From the IMG/VR virus record IMGVR_UViG_3300006104_000013, positions 1 through 64,000 of that record: a stretch of DNA of 64,000 bases. The stretch is one strand, 5' to 3'. The stretch is from a virus. A program made the position numbers and the translations under genes. This document shows, in pieces, positions 1 through 64,000 of this stretch. Positions within the stretch are counted from its first letter, which is position 1. Each line of letters begins with the position of its first letter. Below the pieces are notes generated by a model. That model had not been told where the DNA came from. It saw only the letters and a program-made list of their open reading frames with translations, and ran no database searches.

Positions 1-137
1 GATCCACAAGGGTGGGGCTGTCAGTCATGATTATTCCTTTCTGTCTTGTTTCTTAGCCAGCATCCATCCGCAAGCGAACAGTGCTGCGGCGGCAATGACA
101 ACCCCGATCATTAGGGTTGCCGCGATAGTGATCGGCG

Positions 138-428
138 TCATTTCGTTTCGTCCTTCGTCAGTAGCGTTTCGATATCCAAAATTGCGCGTTCCAGCCTGTC
201 ATTTCGGACGGCGCTGTCTCGGTCGTCATCATGGTTCGGAATGTTGTCATCCCATTGCACATGTCTTTTCGCGGCGGCCAGCGCATCTTTGATTCCCTCT
301 TCACGGGCCGCCTTTATCGCGTCGATCAGCGGCTCGACCATCTTGGGGTCGTGCAGGCACAATTTGACGGAAAGAGGGGCGGTATTCCGAATCCACCCAT
401 AAACGGTCTGTCTGGCATCGAGTGACAT
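138..428 (-). CDS. hypothetical early protein
   Basis: ORF MSLDARQTVY... in tightly packed minus-strand operon. Confidence 0.6.
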   Translation of the reverse strand: MSLDARQTVYGWIRNTAPLSVKLCLHDPKMVEPLIDAIKAAREEGIKDALAAAKRHVQWDDNIPNHDDDRDSAVRNDRLERAILDIETLLTKDETK

Positions 429-599
429 GTTCAAAAATCCTCATTTTCTATCTACATTTTTCAGATGTATTTATGTTCTCGCTGGTTTCGGTCATCCAAA
501 ACCGGATTATCTTCAACTGCTCGTCCAGCGGCACTCTGCGAATGGACCGTCGGCACATCGCCAGAGTCCAGCGTCGCCACAGGATGTGCAGGGCTAAAA

Positions 600-1013
600 T
601 CATGACCCAAGCATTTGCTGGTTATGGATCACGTCTTCCAGCTTCGTCAGCACCCAATCGTTCAGATTCATACCGTCAACGGTAGCGGCTTGGTCGCACA
701 GAAACTTGAGCGCTGGGGGGAGTCGGATTCCGACCAGACTCCGACCATCTGAGCGGCGGATTGCCTTCTCGTTGTCCCATAGCAGGCTGGCCAGATCGCC
801 CTTGCCGCATTCAGTCAAAAACGCCTTTGCCGTCGAATCGTCGATCAGGGCCATGCCTTGCGCGGACTGCCCCCAAGATTTCCCTTCTCCGGCGAGAAAG
901 AAAAGTCCACCCTGGGTCTGGTAGAGTCCGGTGCAGCCGTCGGCATGATCCTGGGTACAGAGCAAAAACGAGCAGGACGTGTTGAGGGCGTGGCCGTTGA
1001 TGACTCGCTTCAT
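600..1013 (-). CDS. hypothetical protein with C-terminal ribbon-helix-helix (HicB/Arc-like) DNA-binding region
   Basis: C-terminal VGIRLPPALK...A..DGMNLNDWV pattern; ATGA overlap with upstream gene. Confidence 0.65.
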   Translation of the reverse strand: MKRVINGHALNTSCSFLLCTQDHADGCTGLYQTQGGLFFLAGEGKSWGQSAQGMALIDDSTAKAFLTECGKGDLASLLWDNEKAIRRSDGRSLVGIRLPPALKFLCDQAATVDGMNLNDWVLTKLEDVIHNQQMLGS

Positions 1014-1249
1014 TTCTCGGCTCCATCCCGCGTCAAAAGTTCAACAGCGGCGGCCCACAGCGCGTCACGGGCGGCGGCTCCTGTGCCGTGATATGCCGGT
1101 ATATCGCCTAGTACTATCAAAGTGTCACAAATGATCCACCTCGGATCGTGCCCTTCTCTGATGGCACTGAACAGACGCCCTAACCGGATAGGCCCCAGCC
1201 AAAGATCATTGCCGCGCCATTCGAGGCGGACGGTGAAGGTATCGGTCAT
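1010..1249 (-). CDS. hypothetical early protein
   Basis: 79-aa ORF with start/stop overlaps on both sides. Confidence 0.65.
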   Translation of the reverse strand: MTDTFTVRLEWRGNDLWLGPIRLGRLFSAIREGHDPRWIICDTLIVLGDIPAYHGTGAAARDALWAAAVELLTRDGAEK

Positions 1250-1397
1250 TTAATCCTCCCGGCATCAAAAAAGAACAAAACAAACCACAACAGAGCCAAC
1301 GACAGCGACACGGGAAGGAGGGATACACGCACCCATTGGGGCTGTTCATCATGCCAATCCCAGTAGAAGCGGCTGTCGTACCAAGGAAACTTGTCCA

Positions 1398-2741
1398 TCA
1401 AGCACCTTCCTTCGGCGTCCAGTTGTCTTCGGTTTCGCCCGTCGAATGTTTGCATCTAAAACAGGGTGAGCTAAGACTGTTGTCTAGTTCGCTGTAGCAA
1501 GCAGCACACAGCCCATATCCAGCCAGCTTGGTCTTATCTACAGGCGCTGCTTTGCTGGCCCAAAGGGCATCGGTAGCGGCAAACGGGTCTTTGACCTTGG
1601 CAATCTGTGCCTCGGATAGGCCCTGACCTTCAAGGGTCTTGGGCTTACGGGCGGCTATGAGGGCTTCAGTAGCTTCCCATAGTTTGCGGGTATCGTCGTA
1701 AAGGAAACTGGATGGGCGCATGTGTTTTGCCCATACATCACGCACGACTGCCACGGCAGCCTCGATCACGACGCATTCTAGTTCTGTTGGGCCGAAGCCG
1801 TACTTGGCGTCGTCCAACCGCTGCTTAAGCTCGTCGCGTTCTTGGGTCATCAAATCCAAAGCGGCTTGCGTCGGGGTTAGCTCAAGTTCGATCAGATTTG
1901 ATATGCGGAGTTTAAGCTCGTCGCGTTCTTTTTCACATAAGGTTAACTTCTCACTCTTTTCAGAGTGATGTGCAGCCCACGAATCGGCAATAGGCTGTGC
2001 ATTGACCAACTGCCGTTCCAACTCCGCAATCCTCGCGTCCCGGTCATCCGGCGGGGCTGCGGCAAGGGCTGCTTCCAGCATTTCATCTGAGTTGCGCAGT
2101 TCAGTGCCGTCATCTGTGTAATTTCGACAAAACGATGCAGTATCTTCCAGTGCTTTCACCATCCCCGGCGTTGCCTTGGCGGGGTAGCTGGTGATTTGAT
2201 TTATGAGGCGTTCCTTGGCAAGCTCCTTCCGTAGCCAGTTTTCACTGTGCCGGACTGAAGACGCTAAATTTTCCGCCTGATACATCCGTTCCAACAGCGT
2301 ATCCTTGCACTCGACCAGCGCGATCAGCAGGGCTTGCTGGGAGGCGATGGTGGTTTGGGCTTCGAGAAACCCTTCGTTCAAAAAGTTGACCTGACGACGG
2401 TAAATTTCAGCATCGTGCTTCAGCTTGGCGACAAGCATGTTGTTTGTCGGACCATCGTATTTTTCCAACTCGCCTTGCAGCCTTGCTATTCGCGCCAGCA
2501 AAATGTCGATCGTATTTCGGTAGTTTTCCGCTTCTGGAATAATGCGCTGGATACGCACCCACACCGTTTTTTTGTCAGGCCCGATCCTGGTATCGGTGAC
2601 GGCGTGATCCTGCCGATCGCCTCTGCGCAGTTCCCACAGGGGCGACCCGTCGTCAGAGACAGGTTCAAAGCCGTCGAGCTTTAGCAGGCGTTCGGCGCGG
2701 CGGCGGCGCAACATTTGACGAGTGGTTTCGGTGACTTTCAT
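1398..2741 (-). CDS. coiled-coil protein with C-terminal Cys pairs (CAAC...CFRC)
   Basis: Likely start MKVTETT at 2741 after GGGAG; heptad-rich middle; the track's 5' extension is probably non-coding or belongs to another ORF. Confidence 0.7.
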   Translation of the reverse strand: MKVTETTRQMLRRRRAERLLKLDGFEPVSDDGSPLWELRRGDRQDHAVTDTRIGPDKKTVWVRIQRIIPEAENYRNTIDILLARIARLQGELEKYDGPTNNMLVAKLKHDAEIYRRQVNFLNEGFLEAQTTIASQQALLIALVECKDTLLERMYQAENLASSVRHSENWLRKELAKERLINQITSYPAKATPGMVKALEDTASFCRNYTDDGTELRNSDEMLEAALAAAPPDDRDARIAELERQLVNAQPIADSWAAHHSEKSEKLTLCEKERDELKLRISNLIELELTPTQAALDLMTQERDELKQRLDDAKYGFGPTELECVVIEAAVAVVRDVWAKHMRPSSFLYDDTRKLWEATEALIAARKPKTLEGQGLSEAQIAKVKDPFAATDALWASKAAPVDKTKLAGYGLCAACYSELDNSLSSPCFRCKHSTGETEDNWTPKEGA

Positions 2742-2833
2742 TTTAAGCGACTCCCTATGACGACCAGAATCCCAGCGAGAAGTGGGACGGCAACATAAAT
2801 GATGAACAAATCGAGCCAATCTCTGAAAACCAT
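2738..2833 (-). CDS. 31-aa membrane peptide MVFRDWLDLFIIYVAVPLLAGILVVIGSRLK (not in ORF track)
   Basis: GGAG upstream, hydrophobic stretch, ATGA overlap with the gene starting at 2741. Confidence 0.55.
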   Translation of the reverse strand: MVFRDWLDLFIIYVAVPLLAGILVVIGSRLK

Positions 2834-2983
2834 CTTGATCGCTCTCCAAGGATGCGGGGCTTCCACCCACTGCGTCACCAATCTTGATCTGGTGGTGACT
2901 CTGCCGCTTCCCCTTAGTCAAACTAACGAGGGATAACCGGGTCGCGACTCCCACCGCTGGGCGGACCATGCGGACGTGGGTTT

Positions 2984-4105
2984 TTAGATGTGGCAGTCAA
3001 CGATGGTCAGATACGAGTCGGCCGGAAGATCCGCCAACAGCGCATCAAACTTGGCCTGCCATGTGGCGCTATCTTCTTCGTCAGAAACCGATCCCCACCA
3101 GCCCATTTCGCCGCGCTGATACCATTGTCCATCATGGACGACGGCAAAGGACGAGAGCGGAACGGCCTGGGCAATATAATCGGCCCGGCGGAAGTCCTTG
3201 GGGGTCAGCGATAAGCCAAAATACGAGACGGCATCGCCGCACAATGCGGTGTATTTCTGAAATTCTGCGTTGTTTTGCAGGGCCTCACGTCTGGCCGTAT
3301 AATCCTTCCCATGGGCTTCGTTGGCGGCATCCAAGATTTCAAAGTACCGCGACATCGCGTCTTCAAATGCCCCCGTGAAGCGTTCAACCTTCGCCCGGCC
3401 GATGAATTTTTCGTGTTCGTCGTCCCACCACTTTCCCCGCTGACTTTGAGCTTTGGCCAGCATCGCCGGGTAATCCACATCACCCATGCGAATTTCGTTG
3501 AGGTTCGGCGTTCCGTCTTTGTGGATGAAGCGGTTGCTACAGCGTCCGCCAACAACCCACCAATCCCATTTTTTATTTGGATTGGTGCGGTCAACCGCCA
3601 GCTTGAGAGAGCCATCGGCATTCAGGATGTAGTAACCATATTTGGTGTCGCCGGTTGCGTGGTTGTTCCAGCCATATTGTCTTTCGATCCATTCCCCGAT
3701 GGTTTCAGTTTGTGAGGCGGGAACCTCAACTTCCTCGTATTGTGCCGGAGTAAAGTGAATTTTTGCACGATGGCCTTTGCCGTCGTCCCAATCTTTGCTT
3801 TTCCACGAGATTCCGTGTCCGCAGCCAGATCCTGCAAAGGGGCCTATCGTTTCGATTTCTTCAGCAGTCGGCTCACGATAAAACCGGTCGGACCACGGGT
3901 CATGCAGAGTCCCCATGGAGTCCCGTAAGCATCGGGTCGTCGAAGTGGCATATCCGTCGAGGGCTTCGGCGGTCATGTCGGTGTCAACGATGTATTTGTC
4001 GTCGATCCCTGTGCATTCAAATTCGTGCCAAGGCTGTAATGTTGCCCGCAGCATGGTTTCGGTGGGCTCGGTCTCGGTGATGACCAGCACGGCAAAATGG
4101 CTCAT
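2984..4105 (-). CDS. conserved phage hypothetical protein
   Basis: MSHFAVLVI...NPNKKWDWWVVGGR...GEMGWWG...IVDCHI pattern typical of a widespread phage family; strong SD GGAG. Confidence 0.85.
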   Translation of the reverse strand: MSHFAVLVITETEPTETMLRATLQPWHEFECTGIDDKYIVDTDMTAEALDGYATSTTRCLRDSMGTLHDPWSDRFYREPTAEEIETIGPFAGSGCGHGISWKSKDWDDGKGHRAKIHFTPAQYEEVEVPASQTETIGEWIERQYGWNNHATGDTKYGYYILNADGSLKLAVDRTNPNKKWDWWVVGGRCSNRFIHKDGTPNLNEIRMGDVDYPAMLAKAQSQRGKWWDDEHEKFIGRAKVERFTGAFEDAMSRYFEILDAANEAHGKDYTARREALQNNAEFQKYTALCGDAVSYFGLSLTPKDFRRADYIAQAVPLSSFAVVHDGQWYQRGEMGWWGSVSDEEDSATWQAKFDALLADLPADSYLTIVDCHI

Positions 4106-4117
4106 AATCTTGTTCTC

Positions 4118-4480
4118 CTAGTTCTGCCGCGATAACGGCGGTTGTTTCCCAAAAATCTTAATCTTTACAAAGGTCAGGGCAGCATCGCAGGGAGTCTTGT
4201 ATCCCATCACGACTCCCCCAAATGGCATAATGGAGTCGATCCCCTCCAGCAGACTCCCAACATAGCGCTGGGGATGAAACCGTCCGGGCTCCATGGCACA
4301 AACGTGCACCAGCTCGGAGTCCTTCGGGGTGCGTGCGAGATTGGCGCTTTTCAGCACGATGGTTCGCAGATTCCCATGGGCAGACCGAGCGATGGATTGT
4401 CGCCATGTCCCGCAGACGATAGGAATGCGGCGTTCACCGGCATAAATTATCGGTTCCCGCGCTTCAACGAAGTCCATCAT
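4118..4480 (-). CDS. hypothetical protein
   Basis: Likely start MMDFVEAR overlapping the stop of the upstream gene. Confidence 0.6.
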   Translation of the reverse strand: MMDFVEAREPIIYAGERRIPIVCGTWRQSIARSAHGNLRTIVLKSANLARTPKDSELVHVCAMEPGRFHPQRYVGSLLEGIDSIMPFGGVVMGYKTPCDAALTFVKIKIFGKQPPLSRQN

Positions 4481-4698
4481 TTCCAGATTGTCCCAGAGCA
4501 ATAGAGGGTTCCAAGCCCGAAGACTCCGCAGACTCCGGCCATTCCAAAGGCCAGGGCCAGCCCAATCGGGCCAAGCGGCAGCATCACCGTTGTAACCATG
4601 GTATAGGCGAGGCAGATCATGGTAAATCCGAGGATTGCCAGCAACACTGAGACAGTGAGTTTGCCGACGATCAGGCAGAGCGCGTTCTTGTCGATCAT
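4477..4698 (-). CDS. small membrane protein
   Basis: Two hydrophobic segments; ATGA overlap with the beta-clamp-like gene. Confidence 0.6.
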   Translation of the reverse strand: MIDKNALCLIVGKLTVSVLLAILGFTMICLAYTMVTTVMLPLGPIGLALAFGMAGVCGVFGLGTLYCSGTIWK

Positions 4699-5423
4699 TT
4701 TGCAAGACTCCGTATCCACTGGGGAATGGCCGAGGTGCGATCCTGTACCCATTGTGCAGGGAAGCCCCGCATGGGCATGATAATTCCGGTAAGTTCTGGA
4801 GCGACGTCAGACACAACGATGGCCGGTTCGTTGTTGCCGGTCCCGATTAGGGTCAGGCTGTTCAAGTCCCCTCTATTGCGCAGGATGTCTACCGCTTCGC
4901 CAAATGTCGCCAAGAACTTGGGGTTGAAACAGAGCAGCGTCGAATTGCGGACAGCGTGCGTGGGGATGACTCTCGCATAGTCGGGAAAACGACCGTCAAT
5001 TTCCGGCGCATGGGCGGCATACAGAATCGACGGGTCCAACACAATCCCCGTATCGGGCGGGAATTTGTCGGAACAATCCAGCGTGGAATAGTTCCCAGCC
5101 GTCATAATGGCGTTGTCCCCGCTAAAGGTCACATAACGCGGCTCAGGCTCTTTCTTGGCGTCCTGCTTCTTGCGCGTGGCCGCAATCAGGTCTTTGGGGA
5201 TGGAATTTAGGTGGGCACCATTGCACATGCCCTGCGAGTCGAGAATGATTCCCATGATGTGGCCGTTGGTAGCGATCATGGCGACTCCGCCCTCCGGCAC
5301 AGGATGGGTGTAGATCCCGTGCAAATAATAGCGTGAGTTTTCGGTCCCGGCGAATTTTGCCAAGGCCCGCACATAGCGGGCTTGCACCATGACATGGCGC
5401 TTTGGTTTGGTGTCAGTTGTCAT
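4695..5423 (-). CDS. DNA polymerase III beta-clamp-like protein (partial-domain phage homologue)
   Basis: SRYYLHGI, ATNGH, IDGRFPDYARVIP, FNPKFL and IIMPMR motifs match the DnaN central/C-terminal domains. Confidence 0.85.
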   Translation of the reverse strand: MTTDTKPKRHVMVQARYVRALAKFAGTENSRYYLHGIYTHPVPEGGVAMIATNGHIMGIILDSQGMCNGAHLNSIPKDLIAATRKKQDAKKEPEPRYVTFSGDNAIMTAGNYSTLDCSDKFPPDTGIVLDPSILYAAHAPEIDGRFPDYARVIPTHAVRNSTLLCFNPKFLATFGEAVDILRNRGDLNSLTLIGTGNNEPAIVVSDVAPELTGIIMPMRGFPAQWVQDRTSAIPQWIRSLAK

Positions 5424-5862
5424 TGTCCATCCCCTGTACGGCATCGGGTTCGACGGGAATGCGCGTTTGCTCCCCCGAATCCAGGTTGGTGATAATGGTA
5501 TCGAAGGCCCCAATTTTTGACATGGTGTGGATGTCTTCCAGCGTCAGCCAAATGGTCGTTTCCTTGACCATCCCCAGCGTCAGGAAGGATGGCAGCGCCG
5601 CATCTTCGCCAGTGTCGTCGTCGAGGCCAGTCAGCACCATTGTCCCGGCGATTGGGGTCTGGATTAGGCGTGAGAAGAAAAACGACTGCTTGGCCTTTAA
5701 AAGCCCTTCCTCGTCGATGTATCCGTAACATCCGGGCCCCATGCAGACCGCTTGAACGAGCTGGCAGCCGATGGTCTTATAATAAAAGTCGAGGCACAGC
5801 GTTGGTGCGTCAACTTCTTCGATGGTCTGCGCCACCGGATTGATGATGATTGCCCTAGTCAT
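5413..5862 (-). CDS. DUF3846-like protein
   Basis: IGCQLVQ...YIDEEGLLK...PIAGTMVLTG..D..GE pattern. Confidence 0.7.
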   Translation of the reverse strand: MTRAIIINPVAQTIEEVDAPTLCLDFYYKTIGCQLVQAVCMGPGCYGYIDEEGLLKAKQSFFFSRLIQTPIAGTMVLTGLDDDTGEDAALPSFLTLGMVKETTIWLTLEDIHTMSKIGAFDTIITNLDSGEQTRIPVEPDAVQGMDNDN

Positions 5863-6268
5863 TGCAAGAGACCCCCAGATTAAAGGGCTCGAAGCGGTTG
5901 CCGTCCATGTGGAAGAACAGCATTTCGCCGTCCTCGTGCAAACATCCGATTTTTATGGTCAGAGGTTCGCGGTAGTAGGCAGACGAGGGTGACTCTTCTG
6001 TATCGACGATCGGAGTCGGGAAAACCGAAGCGACGATAACCGGCTCACCATATTTCGGGCAGGTCTTGTTGCGCAGTCCCGGTTTCCACACCACCAAGTC
6101 ACCTTCCTTGAAGGTGTGCGTTTGGGTGTAGGCGCTCATGCGCTCCAGAAGGGTGATGGCGTGGGCTTGGGCACGGGTTTCGGTCATGCTCTCGTCGTTG
6201 GGGGCCTCGGAAGTAATGGACTTGGTAAGCTCCATCATCATGTCACTAAAGTTTGCGTGTTCACTCAT
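5855..6268 (-). CDS. hypothetical phage protein
   Basis: 137-aa ORF, SD GGAG. Confidence 0.75.
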   Translation of the reverse strand: MSEHANFSDMMMELTKSITSEAPNDESMTETRAQAHAITLLERMSAYTQTHTFKEGDLVVWKPGLRNKTCPKYGEPVIVASVFPTPIVDTEESPSSAYYREPLTIKIGCLHEDGEMLFFHMDGNRFEPFNLGVSCND

Positions 6269-6403
6269 AATCTGACTCCAAAAAAGAGGTTCTGACTCCG
6301 ATGGCCCGCCACCGATTTTACGATGTGCGGGCCGGGGAGCTGGGTTGTCTGACTGACCCGTTGTGCTCTGCTATCTGTTACATGATGGACTCCAAAGATT
6401 TCT

Positions 6404-6453
6404 GTGGTTAACCAGTGAAGCCCAAAGGTAACGCAGGCGCAATGGCGCGTCAA
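6404..6453 (-). promoter_or_regulatory. early sigma70-type promoter P3
   Basis: Minus strand TTGACG-17-TACCTT; shares GCGCCTGCGTTA and ACTGGTTAACCAC with P1. Confidence 0.7.
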
Positions 6454-6704
6454 TGTTCTTTGTTGGGCATCGATTCCATGGCGAAGGTCATGTGCATGAT
6501 CTTCAAGGCCAAGGCGATGGCCATGTCCAGACTGGCGGAGCGCAGCATGATGCGAAAGCCGTTGGAGATGGCAGCAACGGCTATGGCTTTTTCGCTCACG
6601 CCGGACAGTTCCAGATTGTTAAAGAGCGAACCGATTGCTTGCCCGGCATCATGGGAGTCTTCGATGGCTTTGGCTAAATCGGCGCTGTTCAAGGGTGTGC
6701 TCAT
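6450..6704 (-). CDS. hypothetical protein
   Basis: 84-aa ORF, SD GAGG, overlap with upstream stop. Confidence 0.65.
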   Translation of the reverse strand: MSTPLNSADLAKAIEDSHDAGQAIGSLFNNLELSGVSEKAIAVAAISNGFRIMLRSASLDMAIALALKIMHMTFAMESMPNKEH

Positions 6705-6946
6705 TGTTTCCTCGCATAGATTGGGGTCGCCCGAACCGGAACGACGATTTCAGGGTAAAAGCTGATGGCGTTATGGCGAGTCTGGTGCATTGACACCAGA
6801 CTCCAGGTTTGGCCCTCGCCCATGCCGTTGGCGTCTGGCCGGATGATGGCAAAGTCATAGGGTCGCGTGGTCTTTTTGCGCTCCAGCACTTTGCCGTTTG
6901 GCGCGGTGCATGCGCAGCGCCACCCGCTGATTTTGCCGCCGGTCAT
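6701..6946 (-). CDS. hypothetical protein
   Basis: Likely start MTGGKISG overlapping the upstream stop. Confidence 0.55.
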   Translation of the reverse strand: MTGGKISGWRCACTAPNGKVLERKKTTRPYDFAIIRPDANGMGEGQTWSLVSMHQTRHNAISFYPEIVVPVRATPIYARKQ

Positions 6947-7170
6947 TGGATTCGGCTCCAGCGATGGACCGATTTTTGGTGAGGTCCATCTTGACGGCGG
7001 ACGACGGCACCAGATTCCAGGAGCTTGCGCAGATGGTAGCTGACTTGTGAGGCACCAGCCCAATTGTTGAGCTTATCACGCAGGCTCTTGGCGATATCCT
7101 CGGCGCTGTATTCTTGGCCTCTGGCCATAGCATCGAGTACCGCTGCCGTCAGATTGGGGTGACGTTTCAT
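6943..7170 (-). CDS. winged-helix DNA-binding protein
   Basis: AVLDAM..G.EYSAEDIAK...VSYHLRKLLESGAV wHTH pattern; SD GGAGG. Confidence 0.7.
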   Translation of the reverse strand: MKRHPNLTAAVLDAMARGQEYSAEDIAKSLRDKLNNWAGASQVSYHLRKLLESGAVVRRQDGPHQKSVHRWSRIQ

Positions 7171-7171
7171 G

Positions 7172-7582
7172 TCACGCCTCCGTCGCTTTTTGCGCTTGGT
7201 TTGCCGCTTCGACAAAATCCCAAGTGAAGGCGTCTTTCATCGAAGCCAGCTCTTCAAACGTGATTTTGAAACCGATGGCGTCTTGGTAATTGTAGCCGCC
7301 TTCGTCGAAGCGAACTGTCTGATCCTTCGGATTGATATAGATGATGGGGTATTCGGGATCGCAAATGTAAGGCGCAATGCCGAATCCGGTTTCCTCCCCT
7401 TGATGGCCACACGTCAGTACGTCGAAGATAATCCGCGCCAGATAGGACTCGTCGGTCCAGCGTTCGCGTTTCGATATGGCAGCTTGGACCACTTCCGGGA
7501 GTCCAGATCCTGACCAATGGGAGTAAAAGAAAATCTCGCTCCCATCATCGTACTGAATCCCAATGTTTGCACGATCACCCAT
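7172..7582 (-). CDS. conserved phage hypothetical protein (MGDRANI...YSHWSG family)
   Basis: Recognisable N-terminus; SD AGGAG. Confidence 0.8.
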   Translation of the reverse strand: MGDRANIGIQYDDGSEIFFYSHWSGSGLPEVVQAAISKRERWTDESYLARIIFDVLTCGHQGEETGFGIAPYICDPEYPIIYINPKDQTVRFDEGGYNYQDAIGFKITFEELASMKDAFTWDFVEAANQAQKATEA

Positions 7583-7682
7583 AATCCTGACTCCTGTTAT
7601 GGGGCGGACAACCCGCCCCTTTCATGCCCGCAAGCCCGGCTCTGGATTGGCTACCAGTTGCCGGGCGACGGGGATTGATTGT

Positions 7683-7925
7683 TTACTCGCAGGCCATCAT
7701 GGCTACGGAGTCTTTGAACACCCTTATGGCCTCGGATAGCTTGCTGCAATCCGACCAGAACATGTGCCCACCGGCCACCTTGTCATGGGCGCGAACTTGA
7801 TAGAACCGCGTTCCGCCTTCTTGCCATAGAGTTAAGGCAACGCTTTTGCTTTCAAAGATTTCACAGTAGCCGCAAGCCAGTGCGTAGGGAGTCAGATCCC
7901 CGGTCTTTGTATGGAACTTTGTCAT
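7683..7925 (-). CDS. hypothetical protein
   Basis: TKTGDLTPYALACGY motif seen in phage early proteins; SD GAGG. Confidence 0.7.
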   Translation of the reverse strand: MTKFHTKTGDLTPYALACGYCEIFESKSVALTLWQEGGTRFYQVRAHDKVAGGHMFWSDCSKLSEAIRVFKDSVAMMACE

Positions 7926-8110
7926 TTTGGCACCTCGTCAAAGACAGGGGCGCAGAACAGCGGCGTATCCAAGCGCATCTGAGCACACACCCACTTTGCA
8001 ACGTGCGACTCCTCGACCACGGGAGTCGGTTCAATTGCGTGGTGAACGGGGCGCGGTAGTAGCGCCAAAGCGGCGACGGTTCCGGCCAGCGTGTAGAAGA
8101 GTCGGCGCAT
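7922..8110 (-). CDS. small exported or membrane protein
   Basis: MRRLFYTLAGTVAALALLP signal-like N-terminus. Confidence 0.55.
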   Translation of the reverse strand: MRRLFYTLAGTVAALALLPRPVHHAIEPTPVVEESHVAKWVCAQMRLDTPLFCAPVFDEVPK

Positions 8111-8112
8111 AG

Positions 8113-8370
8113 TTATTTCCCTATCGCTGTAGCAATGGCGGCGCAACCTTGCTTTGAAGCGGAGTCAAGCTCGGCCTTGACTTCAATTAGGCGGCAGGCA
8201 TCGCCCATTGTGGTGTCACGACGGAAAGCCGCGCTGACCAGCCGTTCTAGCGCGGCCAGCATTTCTGGCGCTGCGGTTATGACGCACTCCGGCACATTTT
8301 CATGGATGGTTTCGCCATCTTTTTTGATGTCGTAAGTTCCATCATCGCAGCGGTGCAGATATCGGGCCAT
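8113..8370 (-). CDS. hypothetical protein (AAPExLAAL family)
   Basis: AAPEMLAALERL motif; TAATG coupling. Confidence 0.7.
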   Translation of the reverse strand: MARYLHRCDDGTYDIKKDGETIHENVPECVITAAPEMLAALERLVSAAFRRDTTMGDACRLIEVKAELDSASKQGCAAIATAIGK

Positions 8371-8585
8371 TATCGTGACTCCAGCGTTGCGCGGTCGGCC
8401 AACGCGTCACTGATCTGGCCGTCGCGGCATAGCCCATCCACGAAGACAACGAAAGCGACGCGGGTGTCGGTGTTGTACATCTTGCCCTTGCCGGAATAAT
8501 CCCGGATTCGGCGCGGCGTGATAGTGGGGAGTCCGCGGTGGGACTCCCAGAAGGCTTTGCGGATCTCGCGGTGGGTGGTCAACAT
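8370..8585 (-). CDS. hypothetical protein
   Basis: IRKAFW...TDTRVAFV.FVD.L.RDGQIS..LA.RATL pattern. Confidence 0.75.
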   Translation of the reverse strand: MLTTHREIRKAFWESHRGLPTITPRRIRDYSGKGKMYNTDTRVAFVVFVDGLCRDGQISDALADRATLESR

Positions 8586-8587
8586 GA

Positions 8588-8881
8588 CTATTCCCTCCAG
8601 CCAGCGGGCTTTACGTCGGTATTGAAAAACAGGCGCTTGGTCTTGGCATCAAAGCCAGCCCATTTGCGACCATTGTCCAGCGGACGAACATAGGCGCTGC
8701 ATCCTTCCCCGTGGAAGTCAGCCAGAGCGGCAATCTTGACCAAGAGGTCATTCGGATTGACGGCATCAATGACGGGAGATGGATAGCTTTTCCCGCACAG
8801 TTCAAACCGGGTGGTGATGCCCACAGACCCAGGCTCGCTATAAGCCGGGTAGAGCGTGACTTTAAAAGAGCGTGTTGCCAT
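8588..8881 (-). CDS. hypothetical protein
   Basis: First gene after promoter P2; SD GAGG. Confidence 0.75.
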   Translation of the reverse strand: MATRSFKVTLYPAYSEPGSVGITTRFELCGKSYPSPVIDAVNPNDLLVKIAALADFHGEGCSAYVRPLDNGRKWAGFDAKTKRLFFNTDVKPAGWRE

Positions 8882-8899
8882 AATCTTAATCCTCGTTAG

Positions 8900-8944
8900 G
8901 GGTTATCCAGTAAGAACGCTAGCACGGATAATACAGGCGTACAA
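8900..8944 (-). promoter_or_regulatory. early sigma70-type promoter P2
   Basis: Minus strand TTGTAC-17-TAGCGT with extended -10 TG; close sequence match to P1. Confidence 0.7.
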
Positions 8945-8947
8945 GCC

Positions 8948-9139
8948 CTATTTTTTAGAAATTGGCCGGGCTTTTATGTAGCCTGATCCCTTGGTTTCCC
9001 ACCCGGCGCTATCGGCATCGGCGAAGGCTTGCGCATAGCATTTCATGATGGTGCTCTGTTCAACATTGAATTCGCGCAACGACCATGCGGCGTTGGTGGC
9101 TTTCTTGGGTCGGACGTCAATCGCAATGGTTAGTTTCAT
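8948..9139 (-). CDS. hypothetical protein
   Basis: 63-aa ORF, SD GGAG. Confidence 0.6.
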   Translation of the reverse strand: MKLTIAIDVRPKKATNAAWSLREFNVEQSTIMKCYAQAFADADSAGWETKGSGYIKARPISKK

Positions 9140-9227
9140 GTTTTAGAGTCTCCGAAATCGCCAGGTTTTTGCCGGGCGGGCTGATTAGGTTCTTGTTAAA
9201 AAATGCTTTGGTTTCTGGTCCCCCGTT

Positions 9228-9569
9228 TTAGTTTTCCGGGGGGTAGTCGCGGTAGAGTCCGGCGAGGGCGGTACGGATCTCGCGCACCCGGTTTTCCCAA
9301 TAGGGAGTCATGCGCTGCCGCAGGAAGGTGCGTTCCAAATTTTCGATGGCGGCATGCTTGGCGTGGTCAGGCACGGACTCGTCGTCGTTGATTTCTTCAA
9401 GGGCGTCGAAGTAATCCCGCTTGATGTGGGCCAAGAGCTTTTTGGCGAAGAATAGATTCTTCTCAAGTTCTTCGGCCAGCCCCGGCAGGTGACGGGGGTA
9501 GCCCATTAGGGCGTCGTATCCGGCGTCGGTTAAGCTCTCGTCTTCGGGGGCAATGTATGCTTTCGTCAT
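9228..9569 (-). CDS. hypothetical protein
   Basis: SD AAGGAG directly after hammerhead HH3. Confidence 0.75.
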   Translation of the reverse strand: MTKAYIAPEDESLTDAGYDALMGYPRHLPGLAEELEKNLFFAKKLLAHIKRDYFDALEEINDDESVPDHAKHAAIENLERTFLRQRMTPYWENRVREIRTALAGLYRDYPPEN

Positions 9570-9583
9570 TTTTGTCTCCTTGT

Positions 9584-9636
9584 GGCACTCGTCAGTATCC
9601 GCCTTACGGATAGACCGGGTTGCCCCGGTTTCGGCC
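9584..9636 (-). ncRNA. hammerhead ribozyme type II (HH3)
   Basis: Minus strand GGCC-GAAAC-CGGG gcaa CCCG-GTC-TATCCG taagg CGGATA-CTGACGA-GtGCC; predicted cut between 9613 and 9612. Confidence 0.9.
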
Positions 9637-9860
9637 TATTTGATGGAATAGCTTACGGTGCCGTCGTCCCATGCCGTGATGCGGGCGTGTTCGCGCTTGG
9701 TCTCGGTGTCCCGATACATCGGGTCCACGTAATCGCCTTCCAGCGGGGCAATCGGCGGGTTTTGATAGCGGCGGAATCCTTGATCCAAGAGGTAGGTTTC
9801 AATCTCGTGGATTTTGGCGTCTTGGGCAGACGTAAGCCCGGTGGTGATGGCTTGCTTCAT
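9636..9860 (-). CDS. hypothetical protein
   Basis: Start MKQAITTG; TAG stop abuts HH3. Confidence 0.7.
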   Translation of the reverse strand: MKQAITTGLTSAQDAKIHEIETYLLDQGFRRYQNPPIAPLEGDYVDPMYRDTETKREHARITAWDDGTVSYSIK

Positions 9861-9864
9861 GGCG

Positions 9865-10140
9865 CTATTCCCCCTTGGCCTTGGCGATGGCGGCGCGGGC
9901 TTGTTCCGCAAACTGTTGGCATAGGATGGCTTCGCCCATCACTGCCCCGTTATTTCCGCTATCGTGTGCCAGCAGAATGCGCTCAAGCGCAGCCAGCAGT
10001 TCCGGCGCGGCAATGATCAGATTGGCGGTTTCCGTGTCGTAAGCGTCTGCAATGTGGTGTCTTGCGGAGTCTTCAATGCGGTAAAGGCGGTTGTTTTCAG
10101 CGTCGATTCCGTCGATAGCTGCCCATGGTGTTGCTGTCAT
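9865..10140 (-). CDS. hypothetical protein (ANLIIAAPELLAAL family)
   Basis: Common phage early motif; SD GAGG after HH2. Confidence 0.75.
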   Translation of the reverse strand: MTATPWAAIDGIDAENNRLYRIEDSARHHIADAYDTETANLIIAAPELLAALERILLAHDSGNNGAVMGEAILCQQFAEQARAAIAKAKGE

Positions 10141-10169
10141 AGTCTTAATCCCTCGTTAGCTTTGCTGAC

Positions 10170-10222
10170 GGCCTCGTCAGTGTGGGCACAACCCACAGAC
10201 CGGACAGAATCCGGTTTCGGCC
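10170..10222 (-). ncRNA. hammerhead ribozyme type II (HH2)
   Basis: Minus strand GGCC-GAAAC-CGGA ttctg TCCG-GTC-TGTGGG ttgtg CCCACA-CTGACGA-GGCC; intact core; predicted cut between 10198 and 10197. Confidence 0.93.
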
Positions 10223-10243
10223 TTTAGTCTTGGTCCCAGAAGC

Positions 10244-11098
10244 CTAAGCAATACTGGATTCGCTTATCAATGTACTTAAGAGCGCCTTCTGGCGTGGTGC
10301 ATTCTTCGTTGTAGCCTTCGTTTGGGTGGAGTCCGGGGAATATGATTGCCCCCTGTCTTTTGTCGCCATGTCGGTGGGGTGATTAACGCCCATGGCAGTA
10401 AAAACTTTTTCGATGTCATAACCGCCCTTATAGACGTGCTTCAGGGACTGGATTACAGCAAAGTAAAGGCGACGAATGAAGGAAGGGTGTGCGATGATAA
10501 AGGCGAGTTTATCAAGGTCTAGGGCCTCCCCAGATTCCTTTGCGACAAGTGAAAAATCAAGTAACCGGCCTGTAATTTCCGACCCACATGCGCAAGAAGA
10601 AACAACAACTTCGGCGCTGTATCCTTCGTCTTCCAGCCGGTCAATGTAGGACAGGATGGAAACCCCCCAATTGGTAATTTCCTGCATGCTGGTCATGGCT
10701 GCGTGTGAGGCTGCCCCGATTTCGATTCGCACAATCTTGTTTGAGGGGCCTTCTTCAAGGTCACGGTAGACCATGCAAAGCGGATCGCCAGCAACAGCGG
10801 CAGGGATGCAGGGAAACGCCCCGGCGACGTCCAGCACGTTGACCGGGTGCAGGACTGTCTTGGTTAGGGCGAATGCGTCGTTTAGGCGCTCCACAATCAT
10901 GTGACGGCCTTCTGCCCAGCCAGTGCGGGCTACTGATATTGCTTCGCTTAGGGAGTCGGTCCCCCGAAACTCCCTATTGCCACGTTCAACAGAAGACGAT
11001 CTTTGCCACACTGGTGGGTGAGCTTCGATATAGGTCAGCATTTCATCAAGGCTAACAAAACCCATATCAATTCTAGTCGGGCCATATGTCAGTTTCAT
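10244..11098 (-). CDS. VWA-like partner of the AAA+ ATPase (DUF7192-like), with a probable frameshift near its 3' end
   Basis: DVAGAFP.IPA...GDP.CM, IDRLE..GY, LD.DKLAF...HPS..RR motifs; directly downstream of the AAA gene. Confidence 0.75.
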   Translation of the reverse strand: MKLTYGPTRIDMGFVSLDEMLTYIEAHPPVWQRSSSVERGNREFRGTDSLSEAISVARTGWAEGRHMIVERLNDAFALTKTVLHPVNVLDVAGAFPCIPAAVAGDPLCMVYRDLEEGPSNKIVRIEIGAASHAAMTSMQEITNWGVSILSYIDRLEDEGYSAEVVVSSCACGSEITGRLLDFSLVAKESGEALDLDKLAFIIAHPSFIRRLYFAVIQSLKHVYKGGYDIEKVFTAMGVNHPTDMATKDRGQSYSPDSTQTKATTKNAPRQKALLSTLISESSIA

Positions 11099-11102
11099 GG
11101 TT

Positions 11103-12584
11103 TTACTTCCCCATCTTGGCAGGCAGACGAACCGACATGGCGGATTCGATCTTGGCGCGCTGGTCGGCCTTGACGCCTTGCCACAAGCAGCGGTTTGCGA
11201 CGTCGCGCGGGTCTTCACCACGACGCAAGGCTTTTGCCCCTTTGAACGATGATCGGGGCGAGATGATGGACCGCACGTCTAATTCAGTGGCGGCGCGGCG
11301 GGCGTCCCGAACATAGGCAACCCATTGATCATGCCCGGCCAAGTCTTCAATGCGATGATCGTAGGCCATGGCGAATGTATAGAAGCGGTTCAGAGTCGCC
11401 CCATCCAGTTGATTGCGTCCCACATAGATGCGGTCAGCGCCCAACCCGTAGGTATTGGCTGCGGCCATGATGTGAAAATCAGGGTGGCGCTCAATCATGC
11501 CGTCTGGAAAGTCCATGTTCCCGTTTTCAATGGCGGCGTTCAGAACCAAGAGGACTCCGGGATGTGAAGCATCAACTTCGTCCAGCAGGAAGAGTCCACC
11601 GTTCTGATAGGCGTCCCGGAAGCGAGTCCGAACATAGCGCCCTTGGGCGTCCATATAGCCGGTCAGCTTGTAGGGCGAGTCAACGGCACCGGCCATAGCG
11701 AAGCCCAAGCCCAAGGCGTTGGCGACTTGTTCCGCAAGGGTGGTTTTTCCAGAGCCAGCCGGGCCTACCAACATGACGTTTTCCCCATCAGCCACGGCTT
11801 GCAGCACTTCGGTGAAGATTGGGTGATAGACGGCATCCGGCAGAGTCCGCGACTCTGTTTGGGTTTGGATGGTCAGCACAACGGAGTCGCGCTTGATGTT
11901 CTTGAGCCCTGCGTCAATCAGGTTTGCGACGTCTTCCAGAGTCGCGGCGTGTTGCTTGACCAAGCGCACAACGGTGGCCTCGTCAATTTCGACCTTGGGC
12001 GTCAATGTCTGCATCAGCAGTTGCAGAGCGGCGAGTTGGTCAGTGGTGGCAGCGGCTGTCATTGTCGTCTCGGTTTCCTTTTGCTTGAGGATGGATTTAT
12101 AGTATTCGGCGGAATCTTCGTCGGCTTCGACTTCGACCCATCCAGCGTCTGGTTCGTTGTCGTCAGGGTGGACAGGCACGTATCCTCGTCCGGTAATCTC
12201 GTAGTACACGGCCTGCTCGTCGTCTTCGGCCATAGCGGCAGTCAGCGCCTGGTATTTGGCTTGATGTGCGGCAAGGGCAGCGGCTTCGTCGAAGATCGGC
12301 GTGGGTGTCAGCAAATCGGGCTTGGTGGCGGTGATGTGCGGGCCAGTCCCGGCAATGTCGTTGTGCAAGTGCACGTCGGTGGTGTCGTTGTAGTATTTCA
12401 ACATCTGGCCGCACGTCGCGCGATTGACGAAGAGTCCGGGATCGGTCAAGCCAAGCTCCACCACATGGGCGCGAAGCCAATTGCGCACTTGCCCCCGATT
12501 GTCGGTATCCACCTTGGGCAGAGTCCCGCGATACCAACCAATCTGTTGGGTCAGCTCTCCGGCAGAGTGTTTAGGCTTTGCCAT
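11103..12584 (-). CDS. MoxR/CbbQ/CobS-type AAA+ ATPase
   Basis: Walker A GPAGSGKT, Walker B LLDEVD, AANT.G.G...YVGRNQLD.ATL.RF. Confidence 0.92.
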   Translation of the reverse strand: MAKPKHSAGELTQQIGWYRGTLPKVDTDNRGQVRNWLRAHVVELGLTDPGLFVNRATCGQMLKYYNDTTDVHLHNDIAGTGPHITATKPDLLTPTPIFDEAAALAAHQAKYQALTAAMAEDDEQAVYYEITGRGYVPVHPDDNEPDAGWVEVEADEDSAEYYKSILKQKETETTMTAAATTDQLAALQLLMQTLTPKVEIDEATVVRLVKQHAATLEDVANLIDAGLKNIKRDSVVLTIQTQTESRTLPDAVYHPIFTEVLQAVADGENVMLVGPAGSGKTTLAEQVANALGLGFAMAGAVDSPYKLTGYMDAQGRYVRTRFRDAYQNGGLFLLDEVDASHPGVLLVLNAAIENGNMDFPDGMIERHPDFHIMAAANTYGLGADRIYVGRNQLDGATLNRFYTFAMAYDHRIEDLAGHDQWVAYVRDARRAATELDVRSIISPRSSFKGAKALRRGEDPRDVANRCLWQGVKADQRAKIESAMSVRLPAKMGK

Positions 12585-12586
12585 GG

Positions 12587-12823
12587 TTAGACTCCTACGC
12601 TGGTTTCGGCCAAGGCCCAGCCCTTGGGCGCAAGGTTAATGATGTGGCTTAGACTGGGCTTGCCATCCAAGTACGTTTCAAAGCCCATGCGGCGAGCGCA
12701 TTCAAGCTGGTGCTCGTTCAGGGTTTTGACGCCAATGGCGTCGGCATAAGCCTGCGACTTGACGCAAGCCGGGTAAATCTTGGTCTGTCCGTAGACGCTC
12801 TTGGCGGTGAATTGCATAATCAT
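12587..12823 (-). CDS. hypothetical protein
   Basis: KSVYG...IYP.C..S......G.KTL pattern; SD AGGAG. Confidence 0.75.
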   Translation of the reverse strand: MIMQFTAKSVYGQTKIYPACVKSQAYADAIGVKTLNEHQLECARRMGFETYLDGKPSLSHIINLAPKGWALAETSVGV

Positions 12824-12827
12824 GGCG

Positions 12828-13028
12828 TTAGACTCCTTTGGCTTTGGCGACGGCGGCACCAATCTCTTCCAGCATAGTCGCGTGGTGGGTGGGAACAAAA
12901 TCCAGCGCCGACTCTAACGTCGTCAACATCATGTCAAAGGCTTCGGCGGCTTCGTAGAGTCGCATTTGGGTATCCACATTGCGCTCCAATTGGGCGCGGT
13001 CTCGGATGATTTGCGCGTAATCAATCAT
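12828..13028 (-). CDS. hypothetical protein
   Basis: SD AAGGA after HH1; ends AAVAKAKG. Confidence 0.7.
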   Translation of the reverse strand: MIDYAQIIRDRAQLERNVDTQMRLYEAAEAFDMMLTTLESALDFVPTHHATMLEEIGAAVAKAKGV

Positions 13029-13055
13029 GGTCTTCATTCCTTGGGTAGTTCTGAC

Positions 13056-13108
13056 GGCCATCGTCAGGTGACGCCACACGTCACGACCCGGCGAACCGGG
13101 TTTCGGCC
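13056..13108 (-). ncRNA. hammerhead ribozyme type II (HH1)
   Basis: Minus strand GGCC-GAAAC-CCGG ttcg CCGG-GTC-GTGACG tgtgg CGTCAC-CTGACGA-t-GGCC; predicted cut between 13085 and 13084. Confidence 0.9.
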
Positions 13109-13242
13109 TAGCGGTTTCTGATCTGCTCCAAGGCCAGCGCATAGCGGACAGCCGTAGCGCGGTGGGTGAAAGCGAAGGGGCGGCGACTCGCTTCGGGAAC
13201 GTTCCAGCCCTTTTTGGTGAATTTTACAGTGCAGGTGTTCAT
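13108..13242 (-). CDS. 44-aa early protein
   Basis: SD AAGGAG; TAG stop abuts HH1. Confidence 0.65.
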   Translation of the reverse strand: MNTCTVKFTKKGWNVPEASRRPFAFTHRATAVRYALALEQIRNR

Positions 13243-13255
13243 GATCTCGACTCCT

Positions 13256-13414
13256 TCAGACCGGCAGGCCAGCGGCATGGTTAGCGGTGACAACATCCAC
13301 CATACGATAGACACAGCGATGGAAGCTGGACACGCCATGGCGATAGTCTTTAGTAAACCGGAAGCCTGTGACCTTCATGGCCGGAACAAGCAGGTAAGCG
13401 ATGAATGTGCGCAT
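13256..13414 (-). CDS. first early gene, 52 aa (MRTFIAYLLV...; not in ORF track)
   Basis: SD GAGGAGG, open frame read by hand to TGA at 13258-13256. Confidence 0.7.
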   Translation of the reverse strand: MRTFIAYLLVPAMKVTGFRFTKDYRHGVSSFHRCVYRMVDVVTANHAAGLPV

Positions 13415-13431
13415 AGTCCAAATCCTCCTCA

Positions 13432-13480
13432 GTGGTTAACCAGTAAGAGAACACTAGCATGATAACGCAGGCGCTTGCAA
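13432..13480 (-). promoter_or_regulatory. early sigma70-type promoter P1
   Basis: Minus strand TTGCAA-18-TAGTGT with extended -10 TG, then ACTGGTTAACCAC. Confidence 0.7.
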
Positions 13481-14173
13481 GCATTTTGTAGAGTCGGAGT
13501 CGCGCAAGCCCCAACCCCAACCCACGCGCCGCCCCCAGCCGTTCCCCTCTCCCTCTCTAAGCTGCGCAGCACGAAATTTTTTTGCAGGATCCAGCGCCCC
13601 CAAATCCACCGTCCCACCAAATCACCGTCGGACACGATCAACCCACAGACAGGGGTAAAACACCCCAAATCAGACCACAGACCATGCGCTATGCTCGATT
13701 CTCAGCGCCTTCGTTGTCGCCGATCGTATCATTGCACACTCATATCGGCCACAGCGCCTGCGATATCCGCCACAATCCCGGTTTTAAGGGGACAGCGCCA
13801 CATCCAGCTATCCACCACACCCAGAGACCACACCCACACTTCCCCACCATCTCCCACACCACAGCCAGGGGAAAGCCAGCACCACAGACCCAAAGCCCGG
13901 TCAACGCGCGTCGCACCACATCAAAAGACTTTGCCGGGTACAGCGCCAGCACTGCCCAATCCATCCTCTCTCCTATCAGATACCACCATAGACCAAACAC
14001 CTTCGGTCTCGCTCTCAACCGATAACAGATGTCCACCACAACGCCAGTCACATCACGTGCGGATAATGCAGAAAACGGGGGAAGGCATTCGCGCGGAGGG
14101 GAAGCGGCTCATTGACAGCGTTCAGAGTCGAGGCGTTTTCCTGTGCGCGTGACCTTCACTCGGAGTCGGCTTT

Positions 14174-14566
14174 ATGGCGCGTAAACACACCCGTACCAAA
14201 GTGACGGCAGCAGCCCTCGAAGCCCTTGAAAACGCTAGCGAAGGCGCGGCGCAACGTCTCATTTACCTCTCGACCCATGCCCTTGACGCCAAGGTCCAAT
14301 TGGCAGCGGTCAACAGCATATTGGACAGAGTCGGCATTGGGGCGACCAACACCACAAGGGCTGATCCGAACGCCGAGGCCCAAGCCCAGCTCGCCCTTGC
14401 CGTCTCTCAGATGAACATGAACGAACTGTTGGCGCTTCGGCAGGCCACGACTCTGTTGGTCGAAGCAAGCAAGCGCGGTCCCGATCCCATCACCATCGAC
14501 CAGCCACTACATATAGAGCACGACCCTGCCCCCACCGTCGCCCCAGGCCCAGACGACGACGAATAG
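14174..14566 (+). CDS. probable terminase small subunit
   Basis: VQLAAVNSILDRVG helix motif, SD GGAG, first rightward gene. Confidence 0.6.
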   Translation: MARKHTRTKVTAAALEALENASEGAAQRLIYLSTHALDAKVQLAAVNSILDRVGIGATNTTRADPNAEAQAQLALAVSQMNMNELLALRQATTLLVEASKRGPDPITIDQPLHIEHDPAPTVAPGPDDDE

Positions 14567-14573
14567 CAAATCA

Positions 14574-14586
14574 TATCAATGACTTG
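14574..14586 (+). promoter_or_regulatory. IHF-binding site
   Basis: TATCAATGACTTG matches consensus WATCAANNNNTTR exactly. Confidence 0.55.
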
Positions 14587-14599
14587 GGCCATGTTCGCG

Positions 14600-14627
14600 T
14601 GAAGCCATAATGCACATTATACGACAG
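14600..14627. other. dif/lox-like tyrosine-recombinase site (degenerate)
   Basis: Minus strand CTGTCGTATAA-TGTGCA-TTATGGCTTCA, an 11-6-11 layout with inverted ATAA/TTAT cores. Confidence 0.4.
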
Positions 14628-14893
14628 CATTGAGTTAAACGAAGGCAGCAACGGCATGCGGTATGGGTCAGTCCGACCCGGCCACCGCCCCCGATATCGG
14701 TGAGGCCCCCCAACGCCATGGCCCCAGGCCAGCCCCCCCCATGACCCCCTGTAGAAAAAGCCGGGAGGTATCTCAAGCCCCCCCCCGCTACCGGAGAAAA
14801 TTGGGAGATTTGCGGGTTACGCATTGACGTAAGTACACGGAAAATGCAAAAGTGCACCGAGTGGATACAAAGAAACTACATGAAAGGCCGATT

Positions 14894-15118
14894 ATGACCC
14901 CTGGATTTGATCTACGAGGAGCGTTAGCTGAGCTTGGCTGGAGCATTACAGATCTGTCGAAGCGGGTTGAGCGGACGCGGACGCAGGTGTCGCGGTGGGT
15001 GAGCGGTCATGTTGAGACGCCGATGGCGGTTGAGCGGTACGTGCGGTTGGTTTTGGAGGTGAGGCGCTTAGCGGATCGGCTTGGGGGGGATGTCCGGACG
15101 GTAGCGGATGGGGCCTGA
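14894..15118 (+). CDS. XRE-family HTH regulator
   Basis: LAELGWSITDLSKRVERTRTQVSRWVSG...P. Confidence 0.85.
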   Translation: MTPGFDLRGALAELGWSITDLSKRVERTRTQVSRWVSGHVETPMAVERYVRLVLEVRRLADRLGGDVRTVADGA

Positions 15119-15158
15119 AAAAAAATCGGTTTTGGCTGCGCCATATAGGAGAAGGAAG

Positions 15159-15497
15159 ATGTTGGATTTTGGGAAGCCGGTTCGGACTCTGCACGGGAAC
15201 CCTGTTGTGATCCTATGCACCAATGCACCGGGGCCGTATCCGGTCGTGGGGTATTACTGGACGGCGGACACGGTAGGGGCGGTGATGTGGTCCGTCGATG
15301 GGGTCGCATGGAATGAAACCGATCCTGATATCGAAAATTATGAGCCTCCCAAGTATGAATATTTGTGGTGGGACCTTGCGGATCAGGAGCGTTACTTCTG
15401 GGTCAGTGAGGTCGTGCCCAATGACTGGGAGACCATGCCAGGGGTCGGTCTATGGAAGCACAAGTTTAGCGGCCGCCGTCGGGTCATCGTGGAATAA
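15159..15497 (+). CDS. hypothetical protein
   Basis: LDFGKPVRT..G.PV.ILCT....PYPVVG phage motif; SD present. Confidence 0.7.
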   Translation: MLDFGKPVRTLHGNPVVILCTNAPGPYPVVGYYWTADTVGAVMWSVDGVAWNETDPDIENYEPPKYEYLWWDLADQERYFWVSEVVPNDWETMPGVGLWKHKFSGRRRVIVE

Positions 15498-15534
15498 AAA
15501 AATCGGTTTGGCTTCGCCACTTTTGGAGAGAGTT

Positions 15535-15702
15535 ATGGACGATTACCCGGTATTGGTCGAAGGATGGTGGGCGCTCAAAGGCGTCGCTCTCGCCGTGGTT
15601 ACATCAGAGACCCTGGTAAGATTCGAGCAGGATGATAGTCTGGTGAACGATTACATCGACCTCGTTCGGAGCGGTGTGGGTTACTTTAGGAGCTTGCCGT
15701 AA
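15535..15702 (+). CDS. hypothetical protein
   Basis: SD GGAG, start MDDYPV. Confidence 0.55.
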   Translation: MDDYPVLVEGWWALKGVALAVVTSETLVRFEQDDSLVNDYIDLVRSGVGYFRSLP

Positions 15703-15829
15703 TGGGGAGCCTGAACCCTCGGTTTGACCTGGATACAATAATCGTGGCGATCGGTGTTGCGTTCCTGGCTGGGGCTCTCGCCGCCACGCTCGTCATCACC
15801 TTCGTGTTCGTTGGAAAGGGACTCTTGTA

Positions 15830-16105
15830 ATGGATGACTTCGCTCAAGCGCCGCTAAGCGTCGCTGAGATCCGCGCTGAAAAATCGCATGATGGCCGACT
15901 CTGGAGTCCGCGTGACGCTCTGATCTCGACTCTGCGCGATCTGGATAGCGGAAAAATAAACCCGGACGTCCTGGCCATCGTTTTCCGCGACAAGGAGCCA
16001 GATGGCTCGAACGGATATTGCTTCGTCAATTCGTCTCCGGACTCTCTGCTATCAATCGGACTCTTGGAACGGGCAAAGCTCGTCCTCGTCAACAACAGCG
16101 AATAG
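15830..16105 (+). CDS. hypothetical protein
   Basis: TAATG coupling; WSPRDAL...LRD.DSG...PD pattern. Confidence 0.7.
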   Translation: MDDFAQAPLSVAEIRAEKSHDGRLWSPRDALISTLRDLDSGKINPDVLAIVFRDKEPDGSNGYCFVNSSPDSLLSIGLLERAKLVLVNNSE

Positions 16106-16113
16106 GGGCAATC

Positions 16114-16383
16114 ATGGGCATTGAAAAAGAAATCCTCGACGAGAGATTCGACGAGATCCTCACCGAAGTCATGGCGGTCGTCACCAAGCACAATTCGGCG
16201 ATTAACTCTGTCGCCGTTCTAGCTGAAGCGCTGGCCCGCGTCCTTGCCCTCGTCCCCGAACCCTACACACATGCCGCTATCAATGGCATGCTGAAGCGAC
16301 TCGCTGAATGCCGGGATATTGTCGCGGCGTTCGCCGAAGAGGTCTCTGAACAAGAAGTGGCGGAACGATATGGCGCGAACTGA
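16114..16383 (+). CDS. hypothetical protein
   Basis: Start MGIEKE, helical composition. Confidence 0.6.
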   Translation: MGIEKEILDERFDEILTEVMAVVTKHNSAINSVAVLAEALARVLALVPEPYTHAAINGMLKRLAECRDIVAAFAEEVSEQEVAERYGAN

Positions 16384-16609
16384 TGAAACAATCGTCGTCA
16401 ATACGACACACAGCAAAGAATTTCGGATCACCCCAAAATTCCGAAGCACCGGGTATGTCGGCATCGACGACTCCGGAAAAGAGGTGATCATTGCCCCGTA
16501 TCGGGACACGTATCAAACCATCGAGCGCCGCGTCCTGCTGGACATTGCGCTCGACCACCTGACTGCCGTGCAGGAAATTTTGGAAATATTGGGGGCTGAA
16601 AATGGATGA
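16370..16609 (+). CDS. hypothetical protein
   Basis: Overlapping operon ORF. Confidence 0.55.
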   Translation: MARTDETIVVNTTHSKEFRITPKFRSTGYVGIDDSGKEVIIAPYRDTYQTIERRVLLDIALDHLTAVQEILEILGAENG

Positions 16610-16820
16610 ATGCATGAAAGAGGTCTGTGTCGGCGTTACGCATGATAACCCGGACATGATCACTATCGGTTCAATGTCGGAATCATACCTTATTCTGACT
16701 CCGAACGAGGAGCTTAAACGCATCCTGAACCCCCAGCCGATGTATCCGACTCCATTTAAAACCCCTGATGTGCAGTGCCAGCAGGGATCGCCCATCCACC
16801 CCGGCCAGACTATTTGCTGA
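16602..16820 (+). CDS. hypothetical protein
   Basis: Overlapping operon ORF. Confidence 0.5.
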   Translation: MDECMKEVCVGVTHDNPDMITIGSMSESYLILTPNEELKRILNPQPMYPTPFKTPDVQCQQGSPIHPGQTIC

Positions 16821-17074
16821 TGTATCCGATTAGCCGGAAGGACGAGTTTGTCGCGCGAGCCATATCGATCGCGCTGGGGGAAGATCCTGATCAGTTGGTA
16901 TCGATCACCCCGGTGGCCGTCAATGCCACCGGCAAGCCGATGTTTAACAAGCGGGATTGGCAACCCGCATGGACGCATCACGTTGCTGTTGCGCAGTCCG
17001 CTATCGACGCGGGGCATCGATATGATCAGGGAGTCGAGAACGTCATCCGTCAGGAGCGATTGGAAGTCGAATGA
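16820..17074 (+). CDS. hypothetical protein
   Basis: TGATG coupling, start MYPISRK. Confidence 0.55.
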   Translation: MYPISRKDEFVARAISIALGEDPDQLVSITPVAVNATGKPMFNKRDWQPAWTHHVAVAQSAIDAGHRYDQGVENVIRQERLEVE

Positions 17075-17205
17075 TCAGTAATCCAAAATGCCCCATCTGT
17101 GAAGCTCTTCAGCGAAAGATAGATCAGCTTGTGGCTGAGAATGAACGTCTGCTGCGGTTGCTTAACCCCAAGAAAAAAGACCATGGGGAATAATTTGGTT
17201 TCCGC

Positions 17206-17235
17206 TTGACGGGGGATCGATTTGCGGGTTACGAT
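17206..17235 (+). promoter_or_regulatory. sigma70-type promoter overlapped by a TTGCGGGTTAC box
   Basis: TTGACG-18-TACGAT. Confidence 0.6.
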
Positions 17236-17269
17236 TTATTTTTAACGCACTGAAAAATAAAGAGAAAAA

Positions 17270-17476
17270 ATGGCAGATGAAGTTGATTTGATCGACAATC
17301 ATGTCGAGATTGAACGGGAGCGGGCTATCGGGTCCGCTTCTGCTTTTGTGGAGTCGATGCCGACCGGAGTCCCCGGCGAGTGTCGTGAATGCGGGGAACA
17401 TTCCCCACGTCTGGTCGGCGGATTGTGCGCCCCCTGCCGGGATGACATTGCACACCGTCAACGGAGAATATTATGA
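17270..17476 (+). CDS. TraR/DksA-like C4 zinc-finger protein
   Basis: MADEVD N-terminus, CRECG...CAPC. Confidence 0.75.
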   Translation: MADEVDLIDNHVEIERERAIGSASAFVESMPTGVPGECRECGEHSPRLVGGLCAPCRDDIAHRQRRIL

Positions 17477-17748
17477 ATGAAAAAGAATTTGGGTGGAAAC
17501 TGCGGGAAATGACATCAGCGGCCGCCAAAGACAACACCGCCCTCTGCGATATGGTGTGGCAGCTCTGCTCGGTCGCATCAGAATTGCTGCTGTACATGTG
17601 CCAAGATAACCCGGACCCGGTTGCTGTGGCGCATGACGGAATAGCTCAGTTGCAAAAGGACATGGAAACCCACGTTCAAAATACGCATCTCAAAGTGAAG
17701 ACTCTCGGTGCTTTGGCCGCTGAGAGTCCGTCTTCCTCTGTAAATTAA
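17473..17748 (+). CDS. hypothetical protein
   Basis: SD GGAG, ATGA overlap. Confidence 0.65.
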   Translation: MNEKEFGWKLREMTSAAAKDNTALCDMVWQLCSVASELLLYMCQDNPDPVAVAHDGIAQLQKDMETHVQNTHLKVKTLGALAAESPSSSVN

Positions 17749-17750
17749 CT

Positions 17751-17790
17751 ATTGTGGGTTACATCCCTATCGGGTAGTGTAACCCACAAT
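17751..17790. repeat. 13-bp perfect inverted repeat (operator pair or hairpin)
   Basis: ATTGTGGGTTACA-14-TGTAACCCACAAT. Confidence 0.8.
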
Positions 17791-17808
17791 TAATTTTTGG
17801 AGGGGAAC

Positions 17809-18033
17809 ATGTACTTCAAAGAAAAAGACGCCGGAACAAAATGGTGTCCGTTTACGAGCTTCTCCATGGCTGGGGAGACGCCATCCAATCGGTATCCCGG
17901 CATGGAAGTCACCGTCGAGACGACTGGCTGCAAGGGGCATGAATGCGCCGGTTGGCGCTGGAAAGATCCGTCGAAGACAGACAATGTCTGCGAAGGTGGG
18001 TGTGGCCTCGCCTATCGTCCCAACGGATACTGA
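17809..18033 (+). CDS. Cys-rich hypothetical protein
   Basis: KWCPF...C....C.GWRW...G.CGLA phage motif. Confidence 0.7.
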   Translation: MYFKEKDAGTKWCPFTSFSMAGETPSNRYPGMEVTVETTGCKGHECAGWRWKDPSKTDNVCEGGCGLAYRPNGY

Positions 18034-18034
18034 T

Positions 18035-18253
18035 ATGCAGTCGCGGCGAATGTCCTTTATCGAGAGCGTCGTTGCGACGGCAATCGGGTTCGGGACTGGA
18101 ATTCTGGGACAGCTATTGATCTTCCCGCTCGTCGGAATGCAGGTCAGCTTCGATAAGAATATCGTGATCGCAGCGGCATTCACCGTGATATCTATCCTGA
18201 GAGGATATTTCGTCCGCCGACTCTTTAACTGGATACACCTTCACTGGATTTGA
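18035..18253 (+). CDS. small membrane protein (DUF7220-like)
   Basis: MQSRRMSFIES...FTVISILRGYFVRRLFN. Confidence 0.75.
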   Translation: MQSRRMSFIESVVATAIGFGTGILGQLLIFPLVGMQVSFDKNIVIAAAFTVISILRGYFVRRLFNWIHLHWI

Positions 18254-18254
18254 T

Positions 18255-18695
18255 ATGCAAGAAAAACAACAAAAAACGGCGTTCGACCGTGTGATGGAAA
18301 AATTGGTCGTCGGTTCTAAGAACCAGTGCTGGCCTTGGACTGGGGCTCGGACTCGAAAAGGGTCAGGGGCCGCTGTCGTAAAAACGCCGGAAGGGTCAAC
18401 CACAACGATCGGCCGGGTCATCTTCGAGCACTATAATGGGCGTCCGGTTAAGCCGCACCATGTTATCAAGACGACCTGCGGAAGCCTGTCATGTGGCAAT
18501 CCACATCATCAGGCCGAGGTTGAATTCGTCTCTGTCGTCCGTAGTCAGAACAAGGTCAGCGATGATGATGTCCGTGAGATCAGGGCGATGGCGCTTGAAG
18601 ATCCGGACTATCAGAAGATCGGGGCGAAGTTCGGAATCTCCGAAGAATACGCGCGGAATATTGCCCAGCGTAAGCGCAAGGTGAGCGTAAAATGA
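18255..18695 (+). CDS. HNH endonuclease-like protein with C-terminal HTH (possibly degenerate)
   Basis: CWPWTG...CG...C.NP.H, then VREIR...IGAKFGIS. Confidence 0.7.
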   Translation: MQEKQQKTAFDRVMEKLVVGSKNQCWPWTGARTRKGSGAAVVKTPEGSTTTIGRVIFEHYNGRPVKPHHVIKTTCGSLSCGNPHHQAEVEFVSVVRSQNKVSDDDVREIRAMALEDPDYQKIGAKFGISEEYARNIAQRKRKVSVK

Positions 18696-18898
18696 CTCGC
18701 GGCCCTGGTAAAAATCGAGGGGTCTCCGACTCTCCGGTAGATTTCACCCAGACTCCGGAAGCTAAGCGCCGAGATACCAGGACCTATAAGGACCGTGGAA
18801 GCCGGGCCGAATACATGCGGACCTATCGTAAGAGGGTTAAGGATGCCGAAATGGGAAGTGTTGAGGGCGGCGGCCCTCCCTCTAAGGAAGATCTTTGA
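18692..18898 (+). CDS. basic hypothetical protein
   Basis: RAEYMRTYRKR motif; ATGA overlap. Confidence 0.5.
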   Translation: MTRGPGKNRGVSDSPVDFTQTPEAKRRDTRTYKDRGSRAEYMRTYRKRVKDAEMGSVEGGGPPSKEDL

Positions 18899-19235
18899 TC
18901 TACATGAGCCTGTGTATCAGGACTTTTGGCCCTATGTGAAGGAAGATTATCTTCCGGACACCCCATGGGGAAAAAGCATTGATGGGATTGCCACAGGAAA
19001 GTGGATGTTTCGACCTCGGAATACGTTCGCCGTAGATGCCGAGTCCCTCTGGGGTGACAGTTGGAAGATCATGGTTGCTTCGGTATTCTACATCCAAGAG
19101 CGGACCTTCATGCGGATCGTGACGGGTGGGAGCCAGCACCGGTTAATGTACCACCACCTTTTTCTGAAGCGGCTTATGCTTGAGGCCGCAGACCCGATAC
19201 GGTTTAAGTTTGAATGGAACTTCAATGGCATTTGA
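18843..19235 (+). CDS. hypothetical protein
   Basis: Start MPKWEVLR after AAGG; overlaps terL start. Confidence 0.55.
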   Translation: MPKWEVLRAAALPLRKIFDLHEPVYQDFWPYVKEDYLPDTPWGKSIDGIATGKWMFRPRNTFAVDAESLWGDSWKIMVASVFYIQERTFMRIVTGGSQHRLMYHHLFLKRLMLEAADPIRFKFEWNFNGI

Positions 19236-21420
19236 TCTGACGAAGTGTCAACCTGATCAGCTTAATGATTTGCTCAACAAAAAGCTGGCAGAAATGTCGC
19301 TGTCTGAGTTTCTTAAGCAATCATGGCGCTACTTCGACCCAGGGAACTATTCCCATAACTGGCATATCGATGCGATTTCAGAACATCTGATGGCCGTCAA
19401 TGTCGGGCAGATACGGAATCTGATTATCAATATCCCGCCGCGCCACATGAAGTCGTTGTCAGTTGCTGTCGCTTGGCCAGCCTGGACGTGGGCGCAACAG
19501 AGAGACCCTGACTTTCCTTTGCTCGGACCAGCCGTCCGATGGATGTTTGCATCCTATGCGCAGAGTCTGTCGCACCGCGACTCTCTGAAGATGCGCCGAC
19601 TGATCGAATCAGGGTGGTATCAGAAGAACTGGGGGGATCATGCGAAGATCACCGGAGACCTTGATCGTAAAGAGCGCTACGAAACGACCGTCGGAGGGTA
19701 TCGCCTAGCAACATCCGTCGGCGGTGCGCTGACTGGTGAAGGCGGTGATATCATTGTCTGCTTCCCACCATGGGAGGTCGTCTGGACAGACATTGGGCCG
19801 ATGCAATTTATGGACGTCGTAAAGCGGAGATACCAGGGGAAGGTCTGGTCGTATTCTGCAAAGAACGGGATGGAGCTCTGCCAAATTATTGGATGGCATA
19901 CCAACCCATCGCGTCCGCTTGTCGTTGTTGAGTTTGAAAATTGCCCGCCACTTGTCTGCACCGAGGATCACCGTATTCTTACGGAAGAGGGGATGCTGGT
20001 GGCTGTGGGGCGGCTGAAGCCAGGAACTTTGATTCTTGACCCCCTGCTCAAGCGGGAAGGGTTGAAAGGCTCCAAGATCTTTAAAGGTCTTCGGCCATGG
20101 GATCACCCGCCGAAGCCGACGTACTGCATAACCGTCGAGAAGAACCATAATATGCTGGTGGGGCGATCGCTATTGATCGCTGCCAACTGTGACGACCCAT
20201 TGAATGCTAACGACGCCAATTCTGACGTTCTGCGCCAAGGGGTTCTGACGTGGTGGGATGAGTCCATGCAATCACGTTTGAACGATCCGAAGACCGGGGC
20301 GAAGGTCATCATTATGCAACGACTGCATGAAGACGATCTGACTGGCCACATCCTCCAGAATGACCGCAATGGGGAATGGTGTCACCTGATGCTTCCGGCC
20401 GAATATGATTCGTCTCGGCACTGTTTCACATCGATCGGATGGGAAGACCCTCGGACTGAAGACGGGGAAGCCCTGTGGGAAGAGAGAGTCGGGACAAAAG
20501 AACTGAATACCCTCAAGGCCGCCATGGGTCCATACGCGTTTGCTGGGCAATATCAGCAGAGTCCGCAGCCGCGTGGTGGTGGGATTATCAAACGCGAGTG
20601 GTGGAACCCATGGCCAGGAGAGGATGAATTGCGCGAGGGTGTGAACACATCGTTCCCGCCATTTGAATATGTCGTCGCCTCGCTCGATACTGCTTTCACC
20701 GAAGACGAGGAAAACGATTACTCAGCTCTGACCATCTGGGGCGTCTTCCGCGATATGGGGTCAAAGTTTGTCGCTCCCCGCCTTGTCACCGATGTGAATG
20801 ATCGTGGCGAAACGATATTGATGCCGCAGGAAGAGCAGCCAAAGGTGATGCTGGTCTATGGTTGGCAAAAGCGCCTGACCCTGCACGGCCCACCGGAAAA
20901 AAAGCCGGATGGGGTCAGCCAGGAAGAATGGGATTCTCCAGCTTGGAGAGGATATCGCCGGGAGAACTGGGGGCTGGTGGAGTGGACGATTGATTCGTGT
21001 CGCCGGTACAAGGTCGATCGCCTGCTGATCGAAGGAAAGGCTTCCGGTTTGAGCGTTGTTCAAGAACTGCGCCGCCTCTATGCCAATGAGCGGTTCTCGC
21101 TGGAAATCACCAACCCAGGCAGAATGAGCAAGGTTGCCCGCGCCTATGCCGTTGAGCCACTGTTTGCCAATGGTCAGGTCTATGCTCCCTATCTGATGCT
21201 GAAGAATGGCGTCATCTGTTCGCGGTCGTGGTGCGATCAGATCATTACCCAGTTCACACAGTTCCCCAAAGCAACACATGACGACCTTGTGGACTCCAGC
21301 CTGCATGCGCTTCAGCACTTGCGTGATATAGGCATGGCGCTTCGCAAGGAAGAGGTGGAGGCAGAGTGGGACGACTCTTTATTGATTCGAGCGAGCGAAA
21401 GGCCACTTTACGATGTCTGA
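19225..21420 (+). CDS. terL: terminase large subunit with intein
   Basis: INIPPRHMKS Walker A, Walker B split by intein (IIV|CDDP), IMQRLHEDDL, YQQ.P, SLDTA and HDDLVDS nuclease motifs. Confidence 0.96.
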   Translation: MAFDLTKCQPDQLNDLLNKKLAEMSLSEFLKQSWRYFDPGNYSHNWHIDAISEHLMAVNVGQIRNLIINIPPRHMKSLSVAVAWPAWTWAQQRDPDFPLLGPAVRWMFASYAQSLSHRDSLKMRRLIESGWYQKNWGDHAKITGDLDRKERYETTVGGYRLATSVGGALTGEGGDIIVCFPPWEVVWTDIGPMQFMDVVKRRYQGKVWSYSAKNGMELCQIIGWHTNPSRPLVVVEFENCPPLVCTEDHRILTEEGMLVAVGRLKPGTLILDPLLKREGLKGSKIFKGLRPWDHPPKPTYCITVEKNHNMLVGRSLLIAANCDDPLNANDANSDVLRQGVLTWWDESMQSRLNDPKTGAKVIIMQRLHEDDLTGHILQNDRNGEWCHLMLPAEYDSSRHCFTSIGWEDPRTEDGEALWEERVGTKELNTLKAAMGPYAFAGQYQQSPQPRGGGIIKREWWNPWPGEDELREGVNTSFPPFEYVVASLDTAFTEDEENDYSALTIWGVFRDMGSKFVAPRLVTDVNDRGETILMPQEEQPKVMLVYGWQKRLTLHGPPEKKPDGVSQEEWDSPAWRGYRRENWGLVEWTIDSCRRYKVDRLLIEGKASGLSVVQELRRLYANERFSLEITNPGRMSKVARAYAVEPLFANGQVYAPYLMLKNGVICSRSWCDQIITQFTQFPKATHDDLVDSSLHALQHLRDIGMALRKEEVEAEWDDSLLIRASERPLYDV
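19759..20187 (+). mobile_element. mini-intein (143 aa, no homing endonuclease)
   Basis: Starts CFPP, block B CTEDHRI, block F TYCITV, ends AAN before +1 Cys. Confidence 0.92.
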
Positions 21421-21661
21421 TGAATTGAACAAGCTGCTGGCAGAGCATTACGATGCTACTTTCCTGCGGGCCGGAAGCCCGGTCGCGGTGATTGAAAAAA
21501 TCAAGCAGCGCATGGCCGAAAGCCCTGATTTCGCGGCGGCAACGCAAGGGCGTTATTCCGAACTGGTGGCACTTGAGGGCCATTTCGGAGAAAGCGGGTT
21601 GGCAGCGCGGTGCTCCCTCTCGCATTCGCACCTCAAGGCATTAAGGGGGGCAATTGGATGA
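21413..21661 (+). CDS. hypothetical protein
   Basis: Overlaps terL stop and ACP start. Confidence 0.65.
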   Translation: MSDELNKLLAEHYDATFLRAGSPVAVIEKIKQRMAESPDFAAATQGRYSELVALEGHFGESGLAARCSLSHSHLKALRGAIG

Positions 21662-21897
21662 CGACTCATGAAATTGTGCGGGGGGTCTTTTCTTCAATTC
21701 TGGAAGTGACACCGGACGCCGTCGGGGACGAAGATGATTTTTTCGACGACCTCGGAGGGGACTCCCTGGACATGATGGAAATTGTCTTGAGGCTGGAAGA
21801 TGCCTTCCGGATCAAAATAAACGATGGCGACATCGAAAACATAACCACGTTGAATGAAACCGTTGCTCTTGTTGACGGAATTTTGGAGAAAGCATGA
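21658..21897 (+). CDS. acpP: acyl carrier protein
   Basis: 79 aa, acidic, DLGGDSLD phosphopantetheine site, LEDAF.I.I.D. Confidence 0.9.
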   Translation: MTTHEIVRGVFSSILEVTPDAVGDEDDFFDDLGGDSLDMMEIVLRLEDAFRIKINDGDIENITTLNETVALVDGILEKA

Positions 21898-22568
21898 TGA
21901 GCGAAGAAAAATTAGAAAGCAGCCTGGAGCTTGCTCCATATGCTGTTTGTGCCGGGTCAATCTCCGTGGACTCTGCGGAAAGCCTCGCCGAAGAGGTTCA
22001 CTTGCAGCGCAGCCATTGGACAAATCGGAATGGTTTGTTCTGGACTCTTGGGCCGTCTGCATATCTTGATGATCCGCTTGATTATGCCGTGCGAACGCGG
22101 ATGGAAACTGAATATATGAGCAAGACGTTCGGCAAGTGGTATCAGGAAGTCGGCGATGTTCTGGAAAGATTTGTTCATGGCCGTATTGTCCAGCAACCGT
22201 CTGCCGCCCCGCTTGGTTTTCACATCTTTCAAAAGACAGATGCTAAGCCATCGATTCATTTAGACCTCCCGTTTCAACGTGTGTTCTGGCCCGAACCCTT
22301 CTCAGATCCGTTCTCGTTTACTGTGCTTTTGGAATCCCCGAAGTCTGGGGCTGGACTTGACGTCTGGAATCGACCGCTGAACGAAGTCGGAGAGTCGGAC
22401 CCCGATTATCATTATCCCTATAAAGTAGGGGACGTGATCGTCCACTCCGGTCTGTCCCCGCATGCGGTTTCGTCTCGGTATCCACTGGAAGATGGCGAGT
22501 TCAGAATTACACTCCAGGGGCATGGCGCTCGGCTTTTGGCGAGTGGCTGCATCGCCGTTTACTTCTGA
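21894..22568 (+). CDS. 2OG-Fe(II) oxygenase superfamily protein
   Basis: HLD...SFT.....P..GAGL...H...RITLQGH. Confidence 0.8.
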   Translation: MMSEEKLESSLELAPYAVCAGSISVDSAESLAEEVHLQRSHWTNRNGLFWTLGPSAYLDDPLDYAVRTRMETEYMSKTFGKWYQEVGDVLERFVHGRIVQQPSAAPLGFHIFQKTDAKPSIHLDLPFQRVFWPEPFSDPFSFTVLLESPKSGAGLDVWNRPLNEVGESDPDYHYPYKVGDVIVHSGLSPHAVSSRYPLEDGEFRITLQGHGARLLASGCIAVYF

Positions 22569-22637
22569 GTTAAACTTATCTGTGGACAGGTGGCCCGTTT
22601 ATTGGTACAACGGGTCATCTTCTTACAGGAGTTGATC

Positions 22638-23261
22638 ATGAAGACACTGATTACATCCCTTGCGGTCCTGTCGCTTGCCGCATGCTCTGCCGTCCCCATG
22701 GATGTCCAGATCGAACAGAAAAAGCGCGAAATGAAGACCGAAGAGGTCGCTCGATCTGTTGATCAGCTCCCATCCTGGTGCATGGAGGCAAAACAAAATG
22801 ACGATGCGATCTTCTCGTGTGGCACCTCTACTTCTGCTGATCTTCAATTTTCTTTCGACAAGGCCGAGCTCGCAGCAAAGACTGGCCTCGCCCGTCGGGT
22901 TAATTCGATGGTCTCCCAAAAAATCAAAAATTTCCTGCTTGAAACTGGTGCGGCAGAAAATTCGCACACTTCGGTTGAAGCGCAGAACACCACCCAGGAT
23001 CTTGTCACCGAAGTCACCTTGTCTGGGTATGTGGTCGAGAAACGGATTGTTGTCCCGCAGGGGATCAACTACCGAGCTTATGTTTTACTGAAATACCCGG
23101 TTGGCGAAGCAAATCGCTTGCTGGTGGACAAGGCGAATAAGAACCAAGAACTGGAAACCCATCTTCGGGCGTCCGAAGCCTATCGTGAGCTTGAGGCTGA
23201 TATTGAAGCTCACAAACCACAGGCCGCTCCGCAGGTGCCGGTCGAACAGGAGAAGTTGTAA
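22638..23261 (+). CDS. LPP20-like lipoprotein
   Basis: Lipobox LAAC; PSW...G...S.D.Q....KA...AK..LA. Confidence 0.8.
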   Translation: MKTLITSLAVLSLAACSAVPMDVQIEQKKREMKTEEVARSVDQLPSWCMEAKQNDDAIFSCGTSTSADLQFSFDKAELAAKTGLARRVNSMVSQKIKNFLLETGAAENSHTSVEAQNTTQDLVTEVTLSGYVVEKRIVVPQGINYRAYVLLKYPVGEANRLLVDKANKNQELETHLRASEAYRELEADIEAHKPQAAPQVPVEQEKL

Positions 23262-23862
23262 TGCATATCCATATTTCTTACGGTGAACTGGCTCTCTACG
23301 GGATCATTGGTGCCGGACTCTATGCGTGGTTCCACACCAGTCGCAAGCGCAAACGTGAATTGGCCGACGATGCCTTGAAGATGGCGGGGCTACAAAGACG
23401 CAATGCGGCGCAGCAGGAGCAAACTCAGCAGGCGTGGGCGTCCCGTAGTGGCAAGACAACAACATCCCTCCACAGGAAAAGCCTAACACCGCAACAGGTG
23501 GTAATGGCAGTGGTCCGTGGTCGCAACAGTCTCCACCGCCCCAATATCAGCCGGGTCCGTCCCGGTATCAGCAGCAACCACCTCAACCGGTCCAGCAGAC
23601 GGTTGTTGTTCATGATGACAGCAGTCTTTTGACTGGCGTTCTGATCGGTGAAGCAATGGCGTCCGGTCATCATGATCACACAACTATCATTGAAGAGCGG
23701 AGCTATGAAGCCCCGCCGCGTGAAGAGCATTACCACTATGAAGCTGCGGCCCAATCCACGTCGCGCAGTTCGTCCGATGACGATTCTGACCGTGGTGGTA
23801 TCGATATCGATATCGGCGGAAGAAGCGATAGCGGTGGGTTTGACTTCGACATTGGAGGTTGA
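23261..23862 (+). pseudogene. membrane-anchored Pro/Gln-rich protein split by an apparent -1 frameshift near 23450-23480
   Basis: N-terminal TM in one frame; the other frame is open from 23449 to 23862 and reads as a natural continuation. Confidence 0.55.
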
Positions 23863-23864
23863 TC

Positions 23865-24656
23865 ATGGTTAGGTTTCTGCCTCTTTTTATTGTCGTAACA
23901 GTCTTGGTGCTGTTTTCTTTCAGTTTAGCGATGGCAGAAACCGCCACCACGACAGCATCTTATGCGATCGGCGATAACGACTCGAAAAACGATGCGCGTC
24001 GGTTCTGCCAGCTCCAGGCGATCCGGCAGGTGCTTGACGGCGTTGGTATTCGGGTGGTCAATACGGCATCCATGGTCAAGTCCGAAGCATCCGACGGATA
24101 CCATGACAGTGCACTTATGCGAACCGAGGCGATCAGCGGTGGCATCGTTCAGTCCACCGTTCTGTCCGAGCAGTTCTCAAATGTGAACCTGACCTGCACC
24201 GTGAGAGTCGAGTTCGACCGTGAGCGAATCGCGTCTAAACTTCAAATGATGACTGACAACGGGGAGCTGACTCGGCGTGTCGAGGCGCAACAGGCTCAAA
24301 TCGATCAGATGAAACGGGCGTTGGTCTCCACCCCGAACACTGCCCCGGTGCAGAACAGCTATGATCAAGCACGGGCCGAGGTCGAGCGCCTAAAGGCCGA
24401 GCGCCAAGATATGCTCCGCAAGATCGAGCTAATTGAGCCGGGCATGCAGCCGTATGAAGTTCTGCGAATTTTGGGGAAGCCGGACGAGGGGTATACTGGT
24501 CCAGCAGGGGTGGCGACTGCTTATGGGTTCCAGCGGGAATGGCGCTACGGCAGTATATGGGTGAATTTCGCCAATACCGACAACAGTGTCCGCTGTATTT
24601 CCAATTTCAGTGATCAGCGGTGTGAGGGGCCTGCAATAAAGCGGGGGGCTTGGTAG
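23865..24656 (+). CDS. exported protein with coiled coil and C-terminal SmpA/OmlA-like motif
   Basis: Signal peptide; IEPGM...EV..ILGKPD...W.YG. Confidence 0.7.
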   Translation: MVRFLPLFIVVTVLVLFSFSLAMAETATTTASYAIGDNDSKNDARRFCQLQAIRQVLDGVGIRVVNTASMVKSEASDGYHDSALMRTEAISGGIVQSTVLSEQFSNVNLTCTVRVEFDRERIASKLQMMTDNGELTRRVEAQQAQIDQMKRALVSTPNTAPVQNSYDQARAEVERLKAERQDMLRKIELIEPGMQPYEVLRILGKPDEGYTGPAGVATAYGFQREWRYGSIWVNFANTDNSVRCISNFSDQRCEGPAIKRGAW

Positions 24657-24734
24657 TGGTCAGGGTGAGTGGATTTGAACCACCGGCCTCTGCATTCCGA
24701 GTGCAGCGCTCTACGCAAACTGAGCTACACCCTG
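24657..24734 (-). tRNA. tRNA-Pro(CGG)
   Basis: CAGGGTG acceptor, CTGCA-CT-CGG-AA-TGCAG anticodon arm, GGTTCAAATCC T arm, encoded CCA. Confidence 0.92.
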
Positions 24735-24814
24735 ACAGGTGCATTGAAAAGCTCAGATGGTTGGTCGTAGAGTCCAGATCATGATGGCGGGACAATAGCA
24801 CCCATCCTGACTCT

Positions 24815-24843
24815 TTGCAAATAGATCAAGGTTCTGATACGTT
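24815..24843 (+). promoter_or_regulatory. sigma70-type promoter upstream of portal
   Basis: TTGCAA-17-TACGTT. Confidence 0.55.
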
Positions 24844-24925
24844 CCAAAGTTGGCGGGCAAGCTGCTCGTTTTAGCCAAAGACTATCCTGCCCAGCGCCTG
24901 GGGATGATGGTAACGAGGCCATTAC

Positions 24926-27658
24926 ATGAGCGATCTTGCCAGGGGTTTTTCCCGCGAACCACAATCTATGACCGAGGCTACCTCCCCAGATTCTGGGTTC
25001 AGAGTCATTGTGGCCGACGATGGGGGCGAGCCGATCATCGATCCCGAAACTGGGGCGATGAGCATCGAGCTTGAGGATGGTCAAGTTCTGATCGACCTGG
25101 ACCCGCCGTCCCAGGAAGAAGACGACTCTGAGGATTTCTACGAGAATCTGGCCGAGAAGATCAGCGAGAACGACCTCCAGCATATCGCGAACGACTTGCT
25201 GGAAGCGATCACCGCCGATGAACTGTCTCGTGTGGATTGGCTCGATACCAGAGCCAAAGGCATCGAGATGCTTGGCTTCAAGGTTGATGAAGAGCGCAGT
25301 GCGACGGCGACGGGATCACCGACCGACGGCATGTCATCCGTTCGCCACCCGTTGCTTGCGGAGGCGGTTATCCGGTTTCAGGCCAATGCCTCTGCCGAAC
25401 TTTACCCGACGGAAGGGCCGGTCAAGGTCCGCAATGACCAGATGCCTGTTCCGCCCAACAGCGACATCCCAGACCCGTCCGGTCTGAACAAGAACGACTT
25501 GGCCGAGGCGCTTGAGCGTGGGTTCAACCATTACCTCACCAATATCGACAAGGGCTACCGCTCCGACTCTGTGCGGATGCTGTTCTGGGTTGGCTTTGGT
25601 GGGTGTGGATTCAAGAAGGTTTACAATGACCCGATCCGCCGGATGCCGCTGTCGCGGTCAGTCGATGCCCAGGATCTGATCGTCAACAACAGCGCGAACG
25701 ATATCAACGATGCCGGGCGCGTAACCCACGTCATTAAGATGCGCCGCTCGACTCTGGTTCGGATGCAAATCGCCGGGGCTTATCGCAAGGTGTCTGACCT
25801 GACCGACCCCACCGAGAACATCAACGTGGTCGATGATAAGATTGCCGAGGTCAAGGGATTTGCGGCACGCAACAACCGCCCGGAAGACAACGAGTACACT
25901 GTTTACGAATGCTATTGCGAGCTCGACATCCCCGGTTATGAACACAAGGTCGAGGGCCAAATATCTGGACTCCAGCTCCCTTACAGAGTCAGCATCGAGA
26001 AAGATTCCCGCCAAGTCTTGGACGTGCGCCGGAACTGGAAGCCTGACGATGAGATGTGCCGCCAAAAACAGGTCTTCGTCAAATTCCCGTTCGTGATGAC
26101 GATGGGCTTTTACGACACCGGGCTCTTGCAGATTCTGGGGAATACCGACAAGGCCCTGACCGGCGCATGGCGCTTGATGCTGGATGCCGGGATGTTCTCA
26201 AATTTCCCAGGGTTCCTATATTCGGAAAATTCTGGCCGCCAGACCACTAACAATTTCCAGGTCCCGCCCGGAGGTGGCGCAAAGGTTCAGACCGGCGGCC
26301 AGCCGATCCAGAACGTGGTGATGCCCCTCCCCTATAAGGACGTCTCTGCTGGGCTGATGCAATTGGCCAAGGGGATCGAGGAAGCCGGTCAGCGCCTCGG
26401 CGGCACGGCAGAGCTCCAGGTCGCCGAGACAAAACAAGATGCCCCCGTCGGCACGACTCTGGCCATGATCGAACAGGCCACCAAAGTCTTGGCCGCCGTC
26501 CACGTCAATCTTCATGCGGCCCAGGCCGAGGAATTCCAGCTCCTCAAGGAATGCTTCCGCGAAGATCCGGAGGCTTTCTGGCGTCACGATCGCCGTCCTG
26601 TCAAGCAATGGGAAGTCGCGGAATTCATCCAGGCCCTGAATGATTACGACCTAGTCCCCATGGCCGACCCGAACACGCCCAGCCATATGCACCGGATTAT
26701 GAAGGCCGTGGCGATCAAGCAGCTCCAGGCTGCCAATCCCCAAATGTATGACGCCAAGGCTGTCGATACCCGGATCTATCGCATGATCGGGGTCCCCAAT
26801 CCCCAGGCCCTGTTCAGCCAACAAGAAGCGCCCCCCGCACCGCCCCCGGATCCGAAGTTGATCGAGCTCCAGATGGAAGCCCAGATGAAGGCCCAAGAGA
26901 TGAAGGTCCGGGCCGCAGATGCTCAGACGGAGGCCCAGGCCAAGGTGCGCGACGATCAGGTTCGACTCCATGCCGATCAGACAGAGTCGGCCGACCGCGC
27001 CGCCGACCGCGCCTCACGCGAGAGAGTTGCCCTGGAGAAAGAGCACACCGCCCGCATGAAGATCCAGGCCGAAGCCCAGGCCAAGAGCAACGACAACATG
27101 GTCAAGGCTCAGGCCGCGCAGCCGGGACACTTTGCAGATGGCGGTGAGGTTGACCCGAACGATGCTCCTCCTGACAAGGTGGCCGCCCCGCAGCCTCAAG
27201 AGCTTCCGGAATGGGCGCAAAATTATCACGCCTTTGCGAGTGGGCCGAGGACGGAGTCTCCGGATCTTGGCGAGGACGGCGAAAAGAAGTTCCAGCAGGA
27301 CATGGCCAACAGCAAATACTTTAAGACTCTGCACAAAAAACTGAAGCAGGACCCGGCGAACGCAGACCTCACGCAAGAGGAATTGCTGAACGAAGTCACT
27401 GACCCGAATGGCGACTATAATATTCGCATGGCCCACCAGCTCGGGATTAATCCGACTCTGAACAAATATGATGGGCTCTATCACTATCCCGACTCCGCCC
27501 CGGATGGGACCATGCTGAAACAGCCCGATCACCCGACCGCCTGGATGAACTTCTTCCAGAACCAGTACGGCATCGACCCACAGAACCTGGGGATCAACAG
27601 CTACTTGTCGGCCCTCCAGTATTCCCAGCAACACAATGCCCCAGCACGAAAGAAGTAG
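24926..27658 (+). CDS. portal protein with extra C-terminal domain
   Basis: HPLLAEAVIRFQA, GCGFKKVY, LLDAG-type and PVGTTLA..EQ motifs of P22-like portals. Confidence 0.92.
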   Translation: MSDLARGFSREPQSMTEATSPDSGFRVIVADDGGEPIIDPETGAMSIELEDGQVLIDLDPPSQEEDDSEDFYENLAEKISENDLQHIANDLLEAITADELSRVDWLDTRAKGIEMLGFKVDEERSATATGSPTDGMSSVRHPLLAEAVIRFQANASAELYPTEGPVKVRNDQMPVPPNSDIPDPSGLNKNDLAEALERGFNHYLTNIDKGYRSDSVRMLFWVGFGGCGFKKVYNDPIRRMPLSRSVDAQDLIVNNSANDINDAGRVTHVIKMRRSTLVRMQIAGAYRKVSDLTDPTENINVVDDKIAEVKGFAARNNRPEDNEYTVYECYCELDIPGYEHKVEGQISGLQLPYRVSIEKDSRQVLDVRRNWKPDDEMCRQKQVFVKFPFVMTMGFYDTGLLQILGNTDKALTGAWRLMLDAGMFSNFPGFLYSENSGRQTTNNFQVPPGGGAKVQTGGQPIQNVVMPLPYKDVSAGLMQLAKGIEEAGQRLGGTAELQVAETKQDAPVGTTLAMIEQATKVLAAVHVNLHAAQAEEFQLLKECFREDPEAFWRHDRRPVKQWEVAEFIQALNDYDLVPMADPNTPSHMHRIMKAVAIKQLQAANPQMYDAKAVDTRIYRMIGVPNPQALFSQQEAPPAPPPDPKLIELQMEAQMKAQEMKVRAADAQTEAQAKVRDDQVRLHADQTESADRAADRASRERVALEKEHTARMKIQAEAQAKSNDNMVKAQAAQPGHFADGGEVDPNDAPPDKVAAPQPQELPEWAQNYHAFASGPRTESPDLGEDGEKKFQQDMANSKYFKTLHKKLKQDPANADLTQEELLNEVTDPNGDYNIRMAHQLGINPTLNKYDGLYHYPDSAPDGTMLKQPDHPTAWMNFFQNQYGIDPQNLGINSYLSALQYSQQHNAPARKK

Positions 27659-27661
27659 ACC

Positions 27662-28066
27662 ATGGCACTCCAATTCGACGTCACCACACGCACCAACAAT
27701 ATGCAGGACATCATCACCTCGATCGGCACGAGTGGATACCTGATCATTTATGCCGGGACTCCGCCCGCTTCGGTGGCAGCGTCCTTGTCTGGCACGACAG
27801 TCCTGGCCGCGCTCCCCCTGTCGGCGGTGGCCGGTGTGGCGTCTGGCGGCGTCCTGACATTCAACGCGATCACGCAGATCAATGCGGCTGCACCCGGGAC
27901 GGCGTCGTTCTTCCGTTGCTCGAACAATGCCCAGAACGCCTATTATGTTCAGGGCACCGTTACCTCGACCGGCAGCGGCGGAGACATCCAGTTGAACACA
28001 ACCGCGATCGTCATCGGCGGCCCCGTCCAGATCACCTCGTTGACGTTCACAGCTCCGGGGGCGTAA
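27662..28066 (+). CDS. virion structural protein
   Basis: L.IY.GT.PA...GTASFFR...QGTV pattern. Confidence 0.75.
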   Translation: MALQFDVTTRTNNMQDIITSIGTSGYLIIYAGTPPASVAASLSGTTVLAALPLSAVAGVASGGVLTFNAITQINAAAPGTASFFRCSNNAQNAYYVQGTVTSTGSGGDIQLNTTAIVIGGPVQITSLTFTAPGA

Positions 28067-28069
28067 GCC

Positions 28070-29149
28070 ATGGCAGATAACACAGTCATTAACGTCGGTA
28101 GCGGCGGTGATGTCATTCGTGACATCGACCGCACGACAGCGAAGACCCAGGTCGTTGGACTCGACTTCGGCGGGACGTCTGGTGCCGGTGGCGAGCAGCT
28201 TGCAACGTCAGCCAACCCACTTCCGGTTGTTGAAGTCACGGCTCAATCGTCGGACTCCCCGAACTTTGTTGCCATTACTGGCGATCCGACGGGCGACTTC
28301 GCCGGGCAGAACCTCCTCGAACTGGTGATGAATGACCAGTCTGGCCTGAACTTCAACGTCAAGGTCGTCAATCCGCCCAAGGTCGATGCGACTGGCGCGG
28401 CAATCGCATCCGATGCCCCCGCGCCGATCCCGCTGTCCGGCGTTGTGAACGCCAACCTTGTCATCGACACCACGGGCTACCAGAGCATCAGCATTCAGAC
28501 TAGCACGCTGGCAGGGAACGTGACGTGTTCGGATGACGGCGCGACGTGGTTTGCTTTGTCTGGGACGAACAAAGTGATCGCGGCAGCGTATGTCACGGCG
28601 GTCACGGCGGGCGCATCGTTCAACTTCCCCTGCTTGGCCCGGTACATCCGCATCACGGTCACGACGGCTGGGGCCGGAGTGGCCTATTTGCGGTCGCAGC
28701 CCTGGAACCCAGGCTATTCGACTCCGCTGCCAAGCAACGTCTCCCAATTGGGCGGCACCGCTGTCGTCACAGGCGGCTTGGCTGGCGTGTTGGCTGTTGG
28801 TGGAAACGTGGCCCAAGGCGTGGCTCCGACGACCAACCCCGTGAACATCGGCGGCTGGGATGGCACTTATACCCGTCGCCTGCTGACTGACACCTCCGGT
28901 CGCCCGCTGATCGCTACTGACACCACTGGTTCTGGGGTGCTGTCGGTGCGGCAAGACTATGGGTCGCAGGCCAACGAGCCGCTGATCGACATCCAGACCA
29001 AGATCCTGATGCAGTTGAAGCGCATCTCGTACCTGCTGGGTGAGCTACCTGCGACACTGTCGCAGAGCATGGTGACGACGACCTTCGTCCCGCCGCAGGC
29101 TGATGACGAAATCGCCTTCCTCAACGATCCTCAGTTGTTGCAACAATAA
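28070..29149 (+). CDS. virion structural or fibre-like protein
   Basis: Thr/Gly/Ala-rich, ARYIRI beta motif. Confidence 0.7.
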   Translation: MADNTVINVGSGGDVIRDIDRTTAKTQVVGLDFGGTSGAGGEQLATSANPLPVVEVTAQSSDSPNFVAITGDPTGDFAGQNLLELVMNDQSGLNFNVKVVNPPKVDATGAAIASDAPAPIPLSGVVNANLVIDTTGYQSISIQTSTLAGNVTCSDDGATWFALSGTNKVIAAAYVTAVTAGASFNFPCLARYIRITVTTAGAGVAYLRSQPWNPGYSTPLPSNVSQLGGTAVVTGGLAGVLAVGGNVAQGVAPTTNPVNIGGWDGTYTRRLLTDTSGRPLIATDTTGSGVLSVRQDYGSQANEPLIDIQTKILMQLKRISYLLGELPATLSQSMVTTTFVPPQADDEIAFLNDPQLLQQ

Positions 29150-29274
29150 TGCCTTCAGCCGCCCAACTCTACGCTAGAAATCCGCTGACGCTGACAGGAT
29201 GCCGCATCAGCAAATTTGCCCAATACACATCGAATTTCTCCCCTCCCGCTACCCCATTTGCATTGGTGGCATAA
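29149..29274 (+). pseudogene. 41-aa remnant of a LamG-type gene
   Basis: RISKFAQYTSNFSPPATPF resembles the C-terminus of the next gene. Confidence 0.6.
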
Positions 29275-30036
29275 ATGCCTGCTATATCACAGTTGCCCGC
29301 ATTGACATTGACCGGTAGCGAGTACGTCCCCGCCCAGCAGGGCGTGGTCACTGGCGCTGCGACAACGGCGCAGATTGCCAATGTTGTAGACCCGCTGTAC
29401 TATCAGAATTGTTGTATGCCGAGAGCAACAGCTAACAACACTGGCGTTGACCTGTCGAGCAACGCCGCGACAGTAACAAACGTCGGGCTAACCACTACCA
29501 ACATCAATTCCAAACAGGACGCTTACTGTTGGCAAGGAACGGGGTCAGGGGCGTATGCAACCATCAACACCCCGCAGTACGCTACGTCGCTATTAGGAGA
29601 CTTCACGGTAGCATGTTGGCTCAACCCTGCGTCAATAGCTGTTTATAATCGCTTTCTGTCGGCGGGTCTTAGCGGGAATTTTGCATGGTTTTTCGGGTTT
29701 TCGCCATCCAGCGGCGGAGAATTTGACTTTTATGATGGCACGAACGAACTAGTTGGCGGTGCGGGGCTGTTCACCGCAGGCGTGTGGCAACATGTTGCCG
29801 CTGTGAGAAAAAGCGGCGTTTTAAGATTTTTTATGAACGGGGTGTGCGTCACCTCGCAAGCGTACACAGCAACTCCGGGCGGAACTTCGGCGGGGATGGT
29901 GATTGGCGGTCGGTACACAGGGTCAACTATGGGTGAAACGCTGAACGGGTCTTTGGCAGGGATTGAATTTCGTCAGTACGCTAAGTATGTCGCCAATTTC
30001 GCGCCGCCAACACTCCCCTTTGCGAGCATAGTCTAA
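29275..30036 (+). CDS. LamG/concanavalin A-like lectin domain protein
   Basis: DFTVACW.NP...WQHVAAVR.SG....F.NG...Y..NF.PPT.PF. Confidence 0.88.
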   Translation: MPAISQLPALTLTGSEYVPAQQGVVTGAATTAQIANVVDPLYYQNCCMPRATANNTGVDLSSNAATVTNVGLTTTNINSKQDAYCWQGTGSGAYATINTPQYATSLLGDFTVACWLNPASIAVYNRFLSAGLSGNFAWFFGFSPSSGGEFDFYDGTNELVGGAGLFTAGVWQHVAAVRKSGVLRFFMNGVCVTSQAYTATPGGTSAGMVIGGRYTGSTMGETLNGSLAGIEFRQYAKYVANFAPPTLPFASIV

Positions 30037-30620
30037 TGACAGTCGCAACCATCAACGCTGACGGCAGCATCTCCCTGTGGGGAGCGCCTAATCCTGACGG
30101 CCACAACGGGGTGGAATATCCTGTCGTGGTCACTGGTCAGCAGTCCCTCGACCCTCGCTATTACACGCAGCCTTACACGCTGTCGCAGTCAGACGGGGTG
30201 GTCACGCAGGCTTATGGGGACTTGTTGCCGGTGGCATTCGCACCAGATCCCATCACGGGCGTTGCCAGCATTCAGACCGCCAAGCTGGCAGACCTCGCCG
30301 CAGCCTATGCCACGGCCATTCAGCAGCCGGTGAGCTACACCACCCAAGGCGGCGTTAGCGAGACGTTCCAAGCCGATGATGCCGCTGTCGCCAACCTGTC
30401 CAAGATGTTGCTGGCGTTCCAGCACACAGGCGCGGTTCCCAATGGCTTCTTCTGGGTGGCCGCTGACAACAGCCAGATCCCGTTCACTTATGCCGACATG
30501 CAGCTATTGGCCCAAGCCATCGGGGTCAGCGCACTGACCGCATTCGGCAATTTGCAGGCCAAGAAAGAGGCTGTGCGGTCGGCAACAGATTCGGCCACCG
30601 TCATCTCGATCACTTGGTAG
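30036..30620 (+). CDS. tail fibre assembly-like protein (DUF4376-like)
   Basis: FQAD...W..ADNS...FT..D...L...K...V..A.....V..I.W. Confidence 0.75.
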   Translation: MTVATINADGSISLWGAPNPDGHNGVEYPVVVTGQQSLDPRYYTQPYTLSQSDGVVTQAYGDLLPVAFAPDPITGVASIQTAKLADLAAAYATAIQQPVSYTTQGGVSETFQADDAAVANLSKMLLAFQHTGAVPNGFFWVAADNSQIPFTYADMQLLAQAIGVSALTAFGNLQAKKEAVRSATDSATVISITW

Positions 30621-30764
30621 CGGAATAAGAACTATGGCGTGCTGACACCCTATTATGGTAGGTTTTGCAAAATTCTGTGATTCGACTCTCGCTGATGTCG
30701 AAAAAATTCTTTTGGTGACAGTGCCGCGCCGGGCTGTTTTCCATTGTGATGATGGAGAATATCG

Positions 30765-31475
30765 ATGCTTATCGCTGCACAGGTTGGCCCTATCGCCACC
30801 ACTGCGTCGCTGACCCCCGGAACGTCACCCAACTTGCGCCTGAGTAATATGGGCGATCTGGTCGTCTCGGAACTACACGGTCGCTTCTATGAACAGGCGT
30901 ACCGCCAAACCGGTTTCCGGATCGGCACCACGGCTGCCGTGACCCTGACCGCCAACCATGGCACCACCAACGGCGGCTCTGCCACCCTGGCCACTGCTGC
31001 CGCCGCGACTCCGATGCTGGGCTTGTGGAATCCCTCCACGTCCGGTTTCAACGCCGTGCTCCAGCAAGCCCAGTTGCAGGCATGGTACAATACCGTCACC
31101 ACCCCGACCGCCACTGGCTCGTTCATCTGGTATGTCGGCACCGCCCAAGGTGCGATCACCACCGGCCTGACCCCCTTCAACTCGAAGACTCTGGCTCAGT
31201 CCGGCTCGGTGATGAAAGCCTTCGCTGGTGCTACCGCCCTGACTGGTCTTGGTAACATCCTGACCGCCCTGGAAGCGGCCGACTTGTCGAACGCCGGTTC
31301 GGTGACTTACGGCACCATCGGTAATACCGCCATCACCCCCAGCATCGGCGGTGTGCAAAACTTCGACGGCCAGTTGATCGTCCCCCCCGGCGGTGTCTTG
31401 GCGCTGTATAACACCGGCAACGGCACGTCGTTCAACTACACCGGCCGTCTTTTCTGGGAAGAAGTCCCCGTCTAG
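30765..31475 (+). CDS. virion structural protein
   Basis: SD GGAG; ELHGRFYEQ...DG.LIVPPG...WEE. Confidence 0.75.
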   Translation: MLIAAQVGPIATTASLTPGTSPNLRLSNMGDLVVSELHGRFYEQAYRQTGFRIGTTAAVTLTANHGTTNGGSATLATAAAATPMLGLWNPSTSGFNAVLQQAQLQAWYNTVTTPTATGSFIWYVGTAQGAITTGLTPFNSKTLAQSGSVMKAFAGATALTGLGNILTALEAADLSNAGSVTYGTIGNTAITPSIGGVQNFDGQLIVPPGGVLALYNTGNGTSFNYTGRLFWEEVPV

Positions 31476-31503
31476 TATTTGCCGATAGCGCTGGAGAAAA
31501 ACA

Positions 31504-32523
31504 GTGCTACTTATATACAGGAACAATATTGACGGGGTTGTGTCTGTCGTCGGAGCTGGTGCTCCGACGATCCCGCCTGTTCTTGCTGCATCTTCTGGGA
31601 ATGTTGTTGATTTCACCGGGTATGGATCCCCGCTGATTTCGGCTGTCACAGCGTCAAGCGTGGCCGGAGCCGGCGTTGCTGGATCTGGATCACCCGTTGT
31701 TGGCCCTGTCACCGCGTATGGCGTTGAGGCAGTTGGAGTCGCCGGGTTCGGCGCTCCGGCAGCCCAGCAAGTTGTTGCTGGTGGGAGTGGTGGCGTTGTT
31801 GACTTCATCGGGTCAGGGGCGGATCAGATTGCCGCTGTTGTCTGTTCTGGGTTTGGTTCCGTCCCGATCTCCGGGTTCGGCGCTGTTACAATTGGCCCGG
31901 TTATTTGCGTGGGCACCGGCGGGACGTATTTCGTTCAGGGATCCGGGTCTCCCGTTGTTGACCCAGTTATTGCGTCCTCAGTCGCTGGAGTCGGAGTTGC
32001 CGGATCAGGTGCGGTCATCATCACCGGCCAATACGGTGCCGGGTTTGGCCTTACCGCCGACTTCTTTGGCGCGGCCAATATCCAAATCGGGCCTGTCATT
32101 TGCGCATCAACGTCTGCCGATGGCGTCTCGGGGTCTGGGTCGCGCACTGTCGGGGCCGTTACGTCTGCCGGTGTCGGCAAGGTATCGCTCTTCTATGGGT
32201 CAGGGGCCGACCAGATCGCGGCTGTTGTCGCATCAAGCTCCGGAGTCGTCGCCGTTGTAGGAGGAGGGAGTCCGAATGTCGGGGCTGTCACGTCGTCCTC
32301 GTCTGGCGGAACGGTCACATCTGGATCTGGCGCGGCCAACGTCAATGCAGTGACGGCTGGTGGCGCAGGGGAAACCGGGACCGGCGGAACTGGATCGCCG
32401 ACCATTGGGCCGGTGACTTGCGTCGGTGGGAATGCGTTTGTCATTTCGCTCTTGAGCGCGGCCAGCAATGTGCGTGGCATCCCGTCTGCTGGGCAGTTCG
32501 TAGCCTTCAGGAAGTCCGCATAA
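31504..32523 (+). CDS. Gly/Ser/Val-rich repeat structural protein
   Basis: Repeated GSG.P.VG.V units. Confidence 0.7.
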   Translation: MLLIYRNNIDGVVSVVGAGAPTIPPVLAASSGNVVDFTGYGSPLISAVTASSVAGAGVAGSGSPVVGPVTAYGVEAVGVAGFGAPAAQQVVAGGSGGVVDFIGSGADQIAAVVCSGFGSVPISGFGAVTIGPVICVGTGGTYFVQGSGSPVVDPVIASSVAGVGVAGSGAVIITGQYGAGFGLTADFFGAANIQIGPVICASTSADGVSGSGSRTVGAVTSAGVGKVSLFYGSGADQIAAVVASSSGVVAVVGGGSPNVGAVTSSSSGGTVTSGSGAANVNAVTAGGAGETGTGGTGSPTIGPVTCVGGNAFVISLLSAASNVRGIPSAGQFVAFRKSA

Positions 32524-32668
32524 AGACGGGTTGCGGAGTCTGACTCCTTATGCCAATATGCCGTCTACTGCGTGGAGCGTCTGGTGCTCAGAATTGCTTC
32601 GGCCAAAATCTCATACCTAAGAAGCTCTTGGGTAGTGACGATACTTAAAATTCCGACAGGAGTCTTAG

Positions 32669-33274
32669 ATGTCGCACGAGTCCCATGCTTCGATGAAGAA
32701 CGAAGCGAAACGAAATCACGATGAAAAATTGGGTCGTTTGACCGAAGGTGGCGTCAAGCATATCGTCGATGGCGATATCAAGAAGGCCATTCGCGAGCAT
32801 GAACGCCAAGACCATCCCCATACCAAACCGTCGAAGATCGCTTTGAAGCGCGGCGGCCATGTCGAAGGCGAGAGCGATCGCCCCCGTCTGGATCGCGCCT
32901 CCGGTGGATCGACCAAGAAAGGCAAGGGCACGAACGTCAACGTCATCGTTGCCGGTGGCGGCGAAAAGCAGCCCGTCCCCGTTCCCGTTCCTGCCGGTGG
33001 CCCCGCTGGTGGCCCTCCCGGAGTCGGCGGACCCCCGCCAGCTCCCCAGATGGGGCCGCCTCCGGGCGCTGGCGGACCTCCGATGGGTCCTCCCGGACGT
33101 AAGGATGGCGGCCGCCTCTCGACATATGAGAACGCTCCCGCCGGTGGCCGTTCCGGCCTGGGCCGTTTGGATAAAGCCAAGACCTACGGCCGCAAGACTC
33201 TGGGAGAAGAAGAGCCCGTCGCCGTCAACACCGAACATCGCTCAACTCTGGCCCGTGGAGGGGTGGACAAATGA
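32669..33274 (+). CDS. low-complexity virion protein with GG motifs
   Basis: SD AGGAG; KRGG, ASGG, KDGG, ARGG; Pro/Gly-rich. Confidence 0.8.
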   Translation: MSHESHASMKNEAKRNHDEKLGRLTEGGVKHIVDGDIKKAIREHERQDHPHTKPSKIALKRGGHVEGESDRPRLDRASGGSTKKGKGTNVNVIVAGGGEKQPVPVPVPAGGPAGGPPGVGGPPPAPQMGPPPGAGGPPMGPPGRKDGGRLSTYENAPAGGRSGLGRLDKAKTYGRKTLGEEEPVAVNTEHRSTLARGGVDK

Positions 33275-33459
33275 CAATCCGGGTACACCTGGAAGTCATT
33301 GACGACGAAGCGACGGAGGGTGTTACCTTCCGTCGCCGTTGCGCCGATGGACTGGACAACGTCGAGGCTGATTCCGATTATTTCGGCAACCTCAAAAAGT
33401 TCGAGCGCCATGACAATATGGCCGACGAACCCACCCGTCGTCAGGGGAAAAACGAATAG
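33271..33459 (+). CDS. hypothetical protein
   Basis: ATGA overlap, SD GGAGG. Confidence 0.55.
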   Translation: MTIRVHLEVIDDEATEGVTFRRRCADGLDNVEADSDYFGNLKKFERHDNMADEPTRRQGKNE

Positions 33460-33526
33460 ATGATCTTCCACGGCCCACGCCGGGCCGACATTTTCAGCCC
33501 AGCGCTTGTGGCTACTGTGAACGACC

Positions 33527-33736
33527 ATGATTGAGATGTCGTTCGACGCATTAGATGCGCTGGTCTCGAAAATCGAGGCTCAAATCACAGAACGCTCAGA
33601 ACACCTATCCTTCGGAGTCGCTTCGGACTTCGGGGATTACCGCAATCGCTGTGGATACATCCAAGCGATGAGAGATGTCCTTGATTACATCTCCGATATC
33701 ACCACCGAAATACATGAGGGGAAAACAAATGACTGA
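33527..33736 (+). CDS. conserved small protein upstream of GroES-like gene
   Basis: L..G.A.DF.DYR..CG.I.A pattern. Confidence 0.7.
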   Translation: MIEMSFDALDALVSKIEAQITERSEHLSFGVASDFGDYRNRCGYIQAMRDVLDYISDITTEIHEGKTND

Positions 33737-34151
33737 AGCAGCTCAGACGCTGATCATGCCGACTCCGCCGACTCCCGAGCAAGAAGCCGAACGCATTCGC
33801 GCGGCCCTGCCGGTTGACATTCAGAATGTCGAGGTCTTCGGGAACCGTATCCTGGTGGCCAAGTACGTCCGCGAGAAGATCGGGTCCATTTTCACCGCCA
33901 ACCAGACCCAGCGCGAAGATACCTTCCAGGGTAAGGTCGGTCTGGTCATCGCCAAGGGTCCCCTGGCCTTTAAGAGCGACCATGCCAACGACTTTTGTGG
34001 GCAAGATATCCAGGTCGGCGACTGGATTTCTTATAACTATGGCGACGGCAGCGATCTGGACGCCGTGGTGGACAACAAGCGCGTCGGCTGCAAGATCCTG
34101 AAGGACGTCGAAGTCCACGCCATCGTCCCCCGCCCCGACCTGTTCTACTAG
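33729..34151 (+). CDS. GroES-like co-chaperonin
   Basis: GNRILV...G.V...GP.A......VGD.I...ILKD.EV.A.V. Confidence 0.8.
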   Translation: MTEAAQTLIMPTPPTPEQEAERIRAALPVDIQNVEVFGNRILVAKYVREKIGSIFTANQTQREDTFQGKVGLVIAKGPLAFKSDHANDFCGQDIQVGDWISYNYGDGSDLDAVVDNKRVGCKILKDVEVHAIVPRPDLFY

Positions 34152-34160
34152 GATCCCATC

Positions 34161-35156
34161 ATGCCGGATGAACTCGACACATTAGAGCCGATCACAATCG
34201 TCGTTGATGACGATGCGGACTCCCATAGCGAAGCCCCAGCCGAAGGCGCTGTCGTCGATAAGAAGCCTGAAGACCATGCGATGGCCGACATCGAGGACCT
34301 GAAGCGTCAGGTTCGCAATGCCGATGCCGTTGCCGAGGAAGCCTCCCGCCGAGCCGAAGACGAGCGCCATCGCCGCGAAAGCGCCGAGCGCGAAGCCAGC
34401 CAGTATCGGACGGTGGCCAGCGAGCACGAATACAACAGCCTGCTCACTGCCATTCAGGCTGCGGTCGATCGCCTGGACTCCCTGCAAGCGGCCCATACCG
34501 CCGCCTTGGAGGCCGGGAATTACGACACGGTCAGCAAGCTCCAGCTCGACATTGCGCGGGAAACAACCCGACTCCAAACCATGGAGAACGGAAAGTACAA
34601 TATCGAGCAAGCAAAAGAGCGCCAGAAGGATCAGCCGCCCCCGACTCGCCAAGACCAGCCAATCGACTGGAGCCGCCCCTGGAACAGCGCCGAGGCCGAT
34701 CGGGTTCTGCGTGAATCGTCACCGGCATCGGCGGCATGGATGCGCGATCACAACCAGTTCTTCTCCGATGTGGGCTTCCGTCAACAGGTGACGGCGGCCC
34801 ATAGCTTTGTTGTGGCCAAGGGTATCCGGGCTGACACGCCTGAATATTTCCGCGAAGTCGAGAAGCTGGTCGGCGTTGCAGGTGATGACGAGCCGACTCG
34901 CCAGAGTCAGGCTGATGAAGTGCCTCCGGCCCGGACTCCGGCCGCCCCTCCCCGGACTCCGGCCGCCCCGGCCGCCCCGGTGTCGCGCTCGGTCCCGTCT
35001 TCTCCTGGACAGCGGACGTCGTCGCAGACCATCGTCCTGTCTCGTGAGCAGCGTGAGATGGCCCGGACTCTGTTCCATGACCATCCCAATCCCGAACAGG
35101 CATATGCCCGCAACCTCATTGCCCTCGAAAAAGAAGGCAAGCTGAAGAAGTTCTAG
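34161..35156 (+). CDS. capsid scaffolding protein
   Basis: Acidic coiled coil, G...DT.EYF, C-terminal LS.EQ...A...YA. Confidence 0.75.
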   Translation: MPDELDTLEPITIVVDDDADSHSEAPAEGAVVDKKPEDHAMADIEDLKRQVRNADAVAEEASRRAEDERHRRESAEREASQYRTVASEHEYNSLLTAIQAAVDRLDSLQAAHTAALEAGNYDTVSKLQLDIARETTRLQTMENGKYNIEQAKERQKDQPPPTRQDQPIDWSRPWNSAEADRVLRESSPASAAWMRDHNQFFSDVGFRQQVTAAHSFVVAKGIRADTPEYFREVEKLVGVAGDDEPTRQSQADEVPPARTPAAPPRTPAAPAAPVSRSVPSSPGQRTSSQTIVLSREQREMARTLFHDHPNPEQAYARNLIALEKEGKLKKF

Positions 35157-35165
35157 GAGACTTAA

Positions 35166-35687
35166 ATGAACGACCAACCCACTCGCGCCGGTCGCCCGAC
35201 CAACGCCCGTATCCAGTCCTCCGTTCGTGAACCGGCCCGTGAGCCGGTCCGCGACTCCACCAACCGGACCGAGGGCACTCGTCTGGCCCGTAATCGCAAA
35301 CGGTCGGAGGACAAGTTCTATGTCGATCCCCGGATCATCCCCGCCGGTCGTGATTATCAATGGGTTCGGATGTCCTGCTATGGCCAGCCCGACCCCGATC
35401 ACGTCAACAACCTGAAGGACAACCACTGGACCGAAGTCCCCCAGGATCGCCACAGCGGTCTGGTGGTCGAGAAGGACGGTATGCGCCTGATGGAACGGCC
35501 GATGTACCTGTCTGAAGAAGCCCGCCAGGAAGATTACGATCTGGCCATCAGCCAAGTCCGTTCTGTTGGTGCCAATGTCACTGACGCACCGAAGGGACAC
35601 TTCCGCCGGGCAGCCGCCCGCGTTAATTCTGACTTCCAGCAAGTCTCTCTTGAAGGAACGTCGATGGCAGAAATCGCCGACGAATAG
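35166..35687 (+). CDS. conserved head-module protein
   Basis: P.G.DYQWVR...W..V....H...DG..LMERP. Confidence 0.75.
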   Translation: MNDQPTRAGRPTNARIQSSVREPAREPVRDSTNRTEGTRLARNRKRSEDKFYVDPRIIPAGRDYQWVRMSCYGQPDPDHVNNLKDNHWTEVPQDRHSGLVVEKDGMRLMERPMYLSEEARQEDYDLAISQVRSVGANVTDAPKGHFRRAAARVNSDFQQVSLEGTSMAEIADE

Positions 35688-35890
35688 CGCCAAAATAACA
35701 AAAGGCTTGCCAGAACGGCGAGCCTTAGTTAATTTGCAACGAAATATGTCCGTAGAGCCTATGGACAATCGCCCGATCTGGACGCCCATGCTGGAGCGTT
35801 TGGGTCATTAAGCGGACGAGGCCCGTACCGCTAATCCAACCTACGTCGCGCAGAGCCTGTGGCGGCCACGGTAGACCCAGAAGGTCAGCT

Positions 35891-36550
35891 ATGGCAAACA
35901 TTCTCGCGCCTTTCGGATTCATTCCGACGAAACGTGTTGATGGGGCTTCCTGGAGCGGCAATATGTCCGTTCGCAAGATCGCCTACAATAACACCAACAA
36001 ATTCTATAAGGGCGACATCGTCCTTACTCTCTCGACCGGATACATTACCTCGGCCGCCGCTGCCTCGTGGACGTCCGCGACGACGACCCCGATCGCCGGT
36101 GTCTTCCAGGGTTGCAAATACTTCTCTTCCGCCCAGCAGAAGGTCGTGTGGTCGCCGTACTTCCCCGGTGGTGACACTGTCACTGGCCTGGACGTTGAAG
36201 CTTATATCATCGACGATCCGAACGTCGTGTTCCTGGCCCAGACCGGTGGCCTGTCGGGTTCCGCCATCGGCATCTCGGCCATTGGCAACAACGTGCAGAT
36301 CAGCGTGTCTGTCGGCTCCGGAAACACTCTGAGCGGTATCTCCGGGTATGTTGTTGACGAATCCAACGTCGGCACCACCTCGACCTACCCCTTCCGTGTG
36401 TACGATATCCCCAACGTGCAAACGTCTGGCGGGACCCCCGGAACTGCCGCTGGCGCGATCGGCAATGGTTATGATCCGACGACAAAGTACAACTTTGTGC
36501 TGGTGACGCCGAATAACCATGAGCTCCGTGCTCCGATCACTGGCATTTAA
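35891..36550 (+). CDS. capsid decoration or minor capsid protein
   Basis: MAN..APFGF.P...GVFQGC.Y...DDP.V.F; directly upstream of MCP. Confidence 0.75.
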   Translation: MANILAPFGFIPTKRVDGASWSGNMSVRKIAYNNTNKFYKGDIVLTLSTGYITSAAAASWTSATTTPIAGVFQGCKYFSSAQQKVVWSPYFPGGDTVTGLDVEAYIIDDPNVVFLAQTGGLSGSAIGISAIGNNVQISVSVGSGNTLSGISGYVVDESNVGTTSTYPFRVYDIPNVQTSGGTPGTAAGAIGNGYDPTTKYNFVLVTPNNHELRAPITGI

Positions 36551-36566
36551 TAGAGGAGATTGAACG

Positions 36567-37481
36567 ATGCCCGTTTCCTTATCCGCAATCGCCAATCTGC
36601 TCTATCCCGGCCTCCGGGAAGTGACTGGCAAATATAAACAAATCGGACGTCAGTACGACAAAATCTTCGACCACATGAAGTCGGATATGGCGTTGGAACG
36701 CACCAGCGAAGCCCGCTACCTGGGTTACGCTCAGTTGAAGAATGAAGGTGCTGCCACCGCATTCGACAACCAAGCCGGTGTGCGGTTCACCTACAACCAG
36801 GAACACATCGAAATCGCCTTGGGGTATGCGATTACCCGCAAGGCCATCGATGACAACCTGTACAAGACGCAGTTCCAACCGTCGAACCTGGGCCTGATGG
36901 AATCCTTCAATCAGACCAAGGAAATCTACGGTGCCAACGTCCTGAACACTGCCAACGTCTATAATCAGGCGGTGGGCGGTGACGGCGTGGCCCTGTGCGC
37001 CCCCAACCACCAGGTTGATGGTTCGACCTACGCCAACACCCCCTCAGTGGCTGTTGACCTGAATGAATCGACTCTGCTGTCGGCGATGATCTCGATCCGT
37101 CGCAACTTCGTCGATCAGGCTGGTCTGAAGTTCTATGCCCGTGGCCGCAAGCTGATTGTGCCCCCGGAATTGGAACCGATTGCCATCCGTCTGTTGCAGA
37201 CCGAATTGCGTCCCGGCACTGCCGATAATGACGTCAATGCGATCCGCGCCACTGCTGGCGGCTTGACTGAAGGTTACATGGTCAACGACTTCCTGACCTC
37301 TCCCTACGCTTGGTTCCTGCTGACCAACGTCAAGGGTCTGGCCTACATGGAGCGGATGCCCTTTGAAACCGATATGCAAGTCGAGTTTACGACGGACAAC
37401 CTGCTGGTGAAGGGTTATGAACGCTACTCGTTTGGCGCGTATAATCCGCGCGCCATCTACGGTAGTTTTCCGACCTCGTAA
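36567..37481 (+). CDS. major capsid protein
   Basis: L.PGL, ALGYAIT..AIDDNLY, GGDGV.L....H, KLIVP, TADND.NA, ERYSFG...PR..YG; strong codon bias. Confidence 0.9.
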   Translation: MPVSLSAIANLLYPGLREVTGKYKQIGRQYDKIFDHMKSDMALERTSEARYLGYAQLKNEGAATAFDNQAGVRFTYNQEHIEIALGYAITRKAIDDNLYKTQFQPSNLGLMESFNQTKEIYGANVLNTANVYNQAVGGDGVALCAPNHQVDGSTYANTPSVAVDLNESTLLSAMISIRRNFVDQAGLKFYARGRKLIVPPELEPIAIRLLQTELRPGTADNDVNAIRATAGGLTEGYMVNDFLTSPYAWFLLTNVKGLAYMERMPFETDMQVEFTTDNLLVKGYERYSFGAYNPRAIYGSFPTS

Positions 37482-37490
37482 GGCGATTAT

Positions 37491-37516
37491 CTGGGCTGCC
37501 CTTCGGGGTGGCCCAG
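37491..37516 (+). terminator. strong UUCG hairpin after MCP (no U-tract: partial terminator or 3' stabiliser)
   Basis: CTGGGCTGCCC-TTCG-GGGTGGCCCAG. Confidence 0.55.
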
Positions 37517-37545
37517 GTGGTACTCGTAATTAGAAGGAGCCTCAC

Positions 37546-38865
37546 ATGGCTGAGACTATTGAACGCGGCCCGGCAATCTCGCTAGGGGCTCTGACAGACG
37601 CCAATCTGGTTGTCATCAACGGCGTGGTTCAGACCAATGCCCAGATCCAACCCACTGACGGACCGTCCATTTCCTACCAGGGTGACGCCATCCCCGATGT
37701 GCGTGTGTTTCCTGCCAATAAGGACGGCCTGCAAACCGCCCGCATCCCCTGCTTTGTCAGTTCGCCCTACATCGTGATGGTCGATGCTATCCCGTCGGTG
37801 AGCTCGGCCAGCGGATCGAATACCGGCACTGTGGCTGCGGCCCAGGCGATTTCCTCGGCCGGTGGTGCCTTTACCTTGATTTCGACCCAGCCCAGTTGCT
37901 CCGCATCTGGTTCGGCCGCCCACGGTATTGTCCCGCTGATCCCCAAAGCCTATCCGACCAGCTATACTGGGACGGTAGGAACCCCCATCAACGTCCTGGC
38001 GCTGGACTTCGGCTTCACCTACGGCACGACCACTGCTTCGAGCACCACCGTCACGGTGGCCGACTCCTCGCTGTTCTATGTCGGCCAGTGGATCTGCATC
38101 GCCGGTGCCGGTAATTCGGCGACGACCTTGCCGCTGGTGACTCAAGTCACCGCGATTCCGACGTCCACCACGATCACCCTGGCGACCGCCGCTATCGGTG
38201 CCGTGACCCGCGCCCCCATCGGATCGACCAACTACAGTGGCCCATACCCGGCTGGATCTTCGGCCAACGCGGTGAATCCCTACTGGAACGGCGGAGTCGC
38301 CGGTCTGTTCAATCCGACCGAAGGCATCGCCCGTAACATCGCCGTCTATGCCGCAGCGAATGCCATCACCAACTCGGTGGTTATCAACGGCTATGACGTC
38401 TATGGCTACAAGATGACCGAAACCATCTCCTTCACCACGTCCGGCTCGGCCCAGACGGTGTATGGGAAGAAGGCTTTCAAGTACATCTACTCGGCGACTC
38501 TGACGAATGCCGACGGATCGCACAACGTCTCGCTGGGCGTCGGCGACGTCATCGGGTACGCTCTGCGCATCGACAAGTGGGAATATTCCAACAACTTCTA
38601 CAACGGCACGTTCACGACTGCTCAGACGGGATGGACCCAGGCTTACCAACCGACCTCCGGCGCGTCCACGGCCACTTCGGCTGACGTTCGCGGAACGATC
38701 CAAGTAGGGTCTGCCGGTGGCGGTTCGCCCATCTCTGGCGGCGCGAACCTCGATGGAACCAAGCGCATCGCTCTGATGATGACGGTCCCCTTGAGCAACT
38801 TGATCAATTGCACCCCCGCCGCACCTCAGTATATGTTCGGCACGGCGCAATATTCCAATTTCTAA
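37546..38865 (+). CDS. virion structural protein (head fibre or decoration-like)
   Basis: GYDVYG..MTE...GKKAFKYI; Thr/Ala-rich. Confidence 0.8.
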   Translation: MAETIERGPAISLGALTDANLVVINGVVQTNAQIQPTDGPSISYQGDAIPDVRVFPANKDGLQTARIPCFVSSPYIVMVDAIPSVSSASGSNTGTVAAAQAISSAGGAFTLISTQPSCSASGSAAHGIVPLIPKAYPTSYTGTVGTPINVLALDFGFTYGTTTASSTTVTVADSSLFYVGQWICIAGAGNSATTLPLVTQVTAIPTSTTITLATAAIGAVTRAPIGSTNYSGPYPAGSSANAVNPYWNGGVAGLFNPTEGIARNIAVYAAANAITNSVVINGYDVYGYKMTETISFTTSGSAQTVYGKKAFKYIYSATLTNADGSHNVSLGVGDVIGYALRIDKWEYSNNFYNGTFTTAQTGWTQAYQPTSGASTATSADVRGTIQVGSAGGGSPISGGANLDGTKRIALMMTVPLSNLINCTPAAPQYMFGTAQYSNF

Positions 38866-38879
38866 GCGAGGACTGACAA

Positions 38880-39266
38880 ATGGCTAAAGCAAAAGAAGGT
38901 GTGGTTGCCCACGACAAGCCCGGCAAGGCTTACAATGCCCAGGGCTCCAACGTCGAACACGAAGCGGAAGAAAAGGCCGAACGCAAGCGCGGCGGTCACT
39001 GCGAACGTGCCGAAGGTGGCGCTGCCGAAGAAGGCGCTGAAGAACGCGCCCATGGCGGCGGTCTGGACGCCATGAAGAAGAAAAAGAAAAAGGAAGAAGG
39101 CAAGGCCGAGGGTGAACATAATCGCCCCCGCTTCGATCGCCCCGGCCGCAAGCGCGGCGGTGCCATCGGTGCCAACCTGACTCCCTTGTCCACGGCTGCC
39201 AAGATCACCCCGGCCGAAGGCCGTAAGGACGTCGATGGCGATCGTCTGGACGAAGAAGAAGGCTGA
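38880..39266 (+). CDS. charged protein with repeated RxxGG motifs
   Basis: SD GAGG; RKRGG twice, RAEGG, RAHGG. Confidence 0.8.
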   Translation: MAKAKEGVVAHDKPGKAYNAQGSNVEHEAEEKAERKRGGHCERAEGGAAEEGAEERAHGGGLDAMKKKKKKEEGKAEGEHNRPRFDRPGRKRGGAIGANLTPLSTAAKITPAEGRKDVDGDRLDEEEG

Positions 39267-39479
39267 AGAGGCAGGGCGTCAGGCGGGCGTCTGACATCCT
39301 CCGAACGGAATGCCCTACCTGGAAAAGAGTTCGCTCTCCCAGGTAGGCGCTACCCGATAGAGAATAAGAGCCATGCTCGCAACGCGCTCGCCAGAGTCAG
39401 CCAGCACGGCTCTCCAGAAGAAAAGGCCAAGGTCCGGGCCAAGGTTCACGCCAAATATCCGGACATCGGTGAGGAGTAG
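39267..39479 (+). CDS. in-frame readthrough extension (DUF6582-like domain; not in ORF track)
   Basis: 70 sense codons after TGA: RGRASGGRLTSSERNALPGKEFALPGRRYPIENKSHARNALARVSQHG...KYPDIGEE; no in-frame ATG/GTG/TTG. Confidence 0.75.
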   Translation, partial: RGRASGGRLTSSERNALPGKEFALPGRRYPIENKSHARNALARVSQHGSPEEKAKVRAKVHAKYPDIGEE

Positions 39480-39482
39480 AAG

Positions 39483-40115
39483 ATGATCCCTGCAAGCGTT
39501 TCCATCGTTTTGGCGGCTGGTGTCGCTGCCGGGATCGTCGCCTCGAACACCCCTGCCGGTGCTGGGAACCTGACCATCGTCAGCGGCAAATACACTGCCG
39601 ATGCCCCGCGCCGCATTCTGATCACCTATGGCAATGAAGCCTCGAACCGGACGGTGAAGATCACTGGAACCGATCGCTATGGCAACTCCTTGGTGGAAAC
39701 CGTGACTGTGCCCCTTGGCGCTCCGGGATCCATCTACACTGCCAATGATTTTGCGACCGTTACTGTCGTGACCGTGGCTGGAGCCTGGACGACCAATATG
39801 ACGGTCGGCACCAACAACGTCGGCTCGACTCCCTGGATCGTCCCCAGCCTGCTCATCACCCCACAGCAGATCGCTGTGGCAGGCGTGAACGTCAGCGGCA
39901 CGGCGACATGGTCGGTCGAATATACCTATAACGACCCGAACAATCTGCCTTCGACTCTGACGACTCCGACGGTCTTTGCCCTGACTGCCTTGTCGGCGCA
40001 ATCGGCAACGAAGGATGGTACGTTCGCGCAGCCGGTGGCCGCTTATCGCTTGACCGTCACTTCCGGCCAAGGAACAGTTCGTCTGGATAGCCTGCAAGCT
40101 GGGCGTAACCAATAG
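39483..40115 (+). CDS. virion structural protein
   Basis: ITGTD.YG....ET..., PV.A.RL; SD GAGGAG. Confidence 0.8.
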   Translation: MIPASVSIVLAAGVAAGIVASNTPAGAGNLTIVSGKYTADAPRRILITYGNEASNRTVKITGTDRYGNSLVETVTVPLGAPGSIYTANDFATVTVVTVAGAWTTNMTVGTNNVGSTPWIVPSLLITPQQIAVAGVNVSGTATWSVEYTYNDPNNLPSTLTTPTVFALTALSAQSATKDGTFAQPVAAYRLTVTSGQGTVRLDSLQAGRNQ

Positions 40116-40124
40116 GAGGGCGGG

Positions 40125-41318
40125 ATGGCCTCTCCATCTGGCACAACGACTTTCTCACCAGCGTTCTCGGATATCCTTCTGGATGTGTTCTCGCGCATCC
40201 AAATCCGCCCATCTGAAATCACCGCCGATCATATGTGGCAGGCAAAGATGTCGGCCAATCTCATGTTGGCCGAGTGGGAGGTCCGCAACGGCCCGAACCT
40301 CTGGAAGATGGAAGAGGTCACGGTCCCGCTGCAACAGGGCGTCTCGTCTTATACGCTGCCCTCCACCACGGTCGGGATCCTCGATTATTTCATCCGGCAG
40401 TACCAGCTCACCAACACCGCAAACATTCCGGTATCGCTGACCACGTCGGCGGGCTTCACCAATGTCACGGTGGTGTGGCCAAATCACGGTCTCGTGCCGT
40501 CGAGCTGGATTTCGTTTGTGACTCCGATATCGATCGGCGGCCTGACGATCTATGGGACCTATCAGGTCCTGGCCGTCATCGACATCAACACCTTCATCAT
40601 CACGTCGGTCTATGCGGCATCGACGTCTGTATCTGGCGGCGGCGCTGTTCCGGTCTTCACGTCGAGCTATGGATCGACGACGATCAATGTGAACTTCGCC
40701 AACCACGGCCTTGTCGCCGGGCAGACCTTTGCCATCGGTGTCGCAACCTCCGTCGGCGGCGTGCCGCTGTCCGGGGCCTACAACGTGGCCAGCGTCATCG
40801 ACATCAACAATTTCACTATCGTTGCGGCCCAGGCCGGAGCATCAGCCACTGTCGCCGAGAATTCCGGCCTTGCCCAGATCCAGAGTCAGAGCGTTGCTGT
40901 CAGCCCGCTGGACAAGGTCATCAACCCGATTTCCCGGTCTGAGTATTCGGCAATCCCGAATAAGACGGACCAGGGGTTCCCGACCAGCATCTGGTTCAAT
41001 CGCCAGATTACGCCGGTGGTCAATCTCTGGTACGCCCCGGACTCCAACGGACCTTACGTCCTGCATATGTGGTGCCTCGTCCAGACCAACGATATCACGA
41101 CTCCGGGCGGTGTCGGCCTCGATGTGCCGTGGCGCTTCCTTGAAGCCTTTGCCCAGGGCATGGCCGCCAAGCTGGCGGTGAAATTCCCGCCCAAGGCCCC
41201 GAACACCATTGACCTCCAGATCAAATTGGCTGAACAATCTTGGTCGTTTGCATCCCAGCAGGATACAGAGGGAGCCCCGATGTATGTGACTCCGATGCTG
41301 AACTCATATTTTAGGTGA
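40125..41318 (+). CDS. head-tail adaptor-like protein with two inserted beta domains
   Basis: SGT..F, EW...G.NLW, ISR.EY..IPNK..QG.P, VPWRFLEA; two NHGL repeats. Confidence 0.75.
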   Translation: MASPSGTTTFSPAFSDILLDVFSRIQIRPSEITADHMWQAKMSANLMLAEWEVRNGPNLWKMEEVTVPLQQGVSSYTLPSTTVGILDYFIRQYQLTNTANIPVSLTTSAGFTNVTVVWPNHGLVPSSWISFVTPISIGGLTIYGTYQVLAVIDINTFIITSVYAASTSVSGGGAVPVFTSSYGSTTINVNFANHGLVAGQTFAIGVATSVGGVPLSGAYNVASVIDINNFTIVAAQAGASATVAENSGLAQIQSQSVAVSPLDKVINPISRSEYSAIPNKTDQGFPTSIWFNRQITPVVNLWYAPDSNGPYVLHMWCLVQTNDITTPGGVGLDVPWRFLEAFAQGMAAKLAVKFPPKAPNTIDLQIKLAEQSWSFASQQDTEGAPMYVTPMLNSYFR

Positions 41319-41322
41319 TGTG

Positions 41323-41643
41323 ATGGCCTGGAGACCGCACGGAAAAGCACGGGTTAATGCGCGATCGCCATCGGCGTTTGCGATCTGTGACCGCTGTGGG
41401 TTTCTGCATAATCATTGCGATCTATCCTGGGAGTTCGACTGGCGCGGCCCACAGCTTACTAATCTGCGCATCCTGGTGTGCAGGAAGTGTAAGGACCGGC
41501 CGCAAGAGCAGAACCGCCCGAAGATCACACCTCCAGATCCCGTGCCGATCCAGAACCCGCGTATCGAGCAGTACAGCTCAGATAATGTGGGGATTACCAG
41601 AATTCAGGCGTCGATCCCGCCGACTTACATTGAGGATGAATGA
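41323..41643 (+). CDS. zinc-finger protein
   Basis: AICDRCGF...VC..C.D.PQ...PDP.P..NPR. Confidence 0.75.
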   Translation: MAWRPHGKARVNARSPSAFAICDRCGFLHNHCDLSWEFDWRGPQLTNLRILVCRKCKDRPQEQNRPKITPPDPVPIQNPRIEQYSSDNVGITRIQASIPPTYIEDE

Positions 41644-42365
41644 TGCAGTATTCCGACCTCGTCACAGCCCTCGTTGTCGAGCTGGCGATCTGCTCGACGT
41701 CAGACCCGGCGTTTTTGCCAGCCACCGCGACTCCGACTCCGGATGCGAACTTCAACGCCATCTTGCCACGGTGCATCGAGTACACCGAGAATCGTATCCA
41801 GCGCGACATCGACTTTGTCGATACGACCGTCTCGAAGACGGGGACGATGACGGCCAACACCCGGACTCTGACGCTGAACCCCGCCACCCAGGGGACGTTC
41901 ATTGTTCCGCAGCAGCTTTGCGCCGTGGTGTCTGGTGCCCGCCAACCCCCGATGACGTTTGTCACTCGCGAGTTTCTTGACGCGGCATGGCCCAGTGAAA
42001 TCGGGACCGGAGTCCCGACATATTGGACCCTGGTTGGGCAAACCGATATCTTGGTCGGGCAGGCCCCGGATATGGCCTATGGCTATGAACTGACCGGATC
42101 CCAGCGCTTCATTCAGTTGTCCCTGACCAACCCGACGAATTTCATCTCCATAAACATGCCGGAATTATATCTGGCGGCCGCCATGGTCTTTATGACCGGG
42201 CACCAACGAGATTGGGGTGCGCAAGCCGATGACCCCAAGATGGCGATGTCCTGGGAGAACAATTACCAGACGCTCAAGGCAGGGACCAGCTCCGAGGAGA
42301 TGCGGAAGATATTCCGTGGGGTCAACAATACGACAGACCTGCCGAGCCCGCTGTCACCGCCGTAA
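41640..42365 (+). CDS. head-tail adaptor or tail tubular-like protein
   Basis: Y.DL...E.RI.R, G.P.YW, PD..Y, LS..N.TN.IS...P.LYL.A. Confidence 0.75.
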   Translation: MMQYSDLVTALVVELAICSTSDPAFLPATATPTPDANFNAILPRCIEYTENRIQRDIDFVDTTVSKTGTMTANTRTLTLNPATQGTFIVPQQLCAVVSGARQPPMTFVTREFLDAAWPSEIGTGVPTYWTLVGQTDILVGQAPDMAYGYELTGSQRFIQLSLTNPTNFISINMPELYLAAAMVFMTGHQRDWGAQADDPKMAMSWENNYQTLKAGTSSEEMRKIFRGVNNTTDLPSPLSPP

Positions 42366-42414
42366 TTGCACGACTCTGCGTTTTGTGTTTTATTGAGAGT
42401 CCGAAGGGGACGTC

Positions 42415-43068
42415 ATGCCACTTAAACCTGGAACATCGAACAAGGTCAAAAGCGATAATATCCGTGAGATGATCAATGCAGGTCATCCCAGGGATCAGTC
42501 GATCGCCGCCGCCATGCGCGAAGCTGACCAGAGTCGGAAGAAGCGTGCCGCCGGTGGATCGACACTGGCCCCCATGACCGCCGAGCCAGCCATCTTCGGA
42601 TTGGTGAATTCCACAGTCCCGGGCCGGACGGATCGCCACAACACGACTCTTCCCCATGGATCATACGTCCTCCCCGCCGACATCGTCTCAGGCATGGGCG
42701 AGGGCAATACCATGGCTGGGGCAAAAGTTGTCCGGCAAATGTTTTCTACCGGGCCGCACGGCGTCCCGATAAACCACACCCAGCGACAGAATACGATCCC
42801 AGGCGCAGCATCAAACCCGATGGTGCGCCATCACTATGCGCAGGGTGGCGAAGGCAGCGGCGTTCCGTGTGTCATCGCTGGTGGTGAGTTCGTACTGACC
42901 CCGGAAGAGGTCGCCTACAGCCCGCGTGCCGGTGCTGGCGACCCGAACAAGCCGGAAGATTTCCAGAAGTATCTGGATCGTGGGCATAAGGTCTTGGATG
43001 CTTTCGTTGTTGCCCGCCGAAAGATGGACATCAAGACAATTTCAAAACTTCCCGGACCTGTAAAATAG
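42415..43068 (+). CDS. multi-module virion protein (MPLK..S...NI.E N-domain plus two GG-initiated G[SE][YF]V modules)
   Basis: RAAGG...PGRTD...GSYVLPAD; YAQGG...GEFVL. Confidence 0.75.
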   Translation: MPLKPGTSNKVKSDNIREMINAGHPRDQSIAAAMREADQSRKKRAAGGSTLAPMTAEPAIFGLVNSTVPGRTDRHNTTLPHGSYVLPADIVSGMGEGNTMAGAKVVRQMFSTGPHGVPINHTQRQNTIPGAASNPMVRHHYAQGGEGSGVPCVIAGGEFVLTPEEVAYSPRAGAGDPNKPEDFQKYLDRGHKVLDAFVVARRKMDIKTISKLPGPVK

Positions 43069-43077
43069 GAGACTATC

Positions 43078-43326
43078 ATGGCGACGACGCCCGAAATTGA
43101 AGCCTTTGACGCTATTTTTGACCTGACCAATCCCCTGTTGCCCCCGATGTTCGTCGAAGGTTTGGCCATCGTGCGCGGCAATCTGCTGGAAAAGGCCCTG
43201 GCCGCCGCCAACCCGGCCCCTGTCGAATCCCCCGCCCCGGCTCCCGAGCCGACTCCGGAGCCGACTCCCGAACCGGTCGTCGAGGCAGCCCCCGTCGAAG
43301 AGGCCGCCCCCGAAGCGGTGGCTTAA
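43078..43326 (+). CDS. hypothetical protein with Pro/Glu-rich tail
   Basis: SD AGGAG. Confidence 0.7.
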   Translation: MATTPEIEAFDAIFDLTNPLLPPMFVEGLAIVRGNLLEKALAAANPAPVESPAPAPEPTPEPTPEPVVEAAPVEEAAPEAVA

Positions 43327-43328
43327 TT

Positions 43329-43802
43329 ATGGCCGCAGTGGTTGACGTCGCCGACGCCAGCGACTGCGCCGAGGTCATCGACCTCCTGCGTATGAAGCAT
43401 GGGGAAGATGGCCTGGGTCGTTTCAGTGAAGAACGCGCTCACGAATCAGTGGTTCGTGGCGCGGTCACGAAGAACATGGCCCGTATCGGCGTGATCCGTG
43501 GGAAGACCCGCATCGAGGCCACCGTCGGCCTTTTTGTCGATCGCCCCTTCGACTCCATCGACCAGTATCTGTTTGACCGGTGGCTGTTCGTCCACCCCGA
43601 TAACCGCCGGTCTGAACATGCCAAGGACCTGATCATCTGGTCAAAGAAGATCGCCCTGTGCCTGGGTGTCCCCCTGGTGCTGACCACCATCGTCAATCAG
43701 ACGACGGCGAATAAGGCCAAGCTCTACGAGCGTCAGATGCCCGAGGGTGGCAAAATCTTCGTGTTCAATCCGATCCTTGAACTGCAAAGACAAACCGCTT
43801 AG
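43329..43802 (+). CDS. GNAT-like protein
   Basis: FVHPD.RRS.HA..L...K...K..LY.R. Confidence 0.75.
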   Translation: MAAVVDVADASDCAEVIDLLRMKHGEDGLGRFSEERAHESVVRGAVTKNMARIGVIRGKTRIEATVGLFVDRPFDSIDQYLFDRWLFVHPDNRRSEHAKDLIIWSKKIALCLGVPLVLTTIVNQTTANKAKLYERQMPEGGKIFVFNPILELQRQTA

Positions 43803-43897
43803 TATCCGCAGTGACTTCCCGACGTGCCGTTGGGCTTTATATTTCGCCGGTTCCTTTACGAAGCTCGTGACCGAACTTAAACGCTGGGCGGGATTTG

Positions 43898-44404
43898 ATG
43901 CTTAACGGCACCGACTACCACTTCAAGACTCCGAAGCCTGACAACGTCCGCATCGCTACGAAGCTGGACGAACCCGCTTTGTTTGACCTCTTGTGGAACG
44001 GTCTCCACGACTCCAACGACATGGGCTATGGCCGCTCTCACCGCAAGGTGTGGGAGCATATCAATGCGACCTGCCGTGGCGAGAAGGGGATTGCCGGAGT
44101 CATCTATGAAGGCCCCAAGATGGTGGCCAGCGTTGGCATCGTTGCATCCCAGTTTTGGTATTCGGACGTCTGGTTTCTGTCAGAGGTCTGGATGATTGTC
44201 CTCCCGGAATACCGGTCGAAGGGCTATGCCGATGATCTGTTCAATTTTGCCAAGTGGCACCGTGAGGACATGGAGCGGCTAACCGGTCAGGAATATGACC
44301 TGGAATGCTCTGTAATCAGTAACCGCCGTCTTGAGGCCAAGGAGCGTCTGTGGGCGACAAAGGGCCGGAAGATCGGCGCATCCTTTATGATCGATAGGGA
44401 CTAA
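43898..44404 (+). CDS. GNAT-like protein (paralogue of the previous gene)
   Basis: WYSD..FL.E.W..V.PEYR.KGYA..L. Confidence 0.8.
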   Translation: MLNGTDYHFKTPKPDNVRIATKLDEPALFDLLWNGLHDSNDMGYGRSHRKVWEHINATCRGEKGIAGVIYEGPKMVASVGIVASQFWYSDVWFLSEVWMIVLPEYRSKGYADDLFNFAKWHREDMERLTGQEYDLECSVISNRRLEAKERLWATKGRKIGASFMIDRD

Positions 44405-44405
44405 A

Positions 44406-47400
44406 ATGGGAAAAGGCGGCGGCAGCGGTGGCGGCACAAACACGGTATCTCAATCGGCTCCGCCGACAGCGGTCCTTAACGCATACCAATCGATTAATAA
44501 TCAGGCCCAGGCCCAAGCGTCTGCTCCGCTGAATCAGTATGCCGGAGCGACGATCGCCGGGTTCACCCCGCAGCAAATGCAGGGGTATCAGACCACACAG
44601 CAAGATCAGGGCGTCCAAAACCCCTATATCAACGCGGCTGCCCAGCTTTATGGCGACGTCGGCAACCAGATCAATGTACCCCAGTTCAGTGGGTATCAGG
44701 TCGGCCAGTATATGAGTCCGTACACCCAGAGCGTGGTGAATGCGACCGGTCAGCAGTTCGCAAATCAGAACGCCCAGCAAGATCAACAATTGCTCGGAAG
44801 CACGATTCAGCAAGGAGCCTTTGGTGGGGACCGCGAAGCGATCGCTCGGGCGGCACTGGCCGGACAGCAGCAGGTATCGCAGGCCCCGACGATTGCCGGA
44901 CTCTACAATACCGGCTATGGCCAAGCCCTGAACGAGTTCAATAACCAGCAGAACGTCAACGTCAACGCCCAGACGACGGGTGATTGGCTGGCGTCGAACG
45001 CCGCCGCCGGACTCTCTGGGCTTGGCAGCGCCGCCGCGAATGGGCTCTCCACTCAGGCCGGAGCCCAGACTGCGGCCGGGGCACAGCAGCAGCAACTGAG
45101 CCAGGAACAACTCAACGTCCCATATCAGAACTTCGAGCAGGCCCAGGCATTCCCCTATCAACAGATCGGCTGGAATTCCAACATCGCCGAGTCGATGGGG
45201 GCTGGATCTGGCGGGACATCGACGACGTCGCAGCCGGGAGCATCTCTTGGTGCGACGATCGGCGCGTCAGCGATCGGTCTAGGCGGCATTGCCGGAGCCA
45301 CTGGCGGCTTTGGTAACGGTGGCTGGCTCTATGATAACGGATCGAGTGCTGGCGGGCTATTGAATAGCGCAGGATCATCGATCGGCCAGGGATTGAGCAA
45401 TATCGGCCTTGCAAAAGGTGGCGGGATTAAAGAATACCATGGGTTTGGCGGGATGGCGGCGAGCGGCATCCCTGGCACCGGAAACGGCGACACGTCTGGA
45501 TTCCTGGCTGATGGTGGTCGAGTCGGGCTGGCTGGTGGCGGCACAATGATGGCTGGCATGACCGGGCTCGGCAATATGAAGCAATACGGGACAAGCATGT
45601 CCACGAGTACCGGTCCTGGTCCAAGTGCAGGAGTCCAGCTCCAAAAGGCTGCCGGTGATATCGGGTCCATTAGAAATGCGTATGGTTTGGCCAATTCAAT
45701 CTATCAAGGGGCAATCTCGAACCAGCTCGGACTTGACGCTGCCGGGAACGCCGTCGGTGCTGGATCTGCATGGACTGGAAGCACTGCTGGTTTGGGTGGG
45801 GCCAATATCGGCGAAGGCGTTGGACAGCTATCATCTGGGTTCACCAACATTGGTAGCTTCGGCGGGTCAGCGAGTGGCGTTGGAACCGCTGCCGAAGCGG
45901 CTGGAACTGCCGCAGAAACAGCCGGGACTGCGGCTGAAGCCGGAACAGCAGCGTCATCCATGGCTGGTGGTGCTGGAACTGTAAGCGAAGGGTTGGGTGA
46001 GTTCATCCCCCTTATTTTTGCGAAGGATGGCGGCCGGATTGGGCTGGCTGGTGGTGGATTGCCGACAACGCAGGGAACGACCGAGGACGGAGTGCCACAA
46101 GGTGGAACGGATGCAATCTCGCCGTTCATTCCGAACAACAGCAACCCGTTCACCATCGTTGGGAAAAGCGCCTATGCCCCCCACGTCGGTGGCCACGGGG
46201 TCGGGATTCCTGCCCCACCGGCACCTACGCATCAAGACCCCATCAAGCAGGCAGTTGAAATGGCCAGCTCACTTGGGAAGGCGATCGGAAGCCAGAAAAA
46301 TACTGGCGACGGCAAGCCGACTCCGGGAACACCGTGGAGCGGCAGCACAGCGAGTCTGACTGGGCAAAACACTGGCGATGGTGTCGCCCCTGGGTATGGC
46401 TCTCCCATGGGGGCACCGGGGCAGTCTCAGTTTACGAGCCCGGATCAACCGGCCCAGGGAGTTTCCCAAAATGCAGCCCCGGCGAACATGTCCAATGGAT
46501 TTACGGGGCCGAGCACTCTCCCCGCCATTCCTGGCGTGAGCCAGACCTATAAAGAAGGCGGCCGGGTCGGACTCGCCAATGGCGGAAGCAACGCAGGCGT
46601 CAGCCAGGGGTGGAATGCCGGACAGGCACAAGGCGTTCAGACGCATGCTCCAGTGCAGCAGCAATATAGCGGATACCATCCCAGCATGGGATTCGGCGGT
46701 TGGGGAATGCCGCAATCTCAGCGGGGATACCAAATGCCGCAAGGCTATATGGGGTATCAAGCCCCAGCAGTTGGCGCGTCACCGTGGCTCTCTGGCTCTC
46801 TGGTGAACCAACGCGGAATCGCCATTCCGCAGCTTGAGACTGGTGGATATGGACCTCAAGGGCAGAACCTGTATGGGTATGCGGCTCCGTCTAGGGCGAA
46901 TTTGAATTCGTCTATGATGCAGAATTATGCAGCACCGAACACGGGAACTCTTCCGTATTACTCGACATCGTATGGTGTGCTGACCCCAGCATCGATCCAC
47001 AATGGCGTTAGCCAGTACGCCTACAGCGCCCCGACAACAACATTGGTTGGCAAAGGGCAAAATGCCATTCCGCAACAGCCGATGAATGCAACGCCTTTTG
47101 GTGCTCCTGATGGGTCTACTGTCGGTCAGATTTCGCAGGCTGATATTTTTCGCGCCGAATTGAATGGAACAAGCGGTAACGCGAACCCGCTCGTCTATCA
47201 AAACGGAAATCCGATTGGTTGGCTCAACGGATCGAATTACCAGAAGGGCAACCCTGGGCTTCAGGCGGACACGTCGCAATCCTCGTCTCCTGGCGGAAAG
47301 CTTTCTACCGGAGGCGCTGTTACGCCCTATGAGAAAATCCGTAAGAACCGTGATACCGGAGGCTCGACCAATGCCGAACCGACTCCAGAACAACAGGTAA

Positions 47401-49439
47401 CGGCAGGTCTTCAGAATGCCGGAGTCAAAGACGGCGACTCTCCGATGGTCCAAAATTACATGGACCAGTATAAGCAGATGCCGCTGAACCAGCTTTTGCA
47501 GATGGCCCAGCGCGTTCCCGCCGGGTCGGCGCAAGGGGCAATGATCCAGCAAGCTATTCTGATGCAGAAAATGAGGCCACAGCAGGCCCCGCAACCAGTT
47601 CAGCCCGGCCTTGCCGCAGCCATGGGGCCGCAAGCGCAGCAGCTCCGCACTGGTGGCCGCGCTGGATTCGCTCCGGGTGGACTGACAAAGCTTCCGTCGA
47701 GTGACGCCGTAGCTGATCTTGGAACTTTGCCGACGAGCGATCTGGTCGCTAATGGGCAACAGGATCAGACTGTTCAACCGTCGCCGCAGCCATTTGTGCC
47801 AGCAACCGCCGATATGGCCGCCGGGTTATCCCGTCCGACTGTTGATTCCACAGAAAAAGCCGCCAAAGCCGCTCTTGTTGACCCTCGTGTCAACAAGGAA
47901 AAGGCTATTGCAACTGGAATTGCCCTAGGTTCTGCGAAGGAAGCTCAAGCTGAACAAGACGCCAAAGCGCCCTTGACGCCGAAGCCGTCAGCCCCGGTAA
48001 ATCCAAATCAAACGGTATGGGATGCTCTCGGCCTTCCGAAGATCGGGACTGACGAACCGGAGAGCACTGCGAGCAAGGCGATGGCTAATCCCCCTGTGCA
48101 GCCGCCATCCCCTCCTGCTAAATCTGGTCTTGGAGCGCCGCAGCAAACGTCGGCGGAATATGACCCCATGGCTGAAGACCGGGCGCGCGGGGTATATAAG
48201 ATGCAAGATCCGGCCATCGATCGTATTGGGCATTTCCTGAAGGATTCATTGGGGCGCATTTATGGCGTTCCTGGTGCATCACCAGAATCTTCACCGACTC
48301 CGAGCCAGAAGGCATTGGCGCAAACAGCCCCAGTGCCTGCATCGACTGCTCCTGCGCCTAAAGCAGATTCACAACCGGCCCCAGCACCTCAACCTGGGCT
48401 CGGCCAAAAGGTTGACCCGACTCATTTGACGTTGGCGAATGGCCCAGCTTCGGCTACGGCCAAGAAAGATGTCTCTGGACTTAAGAAAGCTTCGCCGCAA
48501 GAAGTGGCAAAAGTGAACGCTGTCGATGCCGACAAGGTAAAGGTGGAGTCATCTCCGACCACATCGACGTCAACGCCGCCGCCGATCCATCCGCTTGACT
48601 ATACACCCGACAACCACACCGTTAACGCTAAGGACATGTACGACAAGTATGGATCAAACGATCCTTTGTGGAGCGGGTTGCTGTCAGCCGCCGCCGCGAT
48701 GGCCAACACCCATGGCGGAAGCCTACCTGCTGCAATTGGCCAGGGGGCTGTCTCCGGACTGGGTGCGTACAATAACCAGATGGCGGCCTATGCCCAGCAG
48801 GCCAAGGATGCGAACGACGCGACGGATAAGAAGAACCAAACCGCGTTGCGCGTGGCTGAAGCCAACCAAAAAACAGATATCGATAATACGACCGCAGCCC
48901 AACAGCAGCAGCGGATCGATATCGAAAAGGCAACACAAATCGAAACGGCGAAGAAGAACGCCGCCGAAATGAACAAACCTCAGATCGTCAATGTTGGGCA
49001 AGGTCTCGCCTTGGTAGTTCATCCAGATGGAACGTCTCAGACAGTGCGAGCTCAAGGATACGATACCAGCTTGGATAAAAGTGGAGGCAAAGATGCAACA
49101 ACAGCCCTGATTACGACGGCGAACTACCTGAAGGCAGCCGATCAGAACTCAGGAAAGCCAATGAAATCAGACGATGAATATCTCCAGAGAGCCGCCATTC
49201 TCCAAGGGCATAAGCAGCCAGCTCCAGGCATGACGCTTGCTCAGGCGAACACGGCCGCTCAGAAGGAAATTGATTCCGGTCTCGCGGTTAGCCCCGATGG
49301 AAAAGCTTTAAAAGGAGCTGATAGACTCGCGTGGAAAAAGAACAGAGTCGCTGAATTGACCGCATCGTCCTCGCCAGTTTCAACTCCGTCTGGTACAAAC
49401 CAACCGACAAAGACCATCAGCTTCAGCGATTGGAAATAG
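44406..49439 (+). CDS. DNA ejection / internal virion protein
   Basis: MGKGGGSGG start, YMSPY...V, GAFGG.R, QQ.L...Y.NF....FP; Gln/Gly-rich. Confidence 0.8.
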   Translation: MGKGGGSGGGTNTVSQSAPPTAVLNAYQSINNQAQAQASAPLNQYAGATIAGFTPQQMQGYQTTQQDQGVQNPYINAAAQLYGDVGNQINVPQFSGYQVGQYMSPYTQSVVNATGQQFANQNAQQDQQLLGSTIQQGAFGGDREAIARAALAGQQQVSQAPTIAGLYNTGYGQALNEFNNQQNVNVNAQTTGDWLASNAAAGLSGLGSAAANGLSTQAGAQTAAGAQQQQLSQEQLNVPYQNFEQAQAFPYQQIGWNSNIAESMGAGSGGTSTTSQPGASLGATIGASAIGLGGIAGATGGFGNGGWLYDNGSSAGGLLNSAGSSIGQGLSNIGLAKGGGIKEYHGFGGMAASGIPGTGNGDTSGFLADGGRVGLAGGGTMMAGMTGLGNMKQYGTSMSTSTGPGPSAGVQLQKAAGDIGSIRNAYGLANSIYQGAISNQLGLDAAGNAVGAGSAWTGSTAGLGGANIGEGVGQLSSGFTNIGSFGGSASGVGTAAEAAGTAAETAGTAAEAGTAASSMAGGAGTVSEGLGEFIPLIFAKDGGRIGLAGGGLPTTQGTTEDGVPQGGTDAISPFIPNNSNPFTIVGKSAYAPHVGGHGVGIPAPPAPTHQDPIKQAVEMASSLGKAIGSQKNTGDGKPTPGTPWSGSTASLTGQNTGDGVAPGYGSPMGAPGQSQFTSPDQPAQGVSQNAAPANMSNGFTGPSTLPAIPGVSQTYKEGGRVGLANGGSNAGVSQGWNAGQAQGVQTHAPVQQQYSGYHPSMGFGGWGMPQSQRGYQMPQGYMGYQAPAVGASPWLSGSLVNQRGIAIPQLETGGYGPQGQNLYGYAAPSRANLNSSMMQNYAAPNTGTLPYYSTSYGVLTPASIHNGVSQYAYSAPTTTLVGKGQNAIPQQPMNATPFGAPDGSTVGQISQADIFRAELNGTSGNANPLVYQNGNPIGWLNGSNYQKGNPGLQADTSQSSSPGGKLSTGGAVTPYEKIRKNRDTGGSTNAEPTPEQQVTAGLQNAGVKDGDSPMVQNYMDQYKQMPLNQLLQMAQRVPAGSAQGAMIQQAILMQKMRPQQAPQPVQPGLAAAMGPQAQQLRTGGRAGFAPGGLTKLPSSDAVADLGTLPTSDLVANGQQDQTVQPSPQPFVPATADMAAGLSRPTVDSTEKAAKAALVDPRVNKEKAIATGIALGSAKEAQAEQDAKAPLTPKPSAPVNPNQTVWDALGLPKIGTDEPESTASKAMANPPVQPPSPPAKSGLGAPQQTSAEYDPMAEDRARGVYKMQDPAIDRIGHFLKDSLGRIYGVPGASPESSPTPSQKALAQTAPVPASTAPAPKADSQPAPAPQPGLGQKVDPTHLTLANGPASATAKKDVSGLKKASPQEVAKVNAVDADKVKVESSPTTSTSTPPPIHPLDYTPDNHTVNAKDMYDKYGSNDPLWSGLLSAAAAMANTHGGSLPAAIGQGAVSGLGAYNNQMAAYAQQAKDANDATDKKNQTALRVAEANQKTDIDNTTAAQQQQRIDIEKATQIETAKKNAAEMNKPQIVNVGQGLALVVHPDGTSQTVRAQGYDTSLDKSGGKDATTALITTANYLKAADQNSGKPMKSDDEYLQRAAILQGHKQPAPGMTLAQANTAAQKEIDSGLAVSPDGKALKGADRLAWKKNRVAELTASSSPVSTPSGTNQPTKTISFSDWK

Positions 49440-49441
49440 AC

Positions 49442-52400
49442 ATGGATGTCACAATGCCGGACGGTACTGTTGTTAACAACGTGCCTGATGATATGAGTAA
49501 ATCCGACTTTGTCGCTAAAGCTAAAGCAAATGGGGCATGGAATCCTTCCTGGGATGCCCCGCAGAAATCGCAGAATCCAGGCAGTGATGATCAGCCGGGA
49601 ATCCTCGAATCTGGCCTCAAAGGATTTGCCAAGGGCGTTATCGGATCGGCCAAGAGTCTGAAGACGACGGCTGTCGGTGACGCCCTGCATCCTGAGAATG
49701 ACGCCCCAGAGGGTGAGCCGGACTCTGTCGATAAGTTGATGGCCGATCCTAACTGGTGGCACCATGGCGCTGGCTGGGCGGCAAAGATCGGCGCTGGCCT
49801 CGGCGGCGTTGCTCCCGGCATGGGTGCAGCAGCACTTGCCTCCGCCCCGTTCGGCGGACCAGAAGACCCTCTCGGCGCGGCCGCTGGTACGGCGGCATGG
49901 GCCGGTGTTTCGGCTATGCAGGAATTGCCTGAAGCGTATCGGAGGAACCTCAAGAACGGGGATGACGCTGAAACGGCCTATAACAAGGCATGGAAGGACT
50001 CTGGGATCGCTGCGGCCACGGGCGCACTGATGAATATCGTTCCTGGCATGAAGGCATTTAAAGGCGCGGCAGATGCGACCGGAAAAATCTCTGCCGACGA
50101 AGCGGCAAAAGCCTATCTGAAAAATCTGGTGTTCCATACCTTTGGAACCGGCCCGGCCATGGGCGCGGCCCAAGACATTGCCCAAAGCGAGGTCGATACC
50201 GGAAAGGCCCCCGATGCCCAGGATCTGGCGCTGAATGCTGCTGTCATGGGTCTTACCGGCGGCGTTCAGGCGGCCATTCATCATGGTGTCGCCAAGGTGT
50301 TGCCTCAAAAAGCGGCAACAGAAGGGACCCCCAACAAGGAAGTCCCGCCACCTGCCACGACCGGTCACTATGTTGAACCGACTGTCACCGGTGGATTCCA
50401 GGTTTTTGGTCCGGACCAGCAGCCGGTTGCAAATGGATTGCACAAAACTGAAGACCTTGCAGCAGCCCATGCGAACAGCCTGAACGCGGCCGCCACAGAA
50501 CCGGCCAATACACCAGTCGATCAAGCGGCAGCAGTCCAGCGGCAGGGGGATCAACAGCTCGAAGGGGCTTTGGCGCAAGAGACGGGGGACGAGCTTCCTC
50601 CCGACGTGCCGCCTGCCGTCCCAAATGGGCCGTCCCTTTCCGGTCTGAACAAGCCGAAAGAACCAACCGCAACAGGTGGTGACGAACAACAAACCGTCAG
50701 CGAGCCCAATGCGACTCTCTTGCACCAGCAAAAGCAGTTGCAGGACGGACTCCGCCCAGCCCAGTATTTCCCGAACGAAACGACTCCTCTACCTCTTCCA
50801 GATGGCATGCAGGAAGTAAAGACGGATCGCGGTGTATTCCATATCAACCCGAAGCTGACATCAGAGGAAGAAGTCCATCAGAAAGCGGCGGAAGGTCGAA
50901 TCGGTGATCTGCTGAACCTCGGTCCCTACAATAAAGATGACATCAACAATCGTGTTGCCACCGGTGAGCAGCCGGTAGCCGTGACCGAACGTACGCCGGA
51001 TGGGACCGAAGTCCGTGCCGCGCATGGAACGGGTCAGACGGCAGCCGAGCAGGCAGCTTATTTTGAACAGACCAAAACCCCTGGAAACACGATTGCCGTA
51101 GAACATCCGCTTGAAACGGTTGCGAAGCGCATCGAAAACGCCCAGGCAGCCCCCCCTGCCGAAAGCGAGTCGCCTCAGACCCCCGCCGCCCCCTCGGTGG
51201 AGTCTGGGGCGACGCCCCCCATTGACGAAAAGACTCCGGGAACGCGCAAAAACCCGATCGACGTCAAGACGGCAGAAGATCTTCGCGCCGCAGAGGAAAA
51301 CATTGATCACGAGCCGACTCCGGCTCAGAAAACGGCGTCGAATTACGAGCACGGCCATATCCGCCTGCATGGACTCGATATTGGCCTAGAAAATGGTAAG
51401 GGCAGCAAGCGCACTGGCATCGGCGAAGATGGCCGCAAATGGACGGCGGCAATGAAGGCGGCCTATGGCTACGTCAAAGGGACCATCGGCAAGGACAAGG
51501 ACCATGTGGATGCTTTTATCGGCGACCATGTGGAGTCCGACAAGGCGTTCATCATCGATCAAAAGAACTTGGCCACCGGTGAATTCGACGAGCACAAGGT
51601 CGTCCTTGGCGCACGGGATGAAGCGGAGGCCCACAAAATCTATGATGGGAGCTTTTCGGACGAGGAAGGTCCAGCCCGGCGCATGGCCACGACCGAAGTT
51701 CCCATCCATGATCTGAAAGAGTGGCTGGCCAATAAGTCGAAAACTCAGGAAGAAGCCGCTCCGCACTTCGCAGAAAAGGCCGAGATCGAGGCCGCAAAGG
51801 AAAAACTGAAGGCGGCGATATCTCGACATCCGGCTTCGACGATCTTTAAAATTAAGGATGCGATCGCCGCTACAGGTCTCGATTCGGCGACAGCTCGATC
51901 CTTGCTGAAAGAGGTCGCCGAAGAGGCAGGACTGGAGAATAAAAGCGGGTCTTTCTTCACGTCAAAAGCCGGGGAAAAGTTGTCCGCCTTTTCCGCTGTT
52001 CCGAACCCACCGCGTCGTCTCAGCACTTGGATCAAATCCAAAGGCGGCATCAAAAATGAGGGGGAAGAGCTGACGAATGCCATTAGGCAGCGCCCAGGAC
52101 TTGTGAACAACAAGACTGGAATGACGCACGAAGATGCTGCTTTGGCGGCATGGCAGGCAGGATATTTCCCCGAACACGGCAGCCCCAAGGAAGACGGGAC
52201 TCCTCCAGATATTTCCGCCTTTCTCAAGCGCCTCGATGAAGACATCAGGGGAAATAAGCAGTTTTCCGAGCATGACACGGAAGAGCTTGAAGCGTTTAAC
52301 GATGCAATCTCCCGCAACGAGGAAATCTCAAAGCTTGCCGACGAGCATGATATTCCAACTAGCGGGTTAACACAGGCGGAGTTTTATGATAAGCTCCGTG

Positions 52401-55400
52401 AATCAATGTCGTTGCGGGATATGGCTCGTCTCCAAAAGGAACAAGAGGATTCGCATCTGGCGGCGATGGCCGAGGCTGAAGCTAGGCAGAAAGAATGGAT
52501 GGATCAACGGGGTGAAGCCTGGGAGCCCGATTGGGAGCCGAAGGGGCGACCCCGGACACTGAAGGATTTACAAGATGAGTATGAGCGAGAGGAGCTTGCT
52601 AGAAGGGCGTCTGAAGGCGAAGGCTCTCCTGACGCATCCGAGTCCGGAAGTTCGGACGCAAGCGAAGAAGGCGCTGGATCACGCGAACGTAGCTCTGGGG
52701 ATCAGGGCGGCAATGAAGACCTCCGAAACAAAAGCATCGGAGACGCCATCGGATTAACGTCTGAAGCGATTGCAGCAGCGGATAAAGCCGCCAAAGCAGA
52801 GGCAGACAAGGCATCAAAACTAGAGCAGCACAAGCTGGAGAAATCCCAGTCTAAACTGCGGAAGAGTGGGCAAAAGAGCGCAGAGTCGCAGAAGGACGGG
52901 TTGTTTGCAAAGGCTGCTGAAGGCGACCAAGGGGACCTCTTAAGCCAGCCGAAGCCAAAAGCGGAATGGGGAAGTGCCAATAAGCTCGTTTCTACAGAAC
53001 GTGCAGAAGCGATCCGAGAGGCTCTCCGAGCAAAGATGCGGTCCCAGATCAGCTCAGGTCTTGACCCAGAGACGATCATGCTTGGAACCGAACTTGCCGT
53101 CTATCATATCGAAGCCGGGGCTCGGTCATTTGCTGATTTTGCAGGACGGATGATCGCCGACTTAGGAGACAAGATCCGTCCGTTCTTAAAGATGTGGTAT
53201 AACGCTGCGCGGGATTATCCCGGCATGGATGACACAGGAATGACCCCCTATGAGGAGGTCAGGAAGTTTGATCATAATGGAGAGTTCAATGTACCAGACC
53301 TATCCGGAGATTTGGAACGAGATAGCGGAAACGCAGAAATTGGCGACTCCGTGGGCAAACCGGATGTTCAATCTAAAGGGGATAGAGCAACACAAGGCTC
53401 TGGACGCGGAGACGAACGAGCTGAAGAAGGAAGGGTACGGCCTGACAGTGATATCGGCATTTCACCAGATGGCACCGCTTCTGTGGGAGAGGGTGGCGAT
53501 AGCGAAGTTCAAGCAGAAGCATCCGGGGCTCGACAACGCGCTGCCGAACGTGGAGGACAGCCAGGAGGCTACGATGTTGGCGAGCATGGACCGGCCATTA
53601 TCCACATTGGAGCAGAGTCAGTTGGTAAAACTGCTGGAGACTCCCCGGAATTAGCCAAAAAGGAAGCGGCACAGGCCAAGGCCAATAAGCTTGAGGTAAA
53701 GCCAGGACTGAACAATATCAGGGAAACCCTCCCGTACCTGCTGCCTGGGCAACATGACGACATCCACAAGGCCGAACAGCGTTTCGCTAAACCAGACGGC
53801 CACGGTATGTTGTTCTCTAATGGCACCGGGACAGGTAAGACCTTTACTGGCGGTGGCATCATTGCTCGTTTCGTCCGTCAAGGAAAAGGCGACATCCTGA
53901 TTGTCGCCCCGTCGCAAGGCATTGTGGCTGATTGGCAAAAAGCCCTGGCGAAAATTGGCATTGAATCCTCCGTTCTTGAATCGACGACAACCGCTGGGAA
54001 AGGTGTTGTTCTGGCGACGTATGCCAATCTTGGGGAAAACCGTCATTTGGCCGATCGCAACTGGCATTTAGTTGTTGCTGATGAGTCCCAGAAATTGATG
54101 GCCAATGAAAACGGGGAGCCAACGGGAGCCCTAAATCATTTTCGTGCGATCACAAATCATCCAGATGGCCTTTCTACCAAGGCCAATATGCAATTGCGCG
54201 ACTTGAATGACCGTCTTGACGAAGTGACTGCAATAGCGCAGGGAAAGAAGCCACCGACTCCGGAAATGTCGCGGGAAAAAGCTTCCGAGCTAAGTTCTGA
54301 GTTGAATAGAGAACTTAACAAAAAACGTAACGACCTCATTGATAAGTTCAGCCAAGAACCGCGATCTAAAGCTGTCTTCCTTTCTGCCACGCCACTCCCT
54401 TACGTAAAAGCTATTGATTACGCAAATGGATACCTGTTCCACTATCCAAAGGTGGAAAAGACCGGAGCCTACAATCAGGCCGACGGACGAGGCCAGTTTC
54501 TGATGGAGAACTTCGGCTATCGGATGCGCACCGGAAAGTTGACCGAACCCGATTCCAATGTCGATTCAGGGATCATGGAACGCGCCTTCCATGAGAAGCT
54601 CAAACGCGAAGGGTCTCTCTCCACCCGCCGTTTGGACGTCGATGCGGATTACGATCGCAAATTCGTCCTCGTGAATGATGCCGTAGGCCATAAAATTGAC
54701 TCTTTGATGGAATTCCTACGGGAAGCCGATAACGGCAAGTTTAGGCATATCGCCGAGATCGTGAATGAGAACTTCGACTATCTGAGCAGAATGCGGCTGC
54801 TTGAGGCGATCAAAGCCAATCATTTCGTGCCAATCATAAAAAAACATATCGAGATGGGGCGCAAGGTCGTCGTCTTCCATGATTATAATGAGGGCGGCGG
54901 TATGAATCCGTTCGACCTATCGAATGTGCCTAATGCGGAAGTTCCGCTGCGGGTCAACGGTAAGGACGAAATGGTGAATTTGCAGGATTTGGCCAGAGAG
55001 TTCCATGATCGGAATCCGGAAGCCAAGAAGATGGACTTCTCGCAGTTTAAGGCTCCTATCGAGACAATGCGGGACGCATTTCCTGCTGCCCTCTTTTATA
55101 ACGGCAATGTCCCTGAAAAGGCCCGCGCTCAAGCTAAGATGTTGTTCAATCAAGATGGCAGCGGCCGAGACATCATCGTTGTCAATTCTGCCGCCGGTGA
55201 AGCCGGAATCAGCCTGCATGACACCACGGGCGCACATCAGCGTGTTCTGATCAATCTGGGGATGCCGATTAAGCCGACCACGGCCATTCAGGAAGAAGGC
55301 CGGATCTATCGCACCGGGCAGGTGACGGACGCTCTCTTCCGCTACGGAAACACTGGCACCAATTGGGAGCGGTGGACCTTTGCTGGGAAGATCGCCGACC

Positions 55401-58400
55401 GGGCCGGAACCGCTGAGAACCTTGCCATGGGGAATGAGGCGCGGGCACTCAAAGAGGCATTTATCAATGCTTTCAATGATTCGGACGAATACTCCCCATC
55501 AAAGGACGAGGGGAAAGGCGGGAAGGAGTCCGATCGATCTGGTGCGGCAGAAATGTCGGAGTTTGATCGGGCAAAATCCTATTACTGGGCGCAACAGAAG
55601 AAGACCGGGCGTCGTGACCAGCGTGAAGGCATCGACTATTTCCCGACTCCAGAACCGATCGGCCAGAAGATGGTTGAATGGGCGGACATCAAACCTGGAG
55701 ACAAAGTTCTGGAGCCGTCGGCCGGACATGGCGCTATTGCACGGTGGTTCCCTGAACACTCAGATCGGACTCTAATCGAGCCATCAGGGGAGCTCGCCAG
55801 CCGAGCGGCATTAGCCAGTCCAGGGGCCAAGGTTCTCGACCATAACTTCGAGGACCTCCATAAAGTCAATAAATACGACGCTATCGTGATGAACCCACCC
55901 TTTGGACAAGGCGGGAAAACGGCCATCGACCACTTGGCCTTGGCGGCGTCTCATATTCGAGAAGGCGGCCGCATTGTCGCCCTGCTGCCTGATGGTCCAG
56001 CCGCGAACAAGCGTTTGGCAGACTTCTTGGTCGAGCACAATTACCTCCATGACGTTGGCGTGATCAAGCTGCCGGAGTCCGTTTTTGAAAAGGCGGGGAC
56101 GGCGGTAAGAACCCATGTCGTCGTCCTTGAAAAGCACAGCGATCATAACTCTATGGCTGATGGTCCTGGTAAATTTGAAGGGTCCGCAATCCATACTGAC
56201 AAGAGCAACGCGAAAGATATCAAAGAACTATTTGACCGGATCGAGCATGTTTCGCTGCCGGGGCGAATCGAACCAACGGTCAAAGAAGTTGAATCTGTAC
56301 CTGACGCTAAAGGCAACATCAGCGCGGGAGGCCACGACTATGTCCTATCGACCGCGCAAAATGGCGATTTCCTGGTCAAGCCGAAGAAGTATTTGGCCGA
56401 TGACTATCACCGGATCAATGCTTTGGCCAAAGAAAACAATGGCGGATATGGCAAAGACGATAAATCATTCCGCTTCAAAACCGAGTCGGATCGGTCGGAA
56501 TTCTTAAAGGCGCTCGCCAGCGGGGCCGAGCCCAAGCCATCGCAGACTGCTGGGTTTGGGGTCGATTTTGAGAAGGCCCAGGCCGTCCACTCGAAGACAG
56601 GTAAGGATCTCTTTGTAGCCATCCCGCAGAGTCGGGTTGAAACCGATAAGTTTCACCAGATGAATGCGCTGGCCAAGCAATTTGATGGGGCCTATTCGGC
56701 GTGGAAAGGGAAGGGGGCTGTTCCTGGGTTCCAGTTTCCTTCCGAGGCAGCGCGCGAAGCTTTCATCAATGCGGCGACCGAGGAAAAAATCGGACCTCGT
56801 GGCGCCGCCGATAATGACGAGATGCCGGATATCACCCCTCACCAAGAAGCGCGAGGCGAAGTCCTCAAACGTGGGGAATCCGACGGAAACGAGCACAACG
56901 CCTTCGTCGATCGAGAGGGCAAGATCATCTATGAGACCAGCGGAAAAAATGATTCTGTCGAATTCTCCAACGCAATACTAAAAAGGCTGATGGACCAAAA
57001 AGAATCCATAACTATCCACCATAACCATCCTTCAAATAGACCGTTAAGTCAGCAAGATTTTCTTCTCTTAAGCTATCCTGGTATTGACCATGTTGTTGCG
57101 CATGGTGACGGGGTAATGAGTTCAGCTACATTGACGGAACTTGGCCGGTCGATTGTCGGAACTGGAGCATCATCCCATGCTGACTGGGAGAAAATAGTTC
57201 GTAAAGTTAAGCGCGATGTCGATGAATCGCTGTTTAGCGCTTACGAAGCCGGAGAAATTGGTTCTGTCCCCACTATGTCTGAACAAAGAATGGCATTGGG
57301 GCAAGCTCTGCATCAGTCTGGGCTCATTGAATACCACTCAACTCATGATGTTGCGCGTGGAGAGCCTGCTTTTAATTATGCTGTTGATAGCGGTGTTACT
57401 GGTGCCATATCTTCAGTAAAGCGTTTGAAAAAACCAACAGCGGAGATGGAAGATGATCGGTTGCATAGATCCACCTGGACTGGAAGCGTCGATGACGGAA
57501 TTGCAGACCTTCCGTCGAAAACTGAAAAAAATGGATCAGACGGACAGGGCGGTAAAAGTGGCTTTGGAGGACATCGATTTGACGATCAAGCGCAAAGTCA
57601 GATCGATCAAGATCGAAGCGCAACGGGGAGCTTAAATGGACTTGCCGGGGGCAGCGAGCCCGTGGAAAAGCCTGACGGGCAAAAAGGAGGACCAAACCCT
57701 CGTGGGACATCTGATAGCGACGAGCTGACGGAGACCCAGAGAACCAACCGTCAGCAGGTGGCGCAAAAGATCAAAGAAGGGGTTGAAGAACACAAGGAGT
57801 CGGCAAAGACCCTGTGGAAAGCGATCCAAATGATTTGTGCCCCAATGGCCACCGGAACCGATAAGGGCAAGGTGATTGCCAAGCAGTTCGCCAATAGCAT
57901 TCGTGACGGTCTATATCGCATGAATCAGACGATCGATATGCTGGCCAAGGGGTTCTCCCCGGAGCAGCTCGGAAATATGTGGCGGGCGCTCGACGATACC
58001 TGTGTCCGCCATTCCATGGAAGAACGCGACTTCATCGCCGAAAACATCAATCGCATCCAGGCCAAAATGGCTGAAAAGTGGATCGAACGAGGAATGCCGG
58101 AAGATGAGGCCATGGAAAAAGTATTTCCGGCAGCCATGGAAGCCGCCAAGATTGAAGCCCGTGGAGAGCTGGAGAAACGTGAAAAGGCAATGGCCGAAGA
58201 GAAGTTCGGGATCTTCTCCCTCCCGGATGATCAGCGCGACATCGTCATGGACCTCTCCAAGCAGGCCGACCAGCTTTGGAAAGAAGCTCTGAACGCCAAC
58301 CTTGTGTCCGGCCAAGGCTTGCCTCGCTGGACTCCGCGCATGCTGGCCATGGTCTCGGATGAAGGACATTTTGAGCCGATCCAAGGCGACCCAGCCAAAC

Positions 58401-60661
58401 AGCGGGCCTACCACCTGGATGTTTTGGGGACGAACGCGACAACTGTGGCCCCCAGCCTCCGCAGCCGCAAGTATATGACGAAGGAAGAGCAGAACGAAGC
58501 CGGAGCGCGGATGCGGGACGAATTGGGATTCAACGGCGATATCAAAGTCCTTGAAGACATCCGCACGATGCCGCTGGCCATGGGGCGAATCCAGCATGCA
58601 GTGACGACACGGACTCTGATCAACAAACTTGATTCCATGGGTAAGGCCATGGGGCTTGAGCTCGTCAAAGAGGGACATGAAGGCGGAGACCATTTCACAG
58701 TCAACCATCCGGCATTCAGCATCATGAAGCCGATGTTGGAATGGAAGCCAATAAGTAAGGAAGACCTGGAAGATAGGGGTAATTTTGTCCACGACGGAAA
58801 GGTCTACAAGGGAGATCCGGACGACGTCGAGAACGCCTCTTTGCTGAAGAGCTACCGAGTCAAAGGGGATGAAATCCAGCAGCATGCCCCGGTTACGCGC
58901 GAGAGTGACGGGTCAACGGTCATGCAAGCCGTACCCATCTCGATCCACCGCTCATTTGAAGGCCCGTTGCGGGCGATCCTGACGTCGAAGCCGGGGCCGA
59001 TCTATCAGGCCGTCATGCGGCTCAAAGCGACGGTTACACATATGGTCCTTCTCTTCCCCACCGTCCACTTGGGGATGGAACTTGGCCGTGCCCTCCCGAC
59101 TCTGGGTGGGAAAATGTTCACGGTCTCTTTCTGGAAGCAAGCTTTGCAGGACATGGGCGACAAAGAATTCATGTCCTATGCCATCCAGCACGGAATGGAC
59201 CCGATCGGCAGCTTCTATGAGCACCAGGACATTTCGACTCTGTCCTATGACAAGGGGCTGATGCCGGGGAAAAGCCCCCCGGCGAAATTGCTCGGCCTCG
59301 CTGGCGATCTGGTCAGTAAGGAATTTGGCAATGCTCTGCGTAAGGGCGCTGATAAATTCGGCGATTTTTACACCAACACATTGCTGTGGAATCGAGTTCG
59401 CCAACTCCAGGTCGGGCTGTTCCGCTCCACGATGGAGGCCGAAACACAGCATCTGGCCAAGAAGATCATGGCGCAGGACCCGACGGTGACTCTCGACGAG
59501 GCCAGAGAAAAGGCGAAGACCGCTGCGGCATGGATGGCTGGGAACGTCAGCAATCGCTATGCCGGGGCTCTTCCACTGGAGTCCATGGGCGAACCGGCTC
59601 GCAAATTCTGTAACATCATGCTGTTCTCTCGGATGCTGACCGTCGGCAACTGGGGCGCAATGAAGGACATGTTCCACGGGATGCCGGGCGATGTCTATTC
59701 GTCGATCAAGCAAGCTTGCGGCGAGAATGTCGCTGATCTGGCCAAAAGCGCGGGTAAGCGTAAGGCCCTAGCTGCCTTCGCCATCGATATCGGCATGATG
59801 TACGCCATGAATGCTGGCCTTCAATCAGCATTCAGCATTCTCAACAAGGACAAGACGGAAGACGAAGAAGTTCAGGGTTACATCGATCGGTATCATGCGG
59901 CGATCAACGATGTCGGCAATGACCCATCCCTGTTGCTCGACCCCACCTTCATGATTGAACGGATATCTCCTACTTTCGATAATGATGTCGGCGCGGAGAA
60001 CCGGTTCAAATTCGGCAAGAATATTGAGGGTGCCGATATGTATGGACGCTCTCCATTTGGTAAAATCGGTGAAGACCTCTTGGGTGCCATTTCCCATCCG
60101 CTGAAGATGATGGGCAACAAGATGAGTACCTTGGCCCGTCCGATCATCAGCACCATTACCAATGCAGATCCATTTACCCACGATGCCATTTATGACGAAG
60201 ATGCCCAGGGAGTATGGGCGAATGCTAAGGTTGTTGGCGATGTGGTCAAATACTTCATGGAACAACAACTTCCGAGCCAGGAAATCGATTCCGTATCGTC
60301 GTGGATTCAAGGGGGAGATGACGCCCATGATTCGATGATTAAGTCTGTGTTGCCTATTTTGGGGATCACGACGAGAACAGGGAACTCCGGAGGCCCGTCA
60401 GCCAGTGTTGCCGCCCAAGTCAAGCGTGAGCATGACCGGACGGTCAAGAATGCTCGCCGTGAGGTGTCAAAAGACATCCGCGCCGGAAACCTTGATAAAG
60501 CGATCGATTATCTGTCAGAGCACGGAATGACGAGCGAGCAGGCGACCAAGTACGTGCTCAGCCGTGGGAAACCGAAGGATTACACCGCCGCTCAACGCAA
60601 GCTGGTGTCTGAATATGGAACGGATCTTCAGAAGGAACGCGCCGACGAGGCCGACCAATAG
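49442..60661 (+). CDS. giant polyvalent injected protein (PPase-like, SF2 helicase, N6-adenine MTase, JAB-like; DarB-like)
   Basis: NY.HGH...IENxKGS-like...DEHKV; GTGTGKT/DESQ/SATP/GISLHD/QEEGRIYR; FPTP/LEPSAG.G/NPPF; HNHPS...S..D. Confidence 0.9.
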   Translation: MDVTMPDGTVVNNVPDDMSKSDFVAKAKANGAWNPSWDAPQKSQNPGSDDQPGILESGLKGFAKGVIGSAKSLKTTAVGDALHPENDAPEGEPDSVDKLMADPNWWHHGAGWAAKIGAGLGGVAPGMGAAALASAPFGGPEDPLGAAAGTAAWAGVSAMQELPEAYRRNLKNGDDAETAYNKAWKDSGIAAATGALMNIVPGMKAFKGAADATGKISADEAAKAYLKNLVFHTFGTGPAMGAAQDIAQSEVDTGKAPDAQDLALNAAVMGLTGGVQAAIHHGVAKVLPQKAATEGTPNKEVPPPATTGHYVEPTVTGGFQVFGPDQQPVANGLHKTEDLAAAHANSLNAAATEPANTPVDQAAAVQRQGDQQLEGALAQETGDELPPDVPPAVPNGPSLSGLNKPKEPTATGGDEQQTVSEPNATLLHQQKQLQDGLRPAQYFPNETTPLPLPDGMQEVKTDRGVFHINPKLTSEEEVHQKAAEGRIGDLLNLGPYNKDDINNRVATGEQPVAVTERTPDGTEVRAAHGTGQTAAEQAAYFEQTKTPGNTIAVEHPLETVAKRIENAQAAPPAESESPQTPAAPSVESGATPPIDEKTPGTRKNPIDVKTAEDLRAAEENIDHEPTPAQKTASNYEHGHIRLHGLDIGLENGKGSKRTGIGEDGRKWTAAMKAAYGYVKGTIGKDKDHVDAFIGDHVESDKAFIIDQKNLATGEFDEHKVVLGARDEAEAHKIYDGSFSDEEGPARRMATTEVPIHDLKEWLANKSKTQEEAAPHFAEKAEIEAAKEKLKAAISRHPASTIFKIKDAIAATGLDSATARSLLKEVAEEAGLENKSGSFFTSKAGEKLSAFSAVPNPPRRLSTWIKSKGGIKNEGEELTNAIRQRPGLVNNKTGMTHEDAALAAWQAGYFPEHGSPKEDGTPPDISAFLKRLDEDIRGNKQFSEHDTEELEAFNDAISRNEEISKLADEHDIPTSGLTQAEFYDKLRESMSLRDMARLQKEQEDSHLAAMAEAEARQKEWMDQRGEAWEPDWEPKGRPRTLKDLQDEYEREELARRASEGEGSPDASESGSSDASEEGAGSRERSSGDQGGNEDLRNKSIGDAIGLTSEAIAAADKAAKAEADKASKLEQHKLEKSQSKLRKSGQKSAESQKDGLFAKAAEGDQGDLLSQPKPKAEWGSANKLVSTERAEAIREALRAKMRSQISSGLDPETIMLGTELAVYHIEAGARSFADFAGRMIADLGDKIRPFLKMWYNAARDYPGMDDTGMTPYEEVRKFDHNGEFNVPDLSGDLERDSGNAEIGDSVGKPDVQSKGDRATQGSGRGDERAEEGRVRPDSDIGISPDGTASVGEGGDSEVQAEASGARQRAAERGGQPGGYDVGEHGPAIIHIGAESVGKTAGDSPELAKKEAAQAKANKLEVKPGLNNIRETLPYLLPGQHDDIHKAEQRFAKPDGHGMLFSNGTGTGKTFTGGGIIARFVRQGKGDILIVAPSQGIVADWQKALAKIGIESSVLESTTTAGKGVVLATYANLGENRHLADRNWHLVVADESQKLMANENGEPTGALNHFRAITNHPDGLSTKANMQLRDLNDRLDEVTAIAQGKKPPTPEMSREKASELSSELNRELNKKRNDLIDKFSQEPRSKAVFLSATPLPYVKAIDYANGYLFHYPKVEKTGAYNQADGRGQFLMENFGYRMRTGKLTEPDSNVDSGIMERAFHEKLKREGSLSTRRLDVDADYDRKFVLVNDAVGHKIDSLMEFLREADNGKFRHIAEIVNENFDYLSRMRLLEAIKANHFVPIIKKHIEMGRKVVVFHDYNEGGGMNPFDLSNVPNAEVPLRVNGKDEMVNLQDLAREFHDRNPEAKKMDFSQFKAPIETMRDAFPAALFYNGNVPEKARAQAKMLFNQDGSGRDIIVVNSAAGEAGISLHDTTGAHQRVLINLGMPIKPTTAIQEEGRIYRTGQVTDALFRYGNTGTNWERWTFAGKIADRAGTAENLAMGNEARALKEAFINAFNDSDEYSPSKDEGKGGKESDRSGAAEMSEFDRAKSYYWAQQKKTGRRDQREGIDYFPTPEPIGQKMVEWADIKPGDKVLEPSAGHGAIARWFPEHSDRTLIEPSGELASRAALASPGAKVLDHNFEDLHKVNKYDAIVMNPPFGQGGKTAIDHLALAASHIREGGRIVALLPDGPAANKRLADFLVEHNYLHDVGVIKLPESVFEKAGTAVRTHVVVLEKHSDHNSMADGPGKFEGSAIHTDKSNAKDIKELFDRIEHVSLPGRIEPTVKEVESVPDAKGNISAGGHDYVLSTAQNGDFLVKPKKYLADDYHRINALAKENNGGYGKDDKSFRFKTESDRSEFLKALASGAEPKPSQTAGFGVDFEKAQAVHSKTGKDLFVAIPQSRVETDKFHQMNALAKQFDGAYSAWKGKGAVPGFQFPSEAAREAFINAATEEKIGPRGAADNDEMPDITPHQEARGEVLKRGESDGNEHNAFVDREGKIIYETSGKNDSVEFSNAILKRLMDQKESITIHHNHPSNRPLSQQDFLLLSYPGIDHVVAHGDGVMSSATLTELGRSIVGTGASSHADWEKIVRKVKRDVDESLFSAYEAGEIGSVPTMSEQRMALGQALHQSGLIEYHSTHDVARGEPAFNYAVDSGVTGAISSVKRLKKPTAEMEDDRLHRSTWTGSVDDGIADLPSKTEKNGSDGQGGKSGFGGHRFDDQAQSQIDQDRSATGSLNGLAGGSEPVEKPDGQKGGPNPRGTSDSDELTETQRTNRQQVAQKIKEGVEEHKESAKTLWKAIQMICAPMATGTDKGKVIAKQFANSIRDGLYRMNQTIDMLAKGFSPEQLGNMWRALDDTCVRHSMEERDFIAENINRIQAKMAEKWIERGMPEDEAMEKVFPAAMEAAKIEARGELEKREKAMAEEKFGIFSLPDDQRDIVMDLSKQADQLWKEALNANLVSGQGLPRWTPRMLAMVSDEGHFEPIQGDPAKQRAYHLDVLGTNATTVAPSLRSRKYMTKEEQNEAGARMRDELGFNGDIKVLEDIRTMPLAMGRIQHAVTTRTLINKLDSMGKAMGLELVKEGHEGGDHFTVNHPAFSIMKPMLEWKPISKEDLEDRGNFVHDGKVYKGDPDDVENASLLKSYRVKGDEIQQHAPVTRESDGSTVMQAVPISIHRSFEGPLRAILTSKPGPIYQAVMRLKATVTHMVLLFPTVHLGMELGRALPTLGGKMFTVSFWKQALQDMGDKEFMSYAIQHGMDPIGSFYEHQDISTLSYDKGLMPGKSPPAKLLGLAGDLVSKEFGNALRKGADKFGDFYTNTLLWNRVRQLQVGLFRSTMEAETQHLAKKIMAQDPTVTLDEAREKAKTAAAWMAGNVSNRYAGALPLESMGEPARKFCNIMLFSRMLTVGNWGAMKDMFHGMPGDVYSSIKQACGENVADLAKSAGKRKALAAFAIDIGMMYAMNAGLQSAFSILNKDKTEDEEVQGYIDRYHAAINDVGNDPSLLLDPTFMIERISPTFDNDVGAENRFKFGKNIEGADMYGRSPFGKIGEDLLGAISHPLKMMGNKMSTLARPIISTITNADPFTHDAIYDEDAQGVWANAKVVGDVVKYFMEQQLPSQEIDSVSSWIQGGDDAHDSMIKSVLPILGITTRTGNSGGPSASVAAQVKREHDRTVKNARREVSKDIRAGNLDKAIDYLSEHGMTSEQATKYVLSRGKPKDYTAAQRKLVSEYGTDLQKERADEADQ

Positions 60662-60831
60662 GAACGTCTTGGCTTTTTAGCATGTTTGGGGCATAGTCCA
60701 GTGACCAGCGGGCCGCTGGAACAACCCCAACATGAATCCGCTTGACGGCGCTCGTCATGGTTCTTCGGGAAATGACCGGTGCGGCACCTGGACTCACCCT
60801 TCGATGAAGCCATCTTGGCGGGAGATATCCC

Positions 60832-62712
60832 ATGCCGATGATGCCGCTCGCCATCAAGCCGGGCGTTAACTCCCAGGCGTCAAAACTTCTTGCGCATGAT
60901 ATGTGGTCGTCCTCGAATTTGATTCGGTTCAAAGATGGGATGCTGCAAAAACGTGGTGGCTGGACTCACCTGAATAGCACGACGTTTCTTGGAACTGCTC
61001 GCGGGATGCACCCGTTTCAGGATTTGCAGAACAATACATATCTGGCGATTGGAACAAACCAGCGTCTGAGCCTCTATAATTTCGGAACAGTTTACGACAT
61101 TACGCCATATCGCTTGACGACGACTCCAGCCGGAGGGGCTCCCTTCGCTGTGACGCTGGGGCAGTCAACCGTGGTCGTCACTGATTCTGGGGCCACAGGT
61201 GCGCTTTGCCCTGCTGTCGGGGATTGGGTATTCATTTCCGGGGCTTCCGCTGGAGCATTTAACCTCGGTCTTTATGGGCAAGGGGTTTATCAAGCAGGCA
61301 CCACCGGCGGCATCAATATGAACGGCTTCTTCCAAGTGAACGCCGTCATCAACGCGTCAATCGGAGAATATTCGGTCGCCACTTCGACTGTGGCGAATCA
61401 GACCGGAACCGGCGGCGGCGCTCCGACAATCAACTATCTCCTCAGTAGTGCGTTAGACCCGGTCATCGGCGGCTATGGGACCGGCGTATATGGGAGCGGG
61501 TCCTTCGGCGCAACCACATCGCAGGGTGGAGTTGCCATCGTCCTCCGGGAGTGGTCGCTTGATAACTGGGGTCAGTTTTTAGTGGCCAACCCACTGAATG
61601 GTGGCCTTTATCTGTGGACTCCACCGAACACATGGCCGCCGACGTCTGGGGCTGCGGCACCGGCCGTCGCCATTTCGAGCGCAGACACGTATTTCCCGAC
61701 AGCATCGCGGGGAATGTTCGTGGCGATGCCACAACGGCAATTGATTTGCTTTGGAACACAGAACAGCACTCTATCCAACCAAGACCCTCTATTGGTCCAG
61801 TTCTCAGACGTTGGAAGCTACACGACCTTCACTCCGACAGTGACAAATCAGGCTGGGTCTTTCCGACTCTCGTCCGGGTCTCGGATCATGGGTGGCATGC
61901 AAGCCATGCAGAACGGACTGATTTGGACAGATATTGAGCTGTGGCAGTTCCAATATATTGGGTATCCATTGGTCTATGGCTTTAACAAAATCGGCATCGG
62001 CTGCGGACTGATTGGAATGAAGGCTGCGGCCAAGATCGGCCCAACCGTTTATTGGATGTCGCTGGATGGGTTCTTCTCATATGACGGCAGCACCGTGAGC
62101 CCGTTGCGTTGCTCAGTCTGGGATCGGGTATTCAATAACATCGATCGGAATTATGCCGAGGCTGTCTTCGCTGCTCCGAATTCGTATTTCAACGAGATTC
62201 TGTGGTTTTTCCCTGTGATCGGTGGAAGTGGGGCGGTGAGCAATTACGTCTCATTCAATGTCGTTGATCAGGTCTGGGACTATGGGCAAATGAACCGGAC
62301 CTGCTGGGTTGACCAATCTGTGTTGGGGGCTCCGATCGGGGCAGACTCAACGACCGGCCTAATCCAACAGCATGAAACGTCGAATGATGCCGACGGAAAC
62401 GCTTTAGACTCATGGGCCGAGACCGGATGGCTGGACATGGCAAGCGGACAGGAATTCATCTTCTTGGAACGCATGCTGACCGATTTTGTCGTTTCATCCG
62501 GGTCAATCGTTCTGATCACGGTAAAGGTCTGCAATTACGTAGGAGACACACCGCGAGTCTATGGCCCCTTCTCCATAACGTCGGCGACTGAAAACATCAT
62601 TATTCGTGCGCGCGGAAGATTCATTGCGATCCGGGTAGAGAGCCAGGGGACCGGTTCTTTTTGGCGCGTCGGGCAAAACTTGATGCTGACCAGCGCAGCG
62701 GGGAGACGATAA
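60832..62712 (+). CDS. tail nozzle / head-stabilisation protein (P22 gp10-like)
   Basis: L...PGVN, W...NL.RF..G...K.GGW, W.LDNWG, NQAG.FRL..GS.I, R.RGR. Confidence 0.85.
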   Translation: MPMMPLAIKPGVNSQASKLLAHDMWSSSNLIRFKDGMLQKRGGWTHLNSTTFLGTARGMHPFQDLQNNTYLAIGTNQRLSLYNFGTVYDITPYRLTTTPAGGAPFAVTLGQSTVVVTDSGATGALCPAVGDWVFISGASAGAFNLGLYGQGVYQAGTTGGINMNGFFQVNAVINASIGEYSVATSTVANQTGTGGGAPTINYLLSSALDPVIGGYGTGVYGSGSFGATTSQGGVAIVLREWSLDNWGQFLVANPLNGGLYLWTPPNTWPPTSGAAAPAVAISSADTYFPTASRGMFVAMPQRQLICFGTQNSTLSNQDPLLVQFSDVGSYTTFTPTVTNQAGSFRLSSGSRIMGGMQAMQNGLIWTDIELWQFQYIGYPLVYGFNKIGIGCGLIGMKAAAKIGPTVYWMSLDGFFSYDGSTVSPLRCSVWDRVFNNIDRNYAEAVFAAPNSYFNEILWFFPVIGGSGAVSNYVSFNVVDQVWDYGQMNRTCWVDQSVLGAPIGADSTTGLIQQHETSNDADGNALDSWAETGWLDMASGQEFIFLERMLTDFVVSSGSIVLITVKVCNYVGDTPRVYGPFSITSATENIIIRARGRFIAIRVESQGTGSFWRVGQNLMLTSAAGRR

Positions 62713-62949
62713 ATGGCGGACACAATAAATGTTCCAGGGATGGCTGATCTTGTCATGGCCGTCAAAAATTCAAATCAGATCATGGGGCAGCTTATCGCCG
62801 CGATCAAAGCTGCATTCCCTCAGAACGCAAGCACAGCGACAACGGCCACAGCCGGTTCGGCAACTCTTCCTGCGACTCCAGCCGGTTTCTTGGTGGTGAA
62901 TAACCCTGTCACGGGGCTTGCCGTCAAGATCCCGTACTACAATAATTAG
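62713..62949 (+). CDS. small tail protein
   Basis: ATAG.ATLPA.P.GF...KIPYY. Confidence 0.7.
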   Translation: MADTINVPGMADLVMAVKNSNQIMGQLIAAIKAAFPQNASTATTATAGSATLPATPAGFLVVNNPVTGLAVKIPYYNN

Positions 62950-62957
62950 GATAGGCA

Positions 62958-64000
62958 ATGGGAACGACTTCAATAAACAAGGGGTATCTTGTCCCAACGC
63001 TAAATGGCGATGCATTGACGTGGGGAAGCCAAGTCAACTCGTCGATTGGGTTTCTTGACGCCAATGTCGCCGGGGTTGCCCCTGTTTCGACGACAGGTGG
63101 GTCTATCAACGCTTTGACGGCCCTCTACAACTCGATCCCGCTTTATGAATATATGGCGATTTCGTTGACTGGGGCCTTGGCCGGGACCCTCACCTACACC
63201 CTTCCGGGGGCCTCTGGTGCGTCAACTTATGGCGGGTACGCCTTTATCCGCAATGCGACGACAGGGGCGTACACGGTCACAGTCAATACGTCAGCGGCCG
63301 GGTCCGTTGGGGTTGTCATTCCGCAGGGAACCACATGCTTGGTTTGCTCTGACGGAACGAATGTCTATTTGGTTGGAAACTCCCAATATGGGTTGCCGAC
63401 ACTCAATGCCGGTGGATCGGCAGATGTCCTGACCGGAACATTCTCCCCATCGGCTGTCCTATCAGATGGTCTGGTCGTCGAAGTCATCGCGTCATATGCC
63501 AATGCCACGACCGCACCGACGTTCCAAGGAATCACCATCACGAAATGGGGCGGCCAAGCTCTGGTTCCTGGCGACATTTATGGATCTGGCCACCGCCTCC
63601 TTCTCTGCTGCGTTGGAAGTGGCACTCGGTGGGAGCTGACGAACCCGGCTACGAATATGCCGTACACGGTAAATACCGGGGCAAATTCGTTGGTCCAGCT
63701 CGACTCTCTGGTCAGACTCCCAGCGCTCGATGCGTCCCTGCTGACCAACGTCACAGGAAGCAATACGCTCACATGGACGTCGATATCAGCGTCTCAAGCT
63801 CTTGTGGCCAAGAACGGATATCTCTGTACGTCGGCATCTTCGCTTCAGCTTCCGACTCCCTCCATTTGCGCCGTCGGTGACACCATCGAAGTCATCGGAG
63901 TCGGACAGGGCGGATTCCTGCTGGCCCCGGCCAGTGGGCAAACTATAAACTTCGGGAATACATCTGTTTCCTATGGGTATGGATTCAGCGGGAATCAATA
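62958..64000 (+). CDS. tail fibre protein (runs off window; not in ORF track)
   Basis: MGTTSINKGYLVP...TWG..N...LD..AG...N.TTGAY.V pattern; N-terminal part read by hand, frame appears open to the end. Confidence 0.75.
   Translation, partial: MGTTSINKGYLVPTLNGDALTWGSQVNSSIGFLDANVAGVAPVSTTGGSINALTALYNSIPLYEYMAISLTGALAGTLTYTLPGASGASTYGGYAFIRNATTGAYTVTVNTSAAGSVGVVIPQGTTCLVCSDGTNVYLVGNSQYGLPTLNAGGSADVLTGTFSPSAVLSDGLVVEVIASYANATTAPTFQGITITKWGGQALVPGDIYGSGHRLLLCCVGSGTRWELTNPATNMPYTVNTGANSLVQLDSLVRLPALDASLLTNVTGSNTLTWTSISASQALVAKNGYLCTSASSLQLPTPSICAVGDTIEVIGVGQGGFLLAPASGQTINFGNTSVSYGYGFSGNQ

What the first reader, a model, noticed from the sequence alone, without database searches (positions are those of the whole stretch)
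9584..13108. Three type II hammerhead ribozymes punctuate the early polycistronic transcript at gene boundaries
Seen: on the minus (coding) strand, three elements (13056-13108, 10170-10222, 9584-9636) each have the full hammerhead core in type II order: stem II-GAAAC-stem III-GUC-stem I-CUGACGA-stem II. Stem I and III sequences differ between copies but all pair, so structure is conserved rather than sequence. HH1 and HH3 start within the upstream TAG stop. HH2 starts 1 nt after a TAA that ends the frameshift-corrected VWA gene. Each ends 15-30 nt before the next start codon. Known: hammerheads self-cleave after GUC, leaving 5'-OH and 2',3'-cyclic phosphate ends; they have been reported near phage genes with unclear roles; T7 uses host RNase III to cut its early mRNA. 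Inference: this phage processes its own early mRNA without host nucleases, and the 5'-OH hairpin-capped fragments could resist 5'-monophosphate-dependent decay and set gene-specific expression levels.
Basis: partly seen in the sequence, partly recalled or inferred. Interest (0 to 1): 0.92.

Follow-up and report, generated by a model that had tools for sequence, protein, structure and literature searches.

The report
Three hammerhead ribozymes between phage genes
Three small self-cutting RNA motifs (type II hammerhead ribozymes) really do sit in the gaps between genes of an uncultured freshwater phage and most likely chop a long message into shorter ones. Such ribozyme clusters between phage genes have been known since 2011, so this is a clean but ordinary example.

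Summary
On the minus strand, 13108-13056, 10222-10170 and 9636-9584 each carry the full hammerhead core in type II order, with paired stems I, II and III. The predicted cleavage sites (new 5' ends at 13084, 10197 and 9612) are correct. The core pattern hits 3 times against 0.21 expected. A covariance model built only from 65 compact type II hammerheads of other viral contigs scores the three at 59-64 bits; the next hit in the window scores 15.5. It found none in the rest of the 99.5-kb phage record and none in about 1 Mb around the terminase genes of 80 distant relatives. Rfam's own model falls short (26.6 bits against a cut-off of 37) because it describes a longer, pseudoknotted class.

The arrangement is typical. 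Of 264 viral type II hammerheads sampled, 78% lie between a same-strand stop and the next start, and a third of loci hold two to ten. Perreault et al. 2011 described and tested such triple clusters and proposed polycistronic processing, and this scan has noted the kind many times.

One less familiar detail is a tail, GUCAG, after HH1 and HH2 that pairs with the core CUGAC. This competing hairpin recurs and covaries across the compact class. Cleavage, "early" timing and stability effects remain untested.

The parts
13056..13108 (-). HH1, type II hammerhead. Stem II is GGCC/GGCC with an extra U between A9 and G10.1; stem III is 6 bp with a UUCG loop; stem I is a 17-nt hairpin; the core is CUGACGA at 13067-13061. 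Cleavage falls between 13085 and 13084.
   Evidence: Class model R1 scores it 63.8 bits, E about 1e-15. Rfam RF02276 gives 26.6 bits, below its cut-off of 37.
13051..13067 (-). Alternative hairpin of HH1. Core CUGACG (13067-13062) pairs with tail CGUCAG (13056-13051). It is mutually exclusive with stem II and the active core.
   Evidence: It is the minimum-free-energy fold: -27.7 against -25.5 kcal/mol for the hammerhead-compatible fold.
10170..10222 (-). HH2, type II hammerhead. Stem II is GGCC/GGCC (4 bp); stem III is 6-7 bp; stem I is a 17-nt hairpin; the core is CUGACGA at 10180-10174. Cleavage falls between 10198 and 10197.
   Evidence: R1 scores it 58.9 bits. Rfam does not report it even at E<=10.
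10165..10180 (-). Alternative hairpin of HH2. CUGACG (10180-10175) pairs with CGUCAG (10170-10165).
   Evidence: -27.3 against -25.3 kcal/mol..
9584..9636 (-). HH3, type II hammerhead. Stem II is GGCC/GUGCC with a bulged U; stem III is 6 bp with a GCAA loop; the stem I loop UAAGG matches the class consensus; the core is CUGACGA at 9595-9589. Cleavage falls between 9613 and 9612. There is no alternative hairpin.
   Evidence: R1 scores it 64.2 bits.
13108..13338 (-). 76-aa ORF whose TAG stop overlaps the first base of HH1.
   Evidence: GC3 is 0.70. No family match.
10244..13028 (-). Block between HH1 and HH2: a 66-aa ORF (13028-12828), a 103-aa ORF (12898-12587), a CobS-like AAA+ ATPase (12584-11103) and a DUF7192 protein (11098-10244, possibly read on to 10224 after a -1 shift).
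   Evidence: phrog_249 at 2.4e-53, phrog_1909 at 2e-36, PF07728 and PF23822. Frames are and the homolog alignment is A1.
9636..10140 (-). Block between HH2 and HH3: a 91-aa phrog_1273 protein (10140-9865) and a 74-aa ORF (9860-9636, whose TAG overlaps HH3).
9228..9569 (-). 113-aa ORF that starts 14 nt after HH3, preceded by AAGGAG.

Best explanation
The three elements are genuine type II hammerhead self-cleaving ribozymes. They belong to a compact class with a 17-nt stem I hairpin, a 4-bp open stem II and no pseudoknot, which is abundant in uncultured phages. They sit in three intergenic spacers of a co-oriented minus-strand gene block of a roughly 100-kb freshwater tailed phage.

When the block is transcribed, each ribozyme folds and cuts after C17 (3' products start at 13084, 10197 and 9612). 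This releases a roughly 2.9-kb message (two small ORFs, a CobS-like ATPase and DUF7192), a 586-nt two-gene message, and the downstream message.

Because the topology is type II, every upstream piece keeps its stop codon. It ends in the stem III hairpin with a 2',3'-cyclic phosphate. Every downstream piece begins, with a 5'-OH, directly in the stem I hairpin, ahead of an unstructured ribosome-binding site.

In HH1 and HH2 the tail GUCAG then pairs with the core CUGAC(G). This replaces the 4-bp stem II, lets the products part, blocks religation and adds a second 5' hairpin. Before cleavage the same pairing probably lowers the active fraction and so tunes the cutting rate.

What is shown: the motifs, their statistics, their class membership and their gene context. 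What is inferred: cleavage in vivo, a single transcript, and the effects on stability and expression.
For: - Core and stems: the core and all three stems are present in each copy, with 3 pattern hits against 0.21 expected.
- Independent model: R1, built without the window's copies, scores them 64.2, 63.8 and 58.9 bits, against 15.5 for the next hit in 64 kb. It gives nothing in the other 35 kb of the genome and nothing in 985,579 bases of terminase-related phage loci.
- Class covariation: in A2, stem II was not imposed by my scanner and is 85% paired, with GC, AU and CG exchanges.
- Context is class-typical: of 264 viral type II hammerheads, 86% have a same-strand ORF stop within 40 nt upstream (the mode is a stop overlapping stem II, as in HH1 and HH3). 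91% have an ORF start downstream (median 28 nt). Both hold for 78%, against 11% on the opposite strand.
- Published tests: triple prophage clusters cleave in vitro and in E. coli (PMC3088659), and three D. vulgaris type II hammerheads cleave in vivo (PMC8782182).
- Alternative hairpin: it is the minimum-free-energy fold of HH1 and HH2, about 2 kcal/mol better. N'UCAG lies within 12 nt of the core in 45 of 302 hammerheads, against 3 of 302 in control windows. 43 of 45 are compatible with N7; C7 goes with G in 31 cases and A in 0, while U7 goes with A in 6 and G in 6 (Fisher p = 1.5e-4). These span 42 distinct stem I sequences in 39 contigs.
- Engineered analogue: RiboJ, a hammerhead plus a hairpin, raises transcript abundance about twofold (PMC6206723).
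Against: - No cleavage assay or RNA data exist for this phage.
- Rfam's RF02276 does not reach its cut-off for any copy.
- HH1 has an extra U between A9 and G10.1, and HH3 has a bulged U in stem II.
- HH1 and HH2 depart from the class-conserved A at loop I position 3, having U and G.
- Their competing hairpin is predicted to be more stable than the active fold, so they may cut slowly.
- Perreault et al. found 4 of 18 consensus-conforming candidates inactive in vitro.
- A single polycistronic transcript is inferred only from orientation and tight spacing. The strand of coding between 13.4 and 15.7 kb is unclear.
- The hammerheads are not conserved in the nearest detectable relatives, so no syntenic support exists.
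Confidence: 0.78

Rival explanations
1. Regulated switch. In HH1 and HH2 the tail-core hairpin holds the ribozyme off. Cleavage happens mainly when something sequesters the tail, for example a 30S subunit bound at the ribosome-binding site 10-20 nt downstream. Cutting is then coupled to translation of the downstream gene.
For: The alternative hairpin is about 2 kcal/mol more stable than the active fold. It emerges only 5 nt after stem II, it covaries with N7, and the ribosome-binding sites lie just beyond the tail.
Against: There is no evidence for any coupling. HH3 and 58% of the compact class lack the tail, so it is not essential to the class. Helices this short interconvert quickly, so simple rate tuning and product trapping explain the same data.
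Confidence: 0.12
2. Hammerhead-shaped but catalytically weak or dead copies. They act, if at all, only as intergenic hairpins that stabilise mRNA ends or serve as targets for host RNases.
For: Rfam scores are below threshold. HH1 carries a U insertion, HH3 has a bulged stem II, and HH1 and HH2 have non-consensus loop I. A competing fold exists. 4 of 18 consensus candidates were inactive in PMC3088659.
Against: All strictly conserved core positions are intact in all three copies. The U insertion is shared by 17 of 66 class members, which argues that it is tolerated. Scores under the class model are high. Dead copies would not be expected to keep a perfect core three times over.
Confidence: 0.08
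3. Cassette scars. The hammerheads travel with mobile gene cassettes and mark their borders. Any RNA processing is incidental to the phage.
For: The genes flanked by hammerheads are not constant (PMC3088659). A distant CobS-like homolog locus has no hammerhead. Eighty terminase relatives have none within 10 kb, so the distribution is patchy.
Against: The strict same-strand placement between stop and start (78% against 11%) and the overlap with stop codons point to function at the RNA level. No repeats or recombinase genes are tied to the three sites.
Confidence: 0.05

Closest known systems
Clustered type II hammerhead ribozymes flanking genes in prophages (Perreault et al. 2011, PMC3088659), including the Agrobacterium tumefaciens, Azorhizobium caulinodans and Clostridium scindens triple arrangements
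   Same: Several hammerheads lie within a few kb on the coding strand, in the gaps between genes of phage origin. The proposed role is the same, cutting a long phage transcript into gene- or operon-length mRNAs. The gene content is variable.
   Different: This is an uncultured freshwater virulent-looking phage record rather than a prophage. The copies belong to the compact class without a pseudoknot. Two copies carry a core-masking tail. Nothing has been tested experimentally here.
Rfam RF02276 Hammerhead_II
   Same: The core, the helix order and the open stem II match. HH1 aligns end to end with the model.
   Different: The Rfam consensus has a longer stem I and a loop I-to-3'-tail pseudoknot. 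None of the three copies reaches the gathering score. In 18 loci Rfam finds 1 hammerhead where the class model finds 35.
Desulfovibrio vulgaris type II hammerheads shown active by cyPhyRNA-seq (PMC8782182)
   Same: They are type II hammerheads beside phage-like genes, two of them close together. They give small 5' and 3' fragments with 2',3'-cyclic phosphate and 5'-OH ends.
   Different: Those are chromosomal copies with in vivo proof of cleavage. No RNA data exist for this phage.
RiboJ synthetic insulator (sTRSV hammerhead plus a 23-nt hairpin; PMC6206723)
   Same: It works like this. Self-cleavage removes the upstream RNA and leaves a hairpin-led 5' end ahead of an exposed ribosome-binding site, and transcript and protein levels rise.
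   Different: It is an engineered type III-derived part, not a relative. In the phage the extra hairpin is built from the catalytic core itself.

Membership tests
Hammerhead ribozyme, type II | Conserved core C3 U4 G5 A6 N7 G8 A9 between stems I and II | tested here: met
   CUGACGA is present in all three copies, at 13067-13061, 10180-10174 and 9595-9589.
Hammerhead ribozyme, type II | G12 A13 A14 between stems II and III, an A15.1-U16.1 closing pair, and a cleavage triplet NUH | tested here: met
   All three copies read GAAAC...GGUC, with C17 at 13085, 10198 and 9613.
Hammerhead ribozyme, type II | Three helices around the core, with stems I and III closed by loops and stem II open (the type II permutation) | tested here: met
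   Stem III is 6-7 bp, stem I is 6-7 bp, and stem II is 4 bp formed by the two ends. Stem I differs between copies at every pair and still pairs.
Hammerhead ribozyme, type II | G10.1-C11.1 pair directly after A9 | tested here: inconclusive
   HH2 is canonical. HH3 has G10.1-C11.1 followed by a bulged U. HH1 has an extra U between A9 and G10.1, a variant shared by 17 of 66 class members.
Hammerhead ribozyme, type II | [quoted passage not shown] | tested here: not met
   No loop I-to-flank Watson-Crick covariation is seen in the compact class. The class instead conserves an A before stem II and U1, A3 and G5 of loop I. HH3 fits this; HH1 and HH2 differ at position 3. Perreault et al. note that many hammerheads lack the pseudoknot.
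Hammerhead ribozyme, type II | Score at or above the Rfam RF02276 gathering threshold (37 bits) | tested here: not met
   HH1 scores 26.6 bits. HH2 and HH3 are not listed at E<=10. The class-specific model R1 gives 58.9-64.2 bits.
Hammerhead ribozyme, type II | Mg2+-dependent site-specific self-cleavage giving 2',3'-cyclic phosphate and 5'-OH ends | not testable with these tools
   No RNA run holds this sequence. A bench assay is needed.
Clustered phage/prophage hammerheads (Perreault 2011) | Two or more hammerheads within a few kb, on the strand of the flanking genes, in intergenic spacers of phage genes | tested here: met
   Three copies lie in 3.5 kb, all on the minus strand and all between a stop and the next start. 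The record encodes terminase, portal and virion proteins. The same pattern holds in 78% of 264 viral hammerheads.

The most novel reading that the evidence does not exclude
The compact, pseudoknot-free class of phage type II hammerheads has a built-in conformational switch. A tail N'UCAG placed right after stem II pairs with the catalytic CUGAN and covaries with N7. After (or in competition with) cleavage, the ribozyme core refolds into a second 5' hairpin. This releases the upstream product, prevents religation, caps the downstream mRNA and sets the cutting rate. It would be a natural counterpart of the engineered RiboJ design. HH1 and HH2 would be examples, and HH3 a tail-less control in the same transcript.
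Probability: 0.4. Interest if true: 0.55.

Novelty: new member of a known kind. Interest (0 to 1): 0.3.

Why it matters
The biological role of the hundreds of bacterial and phage hammerheads is still largely open (PMC6765202), and this locus adds no new principle. It does offer a tidy test case: three ribozymes on one presumed transcript, two with a core-masking tail and one without. Each is placed so that the upstream product keeps its stop codon and a 3' hairpin, and the downstream product starts in a 5' hairpin.

There is also a practical point. Rfam's gathering threshold misses this compact class almost entirely (1 of about 35 copies in 18 loci), so phage annotations under-report these ribozymes.

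Tried and rejected
- RNA evidence: no RNA holder is listed for 9200-13400.
- Strain variation: contigs of four other freshwater DNA runs laid on the region are identical wherever they cover it, so there was no natural variation to test covariation or the frameshift.
- Close relatives: none in the phage collection by blastn. The CobS-like protein gave one locus at 39% identity, with no hammerhead. DUF7192 homologs are at most 43% identical.
- Eighty terminase relatives (27-60% identity, flanks of +/-10 kb) hold no compact hammerhead. Synteny therefore could not be tested.
- The genome search with RF02276 on the window's own record returned only a 16.8-bit chance hit at 20805-20844 and missed all three copies.
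- The fourth GGCCGAAAC, at 12611-12603, has no core downstream and lies at a gene end. It is not a hammerhead.
- The 15.5-bit R1 hit at 11998-11966 lacks stems I and III.
- A loop I-to-tail pseudoknot was looked for by mutual information and not found.
- The frameshift in the DUF7192 gene is left open. The alternative frame carries a TPE-A motif like the homologs, but only at E 0.29, and two homologs also align in the uninterrupted frame.
- Promoter and terminator scans were at chance level.
Full report
**What is there.** The window is the first 64 kb of a 99,552-base IMG/VR virus record, estimated 87% complete. Near-identical DNA occurs only in freshwater metagenomes. The record encodes a large terminase, a portal and virion proteins on the plus strand from about 18.3 kb. 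A block of mostly small, tightly packed minus-strand genes runs from about 18.2 kb down to the window start.

**The three elements.** On the minus strand, the flagged elements read as follows:
- the stem II 3' strand GGCC;
- GAA;
- a 6-7 bp stem III closed by A15.1-U16.1, with loops UUCG, UCU and GCAA;
- C17 of a GUC triplet;
- a 17-nt stem I hairpin;
- CUGACGA;
- the stem II 5' strand.

This is the type II permutation, in which stem II is open. Stem I is different at every pair in the three copies and always pairs.

**Is it more than chance?** The bare core pattern occurs 3 times against 0.21 expected. My scanner, which also demands both hairpins, finds only these three in the whole 99.5-kb record.

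Rfam at gathering thresholds reports no ribozyme. With relaxed thresholds only HH1 appears, at 26.6 bits against a cut-off of 37. The reason is that RF02276 models a longer stem I and a loop I-to-tail pseudoknot.

I collected type II hammerheads from IMG/VR with three pattern scans. This gave 302 unique parsed copies. Stem I hairpins fall into two size classes, 17 nt (78 copies) and 21-24 nt. The window's three copies are all exactly 17 nt.

I built a covariance model, R1, from 65 compact copies of other contigs, with the window's copies left out (A2). Its results were:
- HH3 scores 64.2 bits, HH1 63.8 and HH2 58.9, with E around 1e-15.
- The next window hit scores 15.5 bits.
- Nothing is found in the remaining 35 kb of the genome.
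- Nothing is found in 985,579 bases around the terminase genes of 80 distant relatives.

In A2, stem II was not imposed by my scanner. It is 85% paired, with GC, AU and CG exchanges. The 100% pairing of stems I and III there is by construction. In 18 loci Rfam finds one hammerhead where R1 finds 35, many of them seeds. A negative Rfam result is therefore not evidence against these elements.

**Gene context.** Each hammerhead sits between two co-oriented ORFs.

| Copy | Upstream stop | Next start |
|---|---|---|
| HH1 | TAG 13110-13108, overlapping the first base of stem II | ATG 13028, 27 nt after stem II, preceded by AAGGA |
| HH2 | see below | ATG 10140, 29 nt on |
| HH3 | TAG 9638-9636, overlapping the first base of stem II | ATG 9569, 14 nt on, preceded by AAGGAG |

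HH2 follows the DUF7192 gene. Its uninterrupted frame stops at TAG 10246-10244, 21 nt before HH2. Homologs give only weak support for that shift. The DNA there is identical in contigs of two other runs that span that site.

Between HH1 and HH2 lie two small ORFs, a CobS-like AAA+ ATPase and the DUF7192 protein. Between HH2 and HH3 lie two small ORFs.

This placement is the rule, not an exception. Among 264 viral type II hammerheads with enough flank:
- 86% have a same-strand ORF of at least 50 codons ending within 40 nt upstream. The commonest geometry is a stop overlapping stem II, as in HH1 and HH3.
- 91% have an ORF starting downstream, at a median of 28 nt.
- Both hold for 78%, against 11% on the opposite strand.

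Of 173 loci, 55 hold two or more copies and 28 hold three or more, with a maximum of ten.

**What is already known.** Perreault et al. 2011 (PMC3088659) reported that multiple hammerheads often flank single genes or short blocks in prophages. They proposed that long phage transcripts are cut into operon- or gene-length mRNAs. They also showed cleavage of three triple arrangements in vitro, and of one in E. coli.

[quoted passage not shown] Three D. vulgaris type II hammerheads were shown active in vivo (PMC8782182). This scan has itself logged the kind many times, with 258 notes.

**How it most likely works.** This paragraph is inference. Type II topology gives each product one terminal hairpin:
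- The upstream RNA keeps its stop codon. It ends in stem III plus one nucleotide, with a 2',3'-cyclic phosphate.
- The downstream RNA begins with a 5'-OH at the first base of stem I, ahead of an unstructured ribosome-binding site.

From established knowledge of 5'-end-dependent RNase E decay and 3' exonucleases, both ends should be protective. The engineered RiboJ part behaves this way (PMC6206723).

**The competing hairpin.** In HH1 and HH2 the bases after stem II read GUCAG, so CUGACG of the core can pair with CGUCAG. This 6-bp hairpin is the predicted minimum-energy fold. It is about 2 kcal/mol better than the hammerhead-compatible fold, and it cannot coexist with stem II or the active core. 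HH3 lacks it.

Across the sample:
- N'UCAG lies within 12 nt of the core in 45 of 302 copies, against 3 of 302 in two control windows.
- It is present in 42% of the compact class and 5% of the rest.
- It occurs in three different registers.
- 43 of 45 are compatible with N7. C7 goes with G 31 times and A 0 times. U7 goes with A 6 times and G 6 times. Fisher p = 1.5e-4.
- The copies span 42 distinct stem I sequences in 39 contigs.

Shared ancestry inflates such counts, so this evidence is suggestive rather than proof. My reading is that the tail traps the cleaved state (product release, no religation, a second 5' hairpin) and, before cleavage, lowers the active fraction. A translation-coupled switch is a rival reading. 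Two earlier notes of this scan mention a competing helix or self-masking tail on other phage hammerheads. I found no mention of it in the papers read.

**Caveats on activity.**
- HH1 has an extra U between A9 and G10.1. This variant is shared by 17 of 66 class members, so it is probably tolerated.
- HH3 has a bulged U in stem II.
- The compact class conserves an A before stem II and U1, A3 and G5 of loop I, with no pseudoknot covariation. HH3 fits this, but HH1 and HH2 have U and G at loop position 3.
- Perreault et al. found 4 of 18 consensus candidates inactive.

**Verdict.** The processing role is plausible and already published. The 'early' timing and the stability effects are unproven. 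This is a new member of a known kind. The core-masking tail is a modestly interesting, testable detail.

Noticed in passing
window 10224-10345 (-): The C-terminus of the DUF7192 gene is ambiguous. The open frame ends at TAG 10246-10244. After a -1 shift at a CCCCGG run near 10342-10329, the other frame carries a TPE-A motif like the homologs and ends at TAA 10226-10224, right against HH2. The DNA is identical in contigs of two other runs that span it, so a random assembly error is unlikely.
   Followed up: partly
loci L018, L022, L043, L050, L053 and others: Rfam 15 at gathering thresholds detects 1 hammerhead in 18 viral loci (111 kb), whereas a class-specific model finds 35. The compact 17-nt stem I, pseudoknot-free type II class falls below the RF02276 cut-off.
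   Followed up: partly
L091 (10 copies); L009, L081, L092, L127, L134, L171, L271, L333 (6 each): These are arrays of six to ten canonical type II hammerheads within loci of at most 15 kb from uncultured phages, far denser than the three seen here.
   Followed up: no
alignment A2, the column before stem II and the loop I columns: The compact class conserves an A immediately 5' of stem II (65 of 66), U1, A3 and G5 of the 5-nt loop I, and A or G immediately 3' of stem II. This may be a loop-receptor contact replacing the pseudoknot. The conserved A-G at the 5' edge explains why TAG, TAA and TGA stops so often merge with the ribozyme.
   Followed up: partly
window 24657-24734 (-): A tRNA-Pro (CGG) gene lies on the minus strand inside the plus-strand packaging and structural module. 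A second tRNA lies in the rest of the record (L354 10735-10805).
   Followed up: no
window 44406-49439 and 49430-60661 (+): Two very large adjacent ORFs of 1677 and 3743 aa lie in the structural region. They were not examined.
   Followed up: no
window 12603-12611 (-): A fourth exact GGCCGAAAC sits at the end of the 103-aa ORF, just before the CobS-like gene start. It has no CUGANGA core downstream and is not a hammerhead. It could be chance or a decayed copy.
   Followed up: partly
window 11103-12584 (-): The CobS-like AAA+ ATPase (phrog_249, PF07728) has an N-terminal stretch of about 160 aa with no family match. Together with the DUF7192 protein it forms a pair like phage CobS/CobT modules.
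   Followed up: no

Follow-up and report, generated by a model that had tools for sequence, protein, structure and literature searches.

Hammerhead ribozymes of bacteria and phages were discovered in 2010-2011. In the hammerheads of viroids and satellites and in the HDV ribozyme, bases of the ribozyme are sequestered by a competing helix (attenuator or Alt pairing), and these alternative folds limit self-cleavage in time or extent and stabilise the cleaved or ligated form. The RiboJ insulator, placed in bacterial 5′ leaders, combines a hammerhead with a hairpin immediately downstream, and Kennedy et al. reportedly engineered, in 2013, a cis-blocking strand, i.e., a short appended sequence complementary to the hammerhead. 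The type II hammerheads of phage and prophage operons (RF02276) have closed stems I and III and an open stem II, and for clustered prophage copies, cleavage of polycistronic RNA was demonstrated both in vitro and in vivo (Perreault, 2011, PMC3088659). According to de la Pena (2017, PMC6155905), it is still to be settled what hammerheads do in bacteria and phages and whether they are regulated. A search of the openly accessible literature found no description of a core-masking tail in natural type II hammerheads.

The window, i.e., the whole analysed stretch of 64 kb, originates from a freshwater phage and contains on its minus strand two complete type II hammerheads with such a tail (HH1 and HH2, identified by sequence reading and pattern match) and a third one without it (HH3). 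They have the same core and the same closed and open stems as RF02276, and, as in RF02276 phage clusters, several copies flank single genes or short blocks on one strand, presumably for the processing of polycistronic RNA. In the RF02276 consensus the tail pairs with loop I in an activating pseudoknot, whereas in the window it is predicted to pair with the catalytic core. Furthermore, unlike the consensus, HH1 has A9 and G10.1 separated by an extra U, and the three copies score below the gathering cut-off. As far as De la Pena and Flores (2001) are cited in PMC2632901, the CChMVd plus-strand hammerhead also has an extra nucleotide between A9 and G10.1. HH1 and at least 10 relatives resemble it in one extra base (U) at this junction with the remaining core intact, but differ in the phage type II context and in that the extra U enlarges the anti-core loop from 4 to 5 nt.

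By analogy with the alternative folds of viroids, satellites and HDV, ribozyme bases would be captured by a competing helix in the phage elements. The competitors of the former are long-range pairings in a replicating circular RNA genome, whereas the phage tail is a 5-nt appendix in an mRNA-processing ribozyme of a DNA phage and is balanced against a 4-bp stem II. The tail resembles the cis-blocking strand as a complementary appendix and RiboJ as a 3′ hairpin; those are designed parts, whereas the phage tail is natural and, unlike the full block of engineered cis-blocking strands, appears tuned to near-equal energy. A RiboJ-like insulation of the ribosome-binding site was rejected, the predicted accessibility being unchanged by the hairpin.

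Hammerheads and anti-core hairpins in the window

The hammerheads, their hairpins and the neighbouring genes are located as follows.

13108..13338, minus strand: small ORF of 76 aa upstream of HH1, no family match; its UAG stop overlaps stem II
13051..13108, minus strand: HH1, complete type II hammerhead (pattern match; RF02276 26.6 bits, E 5e-4, model 1-66)
13108-13105, 13104-13101 and 13100-13087, minus strand: GGCC, GAAA and stem III hairpin of HH1
13086 and 13085, minus strand: U16.1 and C17 of HH1; predicted cleavage between 13085 and 13084
13084-13068, 13067-13061 and 13060, minus strand: stem I hairpin, core CUGACGA and extra U of HH1
13059-13056 and 13055-13051, minus strand: GGCC and tail GUCAG at the 3′ end of HH1
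13051..13067, minus strand: predicted anti-core hairpin of HH1, CUGACG-AUGGC-CGUCAG (6 bp; -7.0 kcal/mol, z -3.96)
12828..13028, minus strand: first gene after HH1, 66 aa, AUG at 13028, AAGGAA 9 nt upstream of the AUG
11103..12584, minus strand: AAA_5 / MoxR-CobS-like ATPase, 493 aa (PF07728, 9.9e-13; phrog_249, 2.4e-53)
10244..11221, minus strand: DUF7192 protein, 325 aa, last gene before HH2 (PF23822, 7e-29; phrog_1909)
10165..10222, minus strand: HH2, complete type II hammerhead (pattern match; RF02276 25.9 bits, E 8e-4, model 1-66)
10222-10219, 10218-10215 and 10214-10200, minus strand: GGCC, GAAA and stem III of HH2
10199 and 10198, minus strand: U16.1 and C17 of HH2; predicted cleavage between 10198 and 10197
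10197-10181, 10180-10174, 10173-10170 and 10169-10165, minus strand: stem I hairpin, core CUGACGA, GGCC and tail GUCAG of HH2
10165..10180, minus strand: predicted anti-core hairpin of HH2, CUGACG-AGGC-CGUCAG (6 bp; -7.1 kcal/mol, z -3.36)
9865..10140, minus strand: first gene after HH2, 91 aa (phrog_1273), Shine-Dalgarno GAGGGA, AUG at 10140
9584..9636, minus strand: HH3, type II hammerhead without anti-core tail (sequence read; RF02276 30.7 bits, E 4e-4)
9636-9633, 9595-9589 and 9588-9584, minus strand: GGCC of HH3, overlapping the UAG stop at 9638-9636, core and GUGCC
9613, minus strand: C17 of HH3; predicted cleavage between 9613 and 9612

HH1 and HH2 follow the order GGCC-GAAA-stem III-UC, cleavage site, stem I-CUGACGA-(U)-GGCC. 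In all three copies CUGACGA and GAAA, which correspond to the core positions C3-U4-G5-A6-N7-G8-A9 and G12-A13-A14, occur in the correct order and spacing, and the hammerhead pattern was matched four times compared to 0.34 expected. The A15.1-U16.1 pair and a cleavable H17 (GAAA-C...G-UC, with the cut after UC) are present in 3/3 copies and are followed by stem I. Stem I (6-7 bp) and stem III (5-7 bp) are hairpins, and the two ends are joined by the GGCC/GGCC stem II, which corresponds to the type II permutation. The stem sequences differ among HH1, HH2, HH3 and at least 138 relatives with the pairing preserved. The N10.1-N11.1 pair adjoining the core is G-C in HH2, and the extra-U variant of HH1 recurs in at least 10 relatives, tail-bearing and tail-less alike. 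From this sequence evidence we infer that HH1 and HH2 are self-cleaving.

The RF02276 scores of HH1, HH2 and HH3 (25.9-30.7 bits) are full-length matches from searches with short stretches and lie below the gathering cut-off of 37. No hammerhead was reported by a search of the whole window against Rfam, either at the gathering threshold or at E<=10, and searching the record of this phage with RF02276 yielded no more than one weak match of no relation (16.8 bits, 20805-20844). No pairing of the tail with loop I is detectable; the complementarity of the tail to the core explains the sub-threshold scores of these copies under standard models, in which the loop I pseudoknot is expected. In the whole 99.5 kb record, the pattern search identified no further real hammerhead.

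An earlier note on this DNA had described a hairpin in which a tail directly 3′ of HH2 and HH1 is complementary to the catalytic CUGACG. Both hairpins could be confirmed with exact sequences and positions: CTGACG-N4/5-CGTCAG has exactly two matches in the 64 kb window (10165-10180 and 13051-13067), compared to 0.01 on average in the shuffled window, and 0/100 shuffles reached two. HH3 indeed lacks the tail, as was also claimed, since its core is followed by GUGCC-ACAAGGAG; it is located directly upstream of the Shine-Dalgarno sequence AAGGAG (9581-9576) and the AUG at 9569. The hairpin loop has 4 nt in HH2 (A9 and G10.1-C10.3), where C10.4 pairs with G8, and 5 nt in HH1 (A9, the extra U and G10.1-C10.3). 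With C3-G8 and C10.4 paired and G10.1-C10.3 looped out, the hairpin and the catalytic fold are mutually exclusive. The exclusion of stem II proposed in the note is borne out by the whole-element minimum free energy structures (RNAfold), in which the hairpin is chosen and stem II is dropped for HH1 and HH2.

Tail and core in related hammerheads

For the comparison with relatives, IMG/VR was scanned blind to the tail with the pattern GGCCGAAAC..CTGANGA(N)GGCC, which resulted in at least 120 loci. In total, at least 138 distinct hammerheads were compared; the sample covers the GGCC-type stem II plus two GGUC/GACC copies. Among the matches listed, an exact 6-mer complement of the own core is found within 30 nt in 47/138 and within 6 nt in 43/138, while the chance rate is about 0.6%; roughly one in three members of a large phage family have the tail. 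The feature is widespread: contigs from MAGs or prophages in several bacterial phyla contain the same form. Two matches of the genome scan, in Bosea vestrisii (L132) and in Pirellulales (L137), showed no clean hammerhead fold and were left uncounted. With the DUF7192 protein as the query for related loci, no relatives were found.

The earlier note had named covariation in homologues as a check, and it was found at the only variable core position of the hairpin. Among the matches listed, the tail CGUCAG accompanies 34 of 67 relatives with N7=C and CAUCAG 13 of 59 with N7=U, whereas crossed N7/tail pairs and tail-bearing copies with N7=A or G are absent (0 each; Fisher p 7e-12). An alignment of 47 distinct rows among these matches, picked blind to both letters of the N7-tail pair, contains 34 C-G and 13 U-A pairs with 0 wobbles and 0 mismatches, and the observed pairing was matched in 0/500 shuffles. 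Two relatives (L025 and L107) differ within the ribozyme by one loop base, N7 U->C and tail A->G, and by nothing else. Both pair types are present in the group with an extra C in the loop (L013/L090), in the U-insert group (L022/L114) and in the group with the GGUC/GACC stem II (L116/L021), and compensatory changes of the N7-tail pair occurred in at least four sub-lineages. Clustered at 90% stem identity, the 43 tail-bearing copies among the matches listed form 34 groups. Contigs from four freshwater DNA runs were identical in sequence, with no variants; among the public runs listed, no RNA run contains this phage. The pairing is kept through matched mutations, which therefore points to a selected two-state device; judged from these comparisons, selection maintains the tail-core hairpin as a real alternative to stem II, and neither chance nor shared descent accounts for it.

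Since catalysis keeps the core constant, no covariation is possible at the remaining five of the six hairpin pairs, and a C-G/T-A covariation would fit a DNA palindrome equally well. Both points speak for an origin without RNA function, by chance, recent duplication or as a protein-bound DNA palindrome, which is nevertheless extremely improbable. The two palindromes of the window exceed the chance expectation of 0.01, HH1 and HH2 have no common stem or flank sequence, and the compensatory changes are spread over the sub-lineages given above. The hairpin loop is of variable length (4, 5, up to 13-19 nt), with the catalytic core invariably forming one arm, and in one relative (L115) the pair is kept as G-U (tail GUUAG), which fits RNA only.

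N7 is dispensable for hammerhead catalysis. This counts for a role of the tail within the active structure, either in a pseudoknot of loop I with the 3′ tail or in a tertiary pair to a flipped-out N7, as does the pairing that most type II hammerheads form between loop I and the nucleotides directly downstream of stem II (Perreault, 2011, PMC3088659). Such a role has very little probability here. The complementarity of loop I to the tail is 2.95 compared to 3.14 in the swapped-tail null (p 0.99), no pseudoknot signal above the swapped-tail control was detected in tail-bearing or tail-less copies of the GGCC family, and neither UUGUG nor UGUGG, the loop I sequences in the window, fits GUCAG. Furthermore, the entire 6-mer is complementary to C3-G8, which are occupied in the catalytic pocket, and not only to N7.

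Energy balance of the two folds and a probable competitor helix

The computed energy of the hairpin state minus that of the hammerhead state has a median of -0.8 kcal/mol (IQR -0.8 to -0.7) among the relatives and is -0.7 (HH1) and -1.1 kcal/mol (HH2) in the window; these nearest-neighbour energies leave out the tertiary stabilisation of the hammerhead and the coaxial stacking between stem I and the hairpin. The true equilibrium could be located far to either side of balance: with a strong preference for the active fold, cleavage would not be slowed by the tail, and with a strong preference for the hairpin, the ribozyme would be almost inactive. Both helices are limited in length among the matches listed. 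Stem II is restricted to 4 bp in 131/131 copies, with A at 11.5 and never U at 10.5, and the hairpin could be extended beyond C3 in 4/43 copies compared to 37.5% expected (binomial 3e-5). A core-complementary appendix within about 1 kcal/mol of the active fold indicates selection on an OFF or post-cleavage state besides catalysis.

On balance, the tail probably acts as a tuned competitor helix, reducing the active fraction ahead of the cut and capturing the core after it; this model builds on the folding energies and the covariation. HH1 and HH2 would cut a long minus-strand phage transcript between genes. GUCAG after stem II, together with C10.4, would pair with the core C3-G8 in a 6-bp hairpin beside stem I, and the loop of this hairpin would take three of the four 3′-strand bases of stem II, which excludes the catalytic fold. 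Before cleavage, the two near-isoenergetic folds should interchange faster than the chemistry, so that the tail would set the active fraction and hence the rate and extent of cutting at the junction. Adjacent alternative mRNA helices are reported to interchange rapidly in vivo (Mahen, 2010, PMC2817708). After cleavage, stem II would be a 4-bp contact between separate RNAs, and the intramolecular hairpin would take the core and make the cut irreversible. The downstream mRNA would start with a 5′-OH and two adjacent hairpins.

The earlier note had proposed either that the 3′ product is stripped off after cleavage and re-ligation blocked, or that only part of the transcripts is cut. The hairpin covaries, is about 1 kcal/mol from the active fold and, after cleavage, outcompetes the intermolecular stem II in the computation (-7.1 for the hairpin vs. 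-5.9 for the bimolecular GGCC/GGCC duplex at 1 M); the covariation and the near-equal energy therefore make both partial cutting and a capture of the 3′ product after cleavage physically reasonable. In this model, cleavage would be slowed by the hairpin, and the lock or the 5′ structure would be of importance in the cell.

The computed advantage of the hairpin once the RNA is cut would also fit a purely post-cleavage function. The active fold would then dominate before the cut, and the tail would turn what is left of the core into a second 5′ hairpin on the downstream mRNA that blocks re-association and re-ligation and protects or insulates the 5′-OH leader. Transcription reaches the tail once the last ribozyme strand has been made, and the hairpin abuts stem I without a spacer, so the 3′ product begins with two adjacent hairpins and no unpaired 5′ base. 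We regard this explanation as possible but rather doubtful. The 4-bp stem II alone holds the products and should free them unaided, so that product release would hardly need help. The predicted accessibility of Shine-Dalgarno and AUG in the 3′ product is alike with and without the hairpin (0.56 vs. 0.55, 0.62 vs. 0.65), and since any hairpin protects a 5′ end, targeting the core would be needless. Moreover, a lock would tolerate G-U or a 5-bp helix, yet 47/47 rows among the matches listed are Watson-Crick at N7 and the hairpin length is held at 6 bp, which therefore points to a finely set energy.

A tuned competitor helix would represent a natural minimal design for tunable self-cleaving insulators, and as an experimental handle it comprises just 5 nt, with a ready compensatory pair at N7. 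A lock seems unnecessary where 4 bp alone join the products, a point against the competitor helix.

Stop codons, start codons and a proposed ribosome coupling

The AAA_5 / MoxR-CobS-like ATPase gene is part of the block delimited by HH1 and HH2. Downstream, the tail ends 22 nt before the AUG at 13028 (HH1) and 24 nt before the AUG at 10140 (HH2). A promoter and terminator scan of 9000-14500 gave results for the minus strand no better than for shuffles. Stem II had been described in the earlier note as beginning at or next to the upstream stop codon. This applies to HH1, where the UAG (13110-13108) ends on the G with which GGCC begins, and likewise to HH3, but not to HH2, where the DUF7192 stop UAG (10246-10244) is located 21 nt before stem II; the UAA at 10226-10224 that adjoins HH2 is in a different frame from the DUF7192 ORF.

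The note had further suggested that a terminating ribosome biases the choice of the fold and couples cleavage to translation. For the window, this part found no support: the HH2 stop is 21 nt away as given above, and, among the matches listed, tail-less hammerheads have a stop codon 2-9 nt ahead of stem II just as often, a neighbouring stop being general in this group. Furthermore, a terminating ribosome would cover the 5′ strand of stem II and not the hairpin.

In a broader form, the fold would be chosen by a ribosome, another factor or a condition, either by a ribosome terminating at the upstream stop or by a 30S subunit at the downstream start, and cleavage would thereby be coupled to translation. 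Balanced energies are expected for such a switch, and the stop codon overlapping stem II at HH1 and the short distance of 22-24 nt from the tail end to the next AUG are in line with it. Still, a gated switch of this kind is distinctly unlikely. The spacings from stop to stem II and from core to start are the same in tail-bearing and tail-less copies, the upstream stop of HH2 is 21 nt away, the terminating ribosome would mask the 5′ strand of stem II in every copy rather than the hairpin, and 12/43 tail-bearing relatives among the matches listed have no detectable Shine-Dalgarno start nearby.

One group of relatives also favours gating. In the U-insert sub-lineage, a second CUGA+N7, which contains the upstream UGA stop and is able to pair with the tail, is present in 7/11 copies among the matches listed. 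HH1 and HH2 are outside this sub-lineage and have no such third element, which argues against gating in the window. As a tentative possibility, these phage elements may be natural regulated hammerheads in which the tail provides a tunable or gated cut for each junction and the relatives with the third element are gated by a terminating ribosome. If so, the tail of HH1 and HH2 and its absence from HH3 would mean that cut strength is set copy by copy, and in the third-element relatives the cleavage of a polycistronic RNA would report the translation of the upstream gene. This would be the first natural conditional hammerhead and would give phage hammerheads a concrete function.

In the three-element copies of the U-insert sub-lineage, coupling to the stop codon would be plausible from the modelled folds: with the third element free, the extended hammerhead was computed to be 2-3.8 kcal/mol below the hairpin, and with the element occluded, the hairpin wins.

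Hammerhead anatomy and gene setting

Three intergenic elements on the minus strand show the complete anatomy of a type II hammerhead. In order, this comprises GGCC as the 5′ strand of stem II, GAAA followed by a closed stem III, U-C followed by the predicted cleavage site, a closed stem I of 6–7 bp with a 5-nt loop, and CUGACGA followed by the 3′ strand of stem II.

13051–13108, minus strand: HH1, followed by two small ORFs and the genes of an AAA_5/CobS-like ATPase and a DUF7192 protein
10165–10222, minus strand: HH2, followed by two small ORFs
9584–9636, minus strand: HH3, followed by more small ORFs

The Rfam model RF02276 aligns over its full length to all three elements, with scores of 30.7 (HH3), 26.6 (HH1) and 25.9 bits (HH2), all below the gathering score of 37. 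The three did not arise by recent duplication, given that their stem sequences are unrelated. HH1 carries an extra U between A9 and G10.1, which recurs in many relatives; a precedent for an extra base at this position in a viroid hammerhead is cited in PMC2632901. A weak RF02276-like match on the opposite (plus) strand (20805–20844, 16.8 bits, E = 0.05) is probably noise.

The layout between gene blocks is that of the clustered prophage hammerheads described by Perreault et al. (2011; PMC3088659), for which cleavage was shown both in vitro and in E. coli. The minus strand carries genes from about 7 to about 17 kb of the window, and no convincing intergenic promoter or terminator was found on this strand between 9000 and 14500. 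The window covers the first 64 kb of the full 99.5-kb IMG/VR record. At least eight freshwater metagenome runs of 2017 yielded contigs that match positions 9400–13400 exactly, with zero variant letters; the sampled phage population is clonal over this region. Furthermore, a tRNA-Pro(CGG) was detected by ARAGORN on the minus strand (24657–24734; Rfam 66.1 bits).

The anti-core hairpin and its covariation

The earlier note had reported a core complement directly 3′ of two of the hammerheads, and its positions and bases are correct to the letter: CTGACG-N4/5-CGTCAG is present at 10165–10180 and 13051–13067, two matches in the window against 0.01 expected. The final C of stem II (C10.4) together with the tail GUCAG forms the complement of core positions C3–G8. 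The short hairpins were calculated at −7.1 and −7.0 kcal/mol, and RNAfold on the whole element returned stem III, stem I and the anti-core hairpin, with stem II dropped. HH3 is without the tail, as had also been noted; its GUGCC is immediately followed by the next gene's Shine-Dalgarno sequence. In HH1, stem I (13068–13084, minus strand; GUGACG/CGUCAC) is nearly a copy of the core/tail pair (13051–13067; CUGACG/CGUCAG), so that a 5-bp pairing of the tail with the stem I 5′ strand is also conceivable. The resemblance may be accidental, be left over from a local duplication, or assist strand exchange.

Relatives were collected from IMG/VR with a pattern that ended at the 3′ GGCC and left the core base N7 free, so the tail played no part in the choice. 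A general detector run on the resulting loci (at least 120) identified 138 distinct type II hammerheads, among which the crossed combinations (CAUCAG with N7 = C, CGUCAG with N7 = U) were not found.

Own-core complements within 30 nt, among the matches listed
N7 = C: 67 copies, 34 with CGUCAG
N7 = U: 59 copies, 13 with CAUCAG
N7 = A or G: 12 copies, 0 with the complement

For the covariation analysis suggested in the earlier note, rows were chosen by CTGANGA + 3–6 nt + CNTCAG only, with both N free (55 rows, 47 distinct). The sole freely varying pair, N7 with its tail base, is Watson-Crick in 47/47 distinct rows (C-G 34, U-A 13, wobble 0, mismatch 0), a result reached by 0 of 500 shuffles. Between loci L025 and L107, the ribozyme differs at only three positions: N7 (U/C), its tail partner (A/G) and a single loop base. 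Both pair types occur in the extra-C loop group, the U-insert group and the GGUC/GACC stem II group, and the 43 copies with the complement within 6 nt fall into 34 clusters at 90% stem identity (among the matches listed). Judged from these alignments, the compensatory changes are independent. The anti-core form is also found in MAG or prophage contigs of several bacterial phyla. The pairing in a blind sample, the independent changes and the wide occurrence identify the anti-core hairpin, by comparative criteria, as a conserved RNA structure, present in about a third of the sampled hammerhead family with HH1 and HH2 as typical members.

The published type II consensus contains a pseudoknot between loop I and the 3′ tail (Perreault et al., 2011; PMC3088659), from which the anti-core tail differs; this reading was rejected, as real combinations of loop I and tail were no more complementary than those made by exchanging tails among copies. 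An effect on the Shine-Dalgarno or AUG accessibility of the next gene was likewise rejected, since the predicted accessibility in the 3′ product is unchanged. No description of a core-masking tail in natural type II hammerheads was found in the literature searched, the coverage of which was incomplete.

In four loci (L041, L054, L105, L015), the exact anti-core 6-mer lies at a greater distance downstream, with loops of about 13–23 nt instead of 4–5, so the masking segment is not bound to one position. Tail-less loci (e.g., L003, L006, L017, L035, L045, L060, L065, L071, L075) share another recurring motif, AG + 2–5 nt + G(U/A)C(U/C)UCA(C/A) or AG-NN-GCC, which pairing with loop I did not explain in the test applied; some of their tails contain CGUC, which could pair with the core GACG.

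Energy balance and candidate mechanism

In a nearest-neighbour model, the hammerhead and hairpin states are separated by a median of 0.8 kcal/mol among the matches listed, and by 0.7 (HH1) and 1.1 kcal/mol (HH2), the hairpin being lower in both. In all 131 hammerheads with a 4-bp stem II (L002–L121 and the window), the base just 5′ of the GGCC strand (11.5) is A and the base just 3′ of the opposite strand (10.5) is never U; stem II is therefore capped at exactly 4 bp. The hairpin could be extended past C3 in 4 of 43 copies versus 16 expected (among the matches listed). This cap and the rarely extendable hairpin keep the energy balance in place. That N7 is paired strictly by Watson-Crick rules, and that G-U intermediates are missing from the rows examined, also suggests that a difference of one or two kcal/mol is important.

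Exchange between the 6-bp hairpin and the 4-bp stem should take well under a second. From this expectation and the fast in vivo exchange of adjacent mRNA helices reported by Mahen et al. (PMC2817708), we infer a pre-equilibrium before cleavage, in which the tail would determine the fraction of active molecules. Once the RNA is cut, stem II would be intermolecular (−5.9 kcal/mol at 1 M versus −7.1 for the hairpin), and capture of the core by the hairpin would make the cut irreversible. The downstream mRNA would then begin with a 5′-OH and two abutting hairpins. A tail serving as a lock only would keep this capture and dispense with the competition, which we consider rather unlikely; we lean slightly towards the combined reading of a tuned competitor that then becomes a lock.

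Upstream stop codons and a three-element variant

The earlier note had placed stem II at or next to the upstream stop codon, where a terminating ribosome might bias the choice of fold. The position holds for HH1 and HH3, in which UAG shares its G with the start of stem II, but not for HH2, where 21 nt separate the DUF7192 stop from stem II and the adjacent UAA is not in frame. The coupling is not supported for this window: a stop 2–9 nt before stem II is equally common in tail-less relatives and is therefore a general packing feature outside the hairpin device.

A variant with three elements carries a second CUGA+N7, holding the UGA stop of the upstream gene, 4–5 nt 5′ of GGCC (L009 at 519–582 and 833–896, L010, L114, L117, L121, L022, L133, L136); it is absent at HH1 and HH2. 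Among the matches listed, it occurs in 7 of 11 tail-bearing copies with the U insert, one of these seven having CUGAU with N7 = U, versus 1 of the 32 that lack it. Pairing of the tail with the second CUGA+N7 is possible and would lengthen stem II. The extended hammerhead was computed to be 2–3.8 kcal/mol more stable than the anti-core hairpin when this element is free, and occlusion of the element favours the hairpin, so that in this model the variant would be a translation-sensing arrangement.

What the first reader, a model, noticed from the sequence alone, without database searches (positions are those of the whole stretch)
38880..39479. Probable programmed UGA readthrough adding a conserved start-less domain
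Seen: after TGA at 39264-39266 the same frame stays open for 70 codons. It reads RGRASGG and then RLTSSERNALPGKEFALPGRRYPIENKSHARNALARVSQHG..., which I recognise as a domain usually encoded as a stand-alone small phage protein (DUF6582-like). There is no in-frame ATG/GTG/TTG, and the linker repeats the RxxGG motif of the upstream protein. Two hairpins follow the stop: GTCAGGC-gggc-GTCTGAC (39278-39295) and CCTACCTGG...AGAG-ttcg-CTCT...CCAGGTAGG (39314-39347). Inference: structure-stimulated readthrough gives short and long forms at a fixed ratio. The first hairpin has a G-leading loop 18 nt from the UGA, which fits loose bacterial SECIS geometry, so SelB-dependent decoding is a speculative alternative.
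Basis: partly seen in the sequence, partly recalled or inferred. Interest (0 to 1): 0.78.

Follow-up and report, generated by a model that had tools for sequence, protein, structure and literature searches.

The report
Stop bypass adds phage cargo domain
A small phage head-protein gene ends in a UGA stop that is followed, in the same frame and with no start codon, by a conserved 'cargo' domain; related phages suggest that some ribosomes get past the stop, by hopping or readthrough, to make a longer protein.

Summary
ORF 38880-39266 (128 aa, rich in RxxGG) ends in TGA, and the frame stays open for 70 start-less codons. These encode a genuine conserved domain (phrog_16160, E 3e-19), which is also part of the virion cargo protein gp45 of PhicrAss001. 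TGA is an ordinary stop in this phage (32 of 77 genes), and the phage has no suppressor tRNA.

This gene pair is conserved in many uncultured phages. Its junction may be fused, coupled through ATGA or GTGA, or start-less. Start-less junctions carry recoding signals:
- CCC-stop with the domain in +1
- GAC_UGA_Y with the domain in +1
- a G-run plus stem-loop (-1)
- an A9 run (-1)

All three independent in-frame-stop lineages repeat the last sense codon exactly 9 nt downstream. The window has GGC UGA AGA GGC, L244 has GGT TGA GGC GGT, and L043/L094 have GAC TAG CCT GAC. The background rate is 2.3%.

I conclude that the UGA is bypassed at low frequency. A 9-nt in-frame "stop-hop" is the most likely mechanism, and near-cognate readthrough is the main alternative. 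A SECIS is not supported, and the hairpins are not conserved recoding elements. No close relative of this phage exists, so a tolerated nonsense mutation cannot be excluded.

The same stretch was noted once more by this scan (e1-6033581), on the same DNA.

The parts
38868..38872 (+). Shine-Dalgarno GAGGA of the upstream gene, 7 nt before its ATG
   Evidence: Read directly from the sequence.
38880..39263 (+). Upstream gene: 128-aa, low-complexity, charged protein with RxxGG motifs and the family signature FDRPGRKRGG
   Evidence: It is homologous to the RLDRPGRKRGG proteins of many phage contigs.
39261..39263 (+). Last sense codon GGC (Gly128), the proposed take-off codon
39264..39266 (+). In-frame TGA, followed by A
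   Evidence: TGA ends 32 of 77 likely genes in this phage, and only 4 of those are TGA-A.
39270..39272 (+). GGC, identical to the take-off codon and 9 nt downstream of it, in frame: the proposed landing codon
   Evidence: The same geometry occurs in L244 and in L043/L094. The background rate is 2.3%.
39267..39287 (+). Linker RGRASGG. It has no start codon, uses the rare Arg codons AGA and AGG, and ends in the xxxGG motif that precedes the domain in every non-stand-alone relative
39288..39476 (+). Small conserved domain (phrog_16160, DUF6582-like), homologous to residues 281-328 of PhicrAss001 cargo protein gp45
   Evidence: The AlphaFold2 model has pLDDT 80.9.
39477..39479 (+). TAG ending the extension. 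The SD GAGGAG (39471-39476) and ATG 39483 of the next gene follow
39270..39302 (+). Hairpin 1, starting 3 nt after the stop. Its upper stem is 39278-39295 with loop GGGC. It contains the CTG at 39291 in its 3' arm
   Evidence: z -2.2 for 63 nt.
39312..39350 (+). Hairpin 2, inside the domain coding sequence (ALPGKEFALPGR), built with the rare codons CTA and AGG
   Evidence: (z -4.25, second strongest of 77 homologous genes).

Best explanation
Most ribosomes terminate at UGA 39264 and release the 128-aa RxxGG protein. A minority get past the stop and continue in frame. They make a protein of about 196 aa that carries the linker ending in RASGG and the 63-aa cargo domain at its C-terminus.

The most likely mechanism is a short in-frame translational bypass, or "stop-hop". 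While UGA sits slowly decoded in the A site, peptidyl-tRNA-Gly unpairs from GGC (39261-39263) and re-pairs with the identical GGC 9 nt downstream (39270-39272). Decoding then resumes at AGG, giving ...LDEEEG-RASGG-RLT....

Inferred function: the upstream protein is a packaged head-internal protein, and the recoding sets a fixed low ratio of copies that carry the cargo domain. The xxxGG just before the domain is probably a processing site, because stand-alone versions start (M-A-K-L-T) exactly where GG|R-L-T would be cut.

Shown: the anatomy, the homology and the comparative pattern. Inferred: the hop itself, the ratio, the packaging and the cleavage.
For: 1. The extension is a conserved coding domain with no start codon.

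2. The gene pair is conserved and tightly linked in many phages. About a quarter of independent junctions are start-less, and these carry recoding signals:
- CCC_TAA or CCC_TGA with the domain in +1 (L010, L007, L085). This is the motif used for +1 shifts in the Listeria phage tsh genes (PMC5009743).
- GAC_TGA_Y with the domain in +1 (L092/L097/L111, L139, L249).
- ACG_GGG_GAA, 8 nt, then a stem-loop (z -5.3 and -4.3) with the domain in -1 (L129, L147).
- An A9 run with the domain in -1 (L016).

3. A cognate landing codon lies in the target frame within 12 nt in 10 of 12 start-less junctions and in 0 of 25 own-start controls.

4. All three independent in-frame-stop lineages repeat the last sense codon exactly 9 nt downstream: the window (GGC), L244 (GGT) and L043/L094 (GAC). 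The background is 2.3% over 4782 ORF ends. The take-off and landing codons therefore change together across lineages.

5. L043 and L094 share 37% protein identity and have different downstream domains. The only significant nucleotide match between them is the 15-mer GACTAGCCTGACGGC at the junction. The in-frame stop is therefore old and maintained.

6. The nearest syntenic relatives, L010 and L085, also keep a stop and a start-less extension.

7. TGA is a normal stop here, and the phage has no suppressor tRNA.

8. The domain is part of a virion cargo protein detected by mass spectrometry in PhicrAss001.
Against: - There is no close relative of this phage, so conservation of this particular TGA cannot be shown.
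- The GGC repeat lies in a Gly- and purine-rich stretch where chance matches are more likely than 2.3%. GAAGAAGGC followed by TGAAGAGGC could be a decayed tandem duplication.
- Classical synthetic stop-hops land directly after the stop (9 nt for one residue), whereas here one spacer codon intervenes.
- According to the 2016 review, no natural in-frame stop-hop has been demonstrated.
- Many more distant homologues are simple fusions.
- The domain is absent downstream of many family members, so it is dispensable in evolution.
- There are no protein data.
Confidence: 0.4

Rival explanations
1. Plain near-cognate readthrough. UGA-A is decoded at a low rate by tRNA-Trp, perhaps helped by the acidic C-terminal tail and hairpin 1. 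The product would be ...EEEG-W-RGRASGG-RLT....
For: - UGA is the leakiest stop in bacteria, and a following A makes it a weak terminator (textbook knowledge, not tested here).
- A hairpin starts 3 nt after the stop.
- All the family-level evidence for recoding applies equally.
- Qbeta A1 is a precedent.
Against: - Readthrough does not explain why all three in-frame-stop lineages repeat the last sense codon exactly 9 nt downstream.
- The other in-frame-stop loci use TAG as well as TGA and share no 3' structure.
Confidence: 0.25
2. The TGA is a tolerated, fairly recent nonsense mutation in a formerly fused gene. The domain is no longer made, or is made only through background leakiness without selection.
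For: - Many homologues are continuous fusions with ordinary residues at this column.
- The domain is missing after many family members.
- No close relative shows that the stop is conserved.
Against: - The 70 codons are intact, keep every invariant residue of the family, and are 72-77% identical to the best relatives.
- Start-less junctions are far too common in this family, and too regularly equipped with shift or hop signals, to be accidents.
- The nearest syntenic relatives also have a stop there.
Confidence: 0.17
3. UGA terminates normally, and the domain is made as a separate small protein by termination-reinitiation at a non-AUG codon, CUG 39291. The terminating ribosome would expose this codon by melting hairpin 1.
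For: - The CTG lies in the 3' arm of hairpin 1, 24 nt after the stop.
- Five relatives (L052, L200, L184, L003, L230) have a conserved GGACTGA junction in which a CTG overlaps the stop in the domain frame.
- Many relatives use ATGA or GTGA coupling.
Against: - Starting at CTG 39291 would skip the RASGG linker. Every relative that is not a bare stand-alone gene keeps and translates that motif.
- There is no usable SD at a proper distance.
- CUG is a very weak bacterial start codon (general knowledge).
Confidence: 0.12
4. The stop results from an assembly or sequencing error, or UGA is decoded as selenocysteine through a SECIS-like hairpin.
For: - The record is a single metagenomic contig.
- The upper stem of hairpin 1 starts 11 nt after the UGA.
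Against: - An identical 128-aa ORF is recorded on 6 contigs from four sources.
- There is no Rfam match and no tRNA-Sec.
- Homologues never have Cys at this column, and the site lies in a disordered linker.
Confidence: 0.04

Closest known systems
Synthetic 'stop-hops' in E. coli and the translational bypass of phage T4 gene 60
   Same: The take-off and landing codons match, a stop codon lies directly 3' of the take-off codon, and decoding resumes downstream. The zero frame is kept, as in stop-hops (PMC5009743).
   Different: - The gap here is 6 nt (stop plus one codon). The classical stop-hop gap is 3 nt, and the gene 60 coding gap is 50 nt.
- No gene 60-type nascent-peptide signal or take-off stem-loop was identified.
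- This case is natural and recurs in several phage lineages, but it is untested.
Qbeta coat/A1 UGA readthrough
   Same: A leaky in-frame UGA in a phage structural gene would add a C-terminal extension to a minority of copies.
   Different: This is a dsDNA tailed phage. The extension is an independent mobile domain that most relatives encode as a separate gene. Flanking-codon identity points to a different mechanism.
+1 frameshifting at CCC_UGA in the tsh genes of Listeria phages PSA, A118 and A500
   Same: Relatives L010, L007 and L085 end the homologous gene in CCC_TAA or CCC_TGA with the extension in +1. The purpose is the same: a C-terminally extended minor structural form.
   Different: The window itself has GGC before the stop, and the extension is in frame.
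T7 10A/10B and T3 capsid -1 frameshift extensions; lambda G/GT
   Same: These also set a fixed ratio of short and long structural products. Relatives L129/L147 show a canonical slippery run plus stem-loop.
   Different: The window has no slippery run. The protein is not the capsid protein or a tail chaperone.
PhicrAss001 cargo protein 1 (gp45), PDB 7QOG chain M
   Same: Residues 281-328 are homologous to the extension domain (E 1.9e-8). That stretch was detected in virions by mass spectrometry (PMC10172136).
   Different: In gp45 the domain is an internal segment of an 842-aa protein and is unresolved in the map. No recoding is involved.

Membership tests
Programmed stop-codon readthrough (Qbeta A1 type) | An in-frame stop followed by an open, start-less extension that is homologous to real proteins | tested here: met
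Programmed stop-codon readthrough (Qbeta A1 type) | The stop is conserved at this position in relatives | tested here: inconclusive
   This phage has no close relative. The nearest syntenic relatives keep a stop but place the extension in +1. In-frame stops occur in L244 and L043/L094. Distant homologues are fused.
Programmed stop-codon readthrough (Qbeta A1 type) | A conserved 3' stimulatory structure | tested here: not met
   The window scores z -2.2 to -3.3, L043 scores -1.5 and L094 scores +1.2. L244 folds at -15.1 kcal/mol, with no shuffle control.
Translational bypass / stop-hop | Matched take-off and landing codons in the resumed frame | tested here: met
   GGC 39261 and GGC 39270.
Translational bypass / stop-hop | A slow A-site codon (a stop) directly 3' of the take-off codon | tested here: met
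   TGA at 39264.
Translational bypass / stop-hop | The codon pair recurs or co-varies in independent lineages | tested here: met
   L244 has GGT..GGT and L043/L094 have GAC..GAC, all at +9. The background is 2.3%.
Translational bypass / stop-hop | The product lacks the residues encoded by the gap | not testable with these tools
   This needs mass spectrometry of the junction peptide.
+1 frameshift at CCC_stop (Listeria phage tsh type) | A CCC codon before the stop, with the extension in the +1 frame | tested here: not met
   The window has GGC_TGA and an in-frame extension. The feature is met in relatives L010, L007 and L085.
Bacterial SECIS / selenocysteine insertion | A hairpin at the right distance with SelB-binding loop features | tested here: inconclusive
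   The upper stem starts 11 nt after the UGA, but the loop is GGGC. No Rfam family matches.
Bacterial SECIS / selenocysteine insertion | Cys or Sec at the homologous position in relatives | tested here: not met
   The residues at that column are variable (K, Q, G, D, R, E...) or gaps, never Cys.
Bacterial SECIS / selenocysteine insertion | Sec machinery is available (tRNA-Sec, SelB) | not testable with these tools
   The phage encodes only tRNA-Pro(CGG) and tRNA-Met. The host is unknown.
DUF6582 (PF20223) / phrog_16160 | The score reaches the Pfam gathering threshold | tested here: not met
   20.5 bits against a cut-off of 27.3.
DUF6582 (PF20223) / phrog_16160 | A full-length match to the PHROG profile | tested here: met
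   E 3.3e-19, profile positions 2-65 of 69.

The most novel reading that the evidence does not exclude
Several lineages of tailed phages may use a natural, conserved in-frame "stop-hop" with the form XYZ-stop-NNN-XYZ. It would attach small cargo domains to a fraction of a head-internal RxxGG protein. The same orthologous junction is an evolutionary hotspot where at least five ways of joining two ORFs replace one another: fusion, NTGA coupling, +1 at CCC-stop or GAC_UGA_Y, -1 at G- or A-runs, and the in-frame hop.
Probability: 0.35. Interest if true: 0.85.

Novelty: new variant of a known kind. Interest (0 to 1): 0.68.

Why it matters
Recoding that adds a C-terminal extension to a phage structural protein is well known. 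Natural in-frame stop-hopping has never been demonstrated, however, and the 2016 review of the field states that no occurrence is known.

This junction and its relatives offer testable candidates with a built-in comparative signature: the take-off and landing codons change together across lineages. The family also shows how freely evolution swaps recoding mechanisms at a single gene boundary.

Gene callers miss all of these start-less domains, so cargo and ejection protein repertoires of uncultured phages are under-annotated. The link to PhicrAss001 gp45 gives the orphan DUF6582-like domain a first physical context, inside virions.

Tried and rejected
- **Global TGA reassignment:** rejected. 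TGA ends 32 of 77 likely genes, the 3743-aa and 1677-aa ORFs contain none, and there is no suppressor tRNA. L094 and L179 show no sign of TAG reassignment either.
- **SECIS or another known RNA element:** no Rfam match at E up to 10.
- **Promoter or terminator between the two ORFs:** none found.
- **Close relatives of this phage:** searches with the 128-aa protein, the 439-aa and 210-aa neighbours, the read-through product, and exact or degenerate junction patterns found nothing closer than about 50% protein identity in IMG/VR, JGI metagenomes, GTDB genomes and INPHARED. The one pattern hit, L180, is spurious.
- **Hairpin 2 as a recoding element:** rejected. Homologous genes with their own ATG (L143, L018) have equally strong hairpins, and the PG...PG codons are partly self-complementary.
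- **JAB-like domain of the 3743-aa protein as the xxxGG protease (lead from e1-6033577):** not adopted. JAB domains in polyvalent proteins are of the RadC type and are thought not to be peptidases (PMC5512222). No prohead protease was recognised among ORFs at 24.9-35.7 kb.
- **Fold search of the domain model:** no PDB match.
- **L182 junction:** left unexplained.
- **CTGA class (L052, L200, L184, L003, L230):** no slippery or landing signal was found. CUG reinitiation is only a guess.

Full report
**Observation.** The window is the first 64 kb of a 99.5-kb IMG/VR viral contig. ORF 38880-39266 has a good SD and ATG and encodes a 128-aa charged, low-complexity protein with several RxxGG motifs. 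It ends in TGA at 39264-39266. The same frame then runs for 70 sense codons to TAG 39477-39479. None of these codons is ATG, GTG or TTG, and the only near-cognate codon near the N-terminus is CTG 39291.

The 70 residues match phrog_16160 (E 3.3e-19, nearly the whole profile). They match Pfam DUF6582 below its cut-off. The 111-nt stretch folds better than all 200 shuffles (z -3.3). No promoter or terminator lies between the ORFs. An identical 128-aa ORF is on record from six contigs in four sources, so the stop is reproducible.

**Not a code change.** TGA ends 32 of 77 likely genes, and the two giant ORFs contain no TGA. The whole contig encodes only tRNA-Pro(CGG) and tRNA-Met. No Rfam family matches the region.

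**Context.** The genes lie in the head module of an SU10-like phage (portal PF23899, adaptor-like protein, major capsid protein at 36567-37481). A profile of the extension domain hits one solved entry, cargo protein 1 (gp45) of PhicrAss001, at residues 281-328 (E 1.9e-8). That stretch is not resolved in the cryo-EM map, but its peptides were found in virions (PMC10172136). The AlphaFold2 model (pLDDT 80.9) is a small helix, beta-hairpin, two-helix unit with no fold match in the PDB. The domain is therefore most likely a packaged cargo module.

**The gene pair in other phages.** Searches with the domain, and with the DNA pattern for DRPGRKRGG, retrieved more than 200 loci. A protein with the signature RLDRPGRKRGG is very often followed directly by this domain, or by a second small domain (W-I-x-G-A-I-K-H-P-G-A-L-H...). 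The junction takes several forms:
- The two are fused in one ORF. This is also common in the protein database.
- The domain has its own ATG or GTG, which usually overlaps or abuts the stop (ATGA, TAATG, GTGA).
- There is no canonical start codon at all.

Whenever the domain is not a bare stand-alone M-A-K-L-T protein, an xxxGG motif directly precedes it. The stand-alone N-terminus aligns with GG|R-L-T. This suggests, by inference only, that xxxGG is a processing site.

**Start-less junctions carry recoding signals.**
- L010, L007 and L085 end the upstream gene in CCC_TAA or CCC_TGA with the domain in +1. This is the site used for +1 shifts in the Listeria phage tsh genes (PMC5009743).
- L092/L097/L111, L139 and L249 have GAC_TGA_C or GAC_TGA_T with the domain in +1, so a second GAY codon overlaps the stop.
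- L129 and L147 have ACG_GGG_GAA, an 8-nt spacer, and a stem-loop with z -5.3 and -4.3. The linker is conserved as protein in the -1 frame.
- L016 has an A9 run with the domain in -1.

A cognate landing codon for the P-site tRNA lies in the target frame within 12 nt in 10 of 12 start-less junctions and in 0 of 25 junctions with their own start. L010 and L085 are the nearest syntenic relatives of the window: they have the 439-aa-like gene, the RGG gene, a start-less small domain, the 210-aa-like gene and the adaptor-like gene in the same order. Recoding at this boundary is therefore a family trait, and the mechanism varies.

**In-frame stops.** Four loci, representing three lineages, have an in-frame stop:
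- the window: GGC TGA AGA GGC
- L244: GGT TGA GGC GGT
- L043 and L094: GAC TAG CCT GAC

Their upstream proteins are 32-50% identical. L043 and L094 share 37% identity and have different downstream domains. Over 680 nt, their only significant nucleotide match is the 15-mer GACTAGCCTGACGGC at the junction, and no other IMG/VR contig carries it. That stop is therefore old and maintained.

In all three lineages the last sense codon recurs exactly 9 nt downstream, in frame. Among 4782 ORF ends in the same data this happens in 2.3%. The codon pair differs between lineages but always matches, as expected for take-off and landing sites of peptidyl-tRNA re-pairing. Plain readthrough would not predict this. 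The 2016 review notes that in-frame stop-hops were shown with synthetic constructs but that no natural case is known.

**Reading of the window.** Low-frequency bypass of UGA 39264 is the best explanation, at about 0.65 for hop and readthrough together. I favour a GGC-to-GGC hop (0.40) over near-cognate readthrough (0.25).

Several points count against independent initiation. CTG 39291 lies after the RASGG linker, has no usable SD, and sits in the stem of hairpin 1. However, a terminating ribosome could expose it, and five relatives have a conserved GGACTGA junction that may use an overlapping CUG.

Two points count against a dead relic. The domain keeps every invariant family residue, and the nearest relatives also keep a stop.

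The caveats are as follows. No close relative of this phage exists in any collection searched. The GGC repeat sits in Gly- and purine-rich sequence. Distant homologues are plain fusions with variable residues at the stop column. There are no protein data.

**The hairpins.** Hairpin 1 is specific to the window. The other in-frame-stop loci show no comparable structure, so a stimulatory role is possible but unsupported. Hairpin 2 is unusually strong (z -4.25) and uses the rare codons CTA and AGG. L010 and some own-start genes have one at the same place, however, so it is not tied to recoding. The SECIS idea fails on every available test.

**Verdict.** The finding is real. It is a new variant of a known kind. 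Its value is as a testable natural candidate for in-frame bypassing, and as one member of a gene boundary at which many recoding solutions interchange.

Noticed in passing
L129 and L147 (IMG/VR contigs 3300031718_000043 and 3300032954_000107), at the junction after the RGG gene: A canonical -1 frameshift cassette: ACG_GGG_GAA, an 8-nt spacer, then a strong stem-loop (z -5.3 and -4.3) whose sequence differs between the two loci. It leads into a start-less W-I-x-G-A-I-K-H-P-G-A-L-H domain.
   Followed up: partly
L052/L181, L200, L184, L003, L230: Five lineages share the junction GGACTGA, with the domain in the -1 frame and a CTG overlapping the stop (a CTGA overlap). No slippery or landing signal was found. 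This may be CUG reinitiation or an unknown shift.
   Followed up: partly
L182 (IMG/VR 3300037230_000036), about 1100-1210: A start-less domain in the -1 frame after ...CCT GGG TAG, with no recognisable signal.
   Followed up: no
L085 3294-3494, and L092, L094, L097, L101, L111, L117, L118, L132, L139: A second small domain family (GAIKHPGALH...VPEGEKIP...) occupies the same slot after the RGG protein. It is always preceded by xxxGG and was not matched to any family here.
   Followed up: partly
window 24657-24734 (-) and contig position 94535-94607 (-): The phage encodes tRNA-Pro(CGG) and tRNA-Met(CAT). In relatives, but not in this phage, a Pro codon (CCC) is the +1 shift site.
   Followed up: no
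window 39267-39275 and 39318-39347: The rare Arg codons AGA and AGG (9% and 7.5% of Arg codons) sit directly after the stop. Rare CTA (4.8% of Leu codons) and AGG build hairpin 2. This suggests selection at the nucleotide level.
   Followed up: partly
window 33675-34148 (+): A GroES-like co-chaperonin (phrog_3188) lies just upstream of the capsid genes. The distant relative MW202675 also encodes a GroES.
   Followed up: no
window 42415-43068 (+): Another head-module protein carries RAAGG and YAQGG motifs, in line with the xxxGG signal noted in e1-6033582.
   Followed up: no
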